A stretch of 64,000 nt of DNA from contig JBJMHA010000012.1 in assembly GCA_045807625.1 (NCBI GenBank), positions 76,432 through 140,431 on the forward strand, read 5' to 3'. The position numbers and the translations under genes were made by a program. Below, piece after piece: positions 1 to 64,000 of the stretch. The notes below the pieces were generated by a model. The model was not told the origin of the DNA and did no database searches. It saw only the letters and a list, made by a program, of their open reading frames with translations. The first letter of the stretch is position 1, and each line of letters opens with the position of its first letter. The stretch comes from Thermoanaerobaculia bacterium. GTDB lineage: Bacteria; Acidobacteriota; Thermoanaerobaculia; Multivoradales; UBA5704.

Positions 1-1
1 C

Positions 2-193
2 GCCATCGAGAAGCGCCCGATCGTGGTCGAGGACGAGGACGGCAACGACTCGATCGTCATCAAGACCATGTCCTACTTCAGCATTTCCTACGACCACCGC
101 CTGGTCGACGGAGCCGACGCCGACCGCTTCATGATCGATCTCAAGAAGGTCCTCGAAGAGGACACCTGGACCGAGCTCGAAGCGTACGTGTAG
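2..193 (+). CDS. 2-oxoacid dehydrogenase E2 (dihydrolipoamide acyltransferase), C-terminal fragment; 5' end outside window
   Basis: Manual translation from nt 2 gives AIEKRPIVV...SISYDHRLVDGADADRF...AYV*, with the catalytic DHRxxDG motif; TAG at 191-193. Confidence 0.9.
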   Translation, partial: AIEKRPIVVEDEDGNDSIVIKTMSYFSISYDHRLVDGADADRFMIDLKKVLEEDTWTELEAYV

Positions 194-206
194 GCGCAAC
201 GTACGG

Positions 207-258
207 CCTGGAAGCCCGCGACGAGCCCGGAGGAATCCGGGCTCGTCGTGTCTTCAGG
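207..258 (+). terminator. Hairpin after the E2 gene, likely terminator
   Basis: Stem CGACGAGCCCGGA (219-231) / TCCGGGCTCGTCG (236-248), extendable outwards; only a weak U-tract. Confidence 0.5.
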
Positions 259-295
259 GTACGGATTCTGGTATCCTTCCGGAGAGGTGAGCTTT

Positions 296-853
296 ATGGC
301 CCTGCTGAAGGACAGCGAGAGGTTGATCACCGGCGAGGAGCTCTTCCACTCCCCGGATCTCGGCCCTTGCGAGCTGGTGGATGGGAGGATCGTGCCTACA
401 ATGCCGACGGGACGTGTCCATGGAAAGTCGGAGGCCCGGCTGGCCGCCCGCCTTTTGACCTATGTGGAGAACCACGACAAAGGCGAAGTGCTGACCGGCG
501 AGATCGGCATCTATATCCGGCGGAACCCGGATACCGTACGGGCGGCGGATATCGCCTTCATCTCACACGGCCGTCTGGCCCGGTGCAAGGCGGAAGGATA
601 TCTCGACGTCGCGCCGGAGATCGTGGTGGAGGTTCTCTCTCCGGACGACCGGATGAGCCGGGTGCAGGAGAAGCTCCGCGATTATTTCTCCGCCGGCGTC
701 CAGGTGGTGTGGGTGGTGGACCCCACGCTGCGCCGCGTCCTCGTCCACCGGTCCCTCACCGAAGTGACGGTCCTCGACGACCGGCGGAGCCTGACCGATG
801 AGGATCTGCTGCCGGGCTTCAGCGTTCCGGTCTCGGATCTGTTTCCGGAGTAG
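296..853 (+). CDS. Uma2 family (PD-(D/E)XK) endonuclease
   Basis: ELVDGRIV, VRAADIAF, APEIVVEVLSP, YFSAGVQVVWVVDP and DLLPGF motifs; ATG at 296 after GGAGAGG. Confidence 0.88.
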   Translation: MALLKDSERLITGEELFHSPDLGPCELVDGRIVPTMPTGRVHGKSEARLAARLLTYVENHDKGEVLTGEIGIYIRRNPDTVRAADIAFISHGRLARCKAEGYLDVAPEIVVEVLSPDDRMSRVQEKLRDYFSAGVQVVWVVDPTLRRVLVHRSLTEVTVLDDRRSLTDEDLLPGFSVPVSDLFPE

Positions 854-858
854 GGCTC

Positions 859-890
859 GAGCCCGGGGCGACCCCGGGCTCTTTCATTTT
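859..890 (+). terminator. Intrinsic terminator between convergent genes
   Basis: GAGCCCGGGG-CGA-CCCCGGGCTC followed by TTTCATTTT. Confidence 0.75.
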
Positions 891-896
891 CTCCCC

Positions 897-1451
897 TCAG
901 GGCTGGCAGATCCCTTGACCCTTGCAGGTCCCCTCGAAGCATGTGGGTGTGTACGGGCAGCAGTACGTGCCATAGTAGCCGCAGGGCTGGCACTGGTTGA
1001 TGATGAGATTGCAGGCGAGCCCGAGAGTGTTGCACGTTGAGCCGGCGCAGCACGCCTGGTTGACGCCGCCGCAGGGGGGCGGGGGAGGAGCCGCGCAGCG
1101 TCCGTTCGTGCAGGTGAGCCCCGCCGAGCAGGTGCCGTCCGCGCAGCAGAGATTGCCGCTCCCCCCGCAGGCCCGGCAGTAACCGCTCGAGTTGCAGATG
1201 AGCCCGGAGCCGCACTGCCCGCCGATGCAGCAGGTCTGCCCCGCTCCGCCGCAAAGGATCTTCGGGTTGATCCGCCTGGAGGGTTGCGCTGGACCGGCGG
1301 CCGCCATGAAAAGGCCGGCCAGCGGAGCAGCCTCTCCGATCTGGCAGCCCGAGGAGGTCTCCTGAGCCCGCAGGTGGAGAGGGCAGACACAAACCGCGAG
1401 CACGATCACGATCAGAAAAGGACGAAAAACAGCACGGGCCGTTGAGAGCAT
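897..1451 (-). CDS. Secreted cysteine-rich repeat protein
   Basis: AAGGAG RBS; hydrophobic N-terminal signal; four ~30-aa units of the form CGxxGxxCCxxxxCxxxxxCxxxxC. Confidence 0.75.
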   Translation of the reverse strand: MLSTARAVFRPFLIVIVLAVCVCPLHLRAQETSSGCQIGEAAPLAGLFMAAAGPAQPSRRINPKILCGGAGQTCCIGGQCGSGLICNSSGYCRACGGSGNLCCADGTCSAGLTCTNGRCAAPPPPPCGGVNQACCAGSTCNTLGLACNLIINQCQPCGYYGTYCCPYTPTCFEGTCKGQGICQP

Positions 1452-1577
1452 ACACGTCTCCTTAAGGTAATTTCTGAGCCTTTACAGAACGATCGCGCGC
1501 GGCCGGTCCGGCTGAATGTCTCTACGGAGGTTTGGAGCTTTTGGATGAAGAGGGCTTTTTCTGGCCTTGGCGAGCCG

Positions 1578-2112
1578 TTCGGCAAGCTTCCGCAGGACGC
1601 GGCCGGCGTGTTTTTGGCGGAGTAAGCATCCATGGAACGCGGTAAGCTTCCCGCGAGGCGCGGCCGGCTTATTTTTGAGGAAGCAAGCATCCGCAGGACG
1701 CGGCAAGCTTGCGCGCGGCTCGAAAAGTTTCCCATGAGGCACGGCAAGCTTATCTTCGACAGGGTAAGCATCCATGGAGCGCGGCAAGCTTATGTGTGAC
1801 GCCGCAAGCTTCCGCAAGATGCGGCCGGCTTGCTTTTGACAGGACAAGCATCCGCAGGGCGCGGCGAGCGTGCGTGAGACGCGGTAAGCTTCCCGTGAGG
1901 CACGGCAAGCTTATTTTTGACAGGGTAAGCATCCGCGAGCGCGGTAAGCCTGTGTGTGACGCGGTAACCTTCCCGCGAGGCGCAGCCGGCTTAAATTTGG
2001 CGGAGTAAGCGTCCGTAGAGCGCGGCAATCTTGTGCGCGACGCGGTAAGACTCCGCGAGGCGCGGCCGGCTTATTTTTCTCAGGGGAAGTATCCGCGGAG
2101 CGGGGTAAGCCG
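1578..2112. repeat. Degenerate tandem repeat tract, ~20-bp period
   Basis: GG(C/T)AAGC or GGCCGGC cores recur at 1581, 1601, 1621, 1641, 1662, 1682, 1702 and onward; higher-order unit of about 61-81 bp. Confidence 0.8.
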
Positions 2113-2135
2113 GAAGTGAACGGTAGAGACGCCCC

Positions 2136-4166
2136 TTGCGCCAGGCAAAGCCTGGGAAGGGAGGAGGGAACATGCAATAGACAGAACCCGAAACCCTTCG
2201 TAGTGGACCCAGTAGGTCCGAACCCTACCCGGCAAGGGCTAGCCACCCACCGGAAGCGAGTCTTGCGTGGTGGTAGGAGTAATCCGCGCCACGAAGCGTA
2301 GACAGCGAGTGTGCAGGCCGTGGTAATCAGCCTCGAGAGACTGCATCGAGGAGCCAACGTCGTGGGGTGAGCGGAAGGCAACATCTCTGGCGCCGGATGG
2401 CTTGGCGTCGGAGGTCCTCCGGGGTATCAGCCCAGGGCATGTACACAAGGGGGTCCGCCCAGGAACCTGGGAGAGCCCTGAGATCTCCGCGGTCGAGTCC
2501 CGGCTGGGCTCCGGGAGACCAATCGTCCAGGCCCACAGCAGAGGGCGTCCGCACCCTGTGGGAGCGAATAAGCGGGCGTAGCCACGGTACCGCCAAGCGA
2601 AGGAAACGAAGCGCGGCGGGATGGACTCAGGGCGTCGTAGCACCTCAACAGTACCGAGGAAGCGGGGGAACCATCCCGAGGGACCCCGTGGAGGGAAAAG
2701 GGGTGTCGGGTCACGGACTCGTTGGAGGGAAAGATGACAGGGTCGCCGAACCTTGAGACAGTCTCAACGCGACTTCAACGGATAGCACAACTGGCGAGGG
2801 AAGATCCGAAGCGGGCCTTCTTGAGCCTGGCTCATCACATCGACCTGGACTTTCTACGCGAAGCCTACCGCCGGACGCGTAAAGATGGTGCCCCGGGGGT
2901 GGATGGCCAGACGGCGGCGGACTACGAGGAAAATCTGGAAGCGAATCTCCAGGACCTCTTGGGCCGTTTTAAGTCGGGCCGCTACCAAGCGCCGCCGGTT
3001 CGCCGGGCCTACGTCCCGAAAGGGAGTGACCCGTCGAAGAAGCGGCCGATCGGGATTCCGACCTTCGAGGACAAAGTCCTTCAGAGGGCGGTCGCGATGG
3101 TGCTGGAAGCGGTGTATGAGCAGGACTTCTTGGACTGCTCCTACGCCTTCCGGCCCGAGCGATCGGCGCATCAGGCGATCAGGAAGCTGTGGGAAGGTCT
3201 CATGTCGATGGGAGGAGGCTGGGTCGTGGAGGCTGACATCCAGAGTTTCTACGACGATCTAGATCGCAGTCAGCTCAGGAGCTTTCTGGACCGGAGGGTG
3301 CGCGACGGGGTGATCCGCCGCGCTCTTGACAAGTGGCTGAAGGCGGGCGTGATGGAGGGAGGAACCCTCAGCCATCCGACCACCGGAACACCGCAGGGCG
3401 GAGTCATCTCTCCGCTGCTGTCGAACATCTATCTTCATGAGGTGCTGGACACGTGGTTTGAGGCGGTGGTGAAGCCCCGGTTGCAAGGGGCAGCGTTTCT
3501 GATCCGCTTTGCCGATGACTTCGTGCTGGTCTTCCAATTGGAGAGCGATGCTCGGCGGCTCCTGGAGGTGCTGCCGAAGCGATTCGGCAAGTACGGCTTG
3601 AGCCTCCATCCCGACAAGACCCGTCTGGTGCGTTTCGAACGGCCCGGTCCTACTGCGGGGCCCGGAAGAACGCAGCCGCACGAGGAGCCGAGGAGCTTCG
3701 ACTTCCTCGGCTTCACCCACCTCTGGGAGAGGTCTCGGCGGGGCACTTGGACGGTCAAGCGCAAGACGGCTTCGGACCGGATTACCCGGTTCCTGCGGCG
3801 AATCAACGAGTGGTGTCGAGGCAATCGGCATGCACCCCTAGACTGGCAGCATGCACAACTTCTCCGTAAGCTGCAAGGGTACAGTGGGTACTACGGGATC
3901 ACCGGGAACTCGCTGTCTCTGAGCAGCGTGCACCAAAGGGTCAAGCTGATCTGGCGCAAGTGGCTCAGTCGCCGCTCGCGGAAGCCCAGCATGCCCTGGA
4001 AGCGGTTTCAGCTTCTCTTGAAGCGGTACCCGCTTCCGAACCTGAGAATCTGTGTTGCGGCCTGAAGTCGCGTAGCGAACCCGTGACCTGAAGAACCGTA
4101 TGCGGTAGTCCCGCACGTACGGGTCTGTGGGGGACCTGGGTGGGTAACCACCCAGGTCTACCCGGC
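2136..4166 (+). mobile_element. Group II intron (full length, RT/maturase-encoding)
   Basis: 5' end TTGCG at 2136; EBS1-like GGGGTG (2364-2369) pairs with 5' exon CGCCCC (2130-2135); domain V GAAGAACCGTATGCGGTAGTCCCGCACGTACGGGTCTGTGGGG (~4090-4133); domain VI hairpin ending CTACCCGGC at 4166. Confidence 0.9.
2734..4065 (+). CDS. ltrA: Group II intron reverse transcriptase/maturase (no C-terminal endonuclease domain)
   Basis: [37 protein letters not shown] and FDFLGF motifs plus maturase X domain; ATG at 2734 after GGAGG. Confidence 0.93.
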
Positions 4167-4567
4167 AGCCGGTTGGCAAAACCTCCGCAGTCCATCAACG
4201 TCGGGGCGTCTCCTCGAAGGGCAGATCCTACCGGCCATCCGCGCCTTCCCGGATCTGTACCCTCCTCCTCAGCGCTCCATGGGGGTGTGCCTACCGGAGG
4301 ACATACCCTTCGGAGCGGTCTGCCCTCCGAGGAGACGTCCCGACGTTTGTGGCCTGCCGCCGCCGTGCTGAAACGGACTGGGACGTCTCTACGCCTGCCG
4401 CCAGCGGGCGAGCTCCTCCTCGAATCCGTCCTGGAGCTCCTCCACGGGCCAGCCGCCCATCACAGGCGTAAGTTAGAGAGGCCGGATTGCCTAAAGCCGT
4501 CCAAGCCTATAAGTTACGTACGTGTACGATGTACCATCGTTCACTGAGCCGACCCCGAGGAGAGAGT

Positions 4568-5737
4568 GTGATCACGGATATCGAAATCGAAGGCTTCAAG
4601 AGCTTGGAGAAGGTCCGCCTGAAGCTGGGTAAGCTCAACCTGTTCGTGGGGGCGAATGCCAGCGGGAAATCGAACTTCTTCGATGCCCTGCGGGTCCTCC
4701 AGGGGATTGGGTACGGCTTTACGATGGACGAGATCTTCAACGGAAAGCCTCGGAGCTCCACTAACGAGATTTGGGAAGGGATTAGGGGAGGAAGCACGAG
4801 AGCCGCGTTTAGAAGGCGGGGTGCCGGACGTGCCAGCGATCCTGACGCGCCTATTAGGTTCGCCGTTGTGCTCCAGAAACCAGAATCGCCTGGCTTCGAG
4901 TTTGAGATTGAGATGTCTCCCGGGCGCGGGCTGGTTCTTGGAGAGACTCTTCGGTCCAACGCGGAAGAGCTTGTACGACATAGGACACCCCTGATCAGGT
5001 CGCTCTCCACCGCCGATGATCTGGTGAAGATTTTCGATGGGAGTATGGCTCCCTTTAATACGGAGAAACGTTTGTTGCATGTGGCCTTCAGCCGAGATCT
5101 CGGCAATGTGCAGAATTTGGACCCATCTCCGATTATCTTACGGGATTATTCGCAGTATAAAACCGTCAGGCGCATGGGGGAGCATGGCGAAAATTTTGCT
5201 GCTCTCGTTAGGGAAATTACAGCAGATTGTGATTCAAAGCGGGCTTATCTTGATTGGCTGCGCCAGTTGACGCCTGTCGAATTAGACGATGTGGTAATTC
5301 TGACGGGCGCAGTGGACGATTCCTTGTTTGCTCTCAAGGAAGGCGAGCAGGAATTCCCCGCGCCGGTGCTGTCCGACGGTACGCTTCGCTTTGCTGCTCT
5401 CGCGGCGGCGTTCTTCCAGCCGGATATGCCTGACATCATTACGATTGAGGAGATCGAGAACGGCATCCATCCCACCCGCCTCCGCCTCCTTGTAGAGTTG
5501 CTGAAGTCTCAATCGACAGAGAGCGGACCTCAAGTCTTCGCCACCACTCATTCTCCGGTCGTCCTCGCCTGGCTGGACGAGAGCGACTATGACACCACTT
5601 TCTTCTGCAAGCGAGATGAGGAGACCGGCGCCTCCATCATCAAGCCTCTCAGCGAGATTCCCCGTCTGGTTGATCTCATTAAGAGCCAATCTCTCGGCGA
5701 GCTCTTCACTGAGGGATGGATGGAGACGGCGTTTTGA
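4568..5737 (+). CDS. AAA_21/ABC-type ATPase (OLD/AriA-like)
   Basis: IEIEGFKS, Walker A GANASGKS, LSDGTLRF signature, Walker B IEEIENGIHP, TTHSP; GTG start at 4568; lower GC than flanks. Confidence 0.85.
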   Translation: MITDIEIEGFKSLEKVRLKLGKLNLFVGANASGKSNFFDALRVLQGIGYGFTMDEIFNGKPRSSTNEIWEGIRGGSTRAAFRRRGAGRASDPDAPIRFAVVLQKPESPGFEFEIEMSPGRGLVLGETLRSNAEELVRHRTPLIRSLSTADDLVKIFDGSMAPFNTEKRLLHVAFSRDLGNVQNLDPSPIILRDYSQYKTVRRMGEHGENFAALVREITADCDSKRAYLDWLRQLTPVELDDVVILTGAVDDSLFALKEGEQEFPAPVLSDGTLRFAALAAAFFQPDMPDIITIEEIENGIHPTRLRLLVELLKSQSTESGPQVFATTHSPVVLAWLDESDYDTTFFCKRDEETGASIIKPLSEIPRLVDLIKSQSLGELFTEGWMETAF

Positions 5738-6297
5738 GCTTCGACGTGCTTGTCGTTCCTGAAGACCCTGCCAACAACGGATATATCTTGAAGCCTCTCG
5801 TCTCCCGCATCCTTGCTGCTTGCGGTAAGACGAACGCGAAGGTCACGGTCCTCTCCAATCCGCGAGCCAAAGGCTACCAGCATGCCAAGACGCTTCTGCG
5901 GAGTCAGGTCTTTGCGCGGTACCGCCATATGGATCTCCTCCTGTTCCTGCCTGATGCAGATGGCAAAAACCGACTCGCGGAGCTTCAGGCTTTGGAGCAG
6001 GAGGCGAGCGCCCAAGGTATTCATCTTCTCTGCTGCGCCGCCAAGGAAGAGGTCGAGGTCTGGCTTCTGGCGGGCCACCGCGAGCGTCTGGGCCAGCCTT
6101 GGCAGGCGATTCGGAGCGACACCTCCGTCAAGGAAAACGTCTTCCAGCCGTTCCTCCAGGAGCATGGCAACCCCAAGGCACCAGGCGGCGGCCGCGATGT
6201 TCTCATGGGCCAGACCCTGAATGGGTACGGAGCCTTACTCCAGCGCTGCCCCGAATTGGCCGAGCTCGAGCGGCGCATTCGGGAATTCCTGGTCTGA
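5734..6297 (+). CDS. DUF4276/RloB-like TOPRIM-type partner of the ATPase
   Basis: TTG start overlaps the ATPase stop; VVPED, DAD and EVEVWLLA motifs. Confidence 0.6.
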   Translation: MSFDVLVVPEDPANNGYILKPLVSRILAACGKTNAKVTVLSNPRAKGYQHAKTLLRSQVFARYRHMDLLLFLPDADGKNRLAELQALEQEASAQGIHLLCCAAKEEVEVWLLAGHRERLGQPWQAIRSDTSVKENVFQPFLQEHGNPKAPGGGRDVLMGQTLNGYGALLQRCPELAELERRIREFLV

Positions 6298-6409
6298 TCT
6301 CCCGCGCCTTGGCACCCCCGCCCCACCTCTGATAAATCTCCCCCACCCACTACCCCCTCCCGGGGGCTGGCAGGCGATCTGCACGCGGGGCGCAGGGGGA
6401 GATTCGAGT

Positions 6410-8404
6410 ATGAAGGACGAGGCAGGACGGCAACGGGCCGTCATCGACAAGGTCAGGCCGGAGATCGACTGCGGGCGGTTTCCCATCAAGCGGGTGGTGG
6501 GGGAGACGGTCGAGGTGGAGGCCGACGCGTTCACCGACGGCCACGACTCCATCACCTGCCGGCTGCTCTGGCGCCCGGAATCCCAGTCCAAGTGGAACGA
6601 GACCGAGATGGAGGCGCTGCCCAACGACCTCTGGCGGGCCGGATTCACCGTTACCGAGCAGGGGCGGTGGCTCTACAGCGTCCTCGGGTGGGTGGACCCC
6701 TTCAAGACCTGGCGGCGAGACCTCAGGAAGCGGGTGGAGGCGGGGCAGGACGTGGCGCTCGACCTGCGCGTGGGAGGGGCCTTGGTGCGCGACGCCAGCC
6801 AGCGGGCCGCCCAGGCGCGCAAGAAGGCCGACGCCCGGGTGCTGGAGGGATTGGCGGAGGACCTGGAGGCCGACAAGGACCAGGAGGTCCGGCTCCTGCT
6901 CGCCCTCGACGACGAGCTCGCCGCGCTCATGGACCGCCATGCCGACCGCCGGTTCGCCACCGTCTACCCCCGTGAGCTCGGGGTTGTGGTGGACCGCGTC
7001 AAGGCGCGGTTCTCGACCTGGTACGAGATGTTTCCCCGCTCCTGCGGACCGGACGGAAAGCACGGCACCTTCCGCGACTGCGAGAGGCGCCTGCGCTATA
7101 TCGCCGGGATGGGCTTCGACGTGCTCTACCTGCCCCCCATCCACCCCGTCGGTACGGCGTTCCGCAAGGGGAAGAACAACGCCCTGACCCCCAAGCCGGA
7201 CGACGTCGGGAGCCCGTGGGCGATCGGCTCGGAGGAGGGGGGGCACAAGGCGGTCGACCCGCGGCTCGGCACGCTCGCCGACTTCCGGCGCTTTCTCAAG
7301 AAGGCGGCGGAGCACGGCCTGGAGATCGCCCTCGACCTCGCCTACCAGTGCTCGCCGGACCACCCCTACGTGAAAGAGCACCCGGAATGGTTCCGCAAGC
7401 GGCCGGACGGCACCATCCAATATGCCGAAAATCCGCCCAAGAAGTACCAGGACATCTACCCCTTCGACTTCGAGACGGACTCCTGGCGCGAGCTCTGGGA
7501 GGAGCTCAAGAGCATCGTCGATTTTTGGGTGAAGGAAGGTGTGCGGATCTTCCGCGTGGACAACCCGCACACCAAGGCGTTCCCGTTCTGGGAGTGGATG
7601 ATCGGCGAGGTCAAGCGCGAGCATCCGGACGTGCTCTTCCTGGCCGAGGCGTTCACCCGGCCGAAGATCATGTACCGGCTCGCCAAGCTCGGCTTCACCC
7701 AGTCCTACAACTACTTCCCCTGGCGCAACCAGCGCTGGGAGCTGATCGAGTACTTCACCGAGCTCAATCAGACCGAGGTCAAGGAATTCTTCCGGCCCAA
7801 TCTTTGGCCGAACACGCCGGACATCCTCACCGAGCCGCTGCAGATCGGCGGCCGGCCGATGTTCGTGCAGCGGCTGATCCTCGCCGCCACCCTCGGCGCC
7901 AGCTACGGCATCTACGGCCCTCCCTTCGAGCTGATGGAGCACCTGCCGCGCGAGCGGGGGAGCGAGGAGTACCTCGACTCGGAGAAGTATCAGCTCCGCC
8001 AATGGGACCTCGACCGGCCGGACAGCCTGCGCGAGATGATCGCCCTGGTGAACCGCATCCGGCGGGAGAGCCCGGCGCTCCAGGCCGACCACAGCCTGCG
8101 CTTCCACGAGGCGGAGAACGAGCAGATCCTCTGCTACAGCAAGGCGGCCGGGGAGAACCTGATCGTCGTGGCGGTGAATCTCGACCCCCACCACACGCAG
8201 GCGTCCTGGATCCGGCTCGACCTCGAGGAGATGGGGCTCGAGCCCGACCAGCAGTTCCAGGTGCACGACCTGCTGACGGGGGCCCGCTATCTCTGGCACG
8301 GATCGCGCAACTTCGTCCAGATCGATCCGCACCAAGTGCCGGCCCACGTCTTCCGCGTGCGGCGGCGGGTGCGGTCGGAACGGGATTTCGACTATTTCAT
8401 CTAG
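6410..8404 (+). CDS. glgE: Alpha-1,4-glucan:maltose-1-phosphate maltosyltransferase
   Basis: STWYEMFPRS, YAENPPKKYQDIYP, IFRVDNPHTK, FLAEAFT, NTPDIL. Confidence 0.95.
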   Translation: MKDEAGRQRAVIDKVRPEIDCGRFPIKRVVGETVEVEADAFTDGHDSITCRLLWRPESQSKWNETEMEALPNDLWRAGFTVTEQGRWLYSVLGWVDPFKTWRRDLRKRVEAGQDVALDLRVGGALVRDASQRAAQARKKADARVLEGLAEDLEADKDQEVRLLLALDDELAALMDRHADRRFATVYPRELGVVVDRVKARFSTWYEMFPRSCGPDGKHGTFRDCERRLRYIAGMGFDVLYLPPIHPVGTAFRKGKNNALTPKPDDVGSPWAIGSEEGGHKAVDPRLGTLADFRRFLKKAAEHGLEIALDLAYQCSPDHPYVKEHPEWFRKRPDGTIQYAENPPKKYQDIYPFDFETDSWRELWEELKSIVDFWVKEGVRIFRVDNPHTKAFPFWEWMIGEVKREHPDVLFLAEAFTRPKIMYRLAKLGFTQSYNYFPWRNQRWELIEYFTELNQTEVKEFFRPNLWPNTPDILTEPLQIGGRPMFVQRLILAATLGASYGIYGPPFELMEHLPRERGSEEYLDSEKYQLRQWDLDRPDSLREMIALVNRIRRESPALQADHSLRFHEAENEQILCYSKAAGENLIVVAVNLDPHHTQASWIRLDLEEMGLEPDQQFQVHDLLTGARYLWHGSRNFVQIDPHQVPAHVFRVRRRVRSERDFDYFI

Positions 8405-8410
8405 AGGGGA

Positions 8411-11400
8411 ATGATGGCGCGATCGGACGACCCGCTCTGGTACAAGGACGCGATCCTCTACGAGGTCCACGTGCGGGCCTTCTTCGACTCGGACGGCGAC
8501 GGCCGGGGGGATTTCCAGGGGCTCACCGCCAAGCTGGACTACCTGCGCGACCTAGGGGTGACCGCCATCTGGCTGCTGCCATTCTACCCCTCTCCCTGGC
8601 GCGACGACGGCTACGACATCTCCGACTACACCACGGTCCATCCCGCCTACGGCACCCTGGAGGATTTCCAGCTCTGCCTCGACGAGGCGCACAAGCGCGG
8701 GCTCAAGGTGATCACCGAGCTGGTGATCAACCACACGTCGGACCAGCATCCGTGGTTCCAGCGCGCGCGGCTCGCCCCTCCCGGCAGCCCCGAGCGCGAC
8801 TACTACGTCTGGAGCGACACGGACAAGAAGTACGCCGGCACGCGGATCATCTTCACCGACACCGAGACCTCGAACTGGACCAAGGACCCGGTCGCCAACG
8901 CCTTCTACTGGCACCGCTTCTTCTCGCACCAGCCGGACCTCAATTTCGACAGCCCGCTCGTGCGGCAGGAGGTCTTCAAGGCGCTCGACTTCTGGATGGA
9001 GATGGGGGTCGACGGCCTGCGGCTCGACGCCATCCCCTATCTCTTCGAGCGCGAGGGGACGAACAACGAGAACCTGCCGGAGACGCACGAGTTCCTGAAG
9101 CAGCTCCGCGCCCACGTGGACGCCAGGTTCCCCCACCGCATGCTCCTGGCCGAGGCGAACCAGTGGCCCGAGGACTCGATCGCCTACTTCGGCGATCCGG
9201 CGACCGGCGGCGACGAGTGCCACATGTCGTTCCACTTCCCGGTGATGCCCCGCCTGTTCATGTCGGTTCGGATGGAGGACCGCTATCCGATCATCGACAT
9301 CCTCCAGCAGACGCCGCCGATCCCGGAGAAGGCGCAGTGGGCGATCTTCCTGCGCAATCACGATGAGCTCACGCTGGAGATGGTCACCGACGAGGAGCGG
9401 GACTACATGTACCGCGTCTACGCGGCGGACAAGGACCAGCGGATCAACGTCGGCATCCGCCGGCGCCTGGCGCCGCTGCTGGGCAACGACCGGCGGCGGA
9501 CCGAGCTGCTCAACGCCCTGCTCTTCTCGCTGCCGGGGACGCCGGTCCTCTACTACGGCGACGAGATCGGTATGGGGGACAATTTCTATCTCGGCGACCG
9601 CAACGGCGTGCGCACCCCCATGCAGTGGAGCGCGGACAAGAACGCCGGCTTCTCGCGGGCCAATCCGCAGCGGCTCTATCTGCCGGTGATCGTCGATCCC
9701 GAGTATCACTACGAGGCGGTGAACGTGGAGGCGCAGCAGGGGAACCCCCATTCGCTGCTCTGGTGGATGCGGCGGGTGATCGCGCTCCGCAAGCGCCATC
9801 CGGCCTTCAGTCGCGGCACCATGGAATTCCTCCATCCGGACAACCACCGCGTCCTGGCCTTCGTGCGGCGGACGCCGGAGGAGACGCTGCTGGTGGTGGC
9901 GAGCCTCTCGCGTTTCTCGCAGTACGCGGAGCTGGACCTCTCGGAGCTTGCCGGCCTGACGCCGGTCGAGCTGTTCGGCCGCTCGCCGTTCCCCGCGATC
10001 ACCTCCGCCTGCTACGGGCTCACCCTCGGCCCTCACTCCTTCTACTGGTTCGCCCTGGTGCAGGACCCGGCGCAATTCGGCCGCGCCCGGCAGTCGGCGC
10101 CGAGCGAGGCGGCGGCCGGCGAGGCGCCCGTCCCGGTGCTCGCCATCGAGGGGAGCTGGCGGAGCGTCCTGGAGGGGAAGGCCAGACGGGACCTCGAGAG
10201 CGTGCTCCTCGACGTGCTCCCCACCCGCCGCTGGTTCGGCGGCAAGGCGCGGACGCTACGGGCGGTCGAGATCGCCGAGGCGATCCCGGTGGGGGACGAC
10301 GCGGTGATCGCCCTGCTCCGGGTGGACTACGCGGACGCCGAGGCCGAGGTCTACGCGCTGCCGCTCGCCTTCGCGCCGTCCCGGCGGGCCGGGGACGCCA
10401 CGGTCGCGGGAGCGGTGGCCCGCCTGGAGTCGGACGTGCCCGAGGGGACTGGCGTGCTCTACGACCCGCTCGGCGAGCCCCGCTTCTCGCGCGCGCTGCT
10501 GGCGGCCATCGAGCGCGGCGAGCGTTTCCGCGGTCAGCGCGGCGATCTGGTGGCCGCCCCGGCGCCGGTCTTTTCAGAGCTCCGCGGCGAGGGGGACCTG
10601 GAGCCGGCGCCACTGCGGGCCGAGCAGAGCAATACCTCGATCCGCTACGGCGACCGGCTGGTGCTGAAGATCTTCCGCAAGGTCGAGCCGGGGATCAATC
10701 CCGACCTGGAGATCGGCCGCTTCCTCACCGAGAGGACCGACTTCCGCCACATCCCGCGGGTGGCCGGATCGCTGGAGGTCCGGCAGCGGACGGGCGAGCC
10801 GGTGACGCTCGGCATCCTCCAGGAATTCGTCCCCAACGAGGGGGACGCCTGGAGCTACACGCTCGACGCCCTCGGCCGCTACTTCGACCGCGTGCTCACG
10901 AGCTGGCAGAGCGCCGTGGCCCCTCTCCCGTCCGGGGCGCTGATCGACCTCGCGGAGCGGGAGATGAGCGCCGACGACTTCGAGCGCATCGGCACCTACG
11001 TGCCGCAGGCGCGGCTGCTCGCCGAGCGCACGGCGGAGCTGCACGTCGCCCTGGCCTCGGGCACGGGGAAGGACTTCGAGCCCGAGCCCTTCTCGGAGCT
11101 TTACCAGCGGTCGCTGTATGATTCCATGCGCTCGCTCACCAAGAAGAACCTGCGGCTCCTGCGGCAGAAGCTGGCCGGGTTGCCCGAGGCGGTGCGGGGG
11201 GAGGCGGACTGGGTGCTCGGCGCCGAGGAGCGGATCCTGGAGCGCTTCCGGCGCCTGACGGGGCGGAAGCTCGCCGCCGAGCGCGTCCGCACGCATGGGG
11301 ATTATCATCTGGGGCAGGTGCTGTTCACGGGGCGCGACTTCGTGATCCTCGACTTCGAGGGGGAGCCTTCGCGGTCCCTCTCGGAGCGGCGCCTCAAGCG

Positions 11401-11752
11401 GTCGCCGTTCCGGGACGTGGCCGGCATGCTGCGGTCGTTCCAGTACGCGGCCTACGTGAAGCTGTTCGAGGAGGCGGCGGTCGGCGTGGCCTCGGCCGAC
11501 GCGGTGCCGACGCTGGAGGGCTGGGCGCTCTACTGGGAGCGCTGGGTCTCCGCGGCGTTCCTGCAAACCTATCTGCGGCGGGCGCAGGGGGCCTCCTTCC
11601 TGCCGGCGTCGCGCGAGGAGCGGGAGGTGCTGCTCGACAGCTACCTGCTGGAGAAGGCGATCTACGAGATGGGCTATGAGCTCAACAACCGGCCCGACTG
11701 GCTGCGGATCCCGCTGCGGGGCATCCGCCAGATCCTGGAGGGAGAGGGGTAG
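8411..11752 (+). CDS. treS: Trehalose synthase fused to maltokinase (TreS-Pep2)
   Basis: GH13 motifs [34 protein letters not shown]; C-terminal [23 protein letters not shown]. Confidence 0.95.
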
Positions 11753-11758
11753 GACGAT

Positions 11759-13849
11759 TTGGCGAACGAACGCGAAGACCTGGCCACGCTGGCCCACCTC
11801 CATGGGATCCAGACCTCCTATGACGACGCCATGGGGAGATATGTCGAGGCGGGGCCGGACTCTCTGCTCGCCGTGCTGCGCGCCCTTCAGGCCCCCGTCG
11901 AGGAGATGGCGGACGTGCCGGAGGCGCTCCGCGAGCGGCGCGAGGAGCTCGACCGCCGCGTGATCGAGCCGGTGACCGTCGCCTGGGACGGGCACGCGCC
12001 TTCCATCGAGCTGCATCCGGCCCACGACAGCGGCTCGGTCGCCTACCACCTCGACCTCGAGGGGGGCGAGCGGCGGGCCTGGATGGCGGACCTTCAGAGC
12101 CTGCCGGAGCTCCCGCCACGGGAGGGATCGTCCCGCCCCGGCCGGCGGCTCACACTGGCGGAGCCCCTGCCCCCCGGCTACCACCGGCTCATCGTGGAGA
12201 TCGAAGGCCGGGCTTCGGAGTCGCTGATCATCTCCGCCCCGACCCGGTGTTACGGTAGTGACGGCAAGCCGCTCTGGGGGGTCTTCCTGCCGCTCTACGC
12301 CCTGCGCACCTCCCGGAGCTGGGGGGCCGGCGACCTCTCCGACCTGGAGACGCTCGCCGAGTGGACCGCGGGGCTGGGCGGCGGCGTGGTGGCGACCCTC
12401 CCGCTGCTCGCCGCCTTTCTCGACGAACCGTTCGAGCCCAGCCCTTATGGCCCGGCGTCGCGCCTGTTCTGGAACGAGATCTACGTCGACCCCCGCCGGC
12501 TGCCGGAGATGGAGGACTGCGCGCCGGCCCGGCGGCTGCTCGAGTCCCCCGACTTCCTGCGCGAGGTCGAGGCGCTGCGGGCCGCGCCGCGGGTCGACTA
12601 CGCGCGGCTGGCGGCGCTCAAGCGCCGGGTGCTGGAGGAGCTGGCGCAGCGCTTCTTCTCCCATCCGGGGGACCGGCAGGGGGATTTCGATCGCTTCGTG
12701 GCCGGCAAGCCCGGCCTCGGCGACTACGCCGCCTTCCGCGCCGTGGGGGACCGCCGCGGGGATTCCTGGCAGCACTGGCCCGAAAGGTTGCGGGAGGGGA
12801 CCCTCGCGCCCGCCGATTATGATGACGAAGACCGGCGCTACTACCTCTGGACCCAGTGGGCCGCCGACCAGCAGCTCCGCTCGATGGCGGGGGAGGCGCG
12901 GAAGCGTGGCCCCGGCCTCTATCTGGACCTGCCGGTGGGGGTCCATGGCGGTTCCTACGACGTCTGGCGCTATCGGGACCTGTTCGCCGAGGGGGCCTCG
13001 GCCGGCGCGCCGCCGGACTCCTTCTTCACCCAGGGGCAGGAGTGGGGGTTTCCGCCGCTCCAGCCGGAGCGCCTGCGCGAGCGCGGCTACGATCACCTGA
13101 TCGACTGCCTGCGCCATCACCTGGAGCACGCCGGCATCCTGCGCCTCGACCACATCATGCAGCTCCATCGGCTGTTCTGGATACCGCAGGGCATGGGCGC
13201 CACGGCCGGCGTCTACGTGCGCTATCCGGCCGAGGAGCTGTACGCCGTGCTCTCCGTCGAGAGCCACCGCCACCGCGCGGTGGTGGTGGGCGAGAACCTG
13301 GGCACGGTGCCGCCCGAGGTCTACGAGGCGATGGACCGCCACGAGGTGCTCGGTATGTACGTGGTGCAGTACGAGCTCCAGCCGGGCAGCCAGGGCCTGC
13401 GCCCGCCGCCGGCCCAATGCGTCGCGAGCCTCAACACCCACGACATGCCGACCTTCGAGGGGTTCCTGCAGACCAAGGACGTCGACGACCTCCACAGCCT
13501 CGGCTTCTTCACCCCCGAGCAGGCACGCCAGGAGAAGGAGCGGCGCGGGTGGATCCGCCATGAGATGGAGCAGGAGCTGGGGCCGGAGGAACGGGGGAGG
13601 GGAGCGGCCACCGGCGCGGCGCTCCTGCGCAAGCGGCTGGACCACTTGGCCACGAGCCCGGCGCGCATGGTGCTGGTAAACCTGGAGGACCTCTGGCAGG
13701 AGACCGAGCCCCAGAACGTGCCGGGCACCCACGACGAACGGCCCAACTGGCGGCGGAAAGCAAGGTTTTCCTTCGAGGAATTCTCGACCCGCGCGGACGT
13801 GGTCGAGCCTCTCAAACGGGTGGATGAATTGCGGAAGCAGAGAGGTTGA
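11759..13849 (+). CDS. malQ: 4-alpha-glucanotransferase (GH77)
   Basis: [47 protein letters not shown]...NWR. Confidence 0.93.
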
Positions 13850-13851
13850 GC

Positions 13852-15822
13852 ATGCCCAGTCCAATCACCGATCAGGATCTCTATCTCTTCAACGAGGGCA
13901 CCCACTTCCGCCTCTACGAAAAGCTGGGCGCCCACGCCGGCGACGACGGGGACCGCGAGGGGATCTGGTTCGCCGTCTGGGCGCCGGACGCGGAGTCGGT
14001 GACGGTGATCGGAGATTTCAACGATTGGGACAAGCGGGCGACCCTAATGGTCCAGCGCGCCCAATCCGGCATCTGGGAGGCGTTCGTGCCGGACGTCACG
14101 CCCGGGGTGAAGTACAAATACCACGTGATCTCCCGCCATCGCGGCTACCGCGCCGACAAAGCCGACCCCTTCGCCTTCTATGCCGAGACGCCGCCGCAGC
14201 GCGCCTCGGTCGTCTGGGACCTCGAATACGACTGGTGGGACGCCGACTGGCTGCTGGCGCGCGGCCCCAGGCAATCGCTCACCGCGCCGATGTCGATCTA
14301 CGAGGTCCACCTCGGCTCCTGGCGGCGGGTGCCGGAGGAAGAGGACCGCTTCCTCACCTACCGCGAGATGGCGCCGCTCCTCGCCGATCACGTCAAGCGC
14401 CTGGGCTTTACCCACGTCGAGATGCTCCCGGTGATGGAGCATCCCTACTACGCCTCCTGGGGATATCAATCGCTCGGGTATTTCGCGCCCACCAGCCGCT
14501 ACGGCACGCCGCAGGATTTGATGTATCTGATCGATCATCTGCACCAGCAGGGGATCGGCGTCATACTGGATTGGGTGCCGTCGCACTTCCCGGGCGACGA
14601 GCACGGCCTCGCCTTCTTCGACGGCACGCACCTCTACGAGCACGCCGATCCGCGCAAGGGATACCACCCCGACTGGGGGAGCTACATCTTCAATTACGGG
14701 CGCAACGAGGTGCGGAGCTTCCTGATCAGCAGCGCCGTGTTCTGGCTGGAGAAATATCACGCCGACGCCCTGCGGGTGGACGCTGTCGCCTCCATGCTCT
14801 ATCTCGACTACTCGCGCAAGCAGGGGGAGTGGATTCCGAATGAATATGGCGGCCGCGAGAACCTGGAGGCGATCTCCTTCCTGCGCGCGATGAACGAGGA
14901 GGTCTACAAAAGCTTTCCCGACGCGCAGACGATCGCCGAGGAATCGACCGCCTGGCCCATGGTCTCGCGGCCGATCTACGTCGGCGGCCTCGGCTTCGGC
15001 TACAAGTGGGACATGGGGTGGATGCACGACACCCTCGACTACCTCGCGAACGATCCGATCCATCGCAAGTACAATCACAACCGGATCACCTTCCGGTCGC
15101 TCTACGCCTTCAACGAGAGCTTCGTGCTGCCGCTCTCGCACGACGAGGTGGTACACCTCAAGGGGGCGCTCGTCAACAAGATGCCCGGCGACGCCTGGCA
15201 GAAGCTGGCCAACCTCCGGCTGCTCTACGGCGACATGTATGCCCAGCCGGGCAAGAAGCTCCTCTTCATGGGCGCGGAGATGGCTCAAACCCATGAGTGG
15301 AATCACGATTCGAGCCTCGACTGGCACCTGCTCGAAGATCCGGGGCACGCCGGCATCGCCCGTTGGCTGGAGGACCTCAACCGCCTCTATCAGAGCGATC
15401 CCGCCCTGCACGAGGGGGACTGCCATCCGGACGGCTTCGAATGGATCGACGGCTCGGACGCCGAGCACAGCGTGATCGCCTTCCTGCGGCGGAGCACGGC
15501 GACGCCGGCCGAGCCCATCGCGGTGATCTTCAACTTCACGCCGGTGCCGCGCGAGAGCTATCGTATCGGCGTGCCGGGGCGCGGCTACTGGCGGGAGATC
15601 CTCAACAGCGACGCGGCCGAATACGGCGGCAGCGGCAAGGGGAACATGGGCGGGGTGGAGGCGGTGCCGATCCCCATGCACGGCAAGACGCATTCGCTCA
15701 CCCTCTCCCTGCCGCCGCTGGGCGTGCTTTTCCTGAAGCGGGAGGTCCCGGAAGGAGAGGTCATCGAAGAGGCGGCAGAGGCGATGGAGGAGGAGGATCT
15801 CGAGGACATCCCGTTCGAGTAG
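13852..15822 (+). CDS. glgB: 1,4-alpha-glucan branching enzyme
   Basis: [37 protein letters not shown]. Confidence 0.95.
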
Positions 15823-15909
15823 CTCTGCCCCTTGCAGGCCGGCGACTTCCCGAGAGACGGGGCGGCCGGTGCTCCCGGTCGCCCCGAGCCATCGCTGTGA
15901 GGGAGGTCT

Positions 15910-16344
15910 CTAGATCGGCGGAGCCGACGTGTAGTGGGTGAAGAGGACCACGGCGTCGTTGAAGTCCTTGTCCTTGGCGTCCTCGGAGATCACCCAGAAC
16001 AGACCGAAGTCACCGTTGTCCGGATTCTGCGCCGTCAGCTTGCCGCCGGTGGCCAGGCTCGGGACGTGGCTCGTCCCCGGGTTATGCGTGACGGTAACCT
16101 TGTACGTGCCGCCGGCCGCCGGCGTGGTGAAGCTGGGCTGTCCATTCGCGGGAGCCGCGGTGAGGAAACCCTGCGTCGTCAGTTTCATCTGAACGTTTCC
16201 CTCGCCGCTTCCAGCGAAAGCCGCCGCGGTTCCTGCCGGGGGAGTGATCGTCACGTTTTGCATAAAGGCGGCGTTGCTCATCGCCTGGACGAAAACTTTG
16301 GCGTTAGGGGGCATGAGGAAGGAGACGCTGTTGGTTGGAGGCAT
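15910..16344 (-). CDS. Fucose-binding lectin II (LecB/PA-IIL-like)
   Basis: Ca-binding loop SEDAKDKDFNDAVV resembles the PA-IIL EDGxDxDYNDAVV motif; AAGGAG RBS before ATG 16344. Confidence 0.75.
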   Translation of the reverse strand: MPPTNSVSFLMPPNAKVFVQAMSNAAFMQNVTITPPAGTAAAFAGSGEGNVQMKLTTQGFLTAAPANGQPSFTTPAAGGTYKVTVTHNPGTSHVPSLATGGKLTAQNPDNGDFGLFWVISEDAKDKDFNDAVVLFTHYTSAPPI

Positions 16345-16538
16345 CTTGCTCTCCTTTGGAGAACACATCTCTCCAAAAGTGATCGGCGATTTTGATAGCC
16401 GATCTGTTTGGGTGGAAGGAGCGGACCGCCCCTTCTCTTGCCTCAGGCCCGAGGATCGCTAAGAGTATACCGTTTTTTAGTGATTGTCAAGAGTTTTCAC
16501 TATTGTAAAGCGGCATGAGGTAAGATCTCCCCCGCCCC

Positions 16539-18971
16539 ATGCATCGCTATCTCTGTATCCACGGCCACTTCTACCAGCCGCCCCGGGAGAACCCGTGGCT
16601 GGAGGCGATCGAGGTCCAGGACTCGGCGCGCCCCTATCACGACTGGAACGAGCGGATCACCGCCGAGTGCTACGGCCCGAACGCCGCCTCGCGCATCCTG
16701 GACGGCGAAAGGCGCATCGAGCGGATCGTCAACAACTACGCCCAGATCAGCTTCAACTTCGGCCCCACCCTCCTCGCTTGGCTGGAGGAGAAGCGGCCGG
16801 AGGTCTACCGCGCCATCCTGGAGGCGGACGCGGCCAGCCGCGAGCGCTTCTCCGGGCACGGCTCGGCCCTGGCGCAGGGCTACAACCACATCATCCTGCC
16901 CCTCGCCAACCGGCGGGACAAGCGCACCCAGATCCTCTGGGGGCTCGCCGACTTCGAGCGCCGCTTCCAGCGCCAGGCCGAAGGGATGTGGCTTCCCGAG
17001 ACGGCGGTCGATCTGGAAACCCTCGATCTTCTTGCCGAGGCGGGCGTGCGCTTCACCATCCTGGAGCCGCACCAGGCCCAGAGGGTGCGGCCGAAGAAGT
17101 CCAAGGAGTGGGAGGATGTCGGGGGCGGGCGGATCGACCCTTCAATTCCCTATGAGGTGAAGCTCCCCTCGGGCCGGCGGATCGCCGTCTTCTTCTACGA
17201 CGGCGCCATCTCGCGTGCGGTGGCCTTCGAGGGGCTGCTGATGAGCGGCGAGCGCTTCGCCGAGCGGCTGATGACGGCGGTGCCCGCCGACCCTGAGCAC
17301 GACCGGCTGGTCCACATCGCCACCGACGGCGAGACCTACGGCCACCACCACCGCTATGGCGAGATGGCCCTCTCCTACGCCCTCCACCATATCGAGGAGA
17401 ACGGGCTGGCCCGGCTGACCAACTACGGCGAGTACCTGGAGACCCATCCGCCGGAGCATGAGGTGGAGATCGTTGAAAACACCGCCTGGAGCTGCGTCCA
17501 CGGCGTCGGCCGCTGGCGCGAGGACTGCGGCTGCCACACCGGCGGCGAGCCGGGGTGGACGCAAGCCTGGAGGGCGCCGCTGCGCCAGGCCCTCGACTGG
17601 ATGCGCGACGAGCTCATCCCCCACTGGGAGCGGGAGGCTGGGAAGCTCTTCGCGGACCCCTGGGGCGCGCGCGACGCCTATGTCGAGGTGCTCCTCGACC
17701 GCTCGCCCGCGGCCGTCGGCGCATTTCTCGCCTGCGTCTCGGCCGGCCCGCCGCCGGAGGGGGAGGGCCGGGTGCGGGCCCTCAAGCTCCTGGAGCTCCA
17801 GCGCCACGCCATGCTCATGTACACGAGCTGCGGCTGGTTCTTCAACGACCTCGGGGGGATCGAGACGGTGCAGATCCTGCGCTACGCCGGCCGCGTGGCC
17901 CAGATCGCGCGGGAGGTCCTTCAGATGCCGGTCGAGCCGGAGCTCCTGCGGCTCCTGGAGAGGGCGAGGAGCAACGTGCCGGACGTGGGTACCGGGCGCG
18001 ACCTCTACGAGAGGATCGTGCGGCCGTCCGTGGTGGACCTCCCCCAGGTGGCCGCCCACTACGCGGTCTCCGCGCTCTTCGAGGATTACCCAAGCCCGGC
18101 GCCGGTCTACTGCTTCTCGGTGGAGCGGGAGAACGGCCGCGCCTTCCGCTCCGGCCGGACCCGCCTGTCGATCGGCAGGGCCCGGGTCACCTCGGGGCTG
18201 ACCGGCAAGACCGGGGCCTTCGCCTTCGGCGTCCTCCACTTCGGGGACCACAACCTCAACGCCGGCGTAATCCCGTGGCAGGACGAGCTGGAGGAGTATC
18301 ACGCCCTGATCCTGGAGGCGTCGGCGGCCTTCGAGCACGGCGACCTGCCGCAGGTGGTGCGGCTCCTCGACAGTTACTTCGGCGGCATGCCCTACTCCCT
18401 GCGCTCACTCTTCCGCGACGAGCAACGGCGCATCCTGGACCGCATTCTCGCCTCTACGTTGGCCGAGGTGGAGGACGAATTCCGCCACGTCTACGAGACG
18501 CACGCGCCCCTGATGCGCTTCCTGAAGATGCTGGGGACGCCGCTGCCCAAGGCGTTCGCCGCCGCGGCCGAATTCATGCTCAACGCGGACCTGCGGCGGG
18601 CCGTCTCCCATCCCGCGGCCGATCCCGAGGAGGTCCAGCGCCTGCTCGGCGAGACCGCCGCCCTCGGCGTGGACCTCGACCGCAAGGAGCTCTCCTACGC
18701 CCTGGAGCAGGCCCTCGGGACCCTGATGGAAAACCTCCGCGAGCGCCCCGAGGATCTGGAGCTGCTCCGCCGCGTCCACGAGGCGGTCACCCTCGCCCGC
18801 TCGGCCCCCTTCCAGGTCGATCTCTGGCGCGCCCAGAACCGGTGCTACGAGCTCCTCCAGACGGTCTATCCGGAGCAGCTCGCCAAGGCGGGGGAGGGGG
18901 ACGCCGCGGCGGCGGAGTGGGTCTGCCGGTTCCGGAAGCTGGGGGAGGGGTTGGCGGTGCGGGTTCAGTAG
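16539..18971 (+). CDS. GH57 family glycoside hydrolase with DUF3536
   Basis: HGHFYQPPRENPW, GMWLPETAVD, ATDGETYGHH, WSCVHGVGRW, MYTSCGWFF. Confidence 0.92.
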   Translation: MHRYLCIHGHFYQPPRENPWLEAIEVQDSARPYHDWNERITAECYGPNAASRILDGERRIERIVNNYAQISFNFGPTLLAWLEEKRPEVYRAILEADAASRERFSGHGSALAQGYNHIILPLANRRDKRTQILWGLADFERRFQRQAEGMWLPETAVDLETLDLLAEAGVRFTILEPHQAQRVRPKKSKEWEDVGGGRIDPSIPYEVKLPSGRRIAVFFYDGAISRAVAFEGLLMSGERFAERLMTAVPADPEHDRLVHIATDGETYGHHHRYGEMALSYALHHIEENGLARLTNYGEYLETHPPEHEVEIVENTAWSCVHGVGRWREDCGCHTGGEPGWTQAWRAPLRQALDWMRDELIPHWEREAGKLFADPWGARDAYVEVLLDRSPAAVGAFLACVSAGPPPEGEGRVRALKLLELQRHAMLMYTSCGWFFNDLGGIETVQILRYAGRVAQIAREVLQMPVEPELLRLLERARSNVPDVGTGRDLYERIVRPSVVDLPQVAAHYAVSALFEDYPSPAPVYCFSVERENGRAFRSGRTRLSIGRARVTSGLTGKTGAFAFGVLHFGDHNLNAGVIPWQDELEEYHALILEASAAFEHGDLPQVVRLLDSYFGGMPYSLRSLFRDEQRRILDRILASTLAEVEDEFRHVYETHAPLMRFLKMLGTPLPKAFAAAAEFMLNADLRRAVSHPAADPEEVQRLLGETAALGVDLDRKELSYALEQALGTLMENLRERPEDLELLRRVHEAVTLARSAPFQVDLWRAQNRCYELLQTVYPEQLAKAGEGDAAAAEWVCRFRKLGEGLAVRVQ

Positions 18972-18975
18972 GGCC

Positions 18976-19149
18976 GTGCCCTTCGGCCCTCCTGCCCTTC
19001 GAGGCCTCACCCCCTGGCCCCCTCTCCACAAGTGGAGAGGGGGAAACCCGATTCCGGAGAGCTGAGCCTGCCGGGTCGCGCCCTCCCTCTCCACGAAGTG
19101 GAGAGGGACCGAGGGTGAGGCTTCGAAGGGCAGGACGATCCGAGGGCAC
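18976..19149. repeat. Composite inverted-repeat (MITE/REP-like) element, copy 1
   Basis: CCTCACCC...CCTCTCCAC-N-GTGGAGAGG hairpin pair in inverted orientation; near-identical to copies at 30574 and 47484. Confidence 0.8.
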
Positions 19150-19197
19150 AGGGCTCTGTAACTCGCATGGCCTACCCCTTGCATTTCCCTCCAGACC

Positions 19198-21852
19198 GTG
19201 CCGAGGTCCCCCCTCTCCACCTACCGCGTCCAGCTCCGCCCTGAATTCGGCTTCGACGCCGCCGCGGCGGTCGCGGGCTACCTCGCCGATCTCGGGATCA
19301 GCCATCTCTACAGCTCGCCGTACCTCCAGGCGGCGCGGGGGAGCGCGCATGGGTACGACGTGGTCGATCCCACCCGGGTCAACGAGGAGCTGGGAGGCGA
19401 GGAGGCGCACGCGCGGCTCTGCCGGACGCTGGGGGAGAAGGGGCTCGGACAGGTTCTAGACATCGTTCCCAACCACATGGCGATTACCGAGCGCCGGAAC
19501 ACCTGGTGGTGGGACGTGCTGGAGAACGGCCCCTCCAGCCGCTACGCCGCCTACTTCGACGTCGACTGGAACCCGCCCCAGGCCCGGCTGCGCGACACGG
19601 TGCTCCTCCCCATCCTCGGCGACCACTACGGCCGGGTTTTAGAAAACGGCGAGCTGGAGCTGGTGCGCCAGGGGGGCAAATTCGAGATCCACTACCACGA
19701 GCACCGGATGCCGGTGGCGCCCCGCTCGCTCGACACCCTGATCGCCGAGGCGGCCCGGCGGTGCGGCTCGCCCGACCTCGCCTTCATCGCCGACTCGCTC
19801 GGCCAGCTCCCCCTCGCCACCGCCACCGACCGCGAGAGCATCGTCCGCCGGCACCGCGACAAGGAGGTGCTCGCCGGCCAGCTCTCCCGCCTCGCCGAGG
19901 AGAAGCCGGAGGTGGCCAAAGCCCTGGACGCGGTGGTGGCGGAGGTCAACGCCGGCCCCGACCGGCTCGACGAGCTCCTCCAGCGCCAGAACTACCGGGC
20001 GGCCTTCTGGCGCACCGCCGGCCAGGAGCTCGACTACCGGCGCTTCTTCGACGTCCATACCCTGATCGGCCTGCGCATGGAGGACGAGCGGGTGTTCGCG
20101 GACACCCACGCCCTCGTGCTCCGCTGGCTGCGCGAGGGGGTGCTCGACGGCGTCCGCGTCGATCATCCGGACGGCCTGCTCGACCCCGAGGAGTATCTCG
20201 AGCGGCTCCGCGACGAGGCCCCGGAGGCCTGGGTGGTGGTGGAGAAGATCCTGGAGCCGGGCGAGCCGCTCCGCGGGTCCTGGCCGGTGGAGGGGACGAC
20301 CGGCTACGACTTCCTCAACCGGGTGGGGGGGCTGCTCGTCGACCGGGAAGGGGAGGGGCCGCTGACGGAGCTCTATACCGGACTGACCGGCCAGAGCGCC
20401 GGCTGGGTGGATCTGGTGCGGGAGAAGAAGCTGCTCGTCCTCTCGGAGCTGCTGGCGAGCGACGTCAACCGCCTGGCCGAGGTCTTCCTCCAGGTCTGCG
20501 AGCGCCACCGCCGCCACCGGGACTACACCCGCTTCGAGCTGCGCCAGGCCATCCGCGAGGTGGTGGCCGGTTTCCCGGTCTACCGCACCTACGTCCGCGC
20601 CGAGATCGGCGAGGTCACCGATCTGGACCGGCGCTACGTGGACGAGGCGATCGCGGCGGCCAAGGCCCGGCGCCCCGACCTCCCGGCGGACCTGTTCGAC
20701 TTCTTCCGCGATCTGCTGCTCCTGGAGGTCCGCGGTGAGGTGGAGGGGGAGCTGGTGATGCGCTTCCAGCAGCTCACGGGGCCGGCGATGGCCAAGGGGG
20801 TGGAGGACACCGCCTTCTACAACTTCCACCGCCTGACCGCCCTCAACGAGGTCGGGGGGAGCCCCGGGGACTTCGGCCTCTGCGTGGAGGCCTTCCACCG
20901 CCTCGCCGCCGAATCCCAGCGGCTCTGGCCCCGGACCCTGCTCGCCACCTCGACCCACGACACCAAGCGCAGCGAGGACGTGCGGGCGCGGATCAGCCTG
21001 CTCTCCGAGATCCCCGAGCCATGGGGGGAGGCCGCGCGCCGCTGGTACGAGCGCAACGCGAAGTATCGAAAAGGGGATTTCCCGGACCGCAACGCCGAAT
21101 ACCTCCTCTATCAGACCCTCGTGGGCGCCTGGCCGATCTCGGCCGAGCGCGCGGCGGCCTACATGGAGAAGGCTGCCCGCGAGGCCAAGGCGCACACCTC
21201 CTGGACGCGGCAGAATCCCGAGTACGAGGAGGCCCTGCGCTCCTTCGTCACGGCCGTGCTCGATGACAAGGATTTCTTGGCCGGCCTCGAAGCCTTCGTG
21301 GCCCCTCTGGTCGAGCCGGGGCGGATCAATTCCCTCGCCCAGACCCTGCTCAAGCTCACCGCTCCCGGCGTGCCCGACTTCTATCAGGGATCGGAGATCT
21401 GGGACCTCTCCCTGGTCGATCCGGACAACCGGCGCCCTGTGGACTACGAGCTGCGGCGGCGCCTCCTGGGGGATCTGAAGCGGGGGATGGTCCCTGAGGA
21501 GATCGTCGCCCGCATGGACGACGGGCTGCCGAAGCTCTGGCTGATCCATCAGGGGCTCCAGTTGCGCCGCCGGTCCCCCGAGGTCTTCGGGCCGGACGGA
21601 GCCTACGAGCCGCTCCGGGCGGCGGGGCCGCGCGCGGAGCACGTGGTGGCGTTCACGCGCGGCGGCGCGGTGGCCGCGGTCGCCCCCCGGCTGCCCCTTC
21701 GCCTTCAGGGAGATTGGCGGGGCACCACCCTGGAGCTGCCGCCGGGCTCCTGGCGCGACGAGCTCAACGGTGAGGAGATCGAAGGGGGATCTCGTCCGCT
21801 GGCGGACCTGCTGGCGCGGTTCCCGGTGGCGCTGCTGGCGAGATCTACGTAG
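19198..21852 (+). CDS. treY: Maltooligosyl trehalose synthase
   Basis: STYRVQL, HGYDVVDP, DIVPNHM, RVDHPDGL, AKGVEDTAFY, STHDTKRSED, LVDPDNRRPVD. Confidence 0.95.
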   Translation: MPRSPLSTYRVQLRPEFGFDAAAAVAGYLADLGISHLYSSPYLQAARGSAHGYDVVDPTRVNEELGGEEAHARLCRTLGEKGLGQVLDIVPNHMAITERRNTWWWDVLENGPSSRYAAYFDVDWNPPQARLRDTVLLPILGDHYGRVLENGELELVRQGGKFEIHYHEHRMPVAPRSLDTLIAEAARRCGSPDLAFIADSLGQLPLATATDRESIVRRHRDKEVLAGQLSRLAEEKPEVAKALDAVVAEVNAGPDRLDELLQRQNYRAAFWRTAGQELDYRRFFDVHTLIGLRMEDERVFADTHALVLRWLREGVLDGVRVDHPDGLLDPEEYLERLRDEAPEAWVVVEKILEPGEPLRGSWPVEGTTGYDFLNRVGGLLVDREGEGPLTELYTGLTGQSAGWVDLVREKKLLVLSELLASDVNRLAEVFLQVCERHRRHRDYTRFELRQAIREVVAGFPVYRTYVRAEIGEVTDLDRRYVDEAIAAAKARRPDLPADLFDFFRDLLLLEVRGEVEGELVMRFQQLTGPAMAKGVEDTAFYNFHRLTALNEVGGSPGDFGLCVEAFHRLAAESQRLWPRTLLATSTHDTKRSEDVRARISLLSEIPEPWGEAARRWYERNAKYRKGDFPDRNAEYLLYQTLVGAWPISAERAAAYMEKAAREAKAHTSWTRQNPEYEEALRSFVTAVLDDKDFLAGLEAFVAPLVEPGRINSLAQTLLKLTAPGVPDFYQGSEIWDLSLVDPDNRRPVDYELRRRLLGDLKRGMVPEEIVARMDDGLPKLWLIHQGLQLRRRSPEVFGPDGAYEPLRAAGPRAEHVVAFTRGGAVAAVAPRLPLRLQGDWRGTTLELPPGSWRDELNGEEIEGGSRPLADLLARFPVALLARST

Positions 21853-21865
21853 AATTCAGCACGCG

Positions 21866-22081
21866 ATGACGGACGAAGAGATCGACGATCAGGCCCCGGA
21901 GCCTCCGCAGGATGACGATCCGGTAACCGCCATGCTGGACCGGATCGACTCCACGAAGGACTTCGGGGCTCCCGGAGAGGCGCCGCCACCCGCGCCCGCC
22001 CGGAGCCGCCGGGACCTGGACGAGCTGGTCGACCAGATCCTCGAAGACGAGCTCAAGCGGCTCAACGAGCGGAAAGGGTAG
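21866..22081 (+). CDS. Small acidic hypothetical protein
   Basis: ATG 14 nt after the treY stop; GC3-rich codons; MTDEEIDDQAPEPP...LDELVDQILEDELKRL. Confidence 0.55.
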   Translation: MTDEEIDDQAPEPPQDDDPVTAMLDRIDSTKDFGAPGEAPPPAPARSRRDLDELVDQILEDELKRLNERKG

Positions 22082-22487
22082 CCAGGACCGCCGCCGCGAG
22101 GTCCTGCGTGTCGAGTCCGTTCCCCTGGGGCACCTTCACGCCGCCGTCTTCCTGGAGCAGCGAGCTCACCTCCATGCCCGCGAGCGTCTGCCGCTCCAGG
22201 AGCTCGACCGCCGGGCCGAGCGGGAGGTAGCCCATCCTCTGGGCGATGTCGATGTAGTAGCCGACCTCGCGGAGACGCCGGCTGGCCTCGTCGATCTGCG
22301 CCCGGAGCTGCTCACCGGGCACCGCGCACGCCCGCGCCACGGCCGCGGCGGCCGCGTGAGCGGCGGCCTCCATCCGGGCGCCGAGACCGGCGGCCTCTCC
22401 TCCCGGTAGCTGCTGAACGGTCTCGTGCACCGCGGTGACCAACTCGTGGGCGTGCTGGTACGCGGGAAGTGTCCGATGGTCTCTCAT
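22062..22487 (-). CDS. Four-helix-bundle protein (23S rRNA IVP-like family)
   Basis: MRDHRTLPAYQHAHELV...LPGGE...EVGYYIDIAQRMGYL pattern. Confidence 0.7.
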   Translation of the reverse strand: MRDHRTLPAYQHAHELVTAVHETVQQLPGGEAAGLGARMEAAAHAAAAAVARACAVPGEQLRAQIDEASRRLREVGYYIDIAQRMGYLPLGPAVELLERQTLAGMEVSSLLQEDGGVKVPQGNGLDTQDLAAAVLATLSAR

Positions 22488-23091
22488 GGGTCTGGGTCTC
22501 CTCTGCTGGGCCTGCTGGCCGTTCTTCCGTGCCGCCCGGTCCCGGCACCGCGCCGGCCACCGGTGGCGAAGAGCCGCCACGCGAGGACGAATAGCTGCAA
22601 GAGTCGAACCTGCCCGCGATCGATCCCCTCCCCGCCTCGCCGTCGTATTGCCCGTGGAAGGTGCCGCTGACCACCGCGGGGACTCCCCCTTCCACCGGGC
22701 TCTGCTGCCGGACCTCCACCCTCACCTCGCCCGGCGAGGTCGCCAGGCCGCCGCTCGCGGAACGGCCGGTCACAAACACGCGGGCCTGGTAGGGGCCGCT
22801 CCCCCGGTAGTCCTCGACCCGCACCGCCACCACCGGCATCTCCGGGCTCCCGGTGCGGAAGTCGACCTGCAATCCCCCCTCTCCGTGAGACACGCAGAAA
22901 AAGGAGCTGGCGCCGCGGAAGGCGACCTGGCCGCTCGCCGTGAGCTCGCCTGGGGAGGCCGCGATCGCGGCCTCCTCCTGGGGGGAGGGGTCCGCCGAAG
23001 CTCCGGCGGCTGCCTGTACCCCATCCTTGCCGCGGCAGGCGGCGAGCAGGGGGATCGCGAGCAGGAAGATCAGGAGCGGGCGGATCGGCAT
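22312..23091 (-). CDS. Putative lipoprotein
   Basis: MPIRPLLIFLLAIPLLAAC lipobox within the long 22312..24990 frame; low-complexity tail overlaps the next gene, so the true end is uncertain. Confidence 0.6.
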   Translation of the reverse strand: MPIRPLLIFLLAIPLLAACRGKDGVQAAAGASADPSPQEEAAIAASPGELTASGQVAFRGASSFFCVSHGEGGLQVDFRTGSPEMPVVAVRVEDYRGSGPYQARVFVTGRSASGGLATSPGEVRVEVRQQSPVEGGVPAVVSGTFHGQYDGEAGRGSIAGRFDSCSYSSSRGGSSPPVAGAVPGPGGTEERPAGPAEETQTHERPSDTSRVPARPRVGHRGARDRSAATGRRGRRSRRPDGGRRSRGRRGRGAGVRGAR

Positions 23092-23145
23092 GGGCGCGCG
23101 GAAAATTTGCAGGAAGGATGCCACGGGCGCGAGAGGATACCGAAG

Positions 23146-23240
23146 CAGGGACTCCAGGGACAACAGGGACATCAGGGACAAAGAAGAAGAGCCGATCGTT
23201 TTTTCTTTGTCTCTGGAGTCCCTGTTGTCCCTGGGGTCCC
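23146..23240. repeat. 9-bp tandem repeat arms forming a long hairpin
   Basis: (CAGGGACNN)x4-AAGAA ... TTCTTTGTC-(NNGTCCCTG)-type inverted arm. Confidence 0.75.
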
Positions 23241-23243
23241 TTT

Positions 23244-24950
23244 TCAAGTCTTCGTCAGAGCCCCCCATAAAAACGCCCCCGCTCCCACCGCCATCAGCCC
23301 CCACCCCCAGAGCGTGCCGGGCGCCTGGGCGCGGAGCATCACCCCCGCGATCACCAGGCCCGCGGACAGGATGGTCCAGGAGAGCCGGTGGACCGAGCGC
23401 TCCAGGCGGCGGATCATCTTCCGTTCCTCGGGGGTGAGGGCCGACTGGATGGTGAGCGTCCCCCGCTCGGCGCGGGCGAGCACGGCGTCCGCCCGCCGCG
23501 GCAGCCCGAGCAGGACCTGGAGCTGCGCCAGCCCTCCGCTCAGCATCTCCCGCCAGTTCCGCCGCAGCTCCTGGGCCGCCAGGCGCTGGGCGAAGGGGAG
23601 GGTCTCGGCCCAGGGATCGAACTCCGGATCGAGCTGCGTCGAGAGCCCCGCGAGCAGCCCCACCGCCCGGGAGGCGAAGAGGAGATCCACCTGCATCTGG
23701 AAGGGGAGCTCGTAGAGCACGTCCCGGTATTGCCGGAAGAAATACTCCGCCTCCGAGAACGCCGCCTCCCGCAGATTGCCGAGCCGCACCCCCCAGAACC
23801 GCTGGAACAGCTCCTCGTGGATCTCCTCCAGCCGGCGCAGGTCCGCCCCCGGCAGCAGCACGCCGGCCGCCACGTAGGAGCGCACGATCCGCTCGGCGTC
23901 GCGGGTCCCCAGGGCGATGGCGTACTCGCGCAGCGCCCCCCGCAGCCGCTCGGGGATCACAGCCACCATGCCGAAATCGACGAAGACGACCTGGAACGGC
24001 CTCTCGCTGTCCGCCGGGGCCGGTGGCGCCGCGGCGCCGGGGGGGAAGGGGGCCTCCCCCTCCACCGGCAGGGGGCGCACGAAGAGGTTCCCCGGATGGG
24101 GGTCGGCGTGCACGAAGGAGTGCTCGAAGATCTGTTGCAGGTAGACCCGGTAGAGGACGCGCGCCACCTCGGAGCGCCGGATGCCGGCGCGGTCGAGCGC
24201 CGCGAGGTCGGCGATCTTGATCCAGCCGACGTTCTCTAAAGTCAGCGTCCGGCGGGTGCTCCAGTCCCAGAAGACCTTCGGCAGATAGACCCTGGGATCG
24301 TTGGCGAAGTTTTCCGCGAACCGCTCGGCGTTGTGTCCCTCGGCGATCAGGTCGAGCTCGGCGAGCGTGGTGTTGGTGATCTCGGTCCCCAGGCGCCCCA
24401 GGTCGACCCGCCGCCGGATCGTCTTCGAGAACCGCAGCAGCCGGGTGGCCAGCCGCACCGCCGCGAGGTCGGTCTCGACGAGGACGTCGATCCCCGGCCG
24501 CAGCACCTTCACCACCACCTCCTCGCCCGTGGGCAGGCGGGCGGGGTGGACCTGGGCGAGCGAGGCGGCGCCGATCGGCTCCGGGCCGATCCAGGCGAAG
24601 ACGGCGGATACGGGACGCCCGAAATCCTCCTCGATCTGCCGCACGATGTCCGCGAACGGCTCGGGGGGGACCTCGTCCTGGAGCCCGGCGAGCTCGTTCG
24701 TGATCTCCGGCGGCAGGATGTCCACCCGGGTGGAGAGGAACTGCCCGAGCTTGATCAGCACGCCCCCCATCTCGGCCGCCAGGGCCCGGTACCGCCGGGC
24801 GATCCCCTGATACCGCACGAGGGGAGGCCGCCGGAACCGCCGCAGCCCCGGGGCGTTCAGGATGACGTCCCACCAGAAGACCTGGATGAAAGTGCGGGTG
24901 ACGAAGCGGCGTACCTTGCGGTAGCGCCTGAAATCGATCCCTGCGGGCAT
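23244..24950 (-). CDS. ABC1/UbiB (AarF) family kinase
   Basis: IKLGQFLSTR, AASLAQVH, VVVKVLRPGI, HADPHPGN, DFGM; two C-terminal TM helices. Confidence 0.93.
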   Translation of the reverse strand: MPAGIDFRRYRKVRRFVTRTFIQVFWWDVILNAPGLRRFRRPPLVRYQGIARRYRALAAEMGGVLIKLGQFLSTRVDILPPEITNELAGLQDEVPPEPFADIVRQIEEDFGRPVSAVFAWIGPEPIGAASLAQVHPARLPTGEEVVVKVLRPGIDVLVETDLAAVRLATRLLRFSKTIRRRVDLGRLGTEITNTTLAELDLIAEGHNAERFAENFANDPRVYLPKVFWDWSTRRTLTLENVGWIKIADLAALDRAGIRRSEVARVLYRVYLQQIFEHSFVHADPHPGNLFVRPLPVEGEAPFPPGAAAPPAPADSERPFQVVFVDFGMVAVIPERLRGALREYAIALGTRDAERIVRSYVAAGVLLPGADLRRLEEIHEELFQRFWGVRLGNLREAAFSEAEYFFRQYRDVLYELPFQMQVDLLFASRAVGLLAGLSTQLDPEFDPWAETLPFAQRLAAQELRRNWREMLSGGLAQLQVLLGLPRRADAVLARAERGTLTIQSALTPEERKMIRRLERSVHRLSWTILSAGLVIAGVMLRAQAPGTLWGWGLMAVGAGAFLWGALTKT

Positions 24951-25000
24951 GGGGAGGACTATATGCCGGGGGGGCCCCCGCCTGTGACAAGATTCCGGCC

Positions 25001-25834
25001 GTGCAGAAGACCGACTCCGACGGCCTGACCTTCCGGTCCCTCTCCTCGGTCGCCGACTACCAGGCGTGCGTCGAGCTCCAGAGGGACACGTGGGGGCGGA
25101 GCTTCTCCGACGTGGTCCCCCTGAGCATCCTCAAGGTCACCCAGAAGGCCGGGGGGATCGCGGCGGGCGCCTTCTCCCCGGCGGGGGACCTGCTCGGCTT
25201 CGTCTACGGCCTCGCCGGCTGGGCCGGCGGCCGCCTCTTCCACTGGTCCCACATGCTGGCGGTGGCCCGGCAGGCGCGGGACCTCGGGCTCGGCACCCGG
25301 CTGAAGCTCTACCAGCGGGACCTTCTCCTCCCCACGGGCGTGGAGGAGGTGCGGTGGACCTTCGATCCCCTCGAGGCGCGCAACGCGAACCTCAACTTCA
25401 ACCACCTCGGGGCCGAGGCCGCCGAGTACGTCGAGGACATGTACGAGGGGGAGGAGGGGAGCGAGCTGTTCGAGGGGATCGGCACCGACCGCTTCATCCT
25501 CTCCTGGAAGATCGCGAGCCCCCGGGTCGAAATGGCCCTCGCGGACCAGCGGGCCGGCGCCGGGGAGCCGTTCCGCGAAGCCCCCGTCGCCAACCCCGGC
25601 GCGGAGACCGGGGAGCTTCCCGAGGCCCCCCGCGTCCGGATCGAGGTCCCGGAGAGCATCCAGGACCTCAAGGCGGTGCGGCCGGACCTGGGCGCGCCCT
25701 GGCGGGCGTCCACCCGGCGCGCCTTCCAGTACTATCTGGGGCATGGCTACAGGGTCGAGGCGTTCTATCGTGACGTCGGCGAAGGGCGCTGCTGGTATGG
25801 ATTGGAAAGAGAATCGGGACTGGAAAGGGATTGA
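25001..25834 (+). CDS. GNAT-family acyltransferase (probable D-amino acid N-succinyltransferase)
   Basis: WSHMLAV, GLGTRLKLYQR, WTFDPLEARNA, TDRF; adjacent to OSBS/NSAR. Confidence 0.8.
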   Translation: MQKTDSDGLTFRSLSSVADYQACVELQRDTWGRSFSDVVPLSILKVTQKAGGIAAGAFSPAGDLLGFVYGLAGWAGGRLFHWSHMLAVARQARDLGLGTRLKLYQRDLLLPTGVEEVRWTFDPLEARNANLNFNHLGAEAAEYVEDMYEGEEGSELFEGIGTDRFILSWKIASPRVEMALADQRAGAGEPFREAPVANPGAETGELPEAPRVRIEVPESIQDLKAVRPDLGAPWRASTRRAFQYYLGHGYRVEAFYRDVGEGRCWYGLERESGLERD

Positions 25835-25836
25835 CC

Positions 25837-26964
25837 ATGCTACGAATCGCAAGCCTCACCCTGCGCGAGATCTCCCTGACCCTGAAGGAGCCGTTCCAGA
25901 TCTCCTCCGGCACCACCACCCAGCGGCGCATCCTGCTCGTGGAGATCGAGAGCGCCGACGGCGCCCGCGCCTGGGGGGAGTGCACGGCGGGGGAGATCCC
26001 CAACTACGGGCCCGAGACGATCGACACCGCCTGGCTCGCCATCCGCGACTGGGTGGCCCCACGGGTGCTGGGGCACACCTGGGGAGGCCCGGAGGAGATC
26101 TCTCCGGCGCTGGAGATCAACTTCCGCGGCCACCACATGGCGAAGGCGGCGGTCGAGATGGGCGCCTGGGCGCTCGCCGCCGAGATGGAGGGGATCTCCC
26201 TCTCCGCCAAGCTCGGCGGCACCCGCGACCGCATCCGGGTGGGGATCTCGCTCGGCATCCAGCGGAGCCTGGCGGCCCTGGTGGAGAAGGCCCGGGCGGC
26301 GCTCGACCGCGGCTATCGCAAGATCAAGATCAAGATCAAGCCGGGCGCCGACGTCGCCTACGTGCGCGCCGTGCGCCAGGCCCTGGGGCCCGACGCGCCG
26401 CTGATGGCCGACGCCAACAACGCCTACACCCTGGAGGCCACGGAGAGCCTGGAGGATCTCGACGAGCTCGGGCTGATGATGATCGAGCAGCCGCTCGCCT
26501 GGGACGACCTGCTCCGGCATGCCGAGCTCCAGAAGCGGCTCCAGACGCCGATCTGTCTCGACGAATCGATCACCAGCGCCGACCGCGCGGAGGACATGAT
26601 CGCCCTCGGCGCGGGCAAGATCATCAACATCAAGCCCGGCCGGGTGGGCGGGTTCCTGCAGTCGATCGCCATCCACGACGTCTGCGCCGCGCACGGCATC
26701 CCGGTCTGGTGCGGCGGCATGCTGGAGAGCGGCGTGGGGCGGGCCCACAACGTCGCCCTGGCCTCGCTGCCCAACTTCACCGTCCCCGGCGACATCTCCC
26801 CCAGCGAGCGCTACTGGGACGAGGACATCGTGGACCCGGAGTGGACCATGGACCGCGAGGGGTGGATCGAGGTCCCCGTCGAGAGCCCCGGCCTGGGGGT
26901 GGAGGTGGATCTGGACCACGTCGAGGACGTGACGGTGCGGCGGGAGATCATCCGGCTGCAGTGA
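25837..26964 (+). CDS. menC: o-Succinylbenzoate synthase / N-succinylamino acid racemase (enolase superfamily)
   Basis: KIKIK, DANNAY, IEQP, LDES, NIKPGRVGG, WCGGMLESG, PGDIS (NSAR/OSBS subfamily). Confidence 0.88.
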   Translation: MLRIASLTLREISLTLKEPFQISSGTTTQRRILLVEIESADGARAWGECTAGEIPNYGPETIDTAWLAIRDWVAPRVLGHTWGGPEEISPALEINFRGHHMAKAAVEMGAWALAAEMEGISLSAKLGGTRDRIRVGISLGIQRSLAALVEKARAALDRGYRKIKIKIKPGADVAYVRAVRQALGPDAPLMADANNAYTLEATESLEDLDELGLMMIEQPLAWDDLLRHAELQKRLQTPICLDESITSADRAEDMIALGAGKIINIKPGRVGGFLQSIAIHDVCAAHGIPVWCGGMLESGVGRAHNVALASLPNFTVPGDISPSERYWDEDIVDPEWTMDREGWIEVPVESPGLGVEVDLDHVEDVTVRREIIRLQ

Positions 26965-26968
26965 GCCC

Positions 26969-27388
26969 ATGCCCTACCGTCTCCTCGCCGATCTCCTCGT
27001 CGCCTTCCACGCCGGCTTCGTCCTCTTCGTCGTCCTGGGCGGGCTGCTCGTCCTGCGCTGGCCGCGCCTGGCCTGGGTCCACCTGCCGGCGGCGGTGTGG
27101 GGGGCCTGGGTCGAATTCTCCTCGACCGTCTGCCCGCTGACCCCGCTGGAGAACCACCTCCGCCACCTGGGCGGGGAGGCCGGCTACTCCGGCGGTTTCA
27201 TCGCGCACTATCTGCTGCCGGTGCTCTATCCGGCGGGGTTGGGCCCGTGGGTCCAGGTTGTTTTGGGAGTTTTCGTGGTGCTCCTGAACGCCGCCGCCTA
27301 CCTGCTCGTCTGGCGGCGATCCGACCGATCCGACGGATCAGACCGATCTGACCGATCCGCGGAATCTCCGGAAGGCGAAGAGGCCTAG
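26969..27388 (+). CDS. DUF2784 family membrane protein
   Basis: LAWVHLPAAVWG, CPLTPLEN, GFIAHYLLPVLYP; tail formed by 9-bp (CCGATCCGA-like) repeats. Confidence 0.85.
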   Translation: MPYRLLADLLVAFHAGFVLFVVLGGLLVLRWPRLAWVHLPAAVWGAWVEFSSTVCPLTPLENHLRHLGGEAGYSGGFIAHYLLPVLYPAGLGPWVQVVLGVFVVLLNAAAYLLVWRRSDRSDGSDRSDRSAESPEGEEA

Positions 27389-30145
27389 AATCACCAACAC
27401 CACGCCCCCCGCGACCCACACCCACACCGGCGCTCTCCACCCCTTCCGCCCGCCCGGCAGCGGCACCAGGTCGCCGTCTCCCAGGACCACGAGGCCGGCC
27501 CAGGCGGCGGCGGGCGCGCCGTCCTGGATCATCTCGCGCTGAGCGGCCTGGAGGGCGGCGGCCACGCTGCGCCCCTTCCCGAGATGGCGGTAGAAGCGGT
27601 CGAAGAGGTCGGCGGCCTCGTCGTCGCGCAGCCGCCAGAGGCTGGCGACCACGGTGTGGGCCCCGGCCTGGAAGAAGGCGCGGGCGAGGCTCATCACTCC
27701 CTCCCCCCGCAGCATCGCCCCGGTGTTGCTGCTGCAAGCCGAGAGCACGATCACCCGCCCCTGGAGGTCGAGGTCGACGATCTCGCGGATCTGGAGCAGG
27801 CCGTCCTGGTTGGCGGCTCCGGGGGCGAGCAGCACCCCCGAGCGGTCGGGATTGGCCTCGTCGGTCACCGCGTGGGTGGCGAAGTGGAGCACCCCGAAGC
27901 GCTGGAGCGGCGTGGTCTTCACGTAGACCTCGGAGGCGTCTTCCCCCAGGCGCTGGACGCTGCCGCCGCCGAGGTCGCGCACCACGGCGCGGCTCTCGGC
28001 GCGGGCGTAGGGGAGCGGCCCCAGGCGGATGCCCGAGGCGAAGACGGCCACCGCGGCGCGCTCCCTCGCCGCGGCGGGCTGGACGTCCTCTCTTCCCGGC
28101 AGAGGGGGATCGGCCAGGGCGAGCGCCGGGACGGGGGCCACGGCCGGCCGCCGCCCCTTCCAGCTCAGCCAGAGGGTGGCCGAGGGGACCTCGGTCAGCT
28201 CGTAGCGGGTGGCGAGGGGGGGCTCCTGGGGACCCGGCCGCAGGGCGGCGAACGGGAGCTGGTGAAGGGCGTCGTCCGGCACCAGGACCAGCCGCCGGAC
28301 GCCGGGGGGGAGCTCGCGCAACGGCTGCTCCAGCAGGCGCCGGTAGAGGCCGGCGGCGGGGATGGCCTCGGAGCCGTCCCGCCGGTCGAAGGTGCCGTTG
28401 AAGAGGCGCGCCGCCGGCCGCAGCTCGCCGCGGGCCGGGAGGCGGTAGACGCGGGTGCCCCCCTGGGTGGTCACGAGGAGCCAGGAGCCGCCGGCGAAGT
28501 CCCCCCGTTCGTCCTCCCAGGAGGAGACCTGGAAGGAGAGGAGGGCCTCGTCCGCGCCGAGGGCCTGCCGCACCCGCGCCAGAGTGGCGAAGTCGGGGCG
28601 GCGGGAGGCGTTGAGGGCCGGAGCGGCGCGGGCGAGCTGGTTGCGCAGGTCCGCCTCCTGGATCTCGAGCCGGTCGAGATCGCCGGTCGCCGCCGCGCGC
28701 TCGGCCGCCGGCAGGGCCGGATCGAGCAGGCGGCGCTGCACGGCCGAGATCCGCTCGAGGACCGCCCCCCGCTTCTGCCGGATCGGGACCGCGGCGATGG
28801 GCAGAGCGTGGGCGGCCTCCAGGGTATCGATCAGCGAGCGGGCGCGGAGCCGCTCGGCGACCTGGAAGGCCCGCTCGAGATCCTCCGGCTGCTTCTCCTT
28901 CAGGGCGGCGTCGAGCAGCCGTCCGGAGAGCCAGTAATAGTCCTCGGACCAGGTGGAGAACGCCTCGGCCTGGCCGGAGGAGGCCGCCTGCTGGTCGCGG
29001 AGCGCCTCGATGGCGTCGAGCGCCGAGCGGGAATCCTCGACTGCCCGTCCGGCTCCACCGGCGGCCCAGCTCGCGCGCATCCGCTCGCGCCAGGCGAAGG
29101 CCATGGACCAGGAGTCCTGGGCCTGGCGGGCCAGCTCGATGGAGCGGTCGATCAGCTCCTCCGCCTGGCGGGGGGAGGTGGCCGAGAGGAATCGGGCGAG
29201 GCCGTTCAGGCAGTTGCTCTTGTCCTGGGCCGTATCGGCCACGGCGAGGCAGGCGTCGAAGTGCCGCCGCGCCTCCTCCCCCTTGGCCAGGATGCCGAGC
29301 AGGAGATGGGTCTTTGCCGCGATCCCCTGGTTCCGCGCCACCACGGCGGCGTCGAGCGCCATCTGGGCGAAACGCGCGGCCTGCCGCCGCCCCTCCTCAC
29401 TGGGCAGCTCCGCGGTCTGGTCGAGGACCGCCCGGGCCATGCCGTAGCGTGCATTGGCCTCGGTGTAGGGATCTTTCTTCACCGCCGCCAGCTCCGCGAG
29501 GTGCCGGAAGGCTTCCAGGCCTTCCGCGTACCGCCCCAGATCGAGGTCCAGGTTCGCCAGGGCGAGCAGGCACTCCCTCTGGGGGTTATAGGGACCGTCG
29601 GGAAACAGCGCGGGCTCCGCCTGGCGGAGCAGGAGGTAGGCCGCTTCCAGATCCTTGCCGGTCCCCCAGAGATGCCGCGCCTTGAGGACCCGGGAGCGGG
29701 CGATCAGCACCGGATCGCCGGACGCCTGAGCCGCCCGCACCGTCTGCTCGACCTGGGCTTCGGCCTCGTCCACCCGGCCGGCGTTGAACAGCAGCCGGTA
29801 AAGGTTGACGTGAGCGGACACCTCCCCCATGGCGTCTCCCCGCGCGGCGAAGCTGGCCGCCACGCGGAGGAGATCCTGCGTGGGATTGGGATCGCGATAG
29901 ATCAGATAGAAGAGGGGCCACGGGCTTCCCGGATGCTGCCGCAACAGCTCCTGGAGCCTCGCCTTGGCCTTTTCCGTCTGCTGGAGGGCCCTACCGGTCT
30001 GATCGTAGCAACCGGCCGTCTCCTCGCTCTCCGGCTGCCGGACCGCGAGCTGGTCGCAGCGATCGAAGCTGAGAAGCGCCGTGGGAGCGGCGCCGGGGGA
30101 AGGGACGGCCGATAACGCCAGGAGACACAGAAGGGCCTGAAGCAT
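27338..30145 (-). CDS. Secreted/membrane-anchored TPR + CHAT (caspase-like) protease
   Basis: Signal peptide MLQALLCLLALSA; helical repeats; LHFATHA and VLSACSS catalytic His/Cys motifs; VVASLW; C-terminal TM helix. Confidence 0.9.
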   Translation of the reverse strand: MLQALLCLLALSAVPSPGAAPTALLSFDRCDQLAVRQPESEETAGCYDQTGRALQQTEKAKARLQELLRQHPGSPWPLFYLIYRDPNPTQDLLRVAASFAARGDAMGEVSAHVNLYRLLFNAGRVDEAEAQVEQTVRAAQASGDPVLIARSRVLKARHLWGTGKDLEAAYLLLRQAEPALFPDGPYNPQRECLLALANLDLDLGRYAEGLEAFRHLAELAAVKKDPYTEANARYGMARAVLDQTAELPSEEGRRQAARFAQMALDAAVVARNQGIAAKTHLLLGILAKGEEARRHFDACLAVADTAQDKSNCLNGLARFLSATSPRQAEELIDRSIELARQAQDSWSMAFAWRERMRASWAAGGAGRAVEDSRSALDAIEALRDQQAASSGQAEAFSTWSEDYYWLSGRLLDAALKEKQPEDLERAFQVAERLRARSLIDTLEAAHALPIAAVPIRQKRGAVLERISAVQRRLLDPALPAAERAAATGDLDRLEIQEADLRNQLARAAPALNASRRPDFATLARVRQALGADEALLSFQVSSWEDERGDFAGGSWLLVTTQGGTRVYRLPARGELRPAARLFNGTFDRRDGSEAIPAAGLYRRLLEQPLRELPPGVRRLVLVPDDALHQLPFAALRPGPQEPPLATRYELTEVPSATLWLSWKGRRPAVAPVPALALADPPLPGREDVQPAAARERAAVAVFASGIRLGPLPYARAESRAVVRDLGGGSVQRLGEDASEVYVKTTPLQRFGVLHFATHAVTDEANPDRSGVLLAPGAANQDGLLQIREIVDLDLQGRVIVLSACSSNTGAMLRGEGVMSLARAFFQAGAHTVVASLWRLRDDEAADLFDRFYRHLGKGRSVAAALQAAQREMIQDGAPAAAWAGLVVLGDGDLVPLPGGRKGWRAPVWVWVAGGVVLVILGLFAFRRFRGSVRSV

Positions 30146-30185
30146 TGGAGGGAGTTTAACCCAGCGCGACAATACCCGGTGGCCC

Positions 30186-30224
30186 AAAAGGAAAACGAGC
30201 GGCTCCGGGGAACCGCTCGTTTCC
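30186..30224 (-). terminator. Intrinsic terminator after the small peptide gene
   Basis: Stem AAACGAGCGG / CCGCTCGTTT followed by TCCTTTT on the minus strand. Confidence 0.7.
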
Positions 30225-30242
30225 TGAAAGCTCTCAGGTGGC

Positions 30243-30377
30243 TTAGCCGCCGGTCGGGCCACCCGGGCCGGGGTCGCCGCCGCCCGGAACCGTGCAGCAA
30301 TCACCGGGATCCGGACCGCCGTCCGGCGACGTGGGGCCAGCGTTCATCAGGGCTTGGTTCAGCAGCGTATCCTTCAT
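30243..30377 (-). CDS. Small Gly/Pro/Asp-rich peptide (44 aa; alternative starts 30395 or 30437)
   Basis: GAGGAG RBS 6 nt before ATG; MKDTLLNQALMNAGPTSPDGGPDPGDCCTVPGGGDPGPGGPTGG; own promoter motif upstream and terminator downstream. Confidence 0.65.
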   Translation of the reverse strand: MKDTLLNQALMNAGPTSPDGGPDPGDCCTVPGGGDPGPGGPTGG

Positions 30378-30449
30378 GACCATCTCCTCGTTCATCAATG
30401 TTCGTTGATTGGGTTTCGGGTTACAGTCTCGTTTCATCCCTACAGCCGG

Positions 30450-30480
30450 TAGAACGAACCAGACCGCCCGATCCCCTCAC
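30450..30480 (-). promoter_or_regulatory. ECF-type promoter motif copy A (GTGAGGGG-N16-CGTTCTA)
   Basis: Minus strand GTGAGGGG ATCGGGCGGTCTGGTT CGTTCTA upstream of the peptide gene. Confidence 0.65.
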
Positions 30481-30573
30481 TTTGTCTGTCACTACGCATG
30501 AGTCCCAGAAAAGTTACTCCCGGTTCTCATGTAAGTCGTTGATTAGATTAGATCTGTAGGATCTCTGGCATCT

Positions 30574-30760
30574 TTGCCCTCGGTCCTGCCTGCCCTCCGA
30601 AGCCTCACCCTCGGTCCCTCTCCACTGCGTGGAGAGGGAGGGCCCTGCGATCGATGTCGTACGAGATTCGGCAGGTTGTTTCAGCCACGTTCCCCCTCTC
30701 CACGAAGTGGAGAGGGGGCCAGGGGGTGAGGATTCGGAGGGCAGGACGCCCAGAGGGCAA
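30574..30760. repeat. Composite inverted-repeat (MITE/REP-like) element, copy 2
   Basis: Same CCTCACCC/CTCTCCAC..GTGGAGAG/GGGTGAGG architecture as copies at 18976 and 47484. Confidence 0.8.
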
Positions 30761-30776
30761 GGATGTGTTGACCGTC

Positions 30777-31442
30777 TTACCTCACCGGCGTGATGAACGT
30801 CCCCGAATTCTCATGCGTGCCGTCGGGCCGGACGGCGTCCACCTGCCAGAGGAGCCGGGCGCCGGAGGGCAGGCCCTTGAGCGCGCTCTCCGGGATGCGG
30901 TACTCGGTGGCGGCCTGCCCCTTGGCCGTGGCGACGGGGCGCAGGTCCTCGGTGCTCACCTCCAGGTCATAGGAGACGGCTCCCGCGAGTGGAGACCAGC
31001 GGAGCACGGCGGCCTGGCGGGGGAGCGCCTGCCCCTCCGGGAGGAGCGAGCGGATGCCGGCGTGCTGGACCTCGCGATAGGTGGGCTCCGGCAGGGGCTG
31101 ATTCGTGCGGTAGACCCCCACCGCGATCAGCAGGCCGGCGGCCAGGGCGGCCGCGGCGGCGAGCGGGCGCCACTGCCCGAAGCGCCCCTGGATCACCTTG
31201 CCGGGCACCGTGGCGGCCTTCTCCTCGTCCCGGCGCAACTCGGCGGCGAGCCGCCAGTCCTCGGCGCAGGAGGCGCAGGCGGCGACGTGGTCCACCACTT
31301 CCCTCATCCGCTCCGGGGGGAGCTCGCCCCGCACCGCCGACCAGAGCGTCTCTGGGGTGGGGCAGCTCGCCGGGTCCGGGGCGGCGTCCGGCTCCGCGAA
31401 GGCGGCGCGCCATCGGGAGATCTGCTGGGCCTCGTTGCTCAT
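30777..31442 (-). CDS. zf-HC2 anti-sigma factor (membrane-anchored)
   Basis: HVAACASC zinc motif, single TM helix, extracytoplasmic beta domain. Confidence 0.85.
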   Translation of the reverse strand: MSNEAQQISRWRAAFAEPDAAPDPASCPTPETLWSAVRGELPPERMREVVDHVAACASCAEDWRLAAELRRDEEKAATVPGKVIQGRFGQWRPLAAAAALAAGLLIAVGVYRTNQPLPEPTYREVQHAGIRSLLPEGQALPRQAAVLRWSPLAGAVSYDLEVSTEDLRPVATAKGQAATEYRIPESALKGLPSGARLLWQVDAVRPDGTHENSGTFITPVR

Positions 31443-31538
31443 CCTTGCACCTCTCTTCCGTTCCTCATCTCGACCTCATGGTAAATCAAGGAAATCATCT
31501 CCGGTTTCGGGGCTCCTGTTTCCAGGATCACCCGGGAG

Positions 31539-31569
31539 AGAAACGATCCGGGGCCCGGAAACCCCTCAC
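31539..31569 (-). promoter_or_regulatory. ECF-type promoter motif copy B, upstream of the anti-sigma gene
   Basis: Minus strand GTGAGGGG TTTCCGGGCCCCGGAT CGTTTCT. Confidence 0.6.
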
Positions 31570-31591
31570 GAACAAGGCGGATAAGCCGGGG

Positions 31592-31622
31592 GTGAGGGGA
31601 TCGGGACCTGAGCTCCGTTCTA
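31592..31622 (+). promoter_or_regulatory. ECF-type promoter motif copy C, divergent from copy B
   Basis: GTGAGGGG ATCGGGACCTGAGCTC CGTTCTA. Confidence 0.6.
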
Positions 31623-31627
31623 TCCGG

Positions 31628-31740
31628 CGGGCCGGCCCCATCCGGTCTCTTCGGTGGCCCGGAAGGCGCCGAAGGCATCCTCAACACAGCGAGAATTCTG
31701 CCGTCTATAGCCGCCCGGGATCCCGGGCGGCCCTTTTTTC
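31628..31740 (+). ncRNA. Candidate small RNA (~110 nt)
   Basis: Lies between promoter copy C and palindrome GCCGCCCGGGATCCCGGGCGGC + CCTTTTTT (31710-31739); no ATG-initiated ORF. Confidence 0.4.
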
Positions 31741-32296
31741 AGCTCTGGATCCCCTTCGTGCCCAGGCAGCCGCGCAGGTCCGACATCCCCCGGTAGACCA
31801 GGTTCTCCGCCTTCTTGGCGGTCCACCCCAGGAGGCGGCCGATCTCGGGCACGCTGTGCCCCTGGAGATTGAGGGTCACGGCGTGGCGGCGCGGGGAGAC
31901 CATGCGGCCCAGGCAGTCGCGGATGGCGCGGCCGACCTGGCGGCCGGCCGAGGCGCGCTCCGGGTCGGGATCGGGAGCGGCGGGATCGTAGACCACCACC
32001 ACCTCCTCGCCGCTCCCCCCTTCGAGCGAGACCTCCTGGCGCCGCCGCAACCGGCGGATCTCGTCGATCATCGCGCTGTAGGCCGCCTTCTTGAGATAGA
32101 AGGCCGAAAACTCGGCCGTCCCCTCCTTCTTGCGCTGGATCTCCATCACCCGCATCAGCGCCACCTGCACGAGGTCGTCCGCCCGGTCCGCCATCCAGCG
32201 CGGGCAGACGCGGTCCACGGCGCGCACCAGGTCGCGGTGGAGCTGCGCGTAGTCCATCGGGGATTCGGGGCTTTTCTGCGGCGTATCCGTGATCAA
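31739..32296 (-). CDS. ECF RNA polymerase sigma-70 factor
   Basis: ADDLVQVAL (region 2), AYSAMIDEIRR, GHSVPEIGRLLG...ENLVYRG (region 4). Confidence 0.88.
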   Translation of the reverse strand: MITDTPQKSPESPMDYAQLHRDLVRAVDRVCPRWMADRADDLVQVALMRVMEIQRKKEGTAEFSAFYLKKAAYSAMIDEIRRLRRRQEVSLEGGSGEEVVVVYDPAAPDPDPERASAGRQVGRAIRDCLGRMVSPRRHAVTLNLQGHSVPEIGRLLGWTAKKAENLVYRGMSDLRGCLGTKGIQS

Positions 32297-32344
32297 GGCG
32301 TCCCTCCCGGCGGGCGATAGCCTACTACGAGGCGCGGGCCCTCA

Positions 32345-32674
32345 TCACCCCGGCCCCTCCTTCCCGTCCCCCTCCTGCCACCGGCGCCAGGGGCGGAGCA
32401 CCTCATACCTCGGTACCGCCAGCGGGTGGTCGCGGTGGACCACCGCCAGGCGCCGGCGCTCCAGCCGGTTGACCGCCTCCTGCACCGCCCGCTTGGAGAG
32501 GCCGGTGCTCTCGGCCAGCACGCGCAGGCTGACCGGCTCGCTCACCCTCCGGCCCCCCTCCGTGCCCTTCCAGAGGAACAGGTAGACCAGGAACGCGGAC
32601 GGCTGGTGGTCGTGCCCGACCAGGTCCTGCATCAGCGTGTCGATGACGTAGGCATCGACCTCGACGGTCTTCAT
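32345..32674 (-). CDS. Winged helix-turn-helix protein
   Basis: SLRVLAESTGLSKRAVQEAVNRLERRRL. Confidence 0.75.
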   Translation of the reverse strand: MKTVEVDAYVIDTLMQDLVGHDHQPSAFLVYLFLWKGTEGGRRVSEPVSLRVLAESTGLSKRAVQEAVNRLERRRLAVVHRDHPLAVPRYEVLRPWRRWQEGDGKEGPG

Positions 32675-32804
32675 GCCGGCGGCCTCAGGAAGAGACTATG
32701 GCAATGGTTGCCATAGCAGGGATTTCGGATCTTGACGCTCCGGCGGCGCCGGCCGAGACTGGCATGGACGGACGGAACGACGACTTCCTTCAAGGAGCGA
32801 CACG

Positions 32805-33170
32805 ATGATCAAGGGGATCAAATTCGCCTCGGTACCGGTATCGGATCAGGATCGCGCGCTGGCATTCTACACAGAGAAGCTCGGCTTCGCCGTGGCCACC
32901 GACCAGCCGTTCAACGACAAGCAGCGCTGGATCGAGCTGCGCATCCCGGGCGCGGCCACCGGCCTGGTCCTGTTCACGCCGGACGGCCACGAAGACCGCA
33001 TCGGCACCTTCTCCAGCATCTCCTTCACCACCGACGACATCCAGAAGACCTACCGGGAGCTCTCGGAGCGCGGCGTCGAATTCTCCGGCCCGCCGAAGTC
33101 CGCCGAGTGGGGCTCCTTCGCGATGTTCAAGGACCCCGACGGCAACCAGTTCGTCCTCTCCGCCAGCTAG
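32805..33170 (+). CDS. VOC/glyoxalase family protein
   Basis: VSDQDRALAFYTEKLGF...FKDPDGNQF; AAGGAG RBS. Confidence 0.9.
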   Translation: MIKGIKFASVPVSDQDRALAFYTEKLGFAVATDQPFNDKQRWIELRIPGAATGLVLFTPDGHEDRIGTFSSISFTTDDIQKTYRELSERGVEFSGPPKSAEWGSFAMFKDPDGNQFVLSAS

Positions 33171-33229
33171 GCGCCGGGAACGGTCCCGCCGGGCGGAGAG
33201 CGCCCTTCCGCCCGGCCCTCCCGGCTCCG

Positions 33230-33520
33230 GATTGACCGCCGCCAGGCGCTGATACAGCGAGCCGCCGAACGCGAGCGCCGCATTGCTGCTCGCCGTTTCG
33301 CAGGCGTTCAGGACGGCGACGGCTGGAAGCGAGGAGCGCAGCAGGGCTGCGAGCTCGCGGCTGCTCAGATGGTCCTGTCCCCCTCCTCGGTTTTGAACAG
33401 GAGGGTGCCCGCGCCGGTCTTCGGATCGAAACCTCCGTGCCCCATGAAGTGCAGGACATGCACCGGCTCCGTGGCAACGGCCTCCAGCAGCGCCTTCCGG
33501 GAGCGGAGAGATGCTTGGGG
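33230..33520 (-). pseudogene. Frameshifted CHAT-domain remnant
   Basis: VHVLHFMGHGGFD...GTLLF in one frame and LAALL...AVLNACET...FGGSLYQRL in another; no start or N-terminal part. Confidence 0.7.
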
Positions 33521-33525
33521 CTGAC

Positions 33526-33924
33526 TCAGATGAAGACCGCCGGTGAGACCCTGAAGCGCCCGGCGAGTGCACGGATCTCGCCAAGGTGCCACTCCTTCTC
33601 CCCGGCAAGGACAGCGCGCACAGCCGGGGCTCCGCCGAGCTCGGGCAGGTCGCCGGGGCCGAGGCCGTGCTCTTCCATCAGATACTCCAGAACCTCGGGT
33701 CCGCTGGCCTCGGGAATGGAGACGTGCTCTTCCTCGTAGGCATGAACGAGGGTTCCCAGGATATCGAGAAACCCGTACAGCGGATGCCGGTCGTCGTCGC
33801 CAATTTCTTCGAGCAACGAGCTCAGACGGTCGACGGCAGAGGCATAGTCCTGCTCGTTGCGGATCGTCAGCAGAGGTCCGATGGCTCGCCAGTGGTCCTG
33901 TGTTTCTTTGCGCAGCGCACTCAT
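33526..33924 (-). CDS. higA: HigA-like antitoxin (HTH)
   Basis: IRNEQDY...LGTLVHAYEEEH...LEYLMEEHGL...IRALAGRFRVSPAVFI; ATG overlaps the toxin's natural stop. Confidence 0.8.
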   Translation of the reverse strand: MSALRKETQDHWRAIGPLLTIRNEQDYASAVDRLSSLLEEIGDDDRHPLYGFLDILGTLVHAYEEEHVSIPEASGPEVLEYLMEEHGLGPGDLPELGGAPAVRAVLAGEKEWHLGEIRALAGRFRVSPAVFI

Positions 33925-34206
33925 GATTTCCAAGCTCCCTGGTCGTATTCTGCGTGGGTCAGCACATGCCGGACGTAGACTCTCGCACGGTTGAAGTGGA
34001 TCGCGGCGATCAACCGGTACTTGTTTCCTCCAATGTTGAAGACAATGAGGTCCCACCCAGTCAGCGCTTGGAAACGTAGCTCTCAGCTCGTTGAAGTCTT
34101 TGAAGTCGGTCTTCCGGATAATGGTGTACCAACGGCTGAGCGGGCTCTGACTGTCGGGATGTCCCTCCCCAAATTCTCGCAGGGCCTTGCGGGAGATGAT
34201 GTGCAT
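33921..34206 (-). pseudogene. higB: HigB-like toxin, frameshifted near 34051
   Basis: MHIISRKALREF...TFPSADWVG continues in another frame as LIVFNIGGNKYRLIAAIHFN...VLTHAEYD...WKS*. Confidence 0.8.
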
Positions 34207-34949
34207 GACAAGGCCCTTCGGCGTCTAGATGATACCAGCAACCGGTGCGCGTTGCCGCCCATCACCAACGCCTCCTGATCGGCGGGAAGGCGGAGCAGTC
34301 TGATCTTTTCCAGCTCCAGGCCGGGATGGAGCCAGGGGCCGTCGGTGCCCAGGAGGAGCTTGCCGGCGCCGGCCTTGCGGACGGCTTCGACCAGGTAGTC
34401 GAAACGGCGCACGCCCGAGGTGTCGGCGTAGACGTTGGGGTAGCGCGCCAGGATGTCCACCATCTGCTGCTGCGCGCGCCAGTCGTCCCAGAAGCTCCCC
34501 ATGTGGGCCACCACGAAGGGGACGTCCGGATACTGCGGCGCCAGCATGTGAAGGACGTAGGGGCGGCCGGTCACGTCCACCAGGATGGGGATCCGGTTCT
34601 CCCGCGCCGCCTCGCAGACCTCGCGCGTGGGCATGGCGTCGGTGCCATGGACCTTGATCCCCCGGAACCCCCACTCGCGGACGGCCCGGCGGACCATGGC
34701 GCGGATGCGGCCGGCGTCCCGCTTGGCGTGGACGAAGGCGAAGCCGATCAGCCGCGGATTTCCCGCCACGATGCGGGCCAACTCGGCGTTGGCCTGCGAG
34801 TAGTCGCTGTGGAAGCAGGGGACGACCACCGTATGGGTGATCCCCGCCTCGCGGGCGCGCCGCAGGTATTTACCCAGGGGAGCGTCGGTGAACGGAGGGC
34901 CGGTCATGCCGTCGCCGCGGCCAGCGTGGCAGTGGAAATCGACGATCAT
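34083..34949 (-). CDS. Amidohydrolase family (Amidohydro_2) protein
   Basis: DFHCH, GIKVH, VAHMG, VYADTS, LLLGTDGP; ATG overlaps the M20 stop; C-terminus runs into higB. Confidence 0.88.
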   Translation of the reverse strand: MIVDFHCHAGRGDGMTGPPFTDAPLGKYLRRAREAGITHTVVVPCFHSDYSQANAELARIVAGNPRLIGFAFVHAKRDAGRIRAMVRRAVREWGFRGIKVHGTDAMPTREVCEAARENRIPILVDVTGRPYVLHMLAPQYPDVPFVVAHMGSFWDDWRAQQQMVDILARYPNVYADTSGVRRFDYLVEAVRKAGAGKLLLGTDGPWLHPGLELEKIRLLRLPADQEALVMGGNAHRLLVSSRRRRALSCTSSPARPCENLGRDIPTVRARSAVGTPLSGRPTSKTSTS

Positions 34950-36352
34950 GCCACGGCCTCCGTCTGGAGCGTCGCGTCGGCGTTGCGCTCCGATCGCACC
35001 AGCGCCATCTCCTCGAGGAAGGCGGCGCAGGTGGCAATGCCCCGTTCGAAGTTGGGGAGGTAGAAGCGCTCGTTGGGGGCATGGATGCGATCGGTGGGCA
35101 GGCCGAAGCCCATCAAAGCGGTAGGAATCCCGAGGATCTCCTGGAACAGGTTGACGACCGGGATGCTGCCGCCGGAACGCAGGAAGACGGGCGCGGCCCC
35201 GAATCCGCGTTTATAGGCGCGCGCGGCCGCTCGGATCGCCGCATGCCGGCGGTCGATCTCCGCCGGCCGCGCCCGCAGTTGAGTCTTCACCTGCGAGCGC
35301 ACCGTCGCCGGCGTCAGACGGGCGAGATGGTGCCGCACCAGGGCTTCGATCTCGGCCGGATCCTGCTCCGGCACCAGGCGGAAGTTGAGCTTGGCCGAGG
35401 CGTGGGCGGGGATGATGGCCTTGCTCCCTTCGCCCTGATAGCCGCCGGTCAGACCGCAGATCGACATCGAGGGGCGCACCGTCGTCCGTTCGTACAGCGA
35501 GAATCCGGGCTCGCCCCAACTCCGTTCGGTCTTGGCGTCCGCGAGGATCTTGGCGTCGGAAGGGCCCACCGTCGCCATGTAGGACCTCTCGCGCGGATCG
35601 AGCGGGCGAACGCGGTCGTAGAAGCCGGGGATGGCGATGTGTCCCTCACGGTCGTGCAGGCACGTGACGATCTCGCAGAGGACCTGGAGAGGATTGTGGA
35701 CGGCGCCGCCGACGGTGCCGGAGTGGAGGTCCTTCGCGGGACCGGTCACCTCCAGCTCCAGGCTCAAGCCGCCGCGCAGCGAATAGGTGAGCGCCGGCTG
35801 CCGGGGTCCCAGCATGCGGGTGTCGGATACCACGGCGGCGTCGGCGGCCAGCTCCCCGGCGTGCTTCGTCAGAAAAGGTTTCAAATTGGGGCTGCCGATC
35901 TCCTCCTCTCCTTCGAAGAGGCACTTGACGTTGACCGGCAGCCGGCCCGCGGTCCGCAGATACGACTCCAGGGCTTTCACGTGAGCGAAGAGCTGCCCCT
36001 TGTCGTCGGCGCTCCCGCGGCCGTAGAGGTGCTGGCCGCGCACCGTGGGCTCGAAGGGCGGGGTCCGCCAGTCCTTGAGTGGATCGGGAGGCTGGACGTC
36101 GTAATGGCCGTAGATCAGCACGGTAGTTTTTCCCGGTGCCCGCAGCCATTCGGCGTAGACGATAGGATGCCGGGGCGTCGCGATCAGTCGGACGCCCGCC
36201 ATACCGATTCGCTGGAGCTGCTGCGCGAGCCATTCCGCGCAGGCCCGCACGTCCTCCGCATGGGCGGATTGGGCGCTGATCGACGGGAAGCGGACGAACC
36301 GCTTGAGCTCGGCGAGAGAGCGAGACCTGTGGGTAAGGGAGTAGGGATGCAA
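34946..36352 (-). CDS. M20 family dipeptidase
   Basis: YGHYDVQP, GRGSADDKG, EGEEEIGS, DLHSG, GGSIP, HAPNE. Confidence 0.92.
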   Translation of the reverse strand: MHPYSLTHRSRSLAELKRFVRFPSISAQSAHAEDVRACAEWLAQQLQRIGMAGVRLIATPRHPIVYAEWLRAPGKTTVLIYGHYDVQPPDPLKDWRTPPFEPTVRGQHLYGRGSADDKGQLFAHVKALESYLRTAGRLPVNVKCLFEGEEEIGSPNLKPFLTKHAGELAADAAVVSDTRMLGPRQPALTYSLRGGLSLELEVTGPAKDLHSGTVGGAVHNPLQVLCEIVTCLHDREGHIAIPGFYDRVRPLDPRERSYMATVGPSDAKILADAKTERSWGEPGFSLYERTTVRPSMSICGLTGGYQGEGSKAIIPAHASAKLNFRLVPEQDPAEIEALVRHHLARLTPATVRSQVKTQLRARPAEIDRRHAAIRAAARAYKRGFGAAPVFLRSGGSIPVVNLFQEILGIPTALMGFGLPTDRIHAPNERFYLPNFERGIATCAAFLEEMALVRSERNADATLQTEAVA

Positions 36353-36363
36353 GCGGCAGCCCT

Positions 36364-38163
36364 TCAGGGGGAAGAGAGGTTGAACAGGATCTCGACTCGC
36401 CGGTTCCTCGCGCGGTTCTGTGATGTCCTGTTGTCGGCGACAGGCTGCTCCTCACCACGGCTCTCGACAACGAAGCGGGGTGCTCGCGCCCCTCGCCGCT
36501 CCAAAGCACTGGCCAGCGCCTGTCGCACGCTTTGCGCGCGGGCTTCCCCGAGCCGCACGTTGTAGGCGGCCGGTCCGGTGCTGTCGGTGTGCCCGACGAC
36601 CCGGATGATCCCGGGAGAACGGCTGGCCAGTCGCGCTGCTATCCGTTCGATTTCGGCTAGGTGGCGCGGTTGGAGGGCCGAACTCCTAAAGGCGAATCCC
36701 GTGAGCACTGTGGGAGAGGTGGTGGGGCTCGGAGGGCGCACACGAGACGGGGTACAGCGAGGGGCCGGCAAGGGGCTTCCTCGGAGGACCGGCTCCCACC
36801 AGCGGCCCACGGCTTGGGGGTGCTGCATGTAGAGGCTGACAAGCCTTGGAAATTCGGGGGCCGACCGGCGGCTCCAGGCAGCGTCGATCTGGCACCAGAA
36901 CTCTCTGACAGCACGGATTGCTAGCTGGCGGGCGACGCCGTGGTGACGGTGAGCAGTGTCGTCTTTGGCCAGCAAGGAGTGAGAGATCTCCTGGACGAAG
37001 GAGACGCGAGATCCCGGCGGCATTGGGAAGGTGCGCTGGCCGGTCTGCCGAGCGCCGGCCTCAGCCAAAGGGCGCAAAACCGCGGAAATCGCCAAACGCA
37101 AGGGAAACAGGACGGCCCGCTCCAAGGCCTGTTGGACTCGCCCAATGCGTGCCGGAATGCCGGTCGAGTCCCACGCGTGGATCAACTGGTCATAGAGTCC
37201 CAGGACCCGTGTTCCGAGGAGCCTCCGAATCAGGACCCGAGTGACCCGCCGTTGTACCGGGGACGGCCGGGTGCCGGGTGGGGTCTCCATAAACATCAGG
37301 AAGAGCTTGCTGAGCGATTCAACGGTATCGTTCAGGAGGAAGACACCGGTCGTCAGACGATATCGGCCCCGGCTGTCTCTGAGCCAACGGGGAGGAGGGG
37401 CGCTCGGATTCAATCCGGTGCGCGGATCGTCTCCGCCCAGCAGGTTGTAGCCGAGCTCGATGAAGTTCGAGTGCGCGTAGAAATCTTCGACGGTGTGCAG
37501 GGCATTCCCGAGGTGTTCCAGCCCTCGTGCGGTCCGACCGCTCACCAGAGCTAGGTTAAGCTGGCGCAACACGTAGCGCCGAGAGATATGAAGGTATGTT
37601 GGTGTCGCGTCCGGGCCTTCATTCCACAAGTTCAGACGCCAGCGGGGCGCTTCCGGTTCGAGCTCGGCATTCCGTGCTCGCAGGGCCTCCGCAACGGGAG
37701 CGCAGGTCGACGGCGAGAGGGCAACACCAAAATCTCGCGGGTTGTCGATATGCTCCTCCCAGCGGTAGGTACCGAACCGGTTGCGGTCCAGCCTGCGGCT
37801 GAACTTGGCTTCGCTCAGGACATCCACAATCTCGAAGATCAGGTCACAGACGGAAGCGGCGCCAGCACCGAGGTACTGGTGGAGAGCCGGCGCCAGGAGT
37901 TGGGACATGTCGCGCTGCCAGTTGCCAAAGTAAATCGCGGACCTTGTCCGGGCATCACGTATCAGGGGCTGGAGGGCGTCATACTCGATCCGTTCGTGCC
38001 CCACCTCCCCCGCGTTGAACAGATCGGCCTCGTCCTCCAGTAAGGGCGGGAGAAAACTGGTCTGCTGCGCCGAACCGGTCAGACCATGGAGCGGAGCGCC
38101 CTGCCGGAGGCTCGCGGGCAAAGAGCCCAGGTCGTGTTCTCGCGCAAGACCGAAGATTTCCAA
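36364..38163 (-). CDS. HET-C-like (Zn-dependent PLC/P1-like) domain fused to a C-terminal OmpA-like domain
   Basis: IYFGNWQRDMSQ, EHIDNP, LGNALHTVEDFYAHSNFIEL, HSLLAKD; OmpA motifs VGHTDSTG..YNVRLGEARA..GEEQP..NRRVEI; TTG start after GAGGGAG. Confidence 0.82.
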   Translation of the reverse strand: MEIFGLAREHDLGSLPASLRQGAPLHGLTGSAQQTSFLPPLLEDEADLFNAGEVGHERIEYDALQPLIRDARTRSAIYFGNWQRDMSQLLAPALHQYLGAGAASVCDLIFEIVDVLSEAKFSRRLDRNRFGTYRWEEHIDNPRDFGVALSPSTCAPVAEALRARNAELEPEAPRWRLNLWNEGPDATPTYLHISRRYVLRQLNLALVSGRTARGLEHLGNALHTVEDFYAHSNFIELGYNLLGGDDPRTGLNPSAPPPRWLRDSRGRYRLTTGVFLLNDTVESLSKLFLMFMETPPGTRPSPVQRRVTRVLIRRLLGTRVLGLYDQLIHAWDSTGIPARIGRVQQALERAVLFPLRLAISAVLRPLAEAGARQTGQRTFPMPPGSRVSFVQEISHSLLAKDDTAHRHHGVARQLAIRAVREFWCQIDAAWSRRSAPEFPRLVSLYMQHPQAVGRWWEPVLRGSPLPAPRCTPSRVRPPSPTTSPTVLTGFAFRSSALQPRHLAEIERIAARLASRSPGIIRVVGHTDSTGPAAYNVRLGEARAQSVRQALASALERRGARAPRFVVESRGEEQPVADNRTSQNRARNRRVEILFNLSSP

Positions 38164-38220
38164 GATGGCTCCCTCACAGTTCGTTGGTCCGGTTCAAATA
38201 CCTGGCTGAGTTGGTCGAGC

Positions 38221-39384
38221 CTAGTACTCCTGCGCCGCGCTCCGGCTCCCGCCCGCCGCCGCCCGTGGCCGGTTCGCCGCCCCGGAGACCAGACGCGGCC
38301 GGTCCCACGGCAGCACGCGAGCGCTGCCGTCCGGGTTGCGGTTGGCGACTCCGAGGGCCTGCGCGCTGGTGAGCCACTCTTCCGCGGATTCGGCGATCTG
38401 AAGTAGCAAAGCCTCGAATTGCGGGCGCGAGGTCTGCAGGATGTGCGGCTGGGCGAGCCAGCGCATCACCTCGCGGCCGGTCACCGCCATGCGCTGCCGC
38501 GGCGAGGTCTGCAAACGCTCGTTGAAGTGGCGGACGAGCACGTCCTCGATCACGTCCCAGGCCGTGTCGGCGCCGAACAGCCGCCGTATGTCGTCGGTGC
38601 TGAGGATGCGGAAGGCCTCGTCGAGAAGCTGCATCACCTCGACCCGCAGCACATTGAGGTTGCCGAAGGAGGTGAACTTCATGTTGTTGCGCAGGTCGAG
38701 GCCGGCGCGACGGACGATGGCGATCGAGCCGAAGCTGGGATCGTTCGCCCGCTCGCGGATGACGTCGGAGATCCGCTTGTCGCGCCAGAACAGGGTGATC
38801 TGGTTGATCAGATGGCTGAACAGTCCCTGGAAGTCGGTGTTCGGCCGCGAGCCCGGGGGGACCTGGGCGTTGCCGAAGCCGAGCACCCGGCGGTAGGCCA
38901 CCGACCGGTCGCGCCGGGTATAGCGCAGCACCTCGCGGCGGTCGAACTGGTAGAGGCCGTAGGCGCCTTCACCGGTCGACAGGCGCACGGAACCGCCGCG
39001 GAACAGCTCCTGGAGCTTCTGCACCACGCGGAAGACGCCGATCCGCTCGTGCTGATAGATGTAGTAGAGGTCGCCCACCGCGATGATGCGCTCGGAGGTG
39101 ACGGTCTCGTCGTAGGGCTCGACCTGCTGCGGCAGCAGGGTGTCGCCGAGCTTGCGGGCCGCGTCCGGGCCGACGCCGATCAGTTGGGCGAGCCCCTTGT
39201 CGGGCGGCAGCGGCTTCCGGCCGTCCGCGTTCACCACGGCCGAGTAGAGGTCGTTGATCTGCTGGACGATCGCCTCCGCGAGCTGCGGGTTCTGAATAAG
39301 GTCGGACGACAGCCGGCCCGTCATCGTCTCCTGCAGCGCCGCGACGCGGTCGAGAAGGCTTTGGTAGTCCTGTGTGATCGCCAT
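38221..39384 (-). CDS. Hypothetical protein (387 aa), operon member
   Basis: AAGGAG RBS, GC3-rich coding; no motif recognised. Confidence 0.85.
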   Translation of the reverse strand: MAITQDYQSLLDRVAALQETMTGRLSSDLIQNPQLAEAIVQQINDLYSAVVNADGRKPLPPDKGLAQLIGVGPDAARKLGDTLLPQQVEPYDETVTSERIIAVGDLYYIYQHERIGVFRVVQKLQELFRGGSVRLSTGEGAYGLYQFDRREVLRYTRRDRSVAYRRVLGFGNAQVPPGSRPNTDFQGLFSHLINQITLFWRDKRISDVIRERANDPSFGSIAIVRRAGLDLRNNMKFTSFGNLNVLRVEVMQLLDEAFRILSTDDIRRLFGADTAWDVIEDVLVRHFNERLQTSPRQRMAVTGREVMRWLAQPHILQTSRPQFEALLLQIAESAEEWLTSAQALGVANRNPDGSARVLPWDRPRLVSGAANRPRAAAGGSRSAAQEY

Positions 39385-39424
39385 TGTGGCTCTCCTTCTT
39401 CAGGTCATTGCGTGCGGCGCGCCG

Positions 39425-41395
39425 TCAGCGGCCTTTGCGAGCACGGGGGGCCGCGGTCCGGTTGTCGCCTGCGTCTTCGTTTTCGTCGTCCGCGCCGGCG
39501 AGGATCTCGAAACCTTCCTCCAGCACGTCGGATTGGTCGCCGGGATTGGTCACGGTGACGTCCCGCGGTCCGGGGGTCGCTTCGGCGTCGATGTGGATCG
39601 AGATCTCCAGGAGCCGGTCGGGCGTGAGCACGGGATCGCCGAGCACGCCGAGCACGGTGACGTCCTCTGCCCCCTGCGGCCCGGGCTCGAAGGCGACCGT
39701 CGCCCCCTCCTGGAAGTCCCTGCCGTGGATCTTCATGAGGATCTTCTGGCCGGGCCTCCCCCTGTCCGGCGAGAGCCGGCGGATGAGCGGCATCACCCCC
39801 GGCTGCGGCTCGGGCTCGGGGAGGAGGCGGCCGCACAGGATGGTGAGGGCGTGAGACAGCGAGCTGTGGGTGCTGTCGGGGTTGCGGACCACCACGGACC
39901 AGACGGTGTCGCCGACGGTGTTGCCGACGGTGTCGCCGACGAATCCGCGGGCGTCGTTGATCTCCTTGGCGTCGAACGTCGCCCAGAGGACCGAGGAGCT
40001 GCCGAAGTGGACGCGCCGGGCTTCCACCGAAACCTTTCTATTGAGAGCCGCTTCGGGCAGATCGATCCGGACCTGCGACTGCGGCTGGAATCCTTCCCCC
40101 TCGATCCTCAGGATGAGCGGCTCCTTGTCGTGCTCCAGTTGTCTGGGATCGACCTGCCGGGGATCGACGGCCGCGATCTTCGCCGGTGGCGTGCGGCTGA
40201 GCGGCTGGGCCAGGTGCTCGGCGTTCCGCAGTTGCAGCAGCACGCTGTCCAGGGCGTTGCTCGCGCGCAGCGTATGCACGCCGGGCGAGGGGTTGCGCGA
40301 CTCGCGACGGGAGATCGCCACCGCCTCGGTGAACAGCCCTATCAGACGCTGGAGGGTGGGACGGAAGGCGATGACGCCGTCCTTGCCCGCCTCCCGCATG
40401 AGCTGCGGCGCCTCCTCGGAAGCGAAACGCTCGGCCCATTCGAGGAGCTCGGCCAGGGTGAGCGGCGGCTCGGGATGCGCGAAAGGGAGCCGGGTCGTCT
40501 CCCGCTCGGCCGGCCCCACGAACACCGAGTCGAGCGTGAAGTAGGTCTCCCGCACCTGCTCTGCGATCACGGCCAGGGCACGCGACAGCAGCACAAACTG
40601 CGGGCCGAGGAAGACGTCCGGACCGATGCGGTCAAAGTAGGTGCGCAGCGACGTCCAGCTCAGCCAGAGGGTGAAGGCGTGGTCGGCGAGGATGAGGAAG
40701 TTGGTGAGGTTCTTCTCCTCTTCGGCGTTGTTGACGCGCGACAGCTCGAAGCCGAGGCGGTCGCGCAGCAGGCCGAGCTGGCCCCCCACGTGGTCGGAAT
40801 TGAAGGTGGTCACCGGCTTTCCGGTGATCTCGATGCCCAGCATCAGGTCGAACAGGGAGTCCACGCGCTGCGGGCGCGGCCCCCCCTGGCGGCCGAGCTC
40901 GTCGACGAGCTCGGTCATCGCCAGGCGGAGCGTCGCCACGGTGGCGGCGAGATCCTCGGGATCGGAGTCGATCTGCAGCGGATAGAGACCCTCGAGGAGG
41001 GGAATACTCTGCTGCACGGCCGCCTGGGCACGGGCGAAAATGCTGGCCTGGGCGCCGGTGACCGCGCCGCCGTCGCCTTGCACTTGCATCACGTAAGAAC
41101 GCGGCACGTGGGTCGTGACGGTACGGCCTTCGATCTCCTGGATGTTGAACGACTGGGTCAGCGCCGCCGCGAACCCCTGGGGATCCTTGAGGGAGCGGGG
41201 TCCCCAGTTCAGGATATCGCGCAGGGTGTTCTTTACCAGGGAGTCATAGGATGACCGGCCCGTGCCGTAGGCCGAGGTCGGCGCGCCGGCAGTGCCGATC
41301 GAGCCGATGTCCTCGGTCAGGATGGGAAAGGCGGTCACGTCCTCGACCGCTCGAACGAAGCGTTCTTGCTCGTCATTGTTCGGTGTGCTTGCCAT
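39425..41395 (-). CDS. Hypothetical protein with helical N-terminal domain and two IPT/TIG-like Ig domains
   Basis: IEGEGFQ...VVVRNPD and IHGRDFQEGATV...RDVTVTNPG repeats; GAGGA RBS. Confidence 0.8.
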   Translation of the reverse strand: MASTPNNDEQERFVRAVEDVTAFPILTEDIGSIGTAGAPTSAYGTGRSSYDSLVKNTLRDILNWGPRSLKDPQGFAAALTQSFNIQEIEGRTVTTHVPRSYVMQVQGDGGAVTGAQASIFARAQAAVQQSIPLLEGLYPLQIDSDPEDLAATVATLRLAMTELVDELGRQGGPRPQRVDSLFDLMLGIEITGKPVTTFNSDHVGGQLGLLRDRLGFELSRVNNAEEEKNLTNFLILADHAFTLWLSWTSLRTYFDRIGPDVFLGPQFVLLSRALAVIAEQVRETYFTLDSVFVGPAERETTRLPFAHPEPPLTLAELLEWAERFASEEAPQLMREAGKDGVIAFRPTLQRLIGLFTEAVAISRRESRNPSPGVHTLRASNALDSVLLQLRNAEHLAQPLSRTPPAKIAAVDPRQVDPRQLEHDKEPLILRIEGEGFQPQSQVRIDLPEAALNRKVSVEARRVHFGSSSVLWATFDAKEINDARGFVGDTVGNTVGDTVWSVVVRNPDSTHSSLSHALTILCGRLLPEPEPQPGVMPLIRRLSPDRGRPGQKILMKIHGRDFQEGATVAFEPGPQGAEDVTVLGVLGDPVLTPDRLLEISIHIDAEATPGPRDVTVTNPGDQSDVLEEGFEILAGADDENEDAGDNRTAAPRARKGR

Positions 41396-41912
41396 GGCTT
41401 CTTGTCCTCTCTAGGCTCGGGGTGTGTGGGGAAGCCGGCGCGCCGGCTTGCTCGGCGATCTCTTTCCAGCCCTGGAACAGGGCTTCGTCGACGTCGTGGG
41501 TGGCGCCCTGGCACTGATCGATGGAGTCGCGGACGCTCTTCACCCAACTCGTCCACTCCCGCCCCCGCCCTCGCTCCAGCGCGGCGAGGTCGGCGATGCG
41601 CCCGAAGGAGGTGACCTCCGCCGAGAACCCTCGCTGGAAGCGCAGGAAGCGTTCCTGGCAGTGGGCCAGGGCATCCCGCGCCGCCTCCAGGTCGCGCGGA
41701 TACTCGACCGCCCGCCGCCCCTGGACGGCCGCGTCGAGCGACTCCCCCAGCCACTCCTCGAGGTCGATCACGGCCTCGCCCAGGCGGTCCAGCAGCGCGC
41801 CGGCGCCTTGGAGAGGCTTGTCCTCGACCACGGCGAGCCGCAGGCCGAGCAGGCCGTCGCGCAGCCGTTCGAGCCGGAGGGTGAGCTCGCCGAAGGCGCC
41901 GTCCAGGGCCAC
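41373..41912 (-). CDS. Hypothetical alpha-helical protein (179 aa)
   Basis: GTG start 3 nt after the upstream stop; 23-nt overlap with the next gene. Confidence 0.75.
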   Translation of the reverse strand: MALDGAFGELTLRLERLRDGLLGLRLAVVEDKPLQGAGALLDRLGEAVIDLEEWLGESLDAAVQGRRAVEYPRDLEAARDALAHCQERFLRFQRGFSAEVTSFGRIADLAALERGRGREWTSWVKSVRDSIDQCQGATHDVDEALFQGWKEIAEQAGAPASPHTPSLERTRSHGKHTEQ

Positions 41913-41915
41913 CGC

Positions 41916-43256
41916 CTATCTCCTCTCCAACTGGGCGTAGAAGTTGCGGGTGATCACGCCCGGCCGGGCCAGCCGGTGATCGAGGGCGAAGCGGGCGGCG
42001 CCGATCATGAAGCGCTCGGGCAAAATCCCGGGATCGATCCCCGCCGAGAGACGGCGGGCGGCCTCTTCGATCATCCTCTGCTCCTTGGGCTGAAAGCGGA
42101 TGACCTGCGCCAGGGTCTTGCCGCCGAGCGAGGGGTAGGGCTGGAAGCAGATGGCATCCACCACCAGCGCCACGGCCCGCGGCCAGGTGGCCATCACCGG
42201 TCCGGGGATGTTGCCGCCCCGGGGGTCCGGATAGAGCCGGCTCCAGGCCCGGCCGTAGGATTCGGCCTCGGCGGGGAAGCCCATCCGGCGCAACAGCTCG
42301 ACAGAGAGGAAGGTCCGCAGGTAGGGCACCGGGTGTGGCGCCCGCGGCGCATAGGACACCACGGCCGACGGCCCGCGTCCCACCACGTCCATGAGCGAGC
42401 CCACCACGGCCGGGCCGCCGAGCAGCAGCCCGCCGAGGTCGGCGAAGATCTCCCGGTTCCACCGCGTCCACACGGCGGCCACGGAGCGGCCGAGGCCCGC
42501 TGCGAGCAGCCGCCGCGCGATGGCGCGGGGGACGGCGCGGGCGAGCCCCAGGTCGTTCTGCAGGTTGTGGCAGACCTCGTGGAGCACGGCCCCCAGGGTC
42601 CATGGGTTGACCATCCGGTGGTAGGGGAGCTGGATCAGCGGGAACGGGTTGAGCTGCCGGCCCAGCCGCGTCAGGGGGATGCCGCGGCGGAAGGTGGCGG
42701 GGGAGAAGCCGGTCCGCATGTAGGAGAAGGGGGCCGGCGCGGGGATGGAGCGGGCTGCCCCAAGCCCCAGGTAGGCGGTCTGATAGCAGTCCTGGGCGAT
42801 GCGGTCGCACCCCAGCAGCCAGACGCCGAAACGGGACTGGCGCTGGCCGAAGAGCTCGAAATAGAAGTCCCAGATCTGCTCGACGGCCCGTACCCGGTCG
42901 TGGGCCCGTTCCTTGTGGCGGACCATCTCCTGAAGGCGGGGCGTGGTGGATTCCGCCAGAGCGGCCTCGACGGAGCCGGTCACCTTGCGGGTCTTGCGGA
43001 ACAGGTCCCGGCGCAACGTCGAGAGGAGGGCGTTGGCGGCCTGGATGTGCCCCTCGGAAGGGATCTCCGGGCCGGCGCCGAACTCCTCGCGGCGGAACGG
43101 GCGCAAGGCGGCGGCATGACGCATGACGTTGAGCGACTGCGCCCGCAGCCAGGGCCGCAGGACCGGAGCGGTCGCTTCGGCCCCCCCCACGCCCGCCGGC
43201 GGCGTGGCCGTCGCCGGCGGGTCGGTGGCGTTCCGTTCGAGGGTCTCGAGCATCAT
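41916..43256 (-). CDS. Putative zinc metalloprotease (HEXXH)
   Basis: VLHEVCHNL, downstream EIFADL and HP motifs (gluzincin/M48-like spacing); GAGGAGG RBS. Confidence 0.72.
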   Translation of the reverse strand: MMLETLERNATDPPATATPPAGVGGAEATAPVLRPWLRAQSLNVMRHAAALRPFRREEFGAGPEIPSEGHIQAANALLSTLRRDLFRKTRKVTGSVEAALAESTTPRLQEMVRHKERAHDRVRAVEQIWDFYFELFGQRQSRFGVWLLGCDRIAQDCYQTAYLGLGAARSIPAPAPFSYMRTGFSPATFRRGIPLTRLGRQLNPFPLIQLPYHRMVNPWTLGAVLHEVCHNLQNDLGLARAVPRAIARRLLAAGLGRSVAAVWTRWNREIFADLGGLLLGGPAVVGSLMDVVGRGPSAVVSYAPRAPHPVPYLRTFLSVELLRRMGFPAEAESYGRAWSRLYPDPRGGNIPGPVMATWPRAVALVVDAICFQPYPSLGGKTLAQVIRFQPKEQRMIEEAARRLSAGIDPGILPERFMIGAARFALDHRLARPGVITRNFYAQLERR

Positions 43257-43268
43257 GGCGCCCTCCTC

Positions 43269-44195
43269 TCAACGCGCTCCGTTGGTGGCCTGGCGGCAGG
43301 TCGAGCAGAGATGGGCCGCTGGACGGACGGCTCGCGAGGCGAGCCGGGGGACCGCTGTCCGGATGCTGGCCGCGGGGCCGGTGGCCGAGGCCACGGGGCC
43401 GGCGGTACGGTGATAGGTGCGGTCGAGCGCCCGCGAGCGCCGGTAGGCCTGGGCGCATTGCGCCGGGCTGCCGATCACCTGCGAGGTCTGGCGGGCCAGG
43501 GTGCGCACGGCCGCCTGCGGCGTCACCCGCCGCCCCTGCTGGGCCTGCCGGGCGAGCGTCGCCGTGGTGCGGCGTACCACGGTCGGCAGGGCCCGCACCA
43601 GCGGCCGGGTGGCGGGATTGGCGCGCAGGGTCCGCGCCGCGCCGGCCACGCCGCGGATGAGAGTGGGAGCGACCCGCATCACCGCCGAGGCCGCCCGCGG
43701 GACGAGCCGGGCCGCCAGCGGCACCAGGGCACCCAGGAAGGCCTCCGCCTCGGCTTCGCTCTCGGCTTCGGCGGCGGCGTGCCCGAGGTGCTCCATCAGG
43801 GCATCGGGATAGACGCGGCGGATGGGATTGATCTCGCTCTCGGATTCGAATTCCCACTCGCCTTCCCGCTGCGGCAGCCAACTGGCGACCTGCTGGCCGA
43901 GCACCCCTCCCAGGCCGCGGCCGAGAGAGGCCCCCCGGGCACCGCCGAGGGAGCCGCCCAGGGACGCTCCCGCGCCCCCCAGCCCCGAAAGGGCGCCGCG
44001 GGCGGCGCGCAGGCCCACCTGGCGCAGGGCGGGGGAGGAGGCGGCCCGCCGGGCGAGGGAGAGGATGCGGCGGAAAAACTCCTCGCTCTCCCCTTCCCCC
44101 TCGGCCTCCCACTCCCACTCGCCTTCCCCTTCAGCCTCCCACTCCGACTCGCCTTCCAGCTCCGGCAGGGCTTCCAGCTCATATTCGTTTGCCAT
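43269..44195 (-). CDS. Acidic/basic block protein B (Glu-X repeats alternating with Arg-rich helices)
   Basis: EGESEWEAEGEGEWEWE...EE|FFRRILSLARR; GGAGG RBS; paralog of 44230..45156. Confidence 0.85.
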   Translation of the reverse strand: MANEYELEALPELEGESEWEAEGEGEWEWEAEGEGESEEFFRRILSLARRAASSPALRQVGLRAARGALSGLGGAGASLGGSLGGARGASLGRGLGGVLGQQVASWLPQREGEWEFESESEINPIRRVYPDALMEHLGHAAAEAESEAEAEAFLGALVPLAARLVPRAASAVMRVAPTLIRGVAGAARTLRANPATRPLVRALPTVVRRTTATLARQAQQGRRVTPQAAVRTLARQTSQVIGSPAQCAQAYRRSRALDRTYHRTAGPVASATGPAASIRTAVPRLASRAVRPAAHLCSTCRQATNGAR

Positions 44196-44229
44196 TACGA
44201 CCTCCTTTGAGTCTTTGAGCCGCCTTTGG

Positions 44230-45156
44230 CTAGTTGGGACGGCGGGTGCGCGGACGGGCGGCGGCGGTGGGGCGCTGGACCGTGCGGGCGGCGCGGACGT
44301 TGCGCTGGATGGCGGCGGCGCAGGTGCGCGGGCTGGACAGCACGCGGCGGGTCTGATTCGCCATCACGCGGGCGGCGGTCCGGCGGGTGACCGGCTGGCC
44401 GGCGGCGGCGCGGCGGGCGAGCACGGAAGCCGTGCGGCGCGCGATGGTGGGGACGGCGCGCACGGCCGGACGCGTGATCCGCCGCTGGCGCAGGATGCGG
44501 GTGAGGATGGCCGTGCCGCGCACCAGGTGCGGCAGGACGACACGCAGGGCCGCCCGGTCCGCGGGCGAGATGGCGCTCACGGTAGCCGCGCCGGCCATCG
44601 CCTCGGCCTCGGCCTCGGTGCGGGCCTGAGAGGCGACCGCCGCCATCAGCTCGGCCAGCGCCTGGGTCTGGGTGGGAGCCGCTTCGGTCTCCCCCTCATA
44701 CTCCAGCTCGCCCTCGTACTCCCCTTCGAATTCCATCTCCATCTCCATCTCGCCCTCGCCGAGAGCCGAGGACGCGACCCGGCCGAGCATGCCGCCCAGC
44801 GGGCCGCCGACCGCCGTGCCGACGATGGGAGCCGCCACCCGCGCGACCTGGCGCAGGATCGGCGCGGCGCGGCGAACGAAGCCGCCGACTCCGCGAGCGA
44901 CGCGGCGGAGACGTCGGAAGAACTCCTCCCCCTCCATCTCACCCTCCATCTCCCACTCACCCTCCCCTTCCATCTCCCACTCCCCTTCGCCCTCGAATTC
45001 CCCCTCCCCCTCGCCGAGCAGGCCGCCGATGCCACGGGCGATCGTGCCCAGGAACTCCTCGCCTTCGAATTCCCCTTCACCCTCGAATTCGCCTTCGCCC
45101 TCAAACTCGCCTTCACCCTCGAATTCGAGCTCGAGCTCACCTTCCAGTGTCGCCAT
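44230..45156 (-). CDS. Acidic/basic block protein A (Glu-X repeats alternating with Arg-rich helices)
   Basis: (EGEGEF)n...EE|FLGTIARGIGGLLG|...EE|FFRRLRRVARG; AAGGAGG RBS; first gene of the operon. Confidence 0.85.
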   Translation of the reverse strand: MATLEGELELEFEGEGEFEGEGEFEGEGEFEGEEFLGTIARGIGGLLGEGEGEFEGEGEWEMEGEGEWEMEGEMEGEEFFRRLRRVARGVGGFVRRAAPILRQVARVAAPIVGTAVGGPLGGMLGRVASSALGEGEMEMEMEFEGEYEGELEYEGETEAAPTQTQALAELMAAVASQARTEAEAEAMAGAATVSAISPADRAALRVVLPHLVRGTAILTRILRQRRITRPAVRAVPTIARRTASVLARRAAAGQPVTRRTAARVMANQTRRVLSSPRTCAAAIQRNVRAARTVQRPTAAARPRTRRPN

Positions 45157-45396
45157 GGGATTTCCTCCTTCGTTCGTTGCACGGATGAGTCATTGGGGCT
45201 GCTGCCGACAGAGATCAATCTAGACCGGCATCGGAAACCGTGGGCAGTCACATCTTCCGGGGAGGCCGAAACGTGCTTCCCCATTCGTGTGTCGCACGAA
45301 ACAGTGACGTCAGAAATCAGAAGAGACTGTAGAATGTATAAAGAAGGAAATACAAATGGATGGCGGGAACGCCAACACCGATGTGAGGAGGGTCTC

Positions 45397-54625: not shown

Positions 54626-55051
54626 ATGACTGTCACCACAGTGCCTGACCCCCAACCCCCACCGGCGGACCGCCGACTCAGCCATGAGCCCCCAGCCGCG
54701 ATAGCGAAGCGTGGCTGGCGCTATCACCACATCGGCGTTCCAACCGACATCCAGCACCCAGGAGAGACTCATCTCGCTGAGTATGGCCTCTACGTGGCGG
54801 GTTTCAGTACCAGCCCGTACGGCGTGGAGTGGATGCGGTTCGAAAAGTCCAGTCCCTTGCCCGAGCTCATCAAGACCGTGCCCCATGTGGCATTCGAAGT
54901 CGACGACCTCGAGGCTGCTCTCGAGGGCCAAGAAGTCATCTATCCTCCCGGGTCTCCGTCGGAAGGCGTCCGAGCCGCCATGATCATGGACAATGGCGCC
55001 CTTGTCGAGCTCATCTGGTTCCGCAAGAACAGCGATGTCCACAAGGCGTGA
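54626..55051 (+). CDS. VOC-family cassette protein
   Basis: YHHIGVPT, PHVAFEVDDL, GALVELI. Confidence 0.8.
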   Translation: MTVTTVPDPQPPPADRRLSHEPPAAIAKRGWRYHHIGVPTDIQHPGETHLAEYGLYVAGFSTSPYGVEWMRFEKSSPLPELIKTVPHVAFEVDDLEAALEGQEVIYPPGSPSEGVRAAMIMDNGALVELIWFRKNSDVHKA

Positions 55052-55087
55052 CACCGAATTCTCGCGGGCGCCTAACACTTTGATATG

Positions 55088-55930
55088 TCACTGCGTTAAA
55101 ACGCCATATGCAACATTCCAGGCGAACAAGTCATTTTGGCTGTTGTCACTGTAAAATACTTCGAGGCGACCACTGCCGTTCAGAATCACCCCAATCTCCC
55201 TGATGTGGCGATCGTCGCTGTTGAAATTGAAGTGGAATCCGCGGATCACGGCCGTTCCGCTGGGGATGGTCGCTCTCTGCCCACCCTTCGCGCTGCCCGA
55301 GCGCTCGCTGACCTCGGAAAAGCGTGACCGCGGGATGTACGCGTAGGAGAGATCAATGCGAAAAGGGTCGTCATCGTTCCTGTCGTTCAACGTCACCGTG
55401 ACCTGGCCATTTCGCTCCTGGATGCCGATCTCGTCGATGTGGTGATCGCCGCCCCGGTACTGAAGATAGAAGCCGCGGATCACGAAGACAGAGCTGGCTC
55501 CGTTCGCAGGTACCTTAACAGGGAAGGTGATACTCTTTTTTCTGCCGAATTCTGTGGTGGTATTGCGGGAAATCTCGCCGAAATAGGGTGCGAAGGTGAT
55601 GTTGTAAAAATATCTGTCATCACCGTTTTTGTCCGAGAAACCGATGGAAGCCTTGTTGATGGCAGGCATGTTCGGCTGGACTTCCATCCCGCCGTAGTGA
55701 TGATCGTCGTCGCGGAACCGGAAATAAAAAGACTGCAGGAGCGGCGCGCCGTTTTGAGTGAGACCCAGCGGGGTGGTAATGAACCCCTTCGCATTCCCTT
55801 GCAGATTCTCGGCCGTCGCGGTCGCTGACCCGCCGGCGAGCATCATCGTCCCCAGCAGAATGAGGAGAGCAGCGAAGGCCCTGGGGCCGTGCCTGAGGTC
55901 AAGAAGGAGGGAGCCGAGTCGCGTGATCAT
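55088..55930 (-). CDS. Secreted protein with three internal repeats
   Basis: Signal peptide; three ~75-85 aa units each with F-x-F/L...D-(H/R)-H and D-x-N-x-D-D-like motifs; AAGGAG RBS. Confidence 0.75.
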   Translation of the reverse strand: MITRLGSLLLDLRHGPRAFAALLILLGTMMLAGGSATATAENLQGNAKGFITTPLGLTQNGAPLLQSFYFRFRDDDHHYGGMEVQPNMPAINKASIGFSDKNGDDRYFYNITFAPYFGEISRNTTTEFGRKKSITFPVKVPANGASSVFVIRGFYLQYRGGDHHIDEIGIQERNGQVTVTLNDRNDDDPFRIDLSYAYIPRSRFSEVSERSGSAKGGQRATIPSGTAVIRGFHFNFNSDDRHIREIGVILNGSGRLEVFYSDNSQNDLFAWNVAYGVLTQ

Positions 55931-56177
55931 GGGGATCTCCTTTGGGTACGCAGCCGCCCGAATGGGCGTTAGCGTCTTCGTATTTAGGCGTTGGTTGGCG
56001 CGACTTCGTTACACGAGAGAGGATAAGGAGGAAGAAGTGCCGGTACTCAGTGCGATATGCCTCCCAAGCGCCCAGTCCCTCGAAGCCATTGTGACGGAGG
56101 ACGGGGTTGGGCTAAGATGGAAGGCCAGCCCCAGGTAAGCTCATGCCCAGTCTCTTGCGGGAGCAAGGAGGCCGATC

Positions 56178-56795
56178 ATGAAAGGCTCTGCCGTCGTGCT
56201 TTGGGGAGTGGCCGTCGCCGTGGCGCTGTCGCCGCCGGGCAGCGCACAACAGAGTTGCCCCTTCACCGCCGGAGGGGCGGTTCTCGTCAGCGACCCCGCG
56301 CAGGTGGGCGCGCTGGTGCCCAGCGGCGTCCCGGATACCTGCCAGGTGACCGCCCCGTGCGTGGCGCAGGGGTCTCAGCCCGTCCACTACGATCTCTACA
56401 ACTTGGTCAACAACAACACCGCCGCTCCGACGTGTGTGACGGCGAAGCTCACCGCGGCGTGCGGCGTGCAAGGGGTTACCGAGCTGTATCTGGCGGCCTA
56501 TTCTCCAACTTTCAATCCGTCGAGCATCTGCCAGGGCTACCTCGGCAGCTCGGGGATGACGGCGATCAACTCTCAGGTCAGCGCGTCGTTCCAGGTACCG
56601 GCCGGGGCGCCGTTTCAGGTCGTCGTCTCGCTTCCGACCGGCGGTCAGTGCGAGTACACCTTGAACGTGACCGGGTGTGGAGCCGGCGACCCGCAGCCCA
56701 TTCCAGCCCTCTCGCCCGAGGGGCTCGTGGCGCTCCTCCTCGGGCTGGCCGCGTGCGGCTGGTGGCGGTTGCGGCGCGTTCTTCATATCCGCTGA
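56178..56795 (+). CDS. Secreted Cys-containing protein with IPTL-CTERM-like sorting signal
   Basis: Signal peptide; C-terminal IPALSPEGLVALLLGLAACGWWRLRR. Confidence 0.8.
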   Translation: MKGSAVVLWGVAVAVALSPPGSAQQSCPFTAGGAVLVSDPAQVGALVPSGVPDTCQVTAPCVAQGSQPVHYDLYNLVNNNTAAPTCVTAKLTAACGVQGVTELYLAAYSPTFNPSSICQGYLGSSGMTAINSQVSASFQVPAGAPFQVVVSLPTGGQCEYTLNVTGCGAGDPQPIPALSPEGLVALLLGLAACGWWRLRRVLHIR

Positions 56796-56835
56796 CTTTC
56801 GTGGGATGAGCCCAAGGTGCCAGGGTCTCCAACCT

Positions 56836-57102
56836 ATGCAAATGATCCATCTTCTACAACACCTTCATATCCTTGCCAATGGCGAGGAGAGCATCAAGAT
56901 CATCGGCGTTTATTCATCGAGGAATGCGGCGCTTGCTGCGATTGAGCGCCTCAAAACGCAACCAGGGTTCTCGGACTTCCCACGCCTTATAGACCCGCTC
57001 ATTGACGAAGACGTCAGCGGCTTCTACATTGATGAATATGAGCTGGACCAGGACCATTGGCCGGATGGCTGGTTCACAGGAGACCCGTGCGAAGCCTGTT
57101 GA
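56836..57102 (+). CDS. Small hypothetical protein
   Basis: KIIGVYSS...AIERLKTQPGF...FYIDEYELDQDHW looks like a conserved small-protein pattern. Confidence 0.65.
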   Translation: MQMIHLLQHLHILANGEESIKIIGVYSSRNAALAAIERLKTQPGFSDFPRLIDPLIDEDVSGFYIDEYELDQDHWPDGWFTGDPCEAC

Positions 57103-57205
57103 AGTAGGTGCCGCACTGAGTTGGCTCCGTCACCGGAAGCGAGCCAGTGCCTCTCTGATACGATGCCGCGGCCGTCGAGAGGCGGTTTTCCTCCGAGATC
57201 CTGAT

Positions 57206-57865
<660 letters not shown>

Positions 57866-57880
57866 ACCAAGGAGGATCTC

Positions 57881-58102
57881 ATGGATCAGAGACGAGCCAC
57901 GAACGCCCTGCTGTTGGTCATCGCGGTATGCCTGGTGCTCATCGTCGCTCACCTGTACGGGCTCAGCCTGACTCCGCCCGTGGAGGCGGATCAAATGAGC
58001 CGCCCGCAACCTGTCGAGCTGATGTACAGGGGGGCCGACGACACCTTCCACCCGTTGGCGGACAAAGACGGTCATATCTCTATGAGGTCCCAGCGGCCTT
58101 GA
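57881..58102 (+). CDS. Small membrane/secreted hypothetical protein
   Basis: AAGGAGG RBS; N-terminal hydrophobic helix. Confidence 0.65.
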   Translation: MDQRRATNALLLVIAVCLVLIVAHLYGLSLTPPVEADQMSRPQPVELMYRGADDTFHPLADKDGHISMRSQRP

Positions 58103-58140
58103 GCTAGCCGCCTGGCGGGGTAGGCCGGGGGCTCCTCCTC

Positions 58141-59253
58141 CTATTCGGGGGGGAGGATTGCCGTTGAATTGCCGATAACTTGCCGATAACTTGCCGAGAG
58201 CTCGTAGATCCGGCCGCGGCGGGAGGGGTTGGCGACCACCAGCCACCCCTCAGCCGTCCATTTTTGGAGGAGCAGGCGGGCGGTGCGATCGGAGAGGCCG
58301 AGCAGGCGGGCGATCTCGGGTGCGGTTACGCGGTCTTGACGGGCAAAGAGGGCCAGAACGGCCCGGGCGCGCGCGTCCAGCCGGCGCAACTCCTCCGGCT
58401 CCCCATGGGTCCCCTCACGGCTGATCCGGACGATCTCTTCCTTGGTGGACGTGAAGGCCGCCGCCAGGACGGTAAGGAAATAGTCCAGCCACGAGGTCAG
58501 GTCGGCCGAGTCCCGCCCTTCGTAATAGTTGTGATGAGGATGGACGGCGAGGGAGTCGTAGTAGGCGGTGAGATCGCGAGCGTGCTCTTCTTCCAGGGAA
58601 TAGAGCCCGTTCAGGCCGTAGCCGTCCCGCTGGAGCAGAAAGGTCGCGAGGAGCCGGGCGGCCCGGCCGTTGCCGTCGTAATAAGGATGGATGGTGACGA
58701 ATTGATAGTGGGCCAGGCCGGCGATGAGGGGCGGCGGGAGCCGTTCCTCCTCCGCCTTCCGGGTCCAGGCGACGAGGCCCGCCATCAGGGTGGGAACGTC
58801 TCTGGCTTCGGGAGGCAGATAGATCAGGGCCCCGGTCTCGGAATCCCGGATCGTATTCTGGCCGTCGCGGTAGCGGCTGGGGCGTGTCCGCCCTTCCACC
58901 AGAGCGTGGACGCGCTGGATGAGCTCTTCCGTCAGCTCGGTCCCCCGCGCCGCCCACTCCTCGACGCGGAGCAGGGCTTTCCAGTAGCTCCGGACCTCGC
59001 TGACGTCCCTCTCGCGGCCGTGGAGCGGGACCTTGCGGCCGGCGAGGACCCGCTCGGCTTCGGCCAGGGTCAGCCGGTTCCCCTCGATCCGGGTGGAGTA
59101 GTGGGTGGAGCGGAGCCGCGCCCGGTTCCGCATCTCCGACACGGCGGCCGGCGGTAGGGGGATCTGCTCGACGACCGCCCGCGCCGCCTCGATCTCCATG
59201 AGACGGCGGGCTATGGCCGGCGTCAGGGTGTAGCGCGGCTGCCAGGGAATCAC
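58141..59253 (-). CDS. Fic family protein (class II, auto-inhibited) with C-terminal HTH
   Basis: HPYYDGNGRAAR catalytic motif; STRIEGN inhibitory motif. Confidence 0.9.
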   Translation of the reverse strand: MIPWQPRYTLTPAIARRLMEIEAARAVVEQIPLPPAAVSEMRNRARLRSTHYSTRIEGNRLTLAEAERVLAGRKVPLHGRERDVSEVRSYWKALLRVEEWAARGTELTEELIQRVHALVEGRTRPSRYRDGQNTIRDSETGALIYLPPEARDVPTLMAGLVAWTRKAEEERLPPPLIAGLAHYQFVTIHPYYDGNGRAARLLATFLLQRDGYGLNGLYSLEEEHARDLTAYYDSLAVHPHHNYYEGRDSADLTSWLDYFLTVLAAAFTSTKEEIVRISREGTHGEPEELRRLDARARAVLALFARQDRVTAPEIARLLGLSDRTARLLLQKWTAEGWLVVANPSRRGRIYELSASYRQVIGNSTAILPPE

Positions 59254-59407
59254 AGGAGCTCTCTCATCGGCTATACTTTGTCAGACCTTGCCCGGAGGAT
59301 GAACGCCGTCGCCGACTTGAGCCCGGGAGATCTTGAAGAGATCCTGCCCGGCGACGCTTCGTCCGCCATTCGGCCGGAGCAGCCCGTCAGACTTGAAAGG
59401 AGCCAAC

Positions 59408-59566
59408 TTGGCCGGACCCAAGTATCAGTACGAGAAGCGCCAGAAAGACCTGGCCAAGAAGAAGAAGCAGGAAGAGAAGCGTCAACGCAAGGCTGCCAAG
59501 AAGGAGACCGATACCCAGGAGGAGGGGCAGGCTCCACCGCCGGGTGAGGGCGAGAGCGTCTCTTGA
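59408..59566 (+). CDS. Small Lys-rich protein
   Basis: AAAGGAG RBS then TTG; MAGPKYQYEKRQKDLAKKKKQEEKRQRK. Confidence 0.7.
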   Translation: MAGPKYQYEKRQKDLAKKKKQEEKRQRKAAKKETDTQEEGQAPPPGEGESVS

Positions 59567-59676
59567 CGCGGGCTGCTCACCAGGTGGCGGAAAGCAGGCG
59601 TTGATCTCTCATCCTCTATACTTTGTCACGCCCGCGCCGGGAGAGTATGCGCCGAGCCGGGCAAGGAGATCTCCGC

Positions 59677-59916
59677 ATGTACACCATCTATAAGCTTCGC
59701 GCCGATGAGCTGGACCAACGGTTCCTCGATACGCTCAAGCATCAGTTCCAGGACCGCGAAATCGAGATCGTCGTGAGTGAGGCTGTCGAGGCCGCAGAGG
59801 ACGAGACCGCCTACCTCTTGCGTTCTCCCGCCAACCGCGCGCGGCTGCTGAGAGCGATCGAGAACGTAGCGGAAGGACGAAACCTGGAGGTCGTTGATCT
59901 CGGCGACCTCGCATGA
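59677..59916 (+). CDS. Antitoxin with YefM-like C-terminus
   Basis: ETAYLLRSPANRARLLRAI; ATGA overlap with the toxin. Confidence 0.8.
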   Translation: MYTIYKLRADELDQRFLDTLKHQFQDREIEIVVSEAVEAAEDETAYLLRSPANRARLLRAIENVAEGRNLEVVDLGDLA

Positions 59917-60176
59917 GCAAGAAGATCGTCTTCGAGCGAAGCGCCTTTGAAGACTTCACGGCCTGGGCTACGGAAGACAGAGGCATCTACCGCCGGATCG
60001 TCGCCCTCATCCTGGATATCCTGAGAGAGCCGTTCGCGGGCCTGGGGAAGCCCGAGCCCCTGCGCCATGAGCTTCAAGGCTACTGGTCGCGCCGGATCGA
60101 CGGCGAGCATCGGCTGGTCTACAAGGTCGAGAGGGACGCAGTGACGATCATCGCGTGCAAGTACCATTACCGCTGA
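59913..60176 (+). CDS. yoeB: Txe/YoeB family toxin
   Basis: PFAGLGKPEPLRH...WSRRIDGEHRLVY...CKYHY. Confidence 0.92.
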   Translation: MSKKIVFERSAFEDFTAWATEDRGIYRRIVALILDILREPFAGLGKPEPLRHELQGYWSRRIDGEHRLVYKVERDAVTIIACKYHYR

Positions 60177-60278
60177 GCCCAACCCGGGGAATACCCGGCC
60201 CTCTCCCATCGTCTATACTTTGTCACGCCCGGCGCCCGAGGTGCGCCCGCTTCGCCTTGCCGTGAAAGGAGCCCTGCG

Positions 60279-62014
<1,736 letters not shown>

Positions 62015-62015
<1 letters not shown>

Positions 62016-62506
62016 TGGCATCCGCGACCGTGGTGCGGGACCTGCTCCTCTACATGCTCTGGGCCGACCGCATGATGCTCAAGGCGGTCCGCGAGGTGAG
62101 CCCGGAGGATCTGACGCGGGACGCCGGGGTCAGCTTCGGATCGCTGCTCGGCACCATGGTGCACATGCTGGGCTCGCAGCGGCTCTGGCTCTCGCGGTTC
62201 GCGGGCGGCCCCACCGAGCGCCGCCCGGGGCTGGCGGACTTCCCGGACCTGCCCGCCTGGATCCATGGCTGGGAGGAGACGGCGGCCGGGATCGAGGCGT
62301 TCCTCGCCTCGTTGACCGAGGAGCAGCTCGCGGCCGAGATCACCTGGGTGGATACCAAGGGCCCGATCTACACCCGGCCGCTCTGGCAGCCGGTCTGCCA
62401 CATGGTGAACCACTCGACGTACCACCGGGGGCAGGTGGTCTCGCTGATACGCCAGCTCGGGTACGAGCCGCCCGAGACGGATCTGATCCTGTTCTTTCTG
62501 AAATAG
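62015..62506 (+). CDS. DinB family protein
   Basis: TMVHM...[12 protein letters not shown]; ATG overlaps the mutase stop. Confidence 0.85.
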
Positions 62507-62540
62507 AGGGGCGGCCCCCCCTCTGCTACAATCCCGCTCC

Positions 62541-62951
62541 ATGAGTGAGAGAAGGCTGCGCATTCTGATCGCCAAGCCGGGCTTGGACGGGCACGACCGC
62601 GGCGCCAAGGTGGTGGCGCGGGCGCTGCGGGACGCGGGGTATGAGGTGATCTACACCGGCCTGCGGCAGACCCCGGAGCAGATCGCGGCGGCGGCGGTCC
62701 AGGAGGACGTGGACGCGGTGGGGCTGTCGATCCTCTCCGGGGCCCACAACGTGCTGCTGCCCGAGGTGACCCGGCTGCTCAGGGAGCAGGGGGCCGAGGA
62801 CATCCTGGTCTTCGCCGGGGGGATCATCCCCGAGCAGGACATCCCCGGGCTCAAGGGCGCCGGAATCGACGAGATCTTTCTGCCCGGCACGTCGACGAAG
62901 TCGATCGTCGAGTACCTGCAAGGGCGTTTCGCCGCTGTCGCGGCTTCCTAA
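62541..62951 (+). CDS. Cobalamin-binding small subunit of methylmalonyl-CoA mutase
   Basis: [26 protein letters not shown]. Confidence 0.93.
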
Positions 62952-62993
62952 TCCCGCGTCGCGGTGCTACGTTAAAGTGCTCAGGGAGGAGCA

Positions 62994-64000
62994 ATGAAAA
63001 GAAGGATCCTGCTGGCGGACGACAGCGTCACCATCCAGAAGGTCATCGAGCTGACGTTCATGGACGAGGACTACGAGGTCCGCGCCGTCAGCAACGGCGA
63101 CGAGGCGGTGAAGCTTCTGCCGGAGCTGAAGCCGGATTTCGTGATCGCCGACGTCCATATGCCGGGAGCCAACGGCTATGAGGTCTGCCGGCGGTCGAAG
63201 CAGTTGCACCCGGACGTGCCGGTGCTGCTGCTGGTGGGCACCTTCGAGCCGTTCGACGAGGGCCAGGCCCGCGCCGCCGGGGCGGATTCGCACCTGAAGA
63301 AGCCGTTCGACTCGCAGGAGCTGCTGCAGCGGGTTGACGAGCTGATCGCCGCGAGGCCCGCCGCCGCGCCGGCCGCGGCCGCCGGTCCGACCCCCACCGG
63401 GGTGGCGGACTGGGCCCAGCCCACGCCCCTGCCATTGTCGGACTGGACGGCGGAGCCCGCGCCGCCGCCGGCCGCGGCTCCTGCGGCTCCCGCCTCGCCC
63501 GCGATCCCGGACTGGATGTCGCAGCCCGCGGAGCCGGCCTTCGGCGCCGACACGGAGCCGGGCCTGGGGACGGCGTCGATCCCGCAATTCACGGAGGAGC
63601 CAGCCTGGGGGAGCTTCGAGCTGGAGCCGGAGCCCGCCCCCTCGCCGTTCGCCGTGCCTCCTCCGGCGCCGGCGGCCCCGGAGCCGTTCGACCGCGAGCC
63701 CTCGTTCTCCCTGGAGCCGGACCCGGGCTATCAGGCGGCCGCACCCGAGCCGGTCTTCTCGATGGAGCAGAACGAGCCGTCCTTCGCCATCCGGGAGGAC
63801 GTCTTCAGCGCTCCCAGCGAGCTCTCGTTCGACGAGGCGCCGCAGGACCGCTATCTCTCCGAGGAGCCCGCGCCCGCCTGGGACGTCCCCGAGCCGGAGC
63901 CGGTCTATCCGCCCGCTCCCGGCCAGCCCGCCTACGAGCCCTCCCCGGCGGCTCACGCCGGTCACGCTGATCTCGCCGGCAGCGGCAACGGGCGGCTCTC
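62994..64000 (+). CDS. Response regulator (RomR-like receiver + Pro/Glu-rich linker), 3' end outside window
   Basis: Manual translation MKRRILLADDSVTIQKVIELTF...ADVHMPGANGYEVC...LLVGTFEPFDE...KKPFDSQEL; GGAGG RBS. Confidence 0.88.
   Translation, partial: MKRRILLADDSVTIQKVIELTFMDEDYEVRAVSNGDEAVKLLPELKPDFVIADVHMPGANGYEVCRRSKQLHPDVPVLLLVGTFEPFDEGQARAAGADSHLKKPFDSQELLQRVDELIAARPAAAPAAAAGPTPTGVADWAQPTPLPLSDWTAEPAPPPAAAPAAPASPAIPDWMSQPAEPAFGADTEPGLGTASIPQFTEEPAWGSFELEPEPAPSPFAVPPPAPAAPEPFDREPSFSLEPDPGYQAAAPEPVFSMEQNEPSFAIREDVFSAPSELSFDEAPQDRYLSEEPAPAWDVPEPEPVYPPAPGQPAYEPSPAAHAGHADLAGSGNGRL

Follow-up and report, generated by a model that had tools for sequence, protein, structure and literature searches.

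A sigma factor, a membrane anti-sigma factor, a small acidic peptide and an exported CHAT protease as an apparent four-gene signalling unit of Acidobacteriota

In E. coli, the SigmaE-RseA-DegS-RseP pathway uses a periplasmic site-1 protease, tethered to the membrane and switched on by peptide tails, to cut an anti-sigma factor with a single membrane pass; an M50 site-2 protease then acts. Unlike DegS, which is of the serine type and senses through a PDZ domain, the candidate protease described here is of the caspase-clan cysteine type with a TPR-like sensor. The nearest precedent for the present locus is DdvA/DdvS and not type III-E CRISPR. In the sections of the DdvA study considered here (PMC11506125; PDB 8rot, 8rw5), a periplasmic TPR-CHAT region of Myxococcus xanthus is fused to an anti-sigma factor, the ECF sigma factor is held by this single-pass zinc-type protein, and the mechanism put forward is regulated intramembrane proteolysis, with the site-1 step assigned to CHAT. 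The same sections describe self-cleavage of DdvA as proposed and still unproven, report that His and Cys mutants are like the wild type in unperturbed cells, and state that DdvA becomes exposed to RseP without its TPR-CHAT region.

Craspase (Csx29, Csx30, CASP-sigma; PMC10028731; PDB 8eey) likewise links a TPR-CHAT protein to release of an ECF-type sigma factor, through cutting of an inhibitor, but it is cytoplasmic and RNA-guided through Cas7-11, whereas the CHAT protein here is predicted to be exported and membrane-anchored. ECF54 of Actinobacteria occurs in a gene context with TPR-bearing CHAT proteins, and proteolytic control has been suggested; in the excerpts used here (PMC7826278 supplement; PMC8999054), it differs from the present unit in having no anti-sigma factor, in its subtilase and carboxypeptidase-like neighbours, in its promoter motif, and in being confined to Actinobacteria. 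Separase-securin (PDB 5u1t, 7nj1), although eukaryotic and cytoplasmic, also combines a helical-repeat arm with a caspase-like domain (Z 23-26) and has a small, disordered, acidic partner, of which the peptide described below is a putative counterpart.

The window analysed is a stretch of 64,000 nucleotides from a soil Acidobacteriota bacterium. The preliminary description had placed four co-oriented genes in it, and this was borne out, with all four on the minus strand (27338..32296; Table 1). Together they look like a conserved signalling unit made up of a sigma factor, a membrane anti-sigma factor, a tiny acidic peptide, and an extracytoplasmic, anchored caspase-like protease, and they appear to form at least three transcription units.

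Table 1. Positions of genes and candidate regulatory elements of the unit within the window.
Feature	Position	Strand	Basis or remark
TAGGCT-type -10-like box, candidate housekeeping-type promoter of sigma gene	32318..32328	-	alignment conservation
ECF-type sigma factor, 185 aa	31739..32296	-	Pfam, TIGRFAM profiles, orthologues
G+C-rich palindromic hairpin beside sigma stop codon	31710..31731	+	9 pairs and T-run
TGAGGGR-N16-CGTT pointing away from anti-sigma gene	31593..31620	+	motif match
TGAGGGR-N16-CGTT, candidate sigma-dependent promoter of anti-sigma gene	31541..31568	-	about 100 nt upstream of anti-sigma start
Single-pass anti-sigma factor, 221 aa	30777..31442	-	zf-HC2 profile, AF2 model
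Long inverted repeat (REP-like insertion)	30588..30746	.	specific to the intergenic region as found in this genome
Second ECF-like motif AAC-N16-CGT	30493..30515	-	just upstream of 30452..30479 motif; conserved in genus only
TGAGGGR-N16-CGTT, candidate cognate promoter of sigma factor	30452..30479	-	about 75 nt upstream of peptide start
Small acidic peptide gene, 44 aa	30243..30377	-	GAGGAG ribosome site, conservation
Intrinsic terminator (hairpin and T-run) between peptide and CHAT genes	30186..30220	-	sequence, stem changes between loci
Conserved -10-like box, possible own promoter of CHAT	30153..30161	-	alignment
CHAT protein of caspase/separase type, 935 aa, exported, TPR-like, with C-terminal membrane anchor	27338..30145	-	Pfam, orthologues, AF2

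A survey of gene neighbourhoods, which the preliminary description had proposed as a check, found the linkage to be conserved across Thermoanaerobaculia and to extend to other Acidobacteriota. The sigma, anti-sigma, and CHAT genes occur together in 23 of 26 orthologous loci. When the search started from the anti-sigma factor alone, the sigma gene was upstream of the anti-sigma gene in 61 of 62 loci, and the CHAT gene was just downstream in 49 of 55 informative loci, mostly from Thermoanaerobaculia; the two sets (26 and 55 loci) have genomes in common. Six of the 55 loci have the sigma pair without CHAT within 6 kb, and one of the six genomes carries a peptide-CHAT unit 11 kb away. Linkage of CHAT and sigma genes exceeds chance, as 18 of the 29 CHAT matches in the present genome have an ECF-type sigma match no more than 6 kb away (16 if only above-cut-off sigma matches are counted), compared to about 3 expected by our arithmetic. 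The module is multiplied within this genome, which, together with the acidobacterial lineage, is a further difference from DdvA/DdvS. The suggestion that the unit works independently of CRISPR is consistent with the ORFs inspected, none of which is a cas gene, and among conserved neighbours in the flanks there were no CBASS or CRISPR genes, another point of difference from DdvA/DdvS.

The sigma factor is recognized by Sigma70_r2 (25.6 bits, cut-off 24), r4_2 (25.8 bits, cut-off 25.7), and TIGR02937 (46.2 bits, cut-off 42.9), and its orthologues share 78-92% identity in the same genus and 47-58% across other families; by sequence comparison it is not close to DdvS. The -10-like box about 20 nt upstream of its start is kept in the alignment of 16 same-genus loci and may be the gene's own promoter. 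The anti-sigma factor matches zf-HC2 (25.7 bits, cut-off 22.2) and carries H-x3-C-x2-C in the zinc-type domain. Its AF2 model consists of cytoplasmic helices (residues 2-77), a membrane helix (94-113), a linker (114-132), and a beta-sandwich (133-221); this outer part has no Pfam family match and resembles FN3 domains (Foldseek E about 3e-4). A weak search for a fused, longer relative of the anti-sigma factor found none.

The CHAT gene (Pfam CHAT, E 5.9e-62) most likely starts at 30145. A start at 30304 is less likely, as the longer frame overruns the end of the peptide gene and its terminator and the orthologues begin at the 30145 Met. The AF2 model (pLDDT 82.6) has helical repeats over about 480 residues (28-507), a CHAT domain (530-890), and a C-terminal helix (907-933). 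The repeats had been described as TPR-like, which holds for the predicted fold and not for profiles, since all TPR Pfam matches are below their cut-offs. The His/Cys motifs are intact as claimed, with His758 and Cys804 invariant in 26 of 26 orthologues, and all orthologues have the signal sequence, C-terminal helix, and basic tail, in agreement with the signal peptide and anchor described earlier. These features, together with a conserved Cys pair behind the signal sequence, put the predicted catalytic domain on the outer side of the inner membrane, so that the argument for CHAT being on the same side as the anti-sigma outer domain holds; in this predicted topology, the active site would adjoin the juxtamembrane linker of the anti-sigma factor. 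Signal sequences or lipoprotein boxes are also found on CHAT paralogues of this genome. Sequence identity is highest in the catalytic domain, at 77% among members of the genus and 52% outside it, and lowest in the N-terminal repeats (57% and 26%), which fits the expectation for a sensor arm.

The best structural match to the CHAT protein is Csx29 (Z 27-29; VIA-align Z 29.2, rmsd 9.3, 522 aligned), followed by the separase protease domain (Z 26, rmsd 3.1-3.4, 308-323 aligned) and DdvA (Z 20.6, rmsd 9.2, 608 aligned, 17% identity), and Foldseek agrees with these matches. The NCBIfam Csx29 model scores CHAT at 24.9 bits against a cut-off of 300. The earlier interpretation is partly supported: its linkage and topology hold, its cleavage of the anti-sigma factor by CHAT is a hypothesis, and it had missed DdvA/DdvS, a nearer precedent than type III-E CRISPR.

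We tentatively favour, at somewhat less than an even chance, a split DdvA/DdvS-like ECF module, in which the exported CHAT protein acts in trans on the anti-sigma factor. Here TPR-CHAT has a gene to itself and carries a signal sequence and C-terminal anchor of its own, and the anti-sigma factor has the small FN3-like outer domain instead; a candidate sigma-driven, leaderless peptide also belongs to the unit. We infer a scheme in which sigma factor and exported protease would be produced constitutively, the protease being tethered to the inner membrane by its C-terminal helix with both the TPR-like arm and the caspase-type domain on the extracytoplasmic side, and the sigma factor being kept at the membrane by the single-pass anti-sigma factor. 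The fast-evolving TPR-like arm would read a signal and thereby switch on the CHAT domain, which would cut the anti-sigma factor in the short outer linker or the FN3-like domain as the site-1 step, and an M50-family site-2 protease (such proteases are encoded in the genome) and cytoplasmic proteases would complete its degradation. The freed sigma factor would then act on TGAGGGR-N16-CGTT promoters of the anti-sigma gene, as a reset, of the peptide gene, with read-through into CHAT, and of a short divergent RNA. The peptide would most likely be a ligand, decoy substrate, or inhibitor of CHAT, although it has no export signal. The linkage, topology, invariant His/Cys, fold, DdvA precedent, and motif placement count in favour of the split-module reading. 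Counted against it are the wild-type-like behaviour of the DdvA His and Cys mutants in unperturbed cells, the six CHAT-less loci, the lack of a fused relative in our search, and the distance of the sigma factor from DdvS, as well as two points on the motif and the peptide that are taken up below.

The bipartite ECF-type motif TGAGGGR-N16-CGTT precedes two genes of the unit, those for the peptide and the anti-sigma factor, and also a predicted short divergent transcript; its three matches in the window, compared to 0.24 expected, are all within the module. Of the 61 gaps between sigma and anti-sigma genes, 31 have it on the coding strand, and it falls inside the sigma ORF if the two genes are directly adjacent. 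Neither the sigma gene nor the CHAT gene has this motif; both have similar housekeeping-like -10 boxes instead. Since the peptide and anti-sigma genes carry the sigma-type motif, the peptide would be an output of the switch, an element that is new here, and CHAT may belong to the sensor while also being an output through transcriptional read-through. On the reverse strand the motif is present in 14 of 61 gaps and, up to the hairpin at the sigma stop codon, would yield a transcript of about 110 nt, a candidate small RNA. Because the T-run of the hairpin is on the plus strand only, the hairpin is assigned as the terminator of this transcript; it is kept in 13 of 15 loci with the reverse motif, while the body of the transcript is not conserved.

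The same motifs bear on a reading that we consider rather unlikely, namely that the anti-sigma factor senses through its own FN3-like domain or another protease and that peptide and CHAT are merely sigma-induced, with CHAT acting on other exported proteins or the peptide (e.g., in envelope remodelling, defence, or product processing). The deepest-conserved motif is the one before the peptide-CHAT unit, found in 39 of 49 anti-sigma-to-CHAT gaps including distant ones, which would make CHAT at least partly a sigma output and counts against the split-module reading. It stays with the peptide-CHAT unit where this is unlinked from the sigma pair (L050, L053, and L054) and is also present at second CHAT copies with their own small ORFs. 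The AAC-N16-CGT motif occurs once each in 16 of 16 genus loci, and a weight matrix from 22 loci has its best match in the genome at this peptide-upstream site (26.3; next 21.1), though the bare pattern is unspecific (four occurrences in 5.7 kb). Gene neighbourhood itself does not discriminate a regulator from a regulon member. On the other hand, CHAT need not depend on the sigma factor, given that a conserved terminator follows the peptide gene and that a -10-like box, possibly CHAT's own promoter for a leaderless mRNA, lies 7-12 nt ahead of the CHAT start codon, with no ribosome site. The fused DdvA form puts TPR-CHAT on the sensing side, and the C-terminal anchor would place the active site beside the anti-sigma linker.

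The peptide gene is genuine and most likely starts at 30377, behind the strong GAGGAG ribosome site, which replaces an earlier start at 30437 (64 aa). Its family comprises 98 clusters with a variable N-terminal part and a conserved C-terminal motif, C-C-T-x-P-(P/G)-x(1-4)-D-P-G-P, and has no Pfam or NCBIfam match. No hydrophobic segment or export signal was found in any of the 98 members or 29 locus peptides, so that a role outside the cytoplasm would need another export route, a point against the split-module reading. Both this and the negative net charge of 85 of the 98 members, as opposed to the basic CHAT tail, would suit a peptide that stays inside as a small anti-anti-sigma factor or inhibitor, directed at the sigma/anti-sigma pair or the basic cytoplasmic CHAT tail, as would the position of its gene, the first behind the sigma-type motif. 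Such a role, compatible with either reading above, appears distinctly improbable: the peptide goes with CHAT and not with the sigma pair where the two units are separated, its genetic tie to CHAT being the tighter one; the anti-sigma zinc ligands do not covary with its Cys-Cys; and one of the genome's paralogous modules encodes a 160-aa protein that has a signal sequence and a look-alike Pro-Pro-Asp-Pro-Gly-Pro stretch, which points outside.

It is very unlikely that CHAT is a non-proteolytic co-receptor or shield, binding the anti-sigma outer domain and guarding it against another site-1 protease until a ligand arrives, as with RseB or TonB-dependent transducers. The TPR-like arms are binding modules, and in the sections of the DdvA study considered here, the bulky TPR-CHAT sterically blocks RseP (PMC11506125), but the invariant His/Cys and the most conserved catalytic domain are hard to explain without catalysis. 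Least credible is a cis-acting leader, in which translation of the small ORF (with stalling at Cys-Cys or Pro-rich sequence) adjusts termination at the hairpin, thereby setting CHAT expression: the variable N-terminal part, the conserved motif near the stop, and a conserved terminator 22-25 nt past it, with a stem that changes on both sides between loci, would fit, but a ribosome positioned at the motif or stop codon would fall short of the hairpin, no alternative pairing was seen, proteins of 50-190 aa occupy the same place at second CHAT copies and paralogues and cannot be leaders, and the small ORF comes after CHAT in other layouts.

The REP-like inverted repeat was rejected as a part of the module, being specific to this genome's copy. 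It has only sub-threshold hairpin matches in Rfam, and a soil RNA run contains pieces of it in numerous unrelated contigs.

The preliminary description claimed a set of four genes, encoding an ECF sigma factor, a zf-HC2 anti-sigma factor, a small ORF, and a large CHAT protein, and all four are present on the minus strand at 27338-32296, with the three larger genes borne out by Pfam and NCBIfam. The starts of the CHAT gene and the small gene were revised, and both genes became shorter. The CHAT start was reset to 30145, because the orthologues open at that methionine and because a longer frame would cover part of the small gene as well as its terminator; the small gene was reset to start at 30377, with a strong ribosome-binding site ahead of the start. 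The genome holding the window is 7.5 Mb with 70% G+C, and relatives are labeled as Thermoanaerobaculia or Acidobacteriota MAGs, mostly from soil. The flanking genes (HTH_36, glyoxalase, DUF2784, enolase-like, and GNAT-like) show no conservation alongside the module and were therefore rejected as parts of it. Upstream of the module, a short frame matches CHAT below threshold in the region of the His motif (17.8 bits vs. a cut-off of 24) and may be what is left of a further CHAT gene. In a neighboring ORF, the N-terminus matches HigB_toxin (29.3 bits vs. 27), and this single frame may combine the two members of a toxin-antitoxin pair.

Coordinates of the module genes and other features. Plain numbers are window positions; G000 is this genome, C its contigs, and L the fetched loci.
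Feature	Location	Strand	Size
ECF sigma factor	31739-32296	-	185 aa
zf-HC2 anti-sigma factor	30777-31442	-	
Anti-sigma membrane helix, residues 94-113	~31104-31163	-	
Small acidic peptide	30243-30377	-	44 aa
CHAT protein	27338-30145	-	935 aa
Candidate sigma-dependent RNA	31593-31740	+	~110 nt
Long inverted repeat (REP-like)	30588-30746		
Possible CHAT remnant	33365-33592	-	
HigB_toxin-like ORF	33526-34206	-	226 aa
Small protein beside paralogous CHAT	G000:C41:262794-263276 = L156:2795-3277		160 aa
Cys-rich peptides	G000:C99:19181-19330; G000:C51:23956-24114; L104:4911-5075		
Second CHAT copies	L055:7250-7800; L056:1300-3560; L082:9780-10500; L085:9950-10720		
MacA/MacB-like exporter operon	G000:C102:24766-28160 (L131)		
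Secreted alpha/beta hydrolase	G000:C12:5048-6118 (L157)		

The neighborhood survey showed the linkage of the module genes to be conserved. Among the 26 loci around CHAT orthologues, the sigma, anti-sigma, and CHAT genes occur together in 23, and one of the three exceptions stops at a contig edge. In a CHAT-independent search, the anti-sigma alignment was scanned over 185,579 species genomes and returned 62 loci, including records labeled Holophagales, Vicinamibacterales, Candidatus Eisenbacteria, and strain Mor1. The CHAT gene is downstream in 49 of the 55 such loci with at least 1 kb of downstream DNA, a count that is not independent of the first because many loci come from genomes common to both sets. 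Other genes come after the sigma pair in the six CHAT-less loci, and in one of these genomes the peptide-CHAT unit is on the same contig at a distance of 11 kb. Full-length matches to the CHAT protein occur at 56-81% identity in the 24 genomes of its own genus and at 37-45% in other families of the order.

The sigma factor contains only the sigma-2 and sigma-4 regions (Pfam r2, r4_2, and TIGR02937, all above cut-offs), and its gene is directly upstream in 61 of the 62 loci found with the anti-sigma alignment, the adjacent cognate anti-sigma gene being a trait of ECF (group 4) sigma factors. Another trait of this group, an autoregulated promoter upstream of the sigma gene, was not found. Of two motifs that are candidate ECF-type promoters, AAC-N16-CGT is absent from the 350 nt ahead of the sigma gene in all 24 loci, and TGAGGGR-N16-CGTT did not occur there in the locus census, sitting before the anti-sigma gene instead. 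A conserved TAGGCT-type box is present upstream of the sigma gene, and a similar box is located 7-12 nt before the ATG of the CHAT gene, which has no ribosome-binding site. The nearest sigma paralogue in the genome (contig C46) was set aside, as its partner is a FecR-type anti-sigma factor and not a CHAT one.

The anti-sigma factor matches zf-HC2 at 25.7 bits vs. 22.2. As in ZAS proteins, its N-terminal domain is helical, carries an H-x3-C-x2-C motif, and leads into a single membrane helix. An alignment read by eye shows the motif in 20 of 23 orthologues, the other three being distant. Motif and topology thus place this protein among the class I zinc-type anti-sigma factors (ZAS, zf-HC2) as a putative inhibitor of the sigma factor. 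In the structural model (pLDDT 84), the cytoplasmic helical domain and membrane helix are followed by a linker of ~20 residues and a beta-sandwich, which has no Pfam match and resembles FN3 domains. Within the genus, no part of the anti-sigma factor is kept better than the membrane helix (78% identity vs. 65% for the sigma-binding domain), which hints at contacts inside the membrane.

The CHAT protein scores 210 bits against PF12770, and His758 and Cys804 are present in every row of the alignment of 26 orthologues. In the AF2 model (pLDDT 82.6, pTM 0.77), an N-terminal hydrophobic helix is followed by helical repeats (28-507), the CHAT domain (530-890), and a C-terminal helix (907-933); the TPR-like arm is thus joined to the caspase fold in the model, while all Pfam TPR matches are under cut-offs. 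The top Foldseek matches were Csx29, DdvA, and separase. With VIA-align, Csx29 gave a Z of 29.2 (rmsd 9.3, 522 residues aligned), the separase protease domain a Z of ~26 (rmsd 3.1-3.4, 308-323 residues), and DdvA a Z of 20.6 (rmsd 9.2, 608 residues). By fold and catalytic residues, the protein is predicted to be a clan CD caspase-like peptidase of the separase-craspase type. Since all orthologues share a signal-like N-terminus, a Cys pair right after it, and a C-terminal helix followed by Arg/Lys, we interpret the CHAT protein as an exported, tail-anchored protein whose catalytic domain would be near the membrane.

To our knowledge, DdvA is the only studied anti-sigma factor with a periplasmic caspase-like domain. 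In DdvA of Myxococcus xanthus, a periplasmic TPR-CHAT region is fused to an anti-sigma factor of the zinc type, and RseP cuts the protein when this region is removed; self-cleavage by CHAT is a proposal that has not been demonstrated, the signal is unidentified, and the regulon of DdvA and its sigma factor DdvS is a CBASS/CRISPR defense island (PMC11506125). In DdvA the TPR-CHAT and anti-sigma domains form one polypeptide, whereas in the module they are encoded by two genes with the peptide gene between them. The TPR-CHAT region is periplasmic in DdvA and is predicted to be so in the module from its signal sequence, Cys pair, and C-terminal helix with basic tail. The 8000 candidates that were scored included no fused, longer relative of the module anti-sigma factor, a result that counts as weak evidence, and the module sigma factor is not near DdvS. 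Because the genes are unfused, no fused relative was found, and the sigma factors are not close, the module does not, by these comparisons, strictly belong to the DdvA family. The literature found on CHAT and anti-sigma factors together consists of the DdvA papers and CRISPR work, and no account of the split form was found in it; the later groups of the ECF classification supplement may mention it.

On profile score and predicted topology, the module is also not craspase, since the Csx29 model (NCBIfam NF041237) scores the CHAT protein at 24.9 bits vs. a cut-off of 300 and the module protein is predicted to be exported. No cas genes, and so no association with Cas7-11 as in type III-E, were seen among the ORFs examined. 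The ECF54 group is described as Actinobacterial, with no anti-sigma factor and with subtilase and carboxypeptidase-like neighbors (PMC7826278; PMC8999054), whereas the module belongs to an Acidobacteriota lineage, includes an anti-sigma gene, and has other neighbors; on that description, the module is not ECF54.

Because the parts of DdvA occur here as separate genes, the CHAT protein is predicted to be anchored beside the anti-sigma linker, and M50 proteases are encoded in this genome, we tentatively favor a reading in which the CHAT protein would cut the anti-sigma factor in trans as the site-1 step, although we hold this at somewhat below even chances. An output model comes second to cleavage in trans and is, in our judgment, possible but doubtful. 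The module offers the parts of DdvA as separate genes, a candidate ligand in the peptide, and a clean candidate reporter promoter, and therefore the sensor, substrate, and output could be varied one by one.

Both candidate promoter motifs are located in the gap between the anti-sigma and CHAT genes. AAC-N16-CGT is found once in each of the 16 loci of the genus, and the site in the module scores higher than any other in the genome with the matrix of this motif. TGAGGGR-N16-CGTT, ~25 nt downstream, is more deeply conserved, occurring in 39 of 49 such gaps, including loci at only 36-46% anti-sigma identity, and also ahead of unlinked peptide-CHAT units and second CHAT units. In the sigma-to-anti-sigma gaps, it is on the coding strand in 31 of 61 loci and on the other strand in 14. 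The 64-kb window contains three matches, all within the module (0.24 expected), and the genome 33 on both strands. A hairpin and T-run follow the peptide gene, with the stem varying on both sides between loci. From this arrangement, we read the sigma and CHAT genes as constitutive and the anti-sigma gene, the peptide gene, and a short divergent RNA as sigma-dependent. The candidate RNA lies in the sigma/anti-sigma gap, where a reverse-pointing TGAGGGR-N16-CGTT is followed ~90 nt on by a strong hairpin and T-run. Of the 15 loci with the reverse motif, 13 retain both this promoter and the terminator; the transcript body is not conserved, and two loci have a small ORF in its place.

A conserved block in the peptide leader proved to be the promoter-like motif, and RNAalifold found no shared structure in the leader. 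Rfam has no family for the intergenic regions of the module, giving only sub-threshold hairpin matches to a REP-like repeat, which in this genome is inserted in the anti-sigma-to-peptide gap. In one soil metatranscriptome run, containing 8% of sampled words, cover of the region consisted only of the 3' part of a relative's CHAT gene (~91% identity) and the REP-like repeat, with zero cover over the peptide or promoters. Short pieces of the repeat recur in many unrelated contigs of this run.

Throughout the genus, the gap between the anti-sigma and CHAT genes is filled by a small ORF with a strong ribosome-binding site. A strict rule recognizes this ORF in 29 of 49 CHAT-bearing loci; hydrophobic segments are absent from all of these peptides, Cys-Cys occurs in 24, and a P-x(2-4)-D-x-G/P-P motif in 22. 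In more distant loci, the small ORFs are longer and end in a related T-x-P-P-D-x-D-x-G-P stretch. When 5.8 billion proteins were searched with a profile, 98 clusters of 35-81 aa were recovered, all "hypothetical" or unnamed, of which 97 have Cys-Cys and none a Pfam domain or hydrophobic stretch; the ESM Atlas gave no usable match. The peptide accompanies CHAT where the unit is away from the sigma pair (loci L050, L053, and L054). Complex prediction of CHAT residues 24-905 with the peptide gave a score of 0.02 (mark 0.32), with the controls in the same run not folded, so that these values speak neither for nor against binding.

The genome contains 29 Pfam CHAT matches, 60 ECF sigma matches over the cut-off, and 24 zf-HC2 matches. 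With three further sigma-type matches below the cut-off (63 in total), 18 of the 29 CHAT matches are within 6 kb of a sigma-type match, and with the 60 alone, 16. Two layouts recur, namely sigma, anti-sigma, CHAT and CHAT, small protein, sigma, anti-sigma, and most CHAT paralogues start with a signal sequence or lipoprotein box and are without the C-terminal helix. As the family is large, with most of the CHAT matches in this genome adjoining sigma genes, it may be a major, unstudied means for soil bacteria to read their surroundings. A broader and rather improbable reading is extracytoplasmic caspase-based sensing by dozens of paralogous modules per genome, each with an exported separase-like protease and its own small leaderless protein. 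The latter would be a securin-like decoy or a "danger" ligand released by lysis of kin, gating trans site-1 cleavage of the ECF anti-sigma factor, and the sigma factor would make more peptide in a self-priming loop.

Second, diverged CHAT copies occur downstream of the first in four loci, each preceded by a promoter-like motif and, at the place of the peptide, a different, conserved pair of leaderless ORFs (49-59 aa) unrelated to the Cys-Cys peptide. On contig C41 is a paralogous module in the order CHAT, small protein, sigma; its small protein carries a signal sequence as well as a Pro-Pro-Asp-Pro-Gly-Pro stretch resembling the peptide motif, and matches no Pfam family. Three small Cys-rich peptides have a double-glycine type leader near the threshold of a lanthipeptide leader model (21.4 vs. 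22 bits). Two of them are right behind TGAGGGR-N16-CGTT-like motifs, and one is upstream of an orthologous sigma gene.

AAC-N16-CGT also occurs 37 nt before the start of a MacA/MacB-like exporter operon, where it is kept in 16 of 20 orthologues (read by eye). This operon was dropped as a peptide exporter, and its motif is not assignable to the module sigma factor. A motif match before an RseP-like gene, where a perfect housekeeping -10 box adjoins it, is probably due to chance. The closest other match in the genome to the promoter-like motif of the module is ~100 nt ahead of a gene for a secreted alpha/beta hydrolase on contig C12 (Abhydrolase_6, E 1.8e-13), which may be a further target.

Follow-up and report, generated by a model that had tools for sequence, protein, structure and literature searches.

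A Het-C-OmpA protein with a putative pro-sequence in the variable slot of a conserved bacterial gene cassette

The Het-C-OmpA gene and its domains

The window analysed here, i.e., the whole stretch of 64 kb, carries on its minus strand a gene for a Het-C-OmpA protein (36364..38163; 599 aa plus stop), recognised from the ORF list, the translation and the Pfam Het-C and OmpA matches. The gene starts with TTG, and a Shine-Dalgarno-like GAGGGAG (38169..38175, minus strand) is read in the sequence 5 nt before this codon. Ahead of Met86 there are just two other in-frame start codons: a TTG (codon 15), which lacks a Shine-Dalgarno sequence, and a GTG (codon 54), the use of which would remove Phe49. 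The plus-strand reading of 36364-38163 was rejected, its frame being full of stops.

From the N-terminus the protein comprises (all on the minus strand) a putative pro-sequence (residues 1-48, 38020..38163), the Het-C catalytic domain (residues 49 to about 460, 36784..38019), delimited by invariant columns, the AlphaFold model and VIA matches, a Pro/Ser/Thr-rich linker visible in the translation (residues about 461-489, 36697..36783) and an OmpA-like peptidoglycan-binding domain (residues 490-588, 36400..36696; Pfam PF00691 and the NCBIfam OmpA/Pal/MotB-type domain). The original prediction, made from the letters of the DNA, had described this architecture of a Pro-rich stretch followed by an OmpA-like domain, and translation and Pfam agree with it. 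The Het-C motifs that it quoted are all present: YFGNWQRD corresponds to residues 78-85, LHTVEDFYAHSNFIEL to residues 222-237 and LEDEADL↓FNAGEVGH to residues 42-56 (here and below, the arrow marks the proposed junction).

Pfam Het-C (PF07217) matches in two stretches with E 8.3e-16 (58.1 bits vs. a cut-off of 21), and Pfam OmpA (PF00691) matches over profile positions 2-98 of 98 with E 5.2e-17 (62.4 bits vs. a cut-off of 27.2). Both scores are far beyond chance, and the Het-C domain is also recovered by a whole-genome search. Pfam VWA7_N reaches 27.0 bits, slightly below its cut-off of 27.5. The pattern TD..G...YN..L...RA, which we take to be the peptidoglycan-contact motif of OmpA-like domains, is visible in the translation, and OmpA or PG_binding domains are found on 28 of 40 Het-C homologues. 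Residues H56, D85, H138, D140, H223, E226, D227, H231, H395 and D401 are invariant in 37 Het-C sequences; they include the whole Tox-HET-C motif set (H, [DE], HxD, HxxxDxxxH), in the form of H56, D85, H138-x-D140 and H223-xxx-D227-xxx-H231. Pfam gives no match to Zn_dep_PLPC (PF00882) or S1-P1_nuclease (PF02265) at E ≤0.01, and the protein is thus classed under Het-C and not under these two families. The translation contains no signal peptide or lipobox, and Pfam detects no PAAR, VgrG, RHS or eCIS_core trafficking module.

Genes of the cassette

The gene belongs to a nine-gene cassette composed of two block proteins, a HExxH protein, three unassigned proteins, a cargo slot, a M20 dipeptidase and an amidohydrolase; except for the regulator described below, all genes lie on the minus strand. 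The acidic/cationic block proteins A (44230..45156) and B (43269..44195), of 308 aa each, are characterized by their charge, amphipathicity and orthologues. Block protein A contains EE↓FL and EE↓FF junctions and block protein B an EE↓FF junction; a 55-aa stretch of block protein A has a net charge of +10 and a helical hydrophobic moment of 0.91. They are followed by the HExxH...ExxxD protein (41916..43256), by p179 (41373..41912), a small, helical and weakly conserved protein with 30-32% identity to ORFs of L001 and L002 (L001-L003 being three further loci with a Het-C cassette), and by two core proteins of no assigned family, i.e., p656 (39425..41395), which adjoins p387 in 51 of 53 loci, and p387 (38221..39384), highly conserved with 66-92% identity in 80 metagenome loci.

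p387, p656, p179, the HExxH protein and the block proteins were compared with Pfam, NCBIfam, PHROGs and PADLOC. Nothing meaningful was obtained, save a weak match of the C-terminal part of p656 to the NCBIfam CoaZ repeat (E 2.5e-7), with no Pfam match. For p387 these four libraries give nothing at all, and the ESM Atlas nothing usable. An immunity role for a core protein is possible.

The Het-C gene is separated by 57 bp from p387 and by 11 bp from the downstream M20 dipeptidase gene (34946..36352; Pfam M20, NCBIfam PRK08201 with E 3e-163), with no ORF between. The M20 gene comes after the cargo slot in most loci. The last conserved gene encodes an Amidohydro_2 protein (34083..34949; Pfam), kept in L002, L003 and most metagenome loci. 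On the plus strand, a divergent LuxR/GerE-type regulator (45301..45852, start approximate; Pfam GerE) precedes the cassette; such a regulator is upstream in 12 of 28 loci and at the 3' end in some others. A promoter/terminator scan of 33000-46500 gives nothing above shuffled expectation. The 64-kb window contains no T6SS or eCIS genes and there are no phage genes nearby; genes for TssC and for a sheath protein are found on other contigs of the genome. None of the cassette proteins has a signal peptide or clear membrane segment, which sits uneasily with wall access of a peptidoglycan-binding enzyme.

The cargo slot and the distribution of the cassette

The spacing between p387 and the M20/amidohydrolase genes varies from 10 bp to 4.3 kb across 62 loci. 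The ORFs in this slot are cell-wall binders or hydrolases (Amidase_2, CHAP, M74, trypsin-OmpA, PG_binding_1 fusions and similar). An acidic leader, defined as at least 35% D/E over 20 aa, is present in 24 of the 44 slot ORFs vs. 5 of 255 core proteins. The Het-C protein had been designated as the effector of the operon. Its gene does sit in the variable cargo slot of a conserved cassette, but this slot takes many interchangeable cargoes, of which Het-C is only one, and the block proteins could likewise act as effectors.

The cassette is conserved, patchily distributed and undescribed so far. p387 occurs in 4 of 301 sampled genomes of the phylum (0 of 1 in the same family, 0 of 10 in the same order), and at least 486 relatives are found in metagenomes; the cassette is widespread among soil bacteria.

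Predicted structure and fold relatives

The AlphaFold model of Het-C-OmpA has a pLDDT of 88.8. Values are below 50 at residues 1-37, i.e., a disordered region, and about 45-55 in the 40s; order begins at about residue 51. The only structures on which model residues 49-435 superpose are Zn-phospholipases C, with Z 7.1-7.8, and S1/P1 nucleases, with Z 4.6-5.9; all these Z values are below 8, a level that for helical proteins can reflect a common arrangement. In the search against 48,161 chains, ranks 2-4 are occupied by the Zn-PLCs 1olp_A (Z 7.8), 8cqm_B (Z 7.6) and 1ah7_A (Z 7.5), and S1/P1 nucleases have Z 5.5-5.6. In a second structural comparison the top 8 rows are all Zn-PLCs, with S1/P1 nucleases at Z 4.6-5.9. 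The Zn-PLC alignments of the first search comprise 144-150 residues over a model span of 49-434; that of 1ah7_A, with 150 residues, pairs model 49-433 with chain 4-245.

Comparisons by other methods were negative: Foldseek against PDB with both models, Het-C included, gives nothing at E ≤0.001; hhalign of Het-C against four S1-P1 nucleases from genomes, carried out in three ways, gives a probability below 1%; a family-profile sequence search of PDB matches the peptidoglycan-binding part only.

At the N-terminus, the counterparts of model residues 49-52 are residues 2-10 of the mature Zn-PLC and S1/P1 enzymes: model residue 50 pairs with chain residue 2 in 1kho_A, and model residue 51 with chain residue 2 in 4cxo_A and 3w52_A. 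Phe49 is placed within 1-3 residues of residue 1 of the mature phospholipases and nucleases, as judged by alignment ranges. Phe49 would thus not be far from the metal site, so far as these ranges tell. PLC/P1 enzymes have nine metal ligands. The invariant His, Asp and Glu residues of the Het-C family are numerous enough for such a set and may lie at equivalent positions. The membership of Het-C in the Zn-PLC/S1-P1 fold, stated in the original prediction and published as a prediction in the available text of PMC3482391, is borne out by the structural comparison of the predicted model.

The putative pro-sequence, Phe49 and the junction

The putative pro-sequence contains HGLT (residues 26-29) and PPLLEDEADL (residues 39-48); it is delimited by low pLDDT and conserved motifs (GHSLT...PPxPEDEADL among homologues). 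It had been called acidic. This holds mainly for its last dozen residues, since these have 4 D/E and no K/R; residues 1-48 as a whole, with 7 D/E vs. 2 K/R, are less so.

Phe49 (codon TTC, 38017..38019, minus strand) is the proposed mature N-terminus and metal ligand, on the basis of conservation, fungal alignment and model pairing. Its conservation across 37 sequences is at least 90%, and it aligns with a Phe directly after the signal peptide in every one of the fungal HET-C proteins compared (120/120), 116 of which have small residues at −3 and −1 of the junction (the fungal junctions were judged by a rule of thumb, not by SignalP). In the close family, position −2 before Phe49 is Asp in 30 of 32 sequences and Glu in the 2 others; this conserved Asp could instead act as a ligand or cap in the uncleaved enzyme. 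Among bacterial Het-C loci, 63 of 66 have an aromatic residue 7-20 residues before the conserved His. The residues preceding this aromatic are subfamily-specific and site-like, i.e., D-x, [KR]-R or W-R.

The junction had been likened to those of the block proteins. An acidic-x↓Phe arrangement is indeed shared, and it is nearly identical in L001, where the block proteins have EDEADQF↓L, EDEGDPF↓L and EDEGDAF↓F and the Het-C protein EDEADLF↓N (arrow here after the Phe). The acidic-before-Phe part of the analogy is nevertheless weak evidence, because such a residue is nearly unavoidable in acid-rich block proteins. In the available parts of the literature searched, a free N-terminal Phe is nowhere described as a requirement of Het-C.

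The HExxH protein

The HExxH...ExxxD protein (446 aa) is a candidate processing metallopeptidase, on the basis of its conserved motif. Across 37 relatives (23-65% identity) H226, E227, H230 and D273 do not vary, and the conservation of E269 is at least 90%; in 32 cassette orthologues all motif residues are invariant. The gluzincin signature (HExxH plus a downstream Glu in ExxxD) is thus present. The family has 2,036 cluster representatives. There is no Pfam match at E ≤10, nor can 22 of 24 relatives be placed in a Pfam family. Among peptidases, PepO (M13) alone gives a broad structural match by VIA, and a weak one, at rank 32 with Z 7.7, rmsd 4.9 and 226 aligned residues. In the ESM Atlas the protein falls among unnamed clusters, the nearest named ones being Peptidase_U49 and M48 at 0.77, which is a lead only.

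The HExxH gene is present in 28 of 28 loci with sufficient upstream DNA, and as a separate gene within the operon in all four Het-C cassettes (the window and L001-L003). Among bacterial Het-C ORFs, 36 of 66 are fusions that carry a HExxH 89-148 residues upstream of their YFGNW; the 30 others have none nearby in the same protein. By hhalign, the HExxH family and the fused HEFGH module of the Pseudomonas Het-C protein P0037 have a probability of 2%. A search for longer fused forms, itself weak evidence, gave 2 matches, none of them a cassette-type HExxH-Het-C fusion.

Proposed mechanism and alternatives

On the basis of what is established (the family, its conservation and likeness of fold, the place of Phe49, the make-up of the cassette and its variable slot), the reading we prefer, to which we give an even chance, is that Het-C-OmpA is a zymogen activated by a cut before Phe49, probably by the HExxH protein, in the manner of Listeria proPC-PLC and Mpl. 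The protein would be a latent metal-dependent hydrolase of the Zn-PLC/S1-P1 fold, joined to an OmpA-like domain for peptidoglycan binding. Its first 48 residues would form a disordered pro-sequence, and cleavage at Leu48↓Phe49 would free the α-amino group of Phe49, which is presumed to correspond to Trp1 of the Zn-PLCs and S1/P1 nucleases. Phe49, His56 and the conserved His/Asp set may then complete the metal site. The protease would most likely be the HExxH...ExxxD protein of the cassette, which may also cut the [D/E]-x↓Phe junctions of both block proteins. The nine-gene cassette would be horizontally mobile, with Het-C-OmpA as a lytic cargo that can be exchanged for others. The substrate of Het-C-OmpA would be a lipid or a nucleic acid, and its target the envelope of a competitor or, in the case of lysis, that of the producer. 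Counting against this reading are the lack of signal peptides and clear membrane segments, a Het-C leader unlike the ELE-type leaders of other cargoes, the 30 Het-C ORFs with no HExxH nearby, the Z values below 8, the negative Foldseek and hhalign comparisons, and a HExxH protein outside any Pfam peptidase family.

An extended form of this reading, which we consider doubtful, is that the whole Het-C superfamily uses a free N-terminal Phe as metal ligand, that every bacterial Het-C toxin is a protease-gated zymogen and that the cassette is a lytic arsenal under protease control. All [D/E]-x↓Phe junctions would be cut by one HExxH...ExxxD endopeptidase, which would thereby free cationic membrane-active peptides from acidic polyprotein precursors, for which animal antimicrobial-peptide precursors are an analogue; the same cuts would simultaneously switch on whichever wall-directed enzyme fills the cargo slot.

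The cassette may also be a self-lysis or abortive module, in which the freed cationic peptides breach the producer membrane from inside and the wall-directed cargo destroys its own envelope. This is a minority possibility, compatible with the zymogen mechanism and not opposed to it. It agrees with the lack of export and membrane signals, the endolysin-like cargoes (Amidase_2, CHAP, M74, PG_binding_1 fusions), the strongly cationic, amphipathic stretch of block protein A, the regulator genes flanking the cassette and, given the 57-bp and 11-bp gaps, the lack of an immunity-like gene adjoining the Het-C gene. However, the core proteins have no PADLOC or PHROGs match, phage genes are lacking nearby, and the argument is drawn entirely from sequence features.

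With a probability of about one quarter, residues 1-48 are a loading or trafficking signal only (T6SS, eCIS or another route), the enzyme working uncleaved with Phe49 in its structural core. Distant bacterial Het-C domains sit behind PAAR, eCIS_core or very long VgrG-like N-termini, both in the ORFs compared here and in the available text of PMC6838775 and PMC13055248; the genome of the window has its TssC and sheath genes, and the acidic leaders of other slot cargoes could be loading signals. Against this, the window is devoid of T6SS/eCIS genes, and TssC is found in 0 and a sheath gene in 1 of the three L001-L003 genomes, which is weak evidence since these genomes are MAGs. Moreover, the fungal Phe is exactly at the signal-peptidase site (120/120), embedded Het-C domains usually have their HExxH module just upstream (36/66 ORFs), and one extra N-terminal residue inactivates LmPC-PLC (PMC10576769, available text).

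It is less likely still, although far from negligible, that the zymogen is processed by another agent, i.e., a target-cell protease, the M20 enzyme or amidohydrolase, a housekeeping protease or autoprocessing. The HExxH protein fits no curated peptidase family, the [KR]R↓F or WR↓Y junctions of other Het-C subfamilies suggest different proteases, and the Het-C leader differs from the ELE leaders. But the HExxH gene accompanies every locus with sufficient upstream DNA (28/28) and every Het-C cassette (4/4), its HExxH...ExxxD signature is conserved, and HExxH modules are fused upstream of Het-C in 36 of 66 other ORFs. The M20 enzyme is a poor candidate for an endoproteolytic cut at Leu48↓Phe49, because M20 enzymes are exopeptidases or dipeptidases (here a dipeptidase by NCBIfam).

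That the protein is an ordinary housekeeping enzyme of the envelope, having nothing to do with its neighbours and serving as a wall-anchored phospholipase or nuclease in scavenging or remodelling, is already disfavoured and very improbable: many housekeeping envelope proteins do carry OmpA-like anchors (NCBIfam matches), but Het-C-OmpA has no signal peptide or lipobox, its gene is tightly packed in a nine-gene operon (57-bp and 11-bp gaps), the slot content varies between loci, and p387 is rare in the phylum (4/301) and absent from the sampled genomes of the same family (0/1) and order (0/10).

HET-C has been for decades a genetic landmark of fungal incompatibility, and to our knowledge no biochemistry has been demonstrated for it. 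If the free N-terminal Phe is needed, exposing Phe49 is a concrete and cheap route to an active enzyme, and the requirement could explain why full-length recombinant Het-C would appear inert. The recurrent HExxH modules beside bacterial Het-C domains would gain an activating role. The four libraries searched offer no family for the cassette core proteins. Effectors of the bacterial Het-C type continue to be catalogued as "unknown function" in the available text of PMC13055248.

Comparison with known systems

Het-C-OmpA resembles S1/P1 nucleases (SmNuc1, Aspergillus S1) in fold (model 51-435, Z 4.6-5.9) and in its proposed mature start, i.e., an aromatic residue, a glycine-rich turn and a His (A↓WGxxGH after a signal peptide in four bacterial examples, DL↓FNAGEVGH in Het-C-OmpA). 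The structural scores are however below those to PLCs, the profile comparison is not significant, and Het-C has a helical insert of about 100 residues (277-375) and extra C-terminal helices.

With fungal HET-C the catalytic domain is homologous: the Phe, the GH..IE helix, YFGNW, EHxDNP and HTxEDFxAHSNF align. The fungal proteins differ in being secretory, so that signal peptidase would expose the Phe, and in having a longer Phe-His loop, Gly-rich C-terminal tails and no peptidoglycan-binding domain.

The Tox-HET-C proteins (Zhang et al. 2012, PMC3482391) and the T6SS "evolved VgrG" LysM/Het-C proteins, as described in the available texts, share with Het-C-OmpA the Pfam family, the motifs H, [DE], HxD and HxxxDxxxH, the predicted PLC/S1-P1 kinship and the association with a metallopeptidase module and peptidoglycan-binding domains. 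In contrast to them, Het-C-OmpA has no PAAR, VgrG, RHS or eCIS_core and is not beside T6SS/eCIS genes, and a separate gene, from another family, encodes its HExxH partner. The available text of PMC3482391 contains no mention of a N-terminal aromatic ligand or of a zymogen logic.

By analogy, the closest precedent for Het-C-OmpA is the PC-PLC (PlcB) proenzyme of Listeria monocytogenes with Mpl. There is no detectable sequence similarity between them, Het-C-OmpA belonging to Pfam Het-C and not to Zn_dep_PLPC; it lacks a Sec signal peptide and carries an OmpA-like wall anchor at its C-terminus, its candidate protease belongs to an unnamed family and not to M4, and the setting of the putative processing is a multi-cargo cassette, not a virulence operon. 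On the other hand, both would have an all-alpha Zn-PLC-type fold (8cqm_B, Z 7.5-7.6 with 143-146 residues aligned to the predicted model), a N-terminal propeptide directly before an aromatic residue whose free N-terminus is required in LmPC-PLC and proposed in Het-C-OmpA, and a co-encoded HExxH metalloprotease, here the candidate of the cassette. According to the available text of PMC10576769, LmPC-PLC is an inactive proenzyme whose 26-aa propeptide is removed by Mpl, and a single extra residue before W1 abolishes its activity. W1F is the sole substitution of W1 that retains activity (PMC10576769), thus a Phe at the N-terminal ligand position would be workable.

The Het-C-OmpA gene and its product

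The Het-C-OmpA gene (36364-38163, 599 aa according to the ORF listing and the translation) is carried by the minus strand. The original prediction is right that an ORF occupies this interval, and the strand must be specified, as stops interrupt the plus-strand frame. The TTG start codon (38163) is preceded, with a 5-nt spacer, by a Shine-Dalgarno-like GAGGGAG (38169-38175, minus strand). Just two alternative in-frame starts precede Met86: TTG at codon 15, which lacks a Shine-Dalgarno sequence, and GTG at codon 54, the use of which would remove Phe49, i.e., the proposed mature N-terminus.

Pfam finds Het-C in two stretches (E 8.3e-16), OmpA at residues 490-588 (E 5.2e-17) and a sub-threshold VWA7_N match; a Pro/Ser/Thr-rich linker covers residues ~461-489. 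This agrees with the architecture first proposed (Het-C, Pro-rich linker, OmpA), all quoted motifs of which are found in the translation. Residues 1-48 contain 7 acidic vs. 2 basic residues, the acidity being concentrated in the last 12 (4 vs. 0); the term «acidic pro-sequence» thus applies best to the latter.

Structure model

AlphaFold gives a confident model for residues 1-470 (pLDDT 88.8, pTM 0.86). Residues 1-37 have pLDDT <50, those in the 40s ~45-55, and order begins at ~residue 51. A Foldseek search with this model gives no match. VIA, run all-against-all on 48,161 chains, has Zn-phospholipases C (Zn-PLCs) at ranks 2-4, with 1olp_A (Z 7.8, rmsd 3.1, 144 aligned), 8cqm_B (Z 7.6) and 1ah7_A (Z 7.5, rmsd 3.4, 150 aligned, 17% identity; model 49-433 to chain 4-245). 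S1/P1 nucleases have Z 5.5-5.6, and the match of the remaining rows is confined to the helical insert 277-375 of the model. In a second structural comparison Zn-PLCs fill the first 8 rows, S1/P1-type nucleases coming next (Z 4.6-5.9). The expected link of Het-C with the Zn-PLC/P1 fold is thus borne out, every Z being <8 and positions being taken from alignment ranges.

The alignments begin at model residue 48-52, which is paired with residue 2-10 of the mature Zn-PLC/S1-P1 enzymes: 50 to 2 for 1kho_A, 52 to 3 for 1qm6_A, 51 to 2 for 4cxo_A and 3w52_A, and 51 to 22 for 5fba (S1), the numbering of which presumably includes a 20-residue signal peptide. Judged by these alignment ranges, Phe49 and residue 1 of the mature enzymes differ in position by no more than 1-3 residues. 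Phe49 is thus a candidate counterpart of Trp1, on which three independent comparisons bear: this model, fungal HET-C and bacterial S1-P1 nucleases.

Conservation of the junction

A search of 5.8 billion proteins gives 42 matches. Het-C is present in 40 of them, OmpA or PG_binding_1/3 also in 28 of those 40, and one also carries VanY. Residues H56, Y78-W82, D85, H138, D140, H223, E226, D227, H231, H395 and D401 are invariant in the 37-sequence alignment and F49 is conserved at ≥90%. The region N-terminal to Phe49 varies from 12 to 546 residues among relatives and the junction at its end is conserved. In the close family the consensus is (M/L)PP(L/R)PEDEADL|F(N/D)AGEAGHE (the bar marks the junction), with Asp (30/32) or Glu (2/32) at position -2 to Phe49; a H[SG]L motif lies ~20 residues upstream in ~22/32 sequences (count by eye). 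This conservation at the protein level argues for translation of the pro-region.

Of the 2,541 relatives that a chytrid HET-C has, the best 120 were taken (proteins P0040 and P0044-P0162); the Phe homologous to Phe49 (FGAGN...) is found directly behind a hydrophobic signal peptide, at residues 13-32, in 120/120. Small residues occupy -3 and -1 in 116/120 (usually V-x-A|F), the cleavage site being judged by the -3/-1 rule and not by SignalP. Signal peptidase would thus make Phe residue 1, i.e., from its sequence the mature fungal protein should begin with Phe; no statement of this was found in the portions of the literature available.

The YFGNW-type frame is readable in 66 of 78 genome loci with Het-C relatives. 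An aromatic residue lies 7-20 residues before the conserved His in 63/66 (57 F, 6 Y), and the residues directly before it differ by subfamily: D-x, E-x, [KR]-R or W-R. The [KR]-R|F or W-R|Y subfamilies occur among L004-L078, the other bacterial Het-C loci (Pseudomonas, Stenotrophomonas, Massilia, Thermogemmatispora and others). An aromatic residue that stays constant while the site-like residues before it change is what a junction processed by several different proteases would be expected to show, and the bacterial junction may be such a site.

Candidate protease

In 36/66 of these loci the Het-C ORF itself also encodes a HExxH motif, 89-148 residues upstream of YFGNW; in 30/66 it does not. 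Long proteobacterial proteins have the motif as HEFGH, Chloroflexi-type proteins as HELTH/HELAH; in the relative P0039 the HELTH type is assigned to eCIS_core by Pfam. Another Het-C relative, P0041, has PAAR at its start. In the window and its three close loci (4/4), HExxH is encoded by a separate gene of the operon.

In the window this gene encodes a HExxH...ExxxD protein of 446 aa (41916-43256, minus strand). All 32 cassette orthologues share H226, E227, H230, E269 and D273, and 37 relatives with 23-65% identity have retained the pattern. The family is large and unnamed (2,036 cluster representatives, E up to 0.001); it has no Pfam model, and 22/24 members scanned have no match at all. One of the 24, P0164, has an N-terminal Amidase_2 fusion. 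The one broad match of the protein model (pLDDT 81.5) to a peptidase is weak, with PepO/M13 at rank 32 (Z 7.7, rmsd 4.9, 226 aligned). Gluzincins favour a hydrophobic P1' residue, which would fit cuts before Phe.

Block proteins

In the block proteins A and B (43269-45156, minus strand, 308 aa each), acidic E/G/F runs are interspersed with stretches that are acid-free, cationic and strongly amphipathic. In block protein A the latter are residues 35-48, residues 79-133 (net charge +10, helical hydrophobic moment 0.91) and the C-terminal part (net +27). Orthologues at the metagenome loci (L081-L160) have the same plan, with repeat units such as GEGWLGAIGNVVGSLLGEGE. The block proteins resemble precursor polyproteins in which acidic spacers would separate membrane-active peptides; precursors of animal antimicrobial peptides are a possible analogue.

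The original prediction compared the Het-C junction with EE|FL and EE|FF of the block proteins, which are indeed their junctions in the window. At the close locus L001 the block-protein junctions EDEADQF|L, EDEGDPF|L and EDEGDAF|F are nearly the same as EDEADLF|N of Het-C, which supports a putative common site. However, an acidic residue two before Phe is near inevitable in an acid-rich protein, thus the sole evidence of weight is the conservation within Het-C (32/32 acidic at -2).

The cassette

The gene order on the minus strand is block A, block B, HExxH, p179, p656, p387, Het-C-OmpA, M20 dipeptidase and Amidohydro_2, with gaps of 34, 12, 3, -23, 40, 57, 11 and -4 bp; a divergent LuxR-type gene lies upstream. 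The same order is found in MAGs labelled Thermomicrobiales, Phycisphaera and Solirubrobacterales. Relatives of p387 (38221-39384, minus strand) number at least 486 in metagenomes; 80 loci were kept, with 66-92% identity. The p656 gene (39425-41395, minus strand) is tightly linked to it. Neither protein has a match in Pfam, PHROGs or PADLOC, and the sole NCBIfam match is a weak CoaZ repeat in p656. Where a locus extends ≥7 kb upstream of p387 (28 loci), it always includes the HExxH gene (28/28), and p656 and each block protein are found in 27/28. The p387 gene was found in 4/301 sampled genomes of the phylum, but in none from its own family (0/1) or order (0/10); the cassette is thus patchy and probably mobile.

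No cassette protein has a signal peptide or clear membrane segment. Het-C-OmpA possibly reaches the wall by self-lysis, once the freed peptides have breached the membrane. Alternatively, it might be released by lysis or delivered by a T6SS or sheath system. Genes for T6SS TssC/VipB (E 5.6e-135) and for a phage/eCIS-type sheath (E 5.2e-22) are present in the same genome outside the window (contigs C18 and C40; L168, L167).

Elsewhere in the window, ~4 kb downstream of the cassette, lies a TPR-CHAT protein (988 aa, 27338-30304, minus strand, CHAT E 5.9e-62); it is not conserved with the cassette, one weak match only being found, in L143. Mobile or conflict-type genes are scattered over the window: a group II intron reverse transcriptase/maturase (2722-4065, plus), an AAA_21 (AbiEii-like) ATPase (4487-5737, plus), a weak HigB-like match (33526-34206, minus) and a Fic-HTH protein (58141-59253, minus). 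The alpha-glucan cluster (6221-21852, plus: GlgE, TreS-maltokinase fusion, MalQ, GlgB, GH57/DUF3536 and another alpha-amylase-family protein) is ordinary metabolism.

The variable slot

Between p387 and M20/amidohydrolase lie 10 bp to 4.3 kb, depending on the locus (62 loci; ≤400 bp in 21/62). No Het-C domain is found in this slot among L081-L160. Pfam gives cell-wall-binding or hydrolase families in 18/42 slot ORFs scanned: OmpA (6 ORFs, one weak; 3/6 with a second domain, Extensin-like_C, Trypsin or DUF4056), PG_binding_1 (5), Aspzincin_M35 (5, of which 2 above Pfam's cut-off), Amidase_2 + Golvesin_C (1) and SH3_3 + CHAP (1). At L001 a Peptidase_M74 ORF precedes the Het-C gene. Given these varied contents, Het-C-OmpA is one interchangeable, wall-directed cargo, and it is in this qualified sense that the earlier label of «operon's effector» can be kept.

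An acidic N-terminal run (≥35% D/E over 20 residues) is present in 24/44 slot ORFs vs. 5/255 core proteins (12/44 vs. 0/255 at 40%), and many leaders end in ...SEAE(M/L/Q)F|AP. Slot ORFs with an acidic leader and without Pfam family are found at L094:12752-13459, L095:5578-6285, L120, L127 and L136. Small conserved ORFs behind some cargoes (e.g., the mutually similar L105:12886-13563, L127:12401-12997 and L136:4218-4853) could be immunity or accessory genes.

Comparison with known systems

Four bacterial S1-P1 nucleases fetched from genomes have a signal peptide...A|WGxxGH, resembling by eye DL|FNAGEVGH of the window protein; the comparison of the Het-C profile with these four is not significant. 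The relationship of Het-C to PLC/S1-P1 was predicted by Zhang et al. 2012, who also noted an association with «PVC-metallopeptidase» (PMC3482391); the available part of that paper contains no mention of the N-terminal aromatic ligand.

The original prediction is thus confirmed as to what was observed and supported in part as to its interpretation. The best explanation, to which we give an even chance of being correct, is a protease-gated Het-C zymogen serving as cargo of a new lytic cassette: the protease would remove the pro-sequence and thereby activate the enzyme. According to the portions available of PMC10576769, Listeria PC-PLC is made as an inactive proenzyme, from which the Mpl metalloprotease takes off a 26-residue propeptide. 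The W1 position is critical, one added residue abolishes activity, and W1F is the sole W1 substitution that keeps it; Phe at position 1 is thus workable. On the same source, a protease-gated Zn-PLC is established biology.
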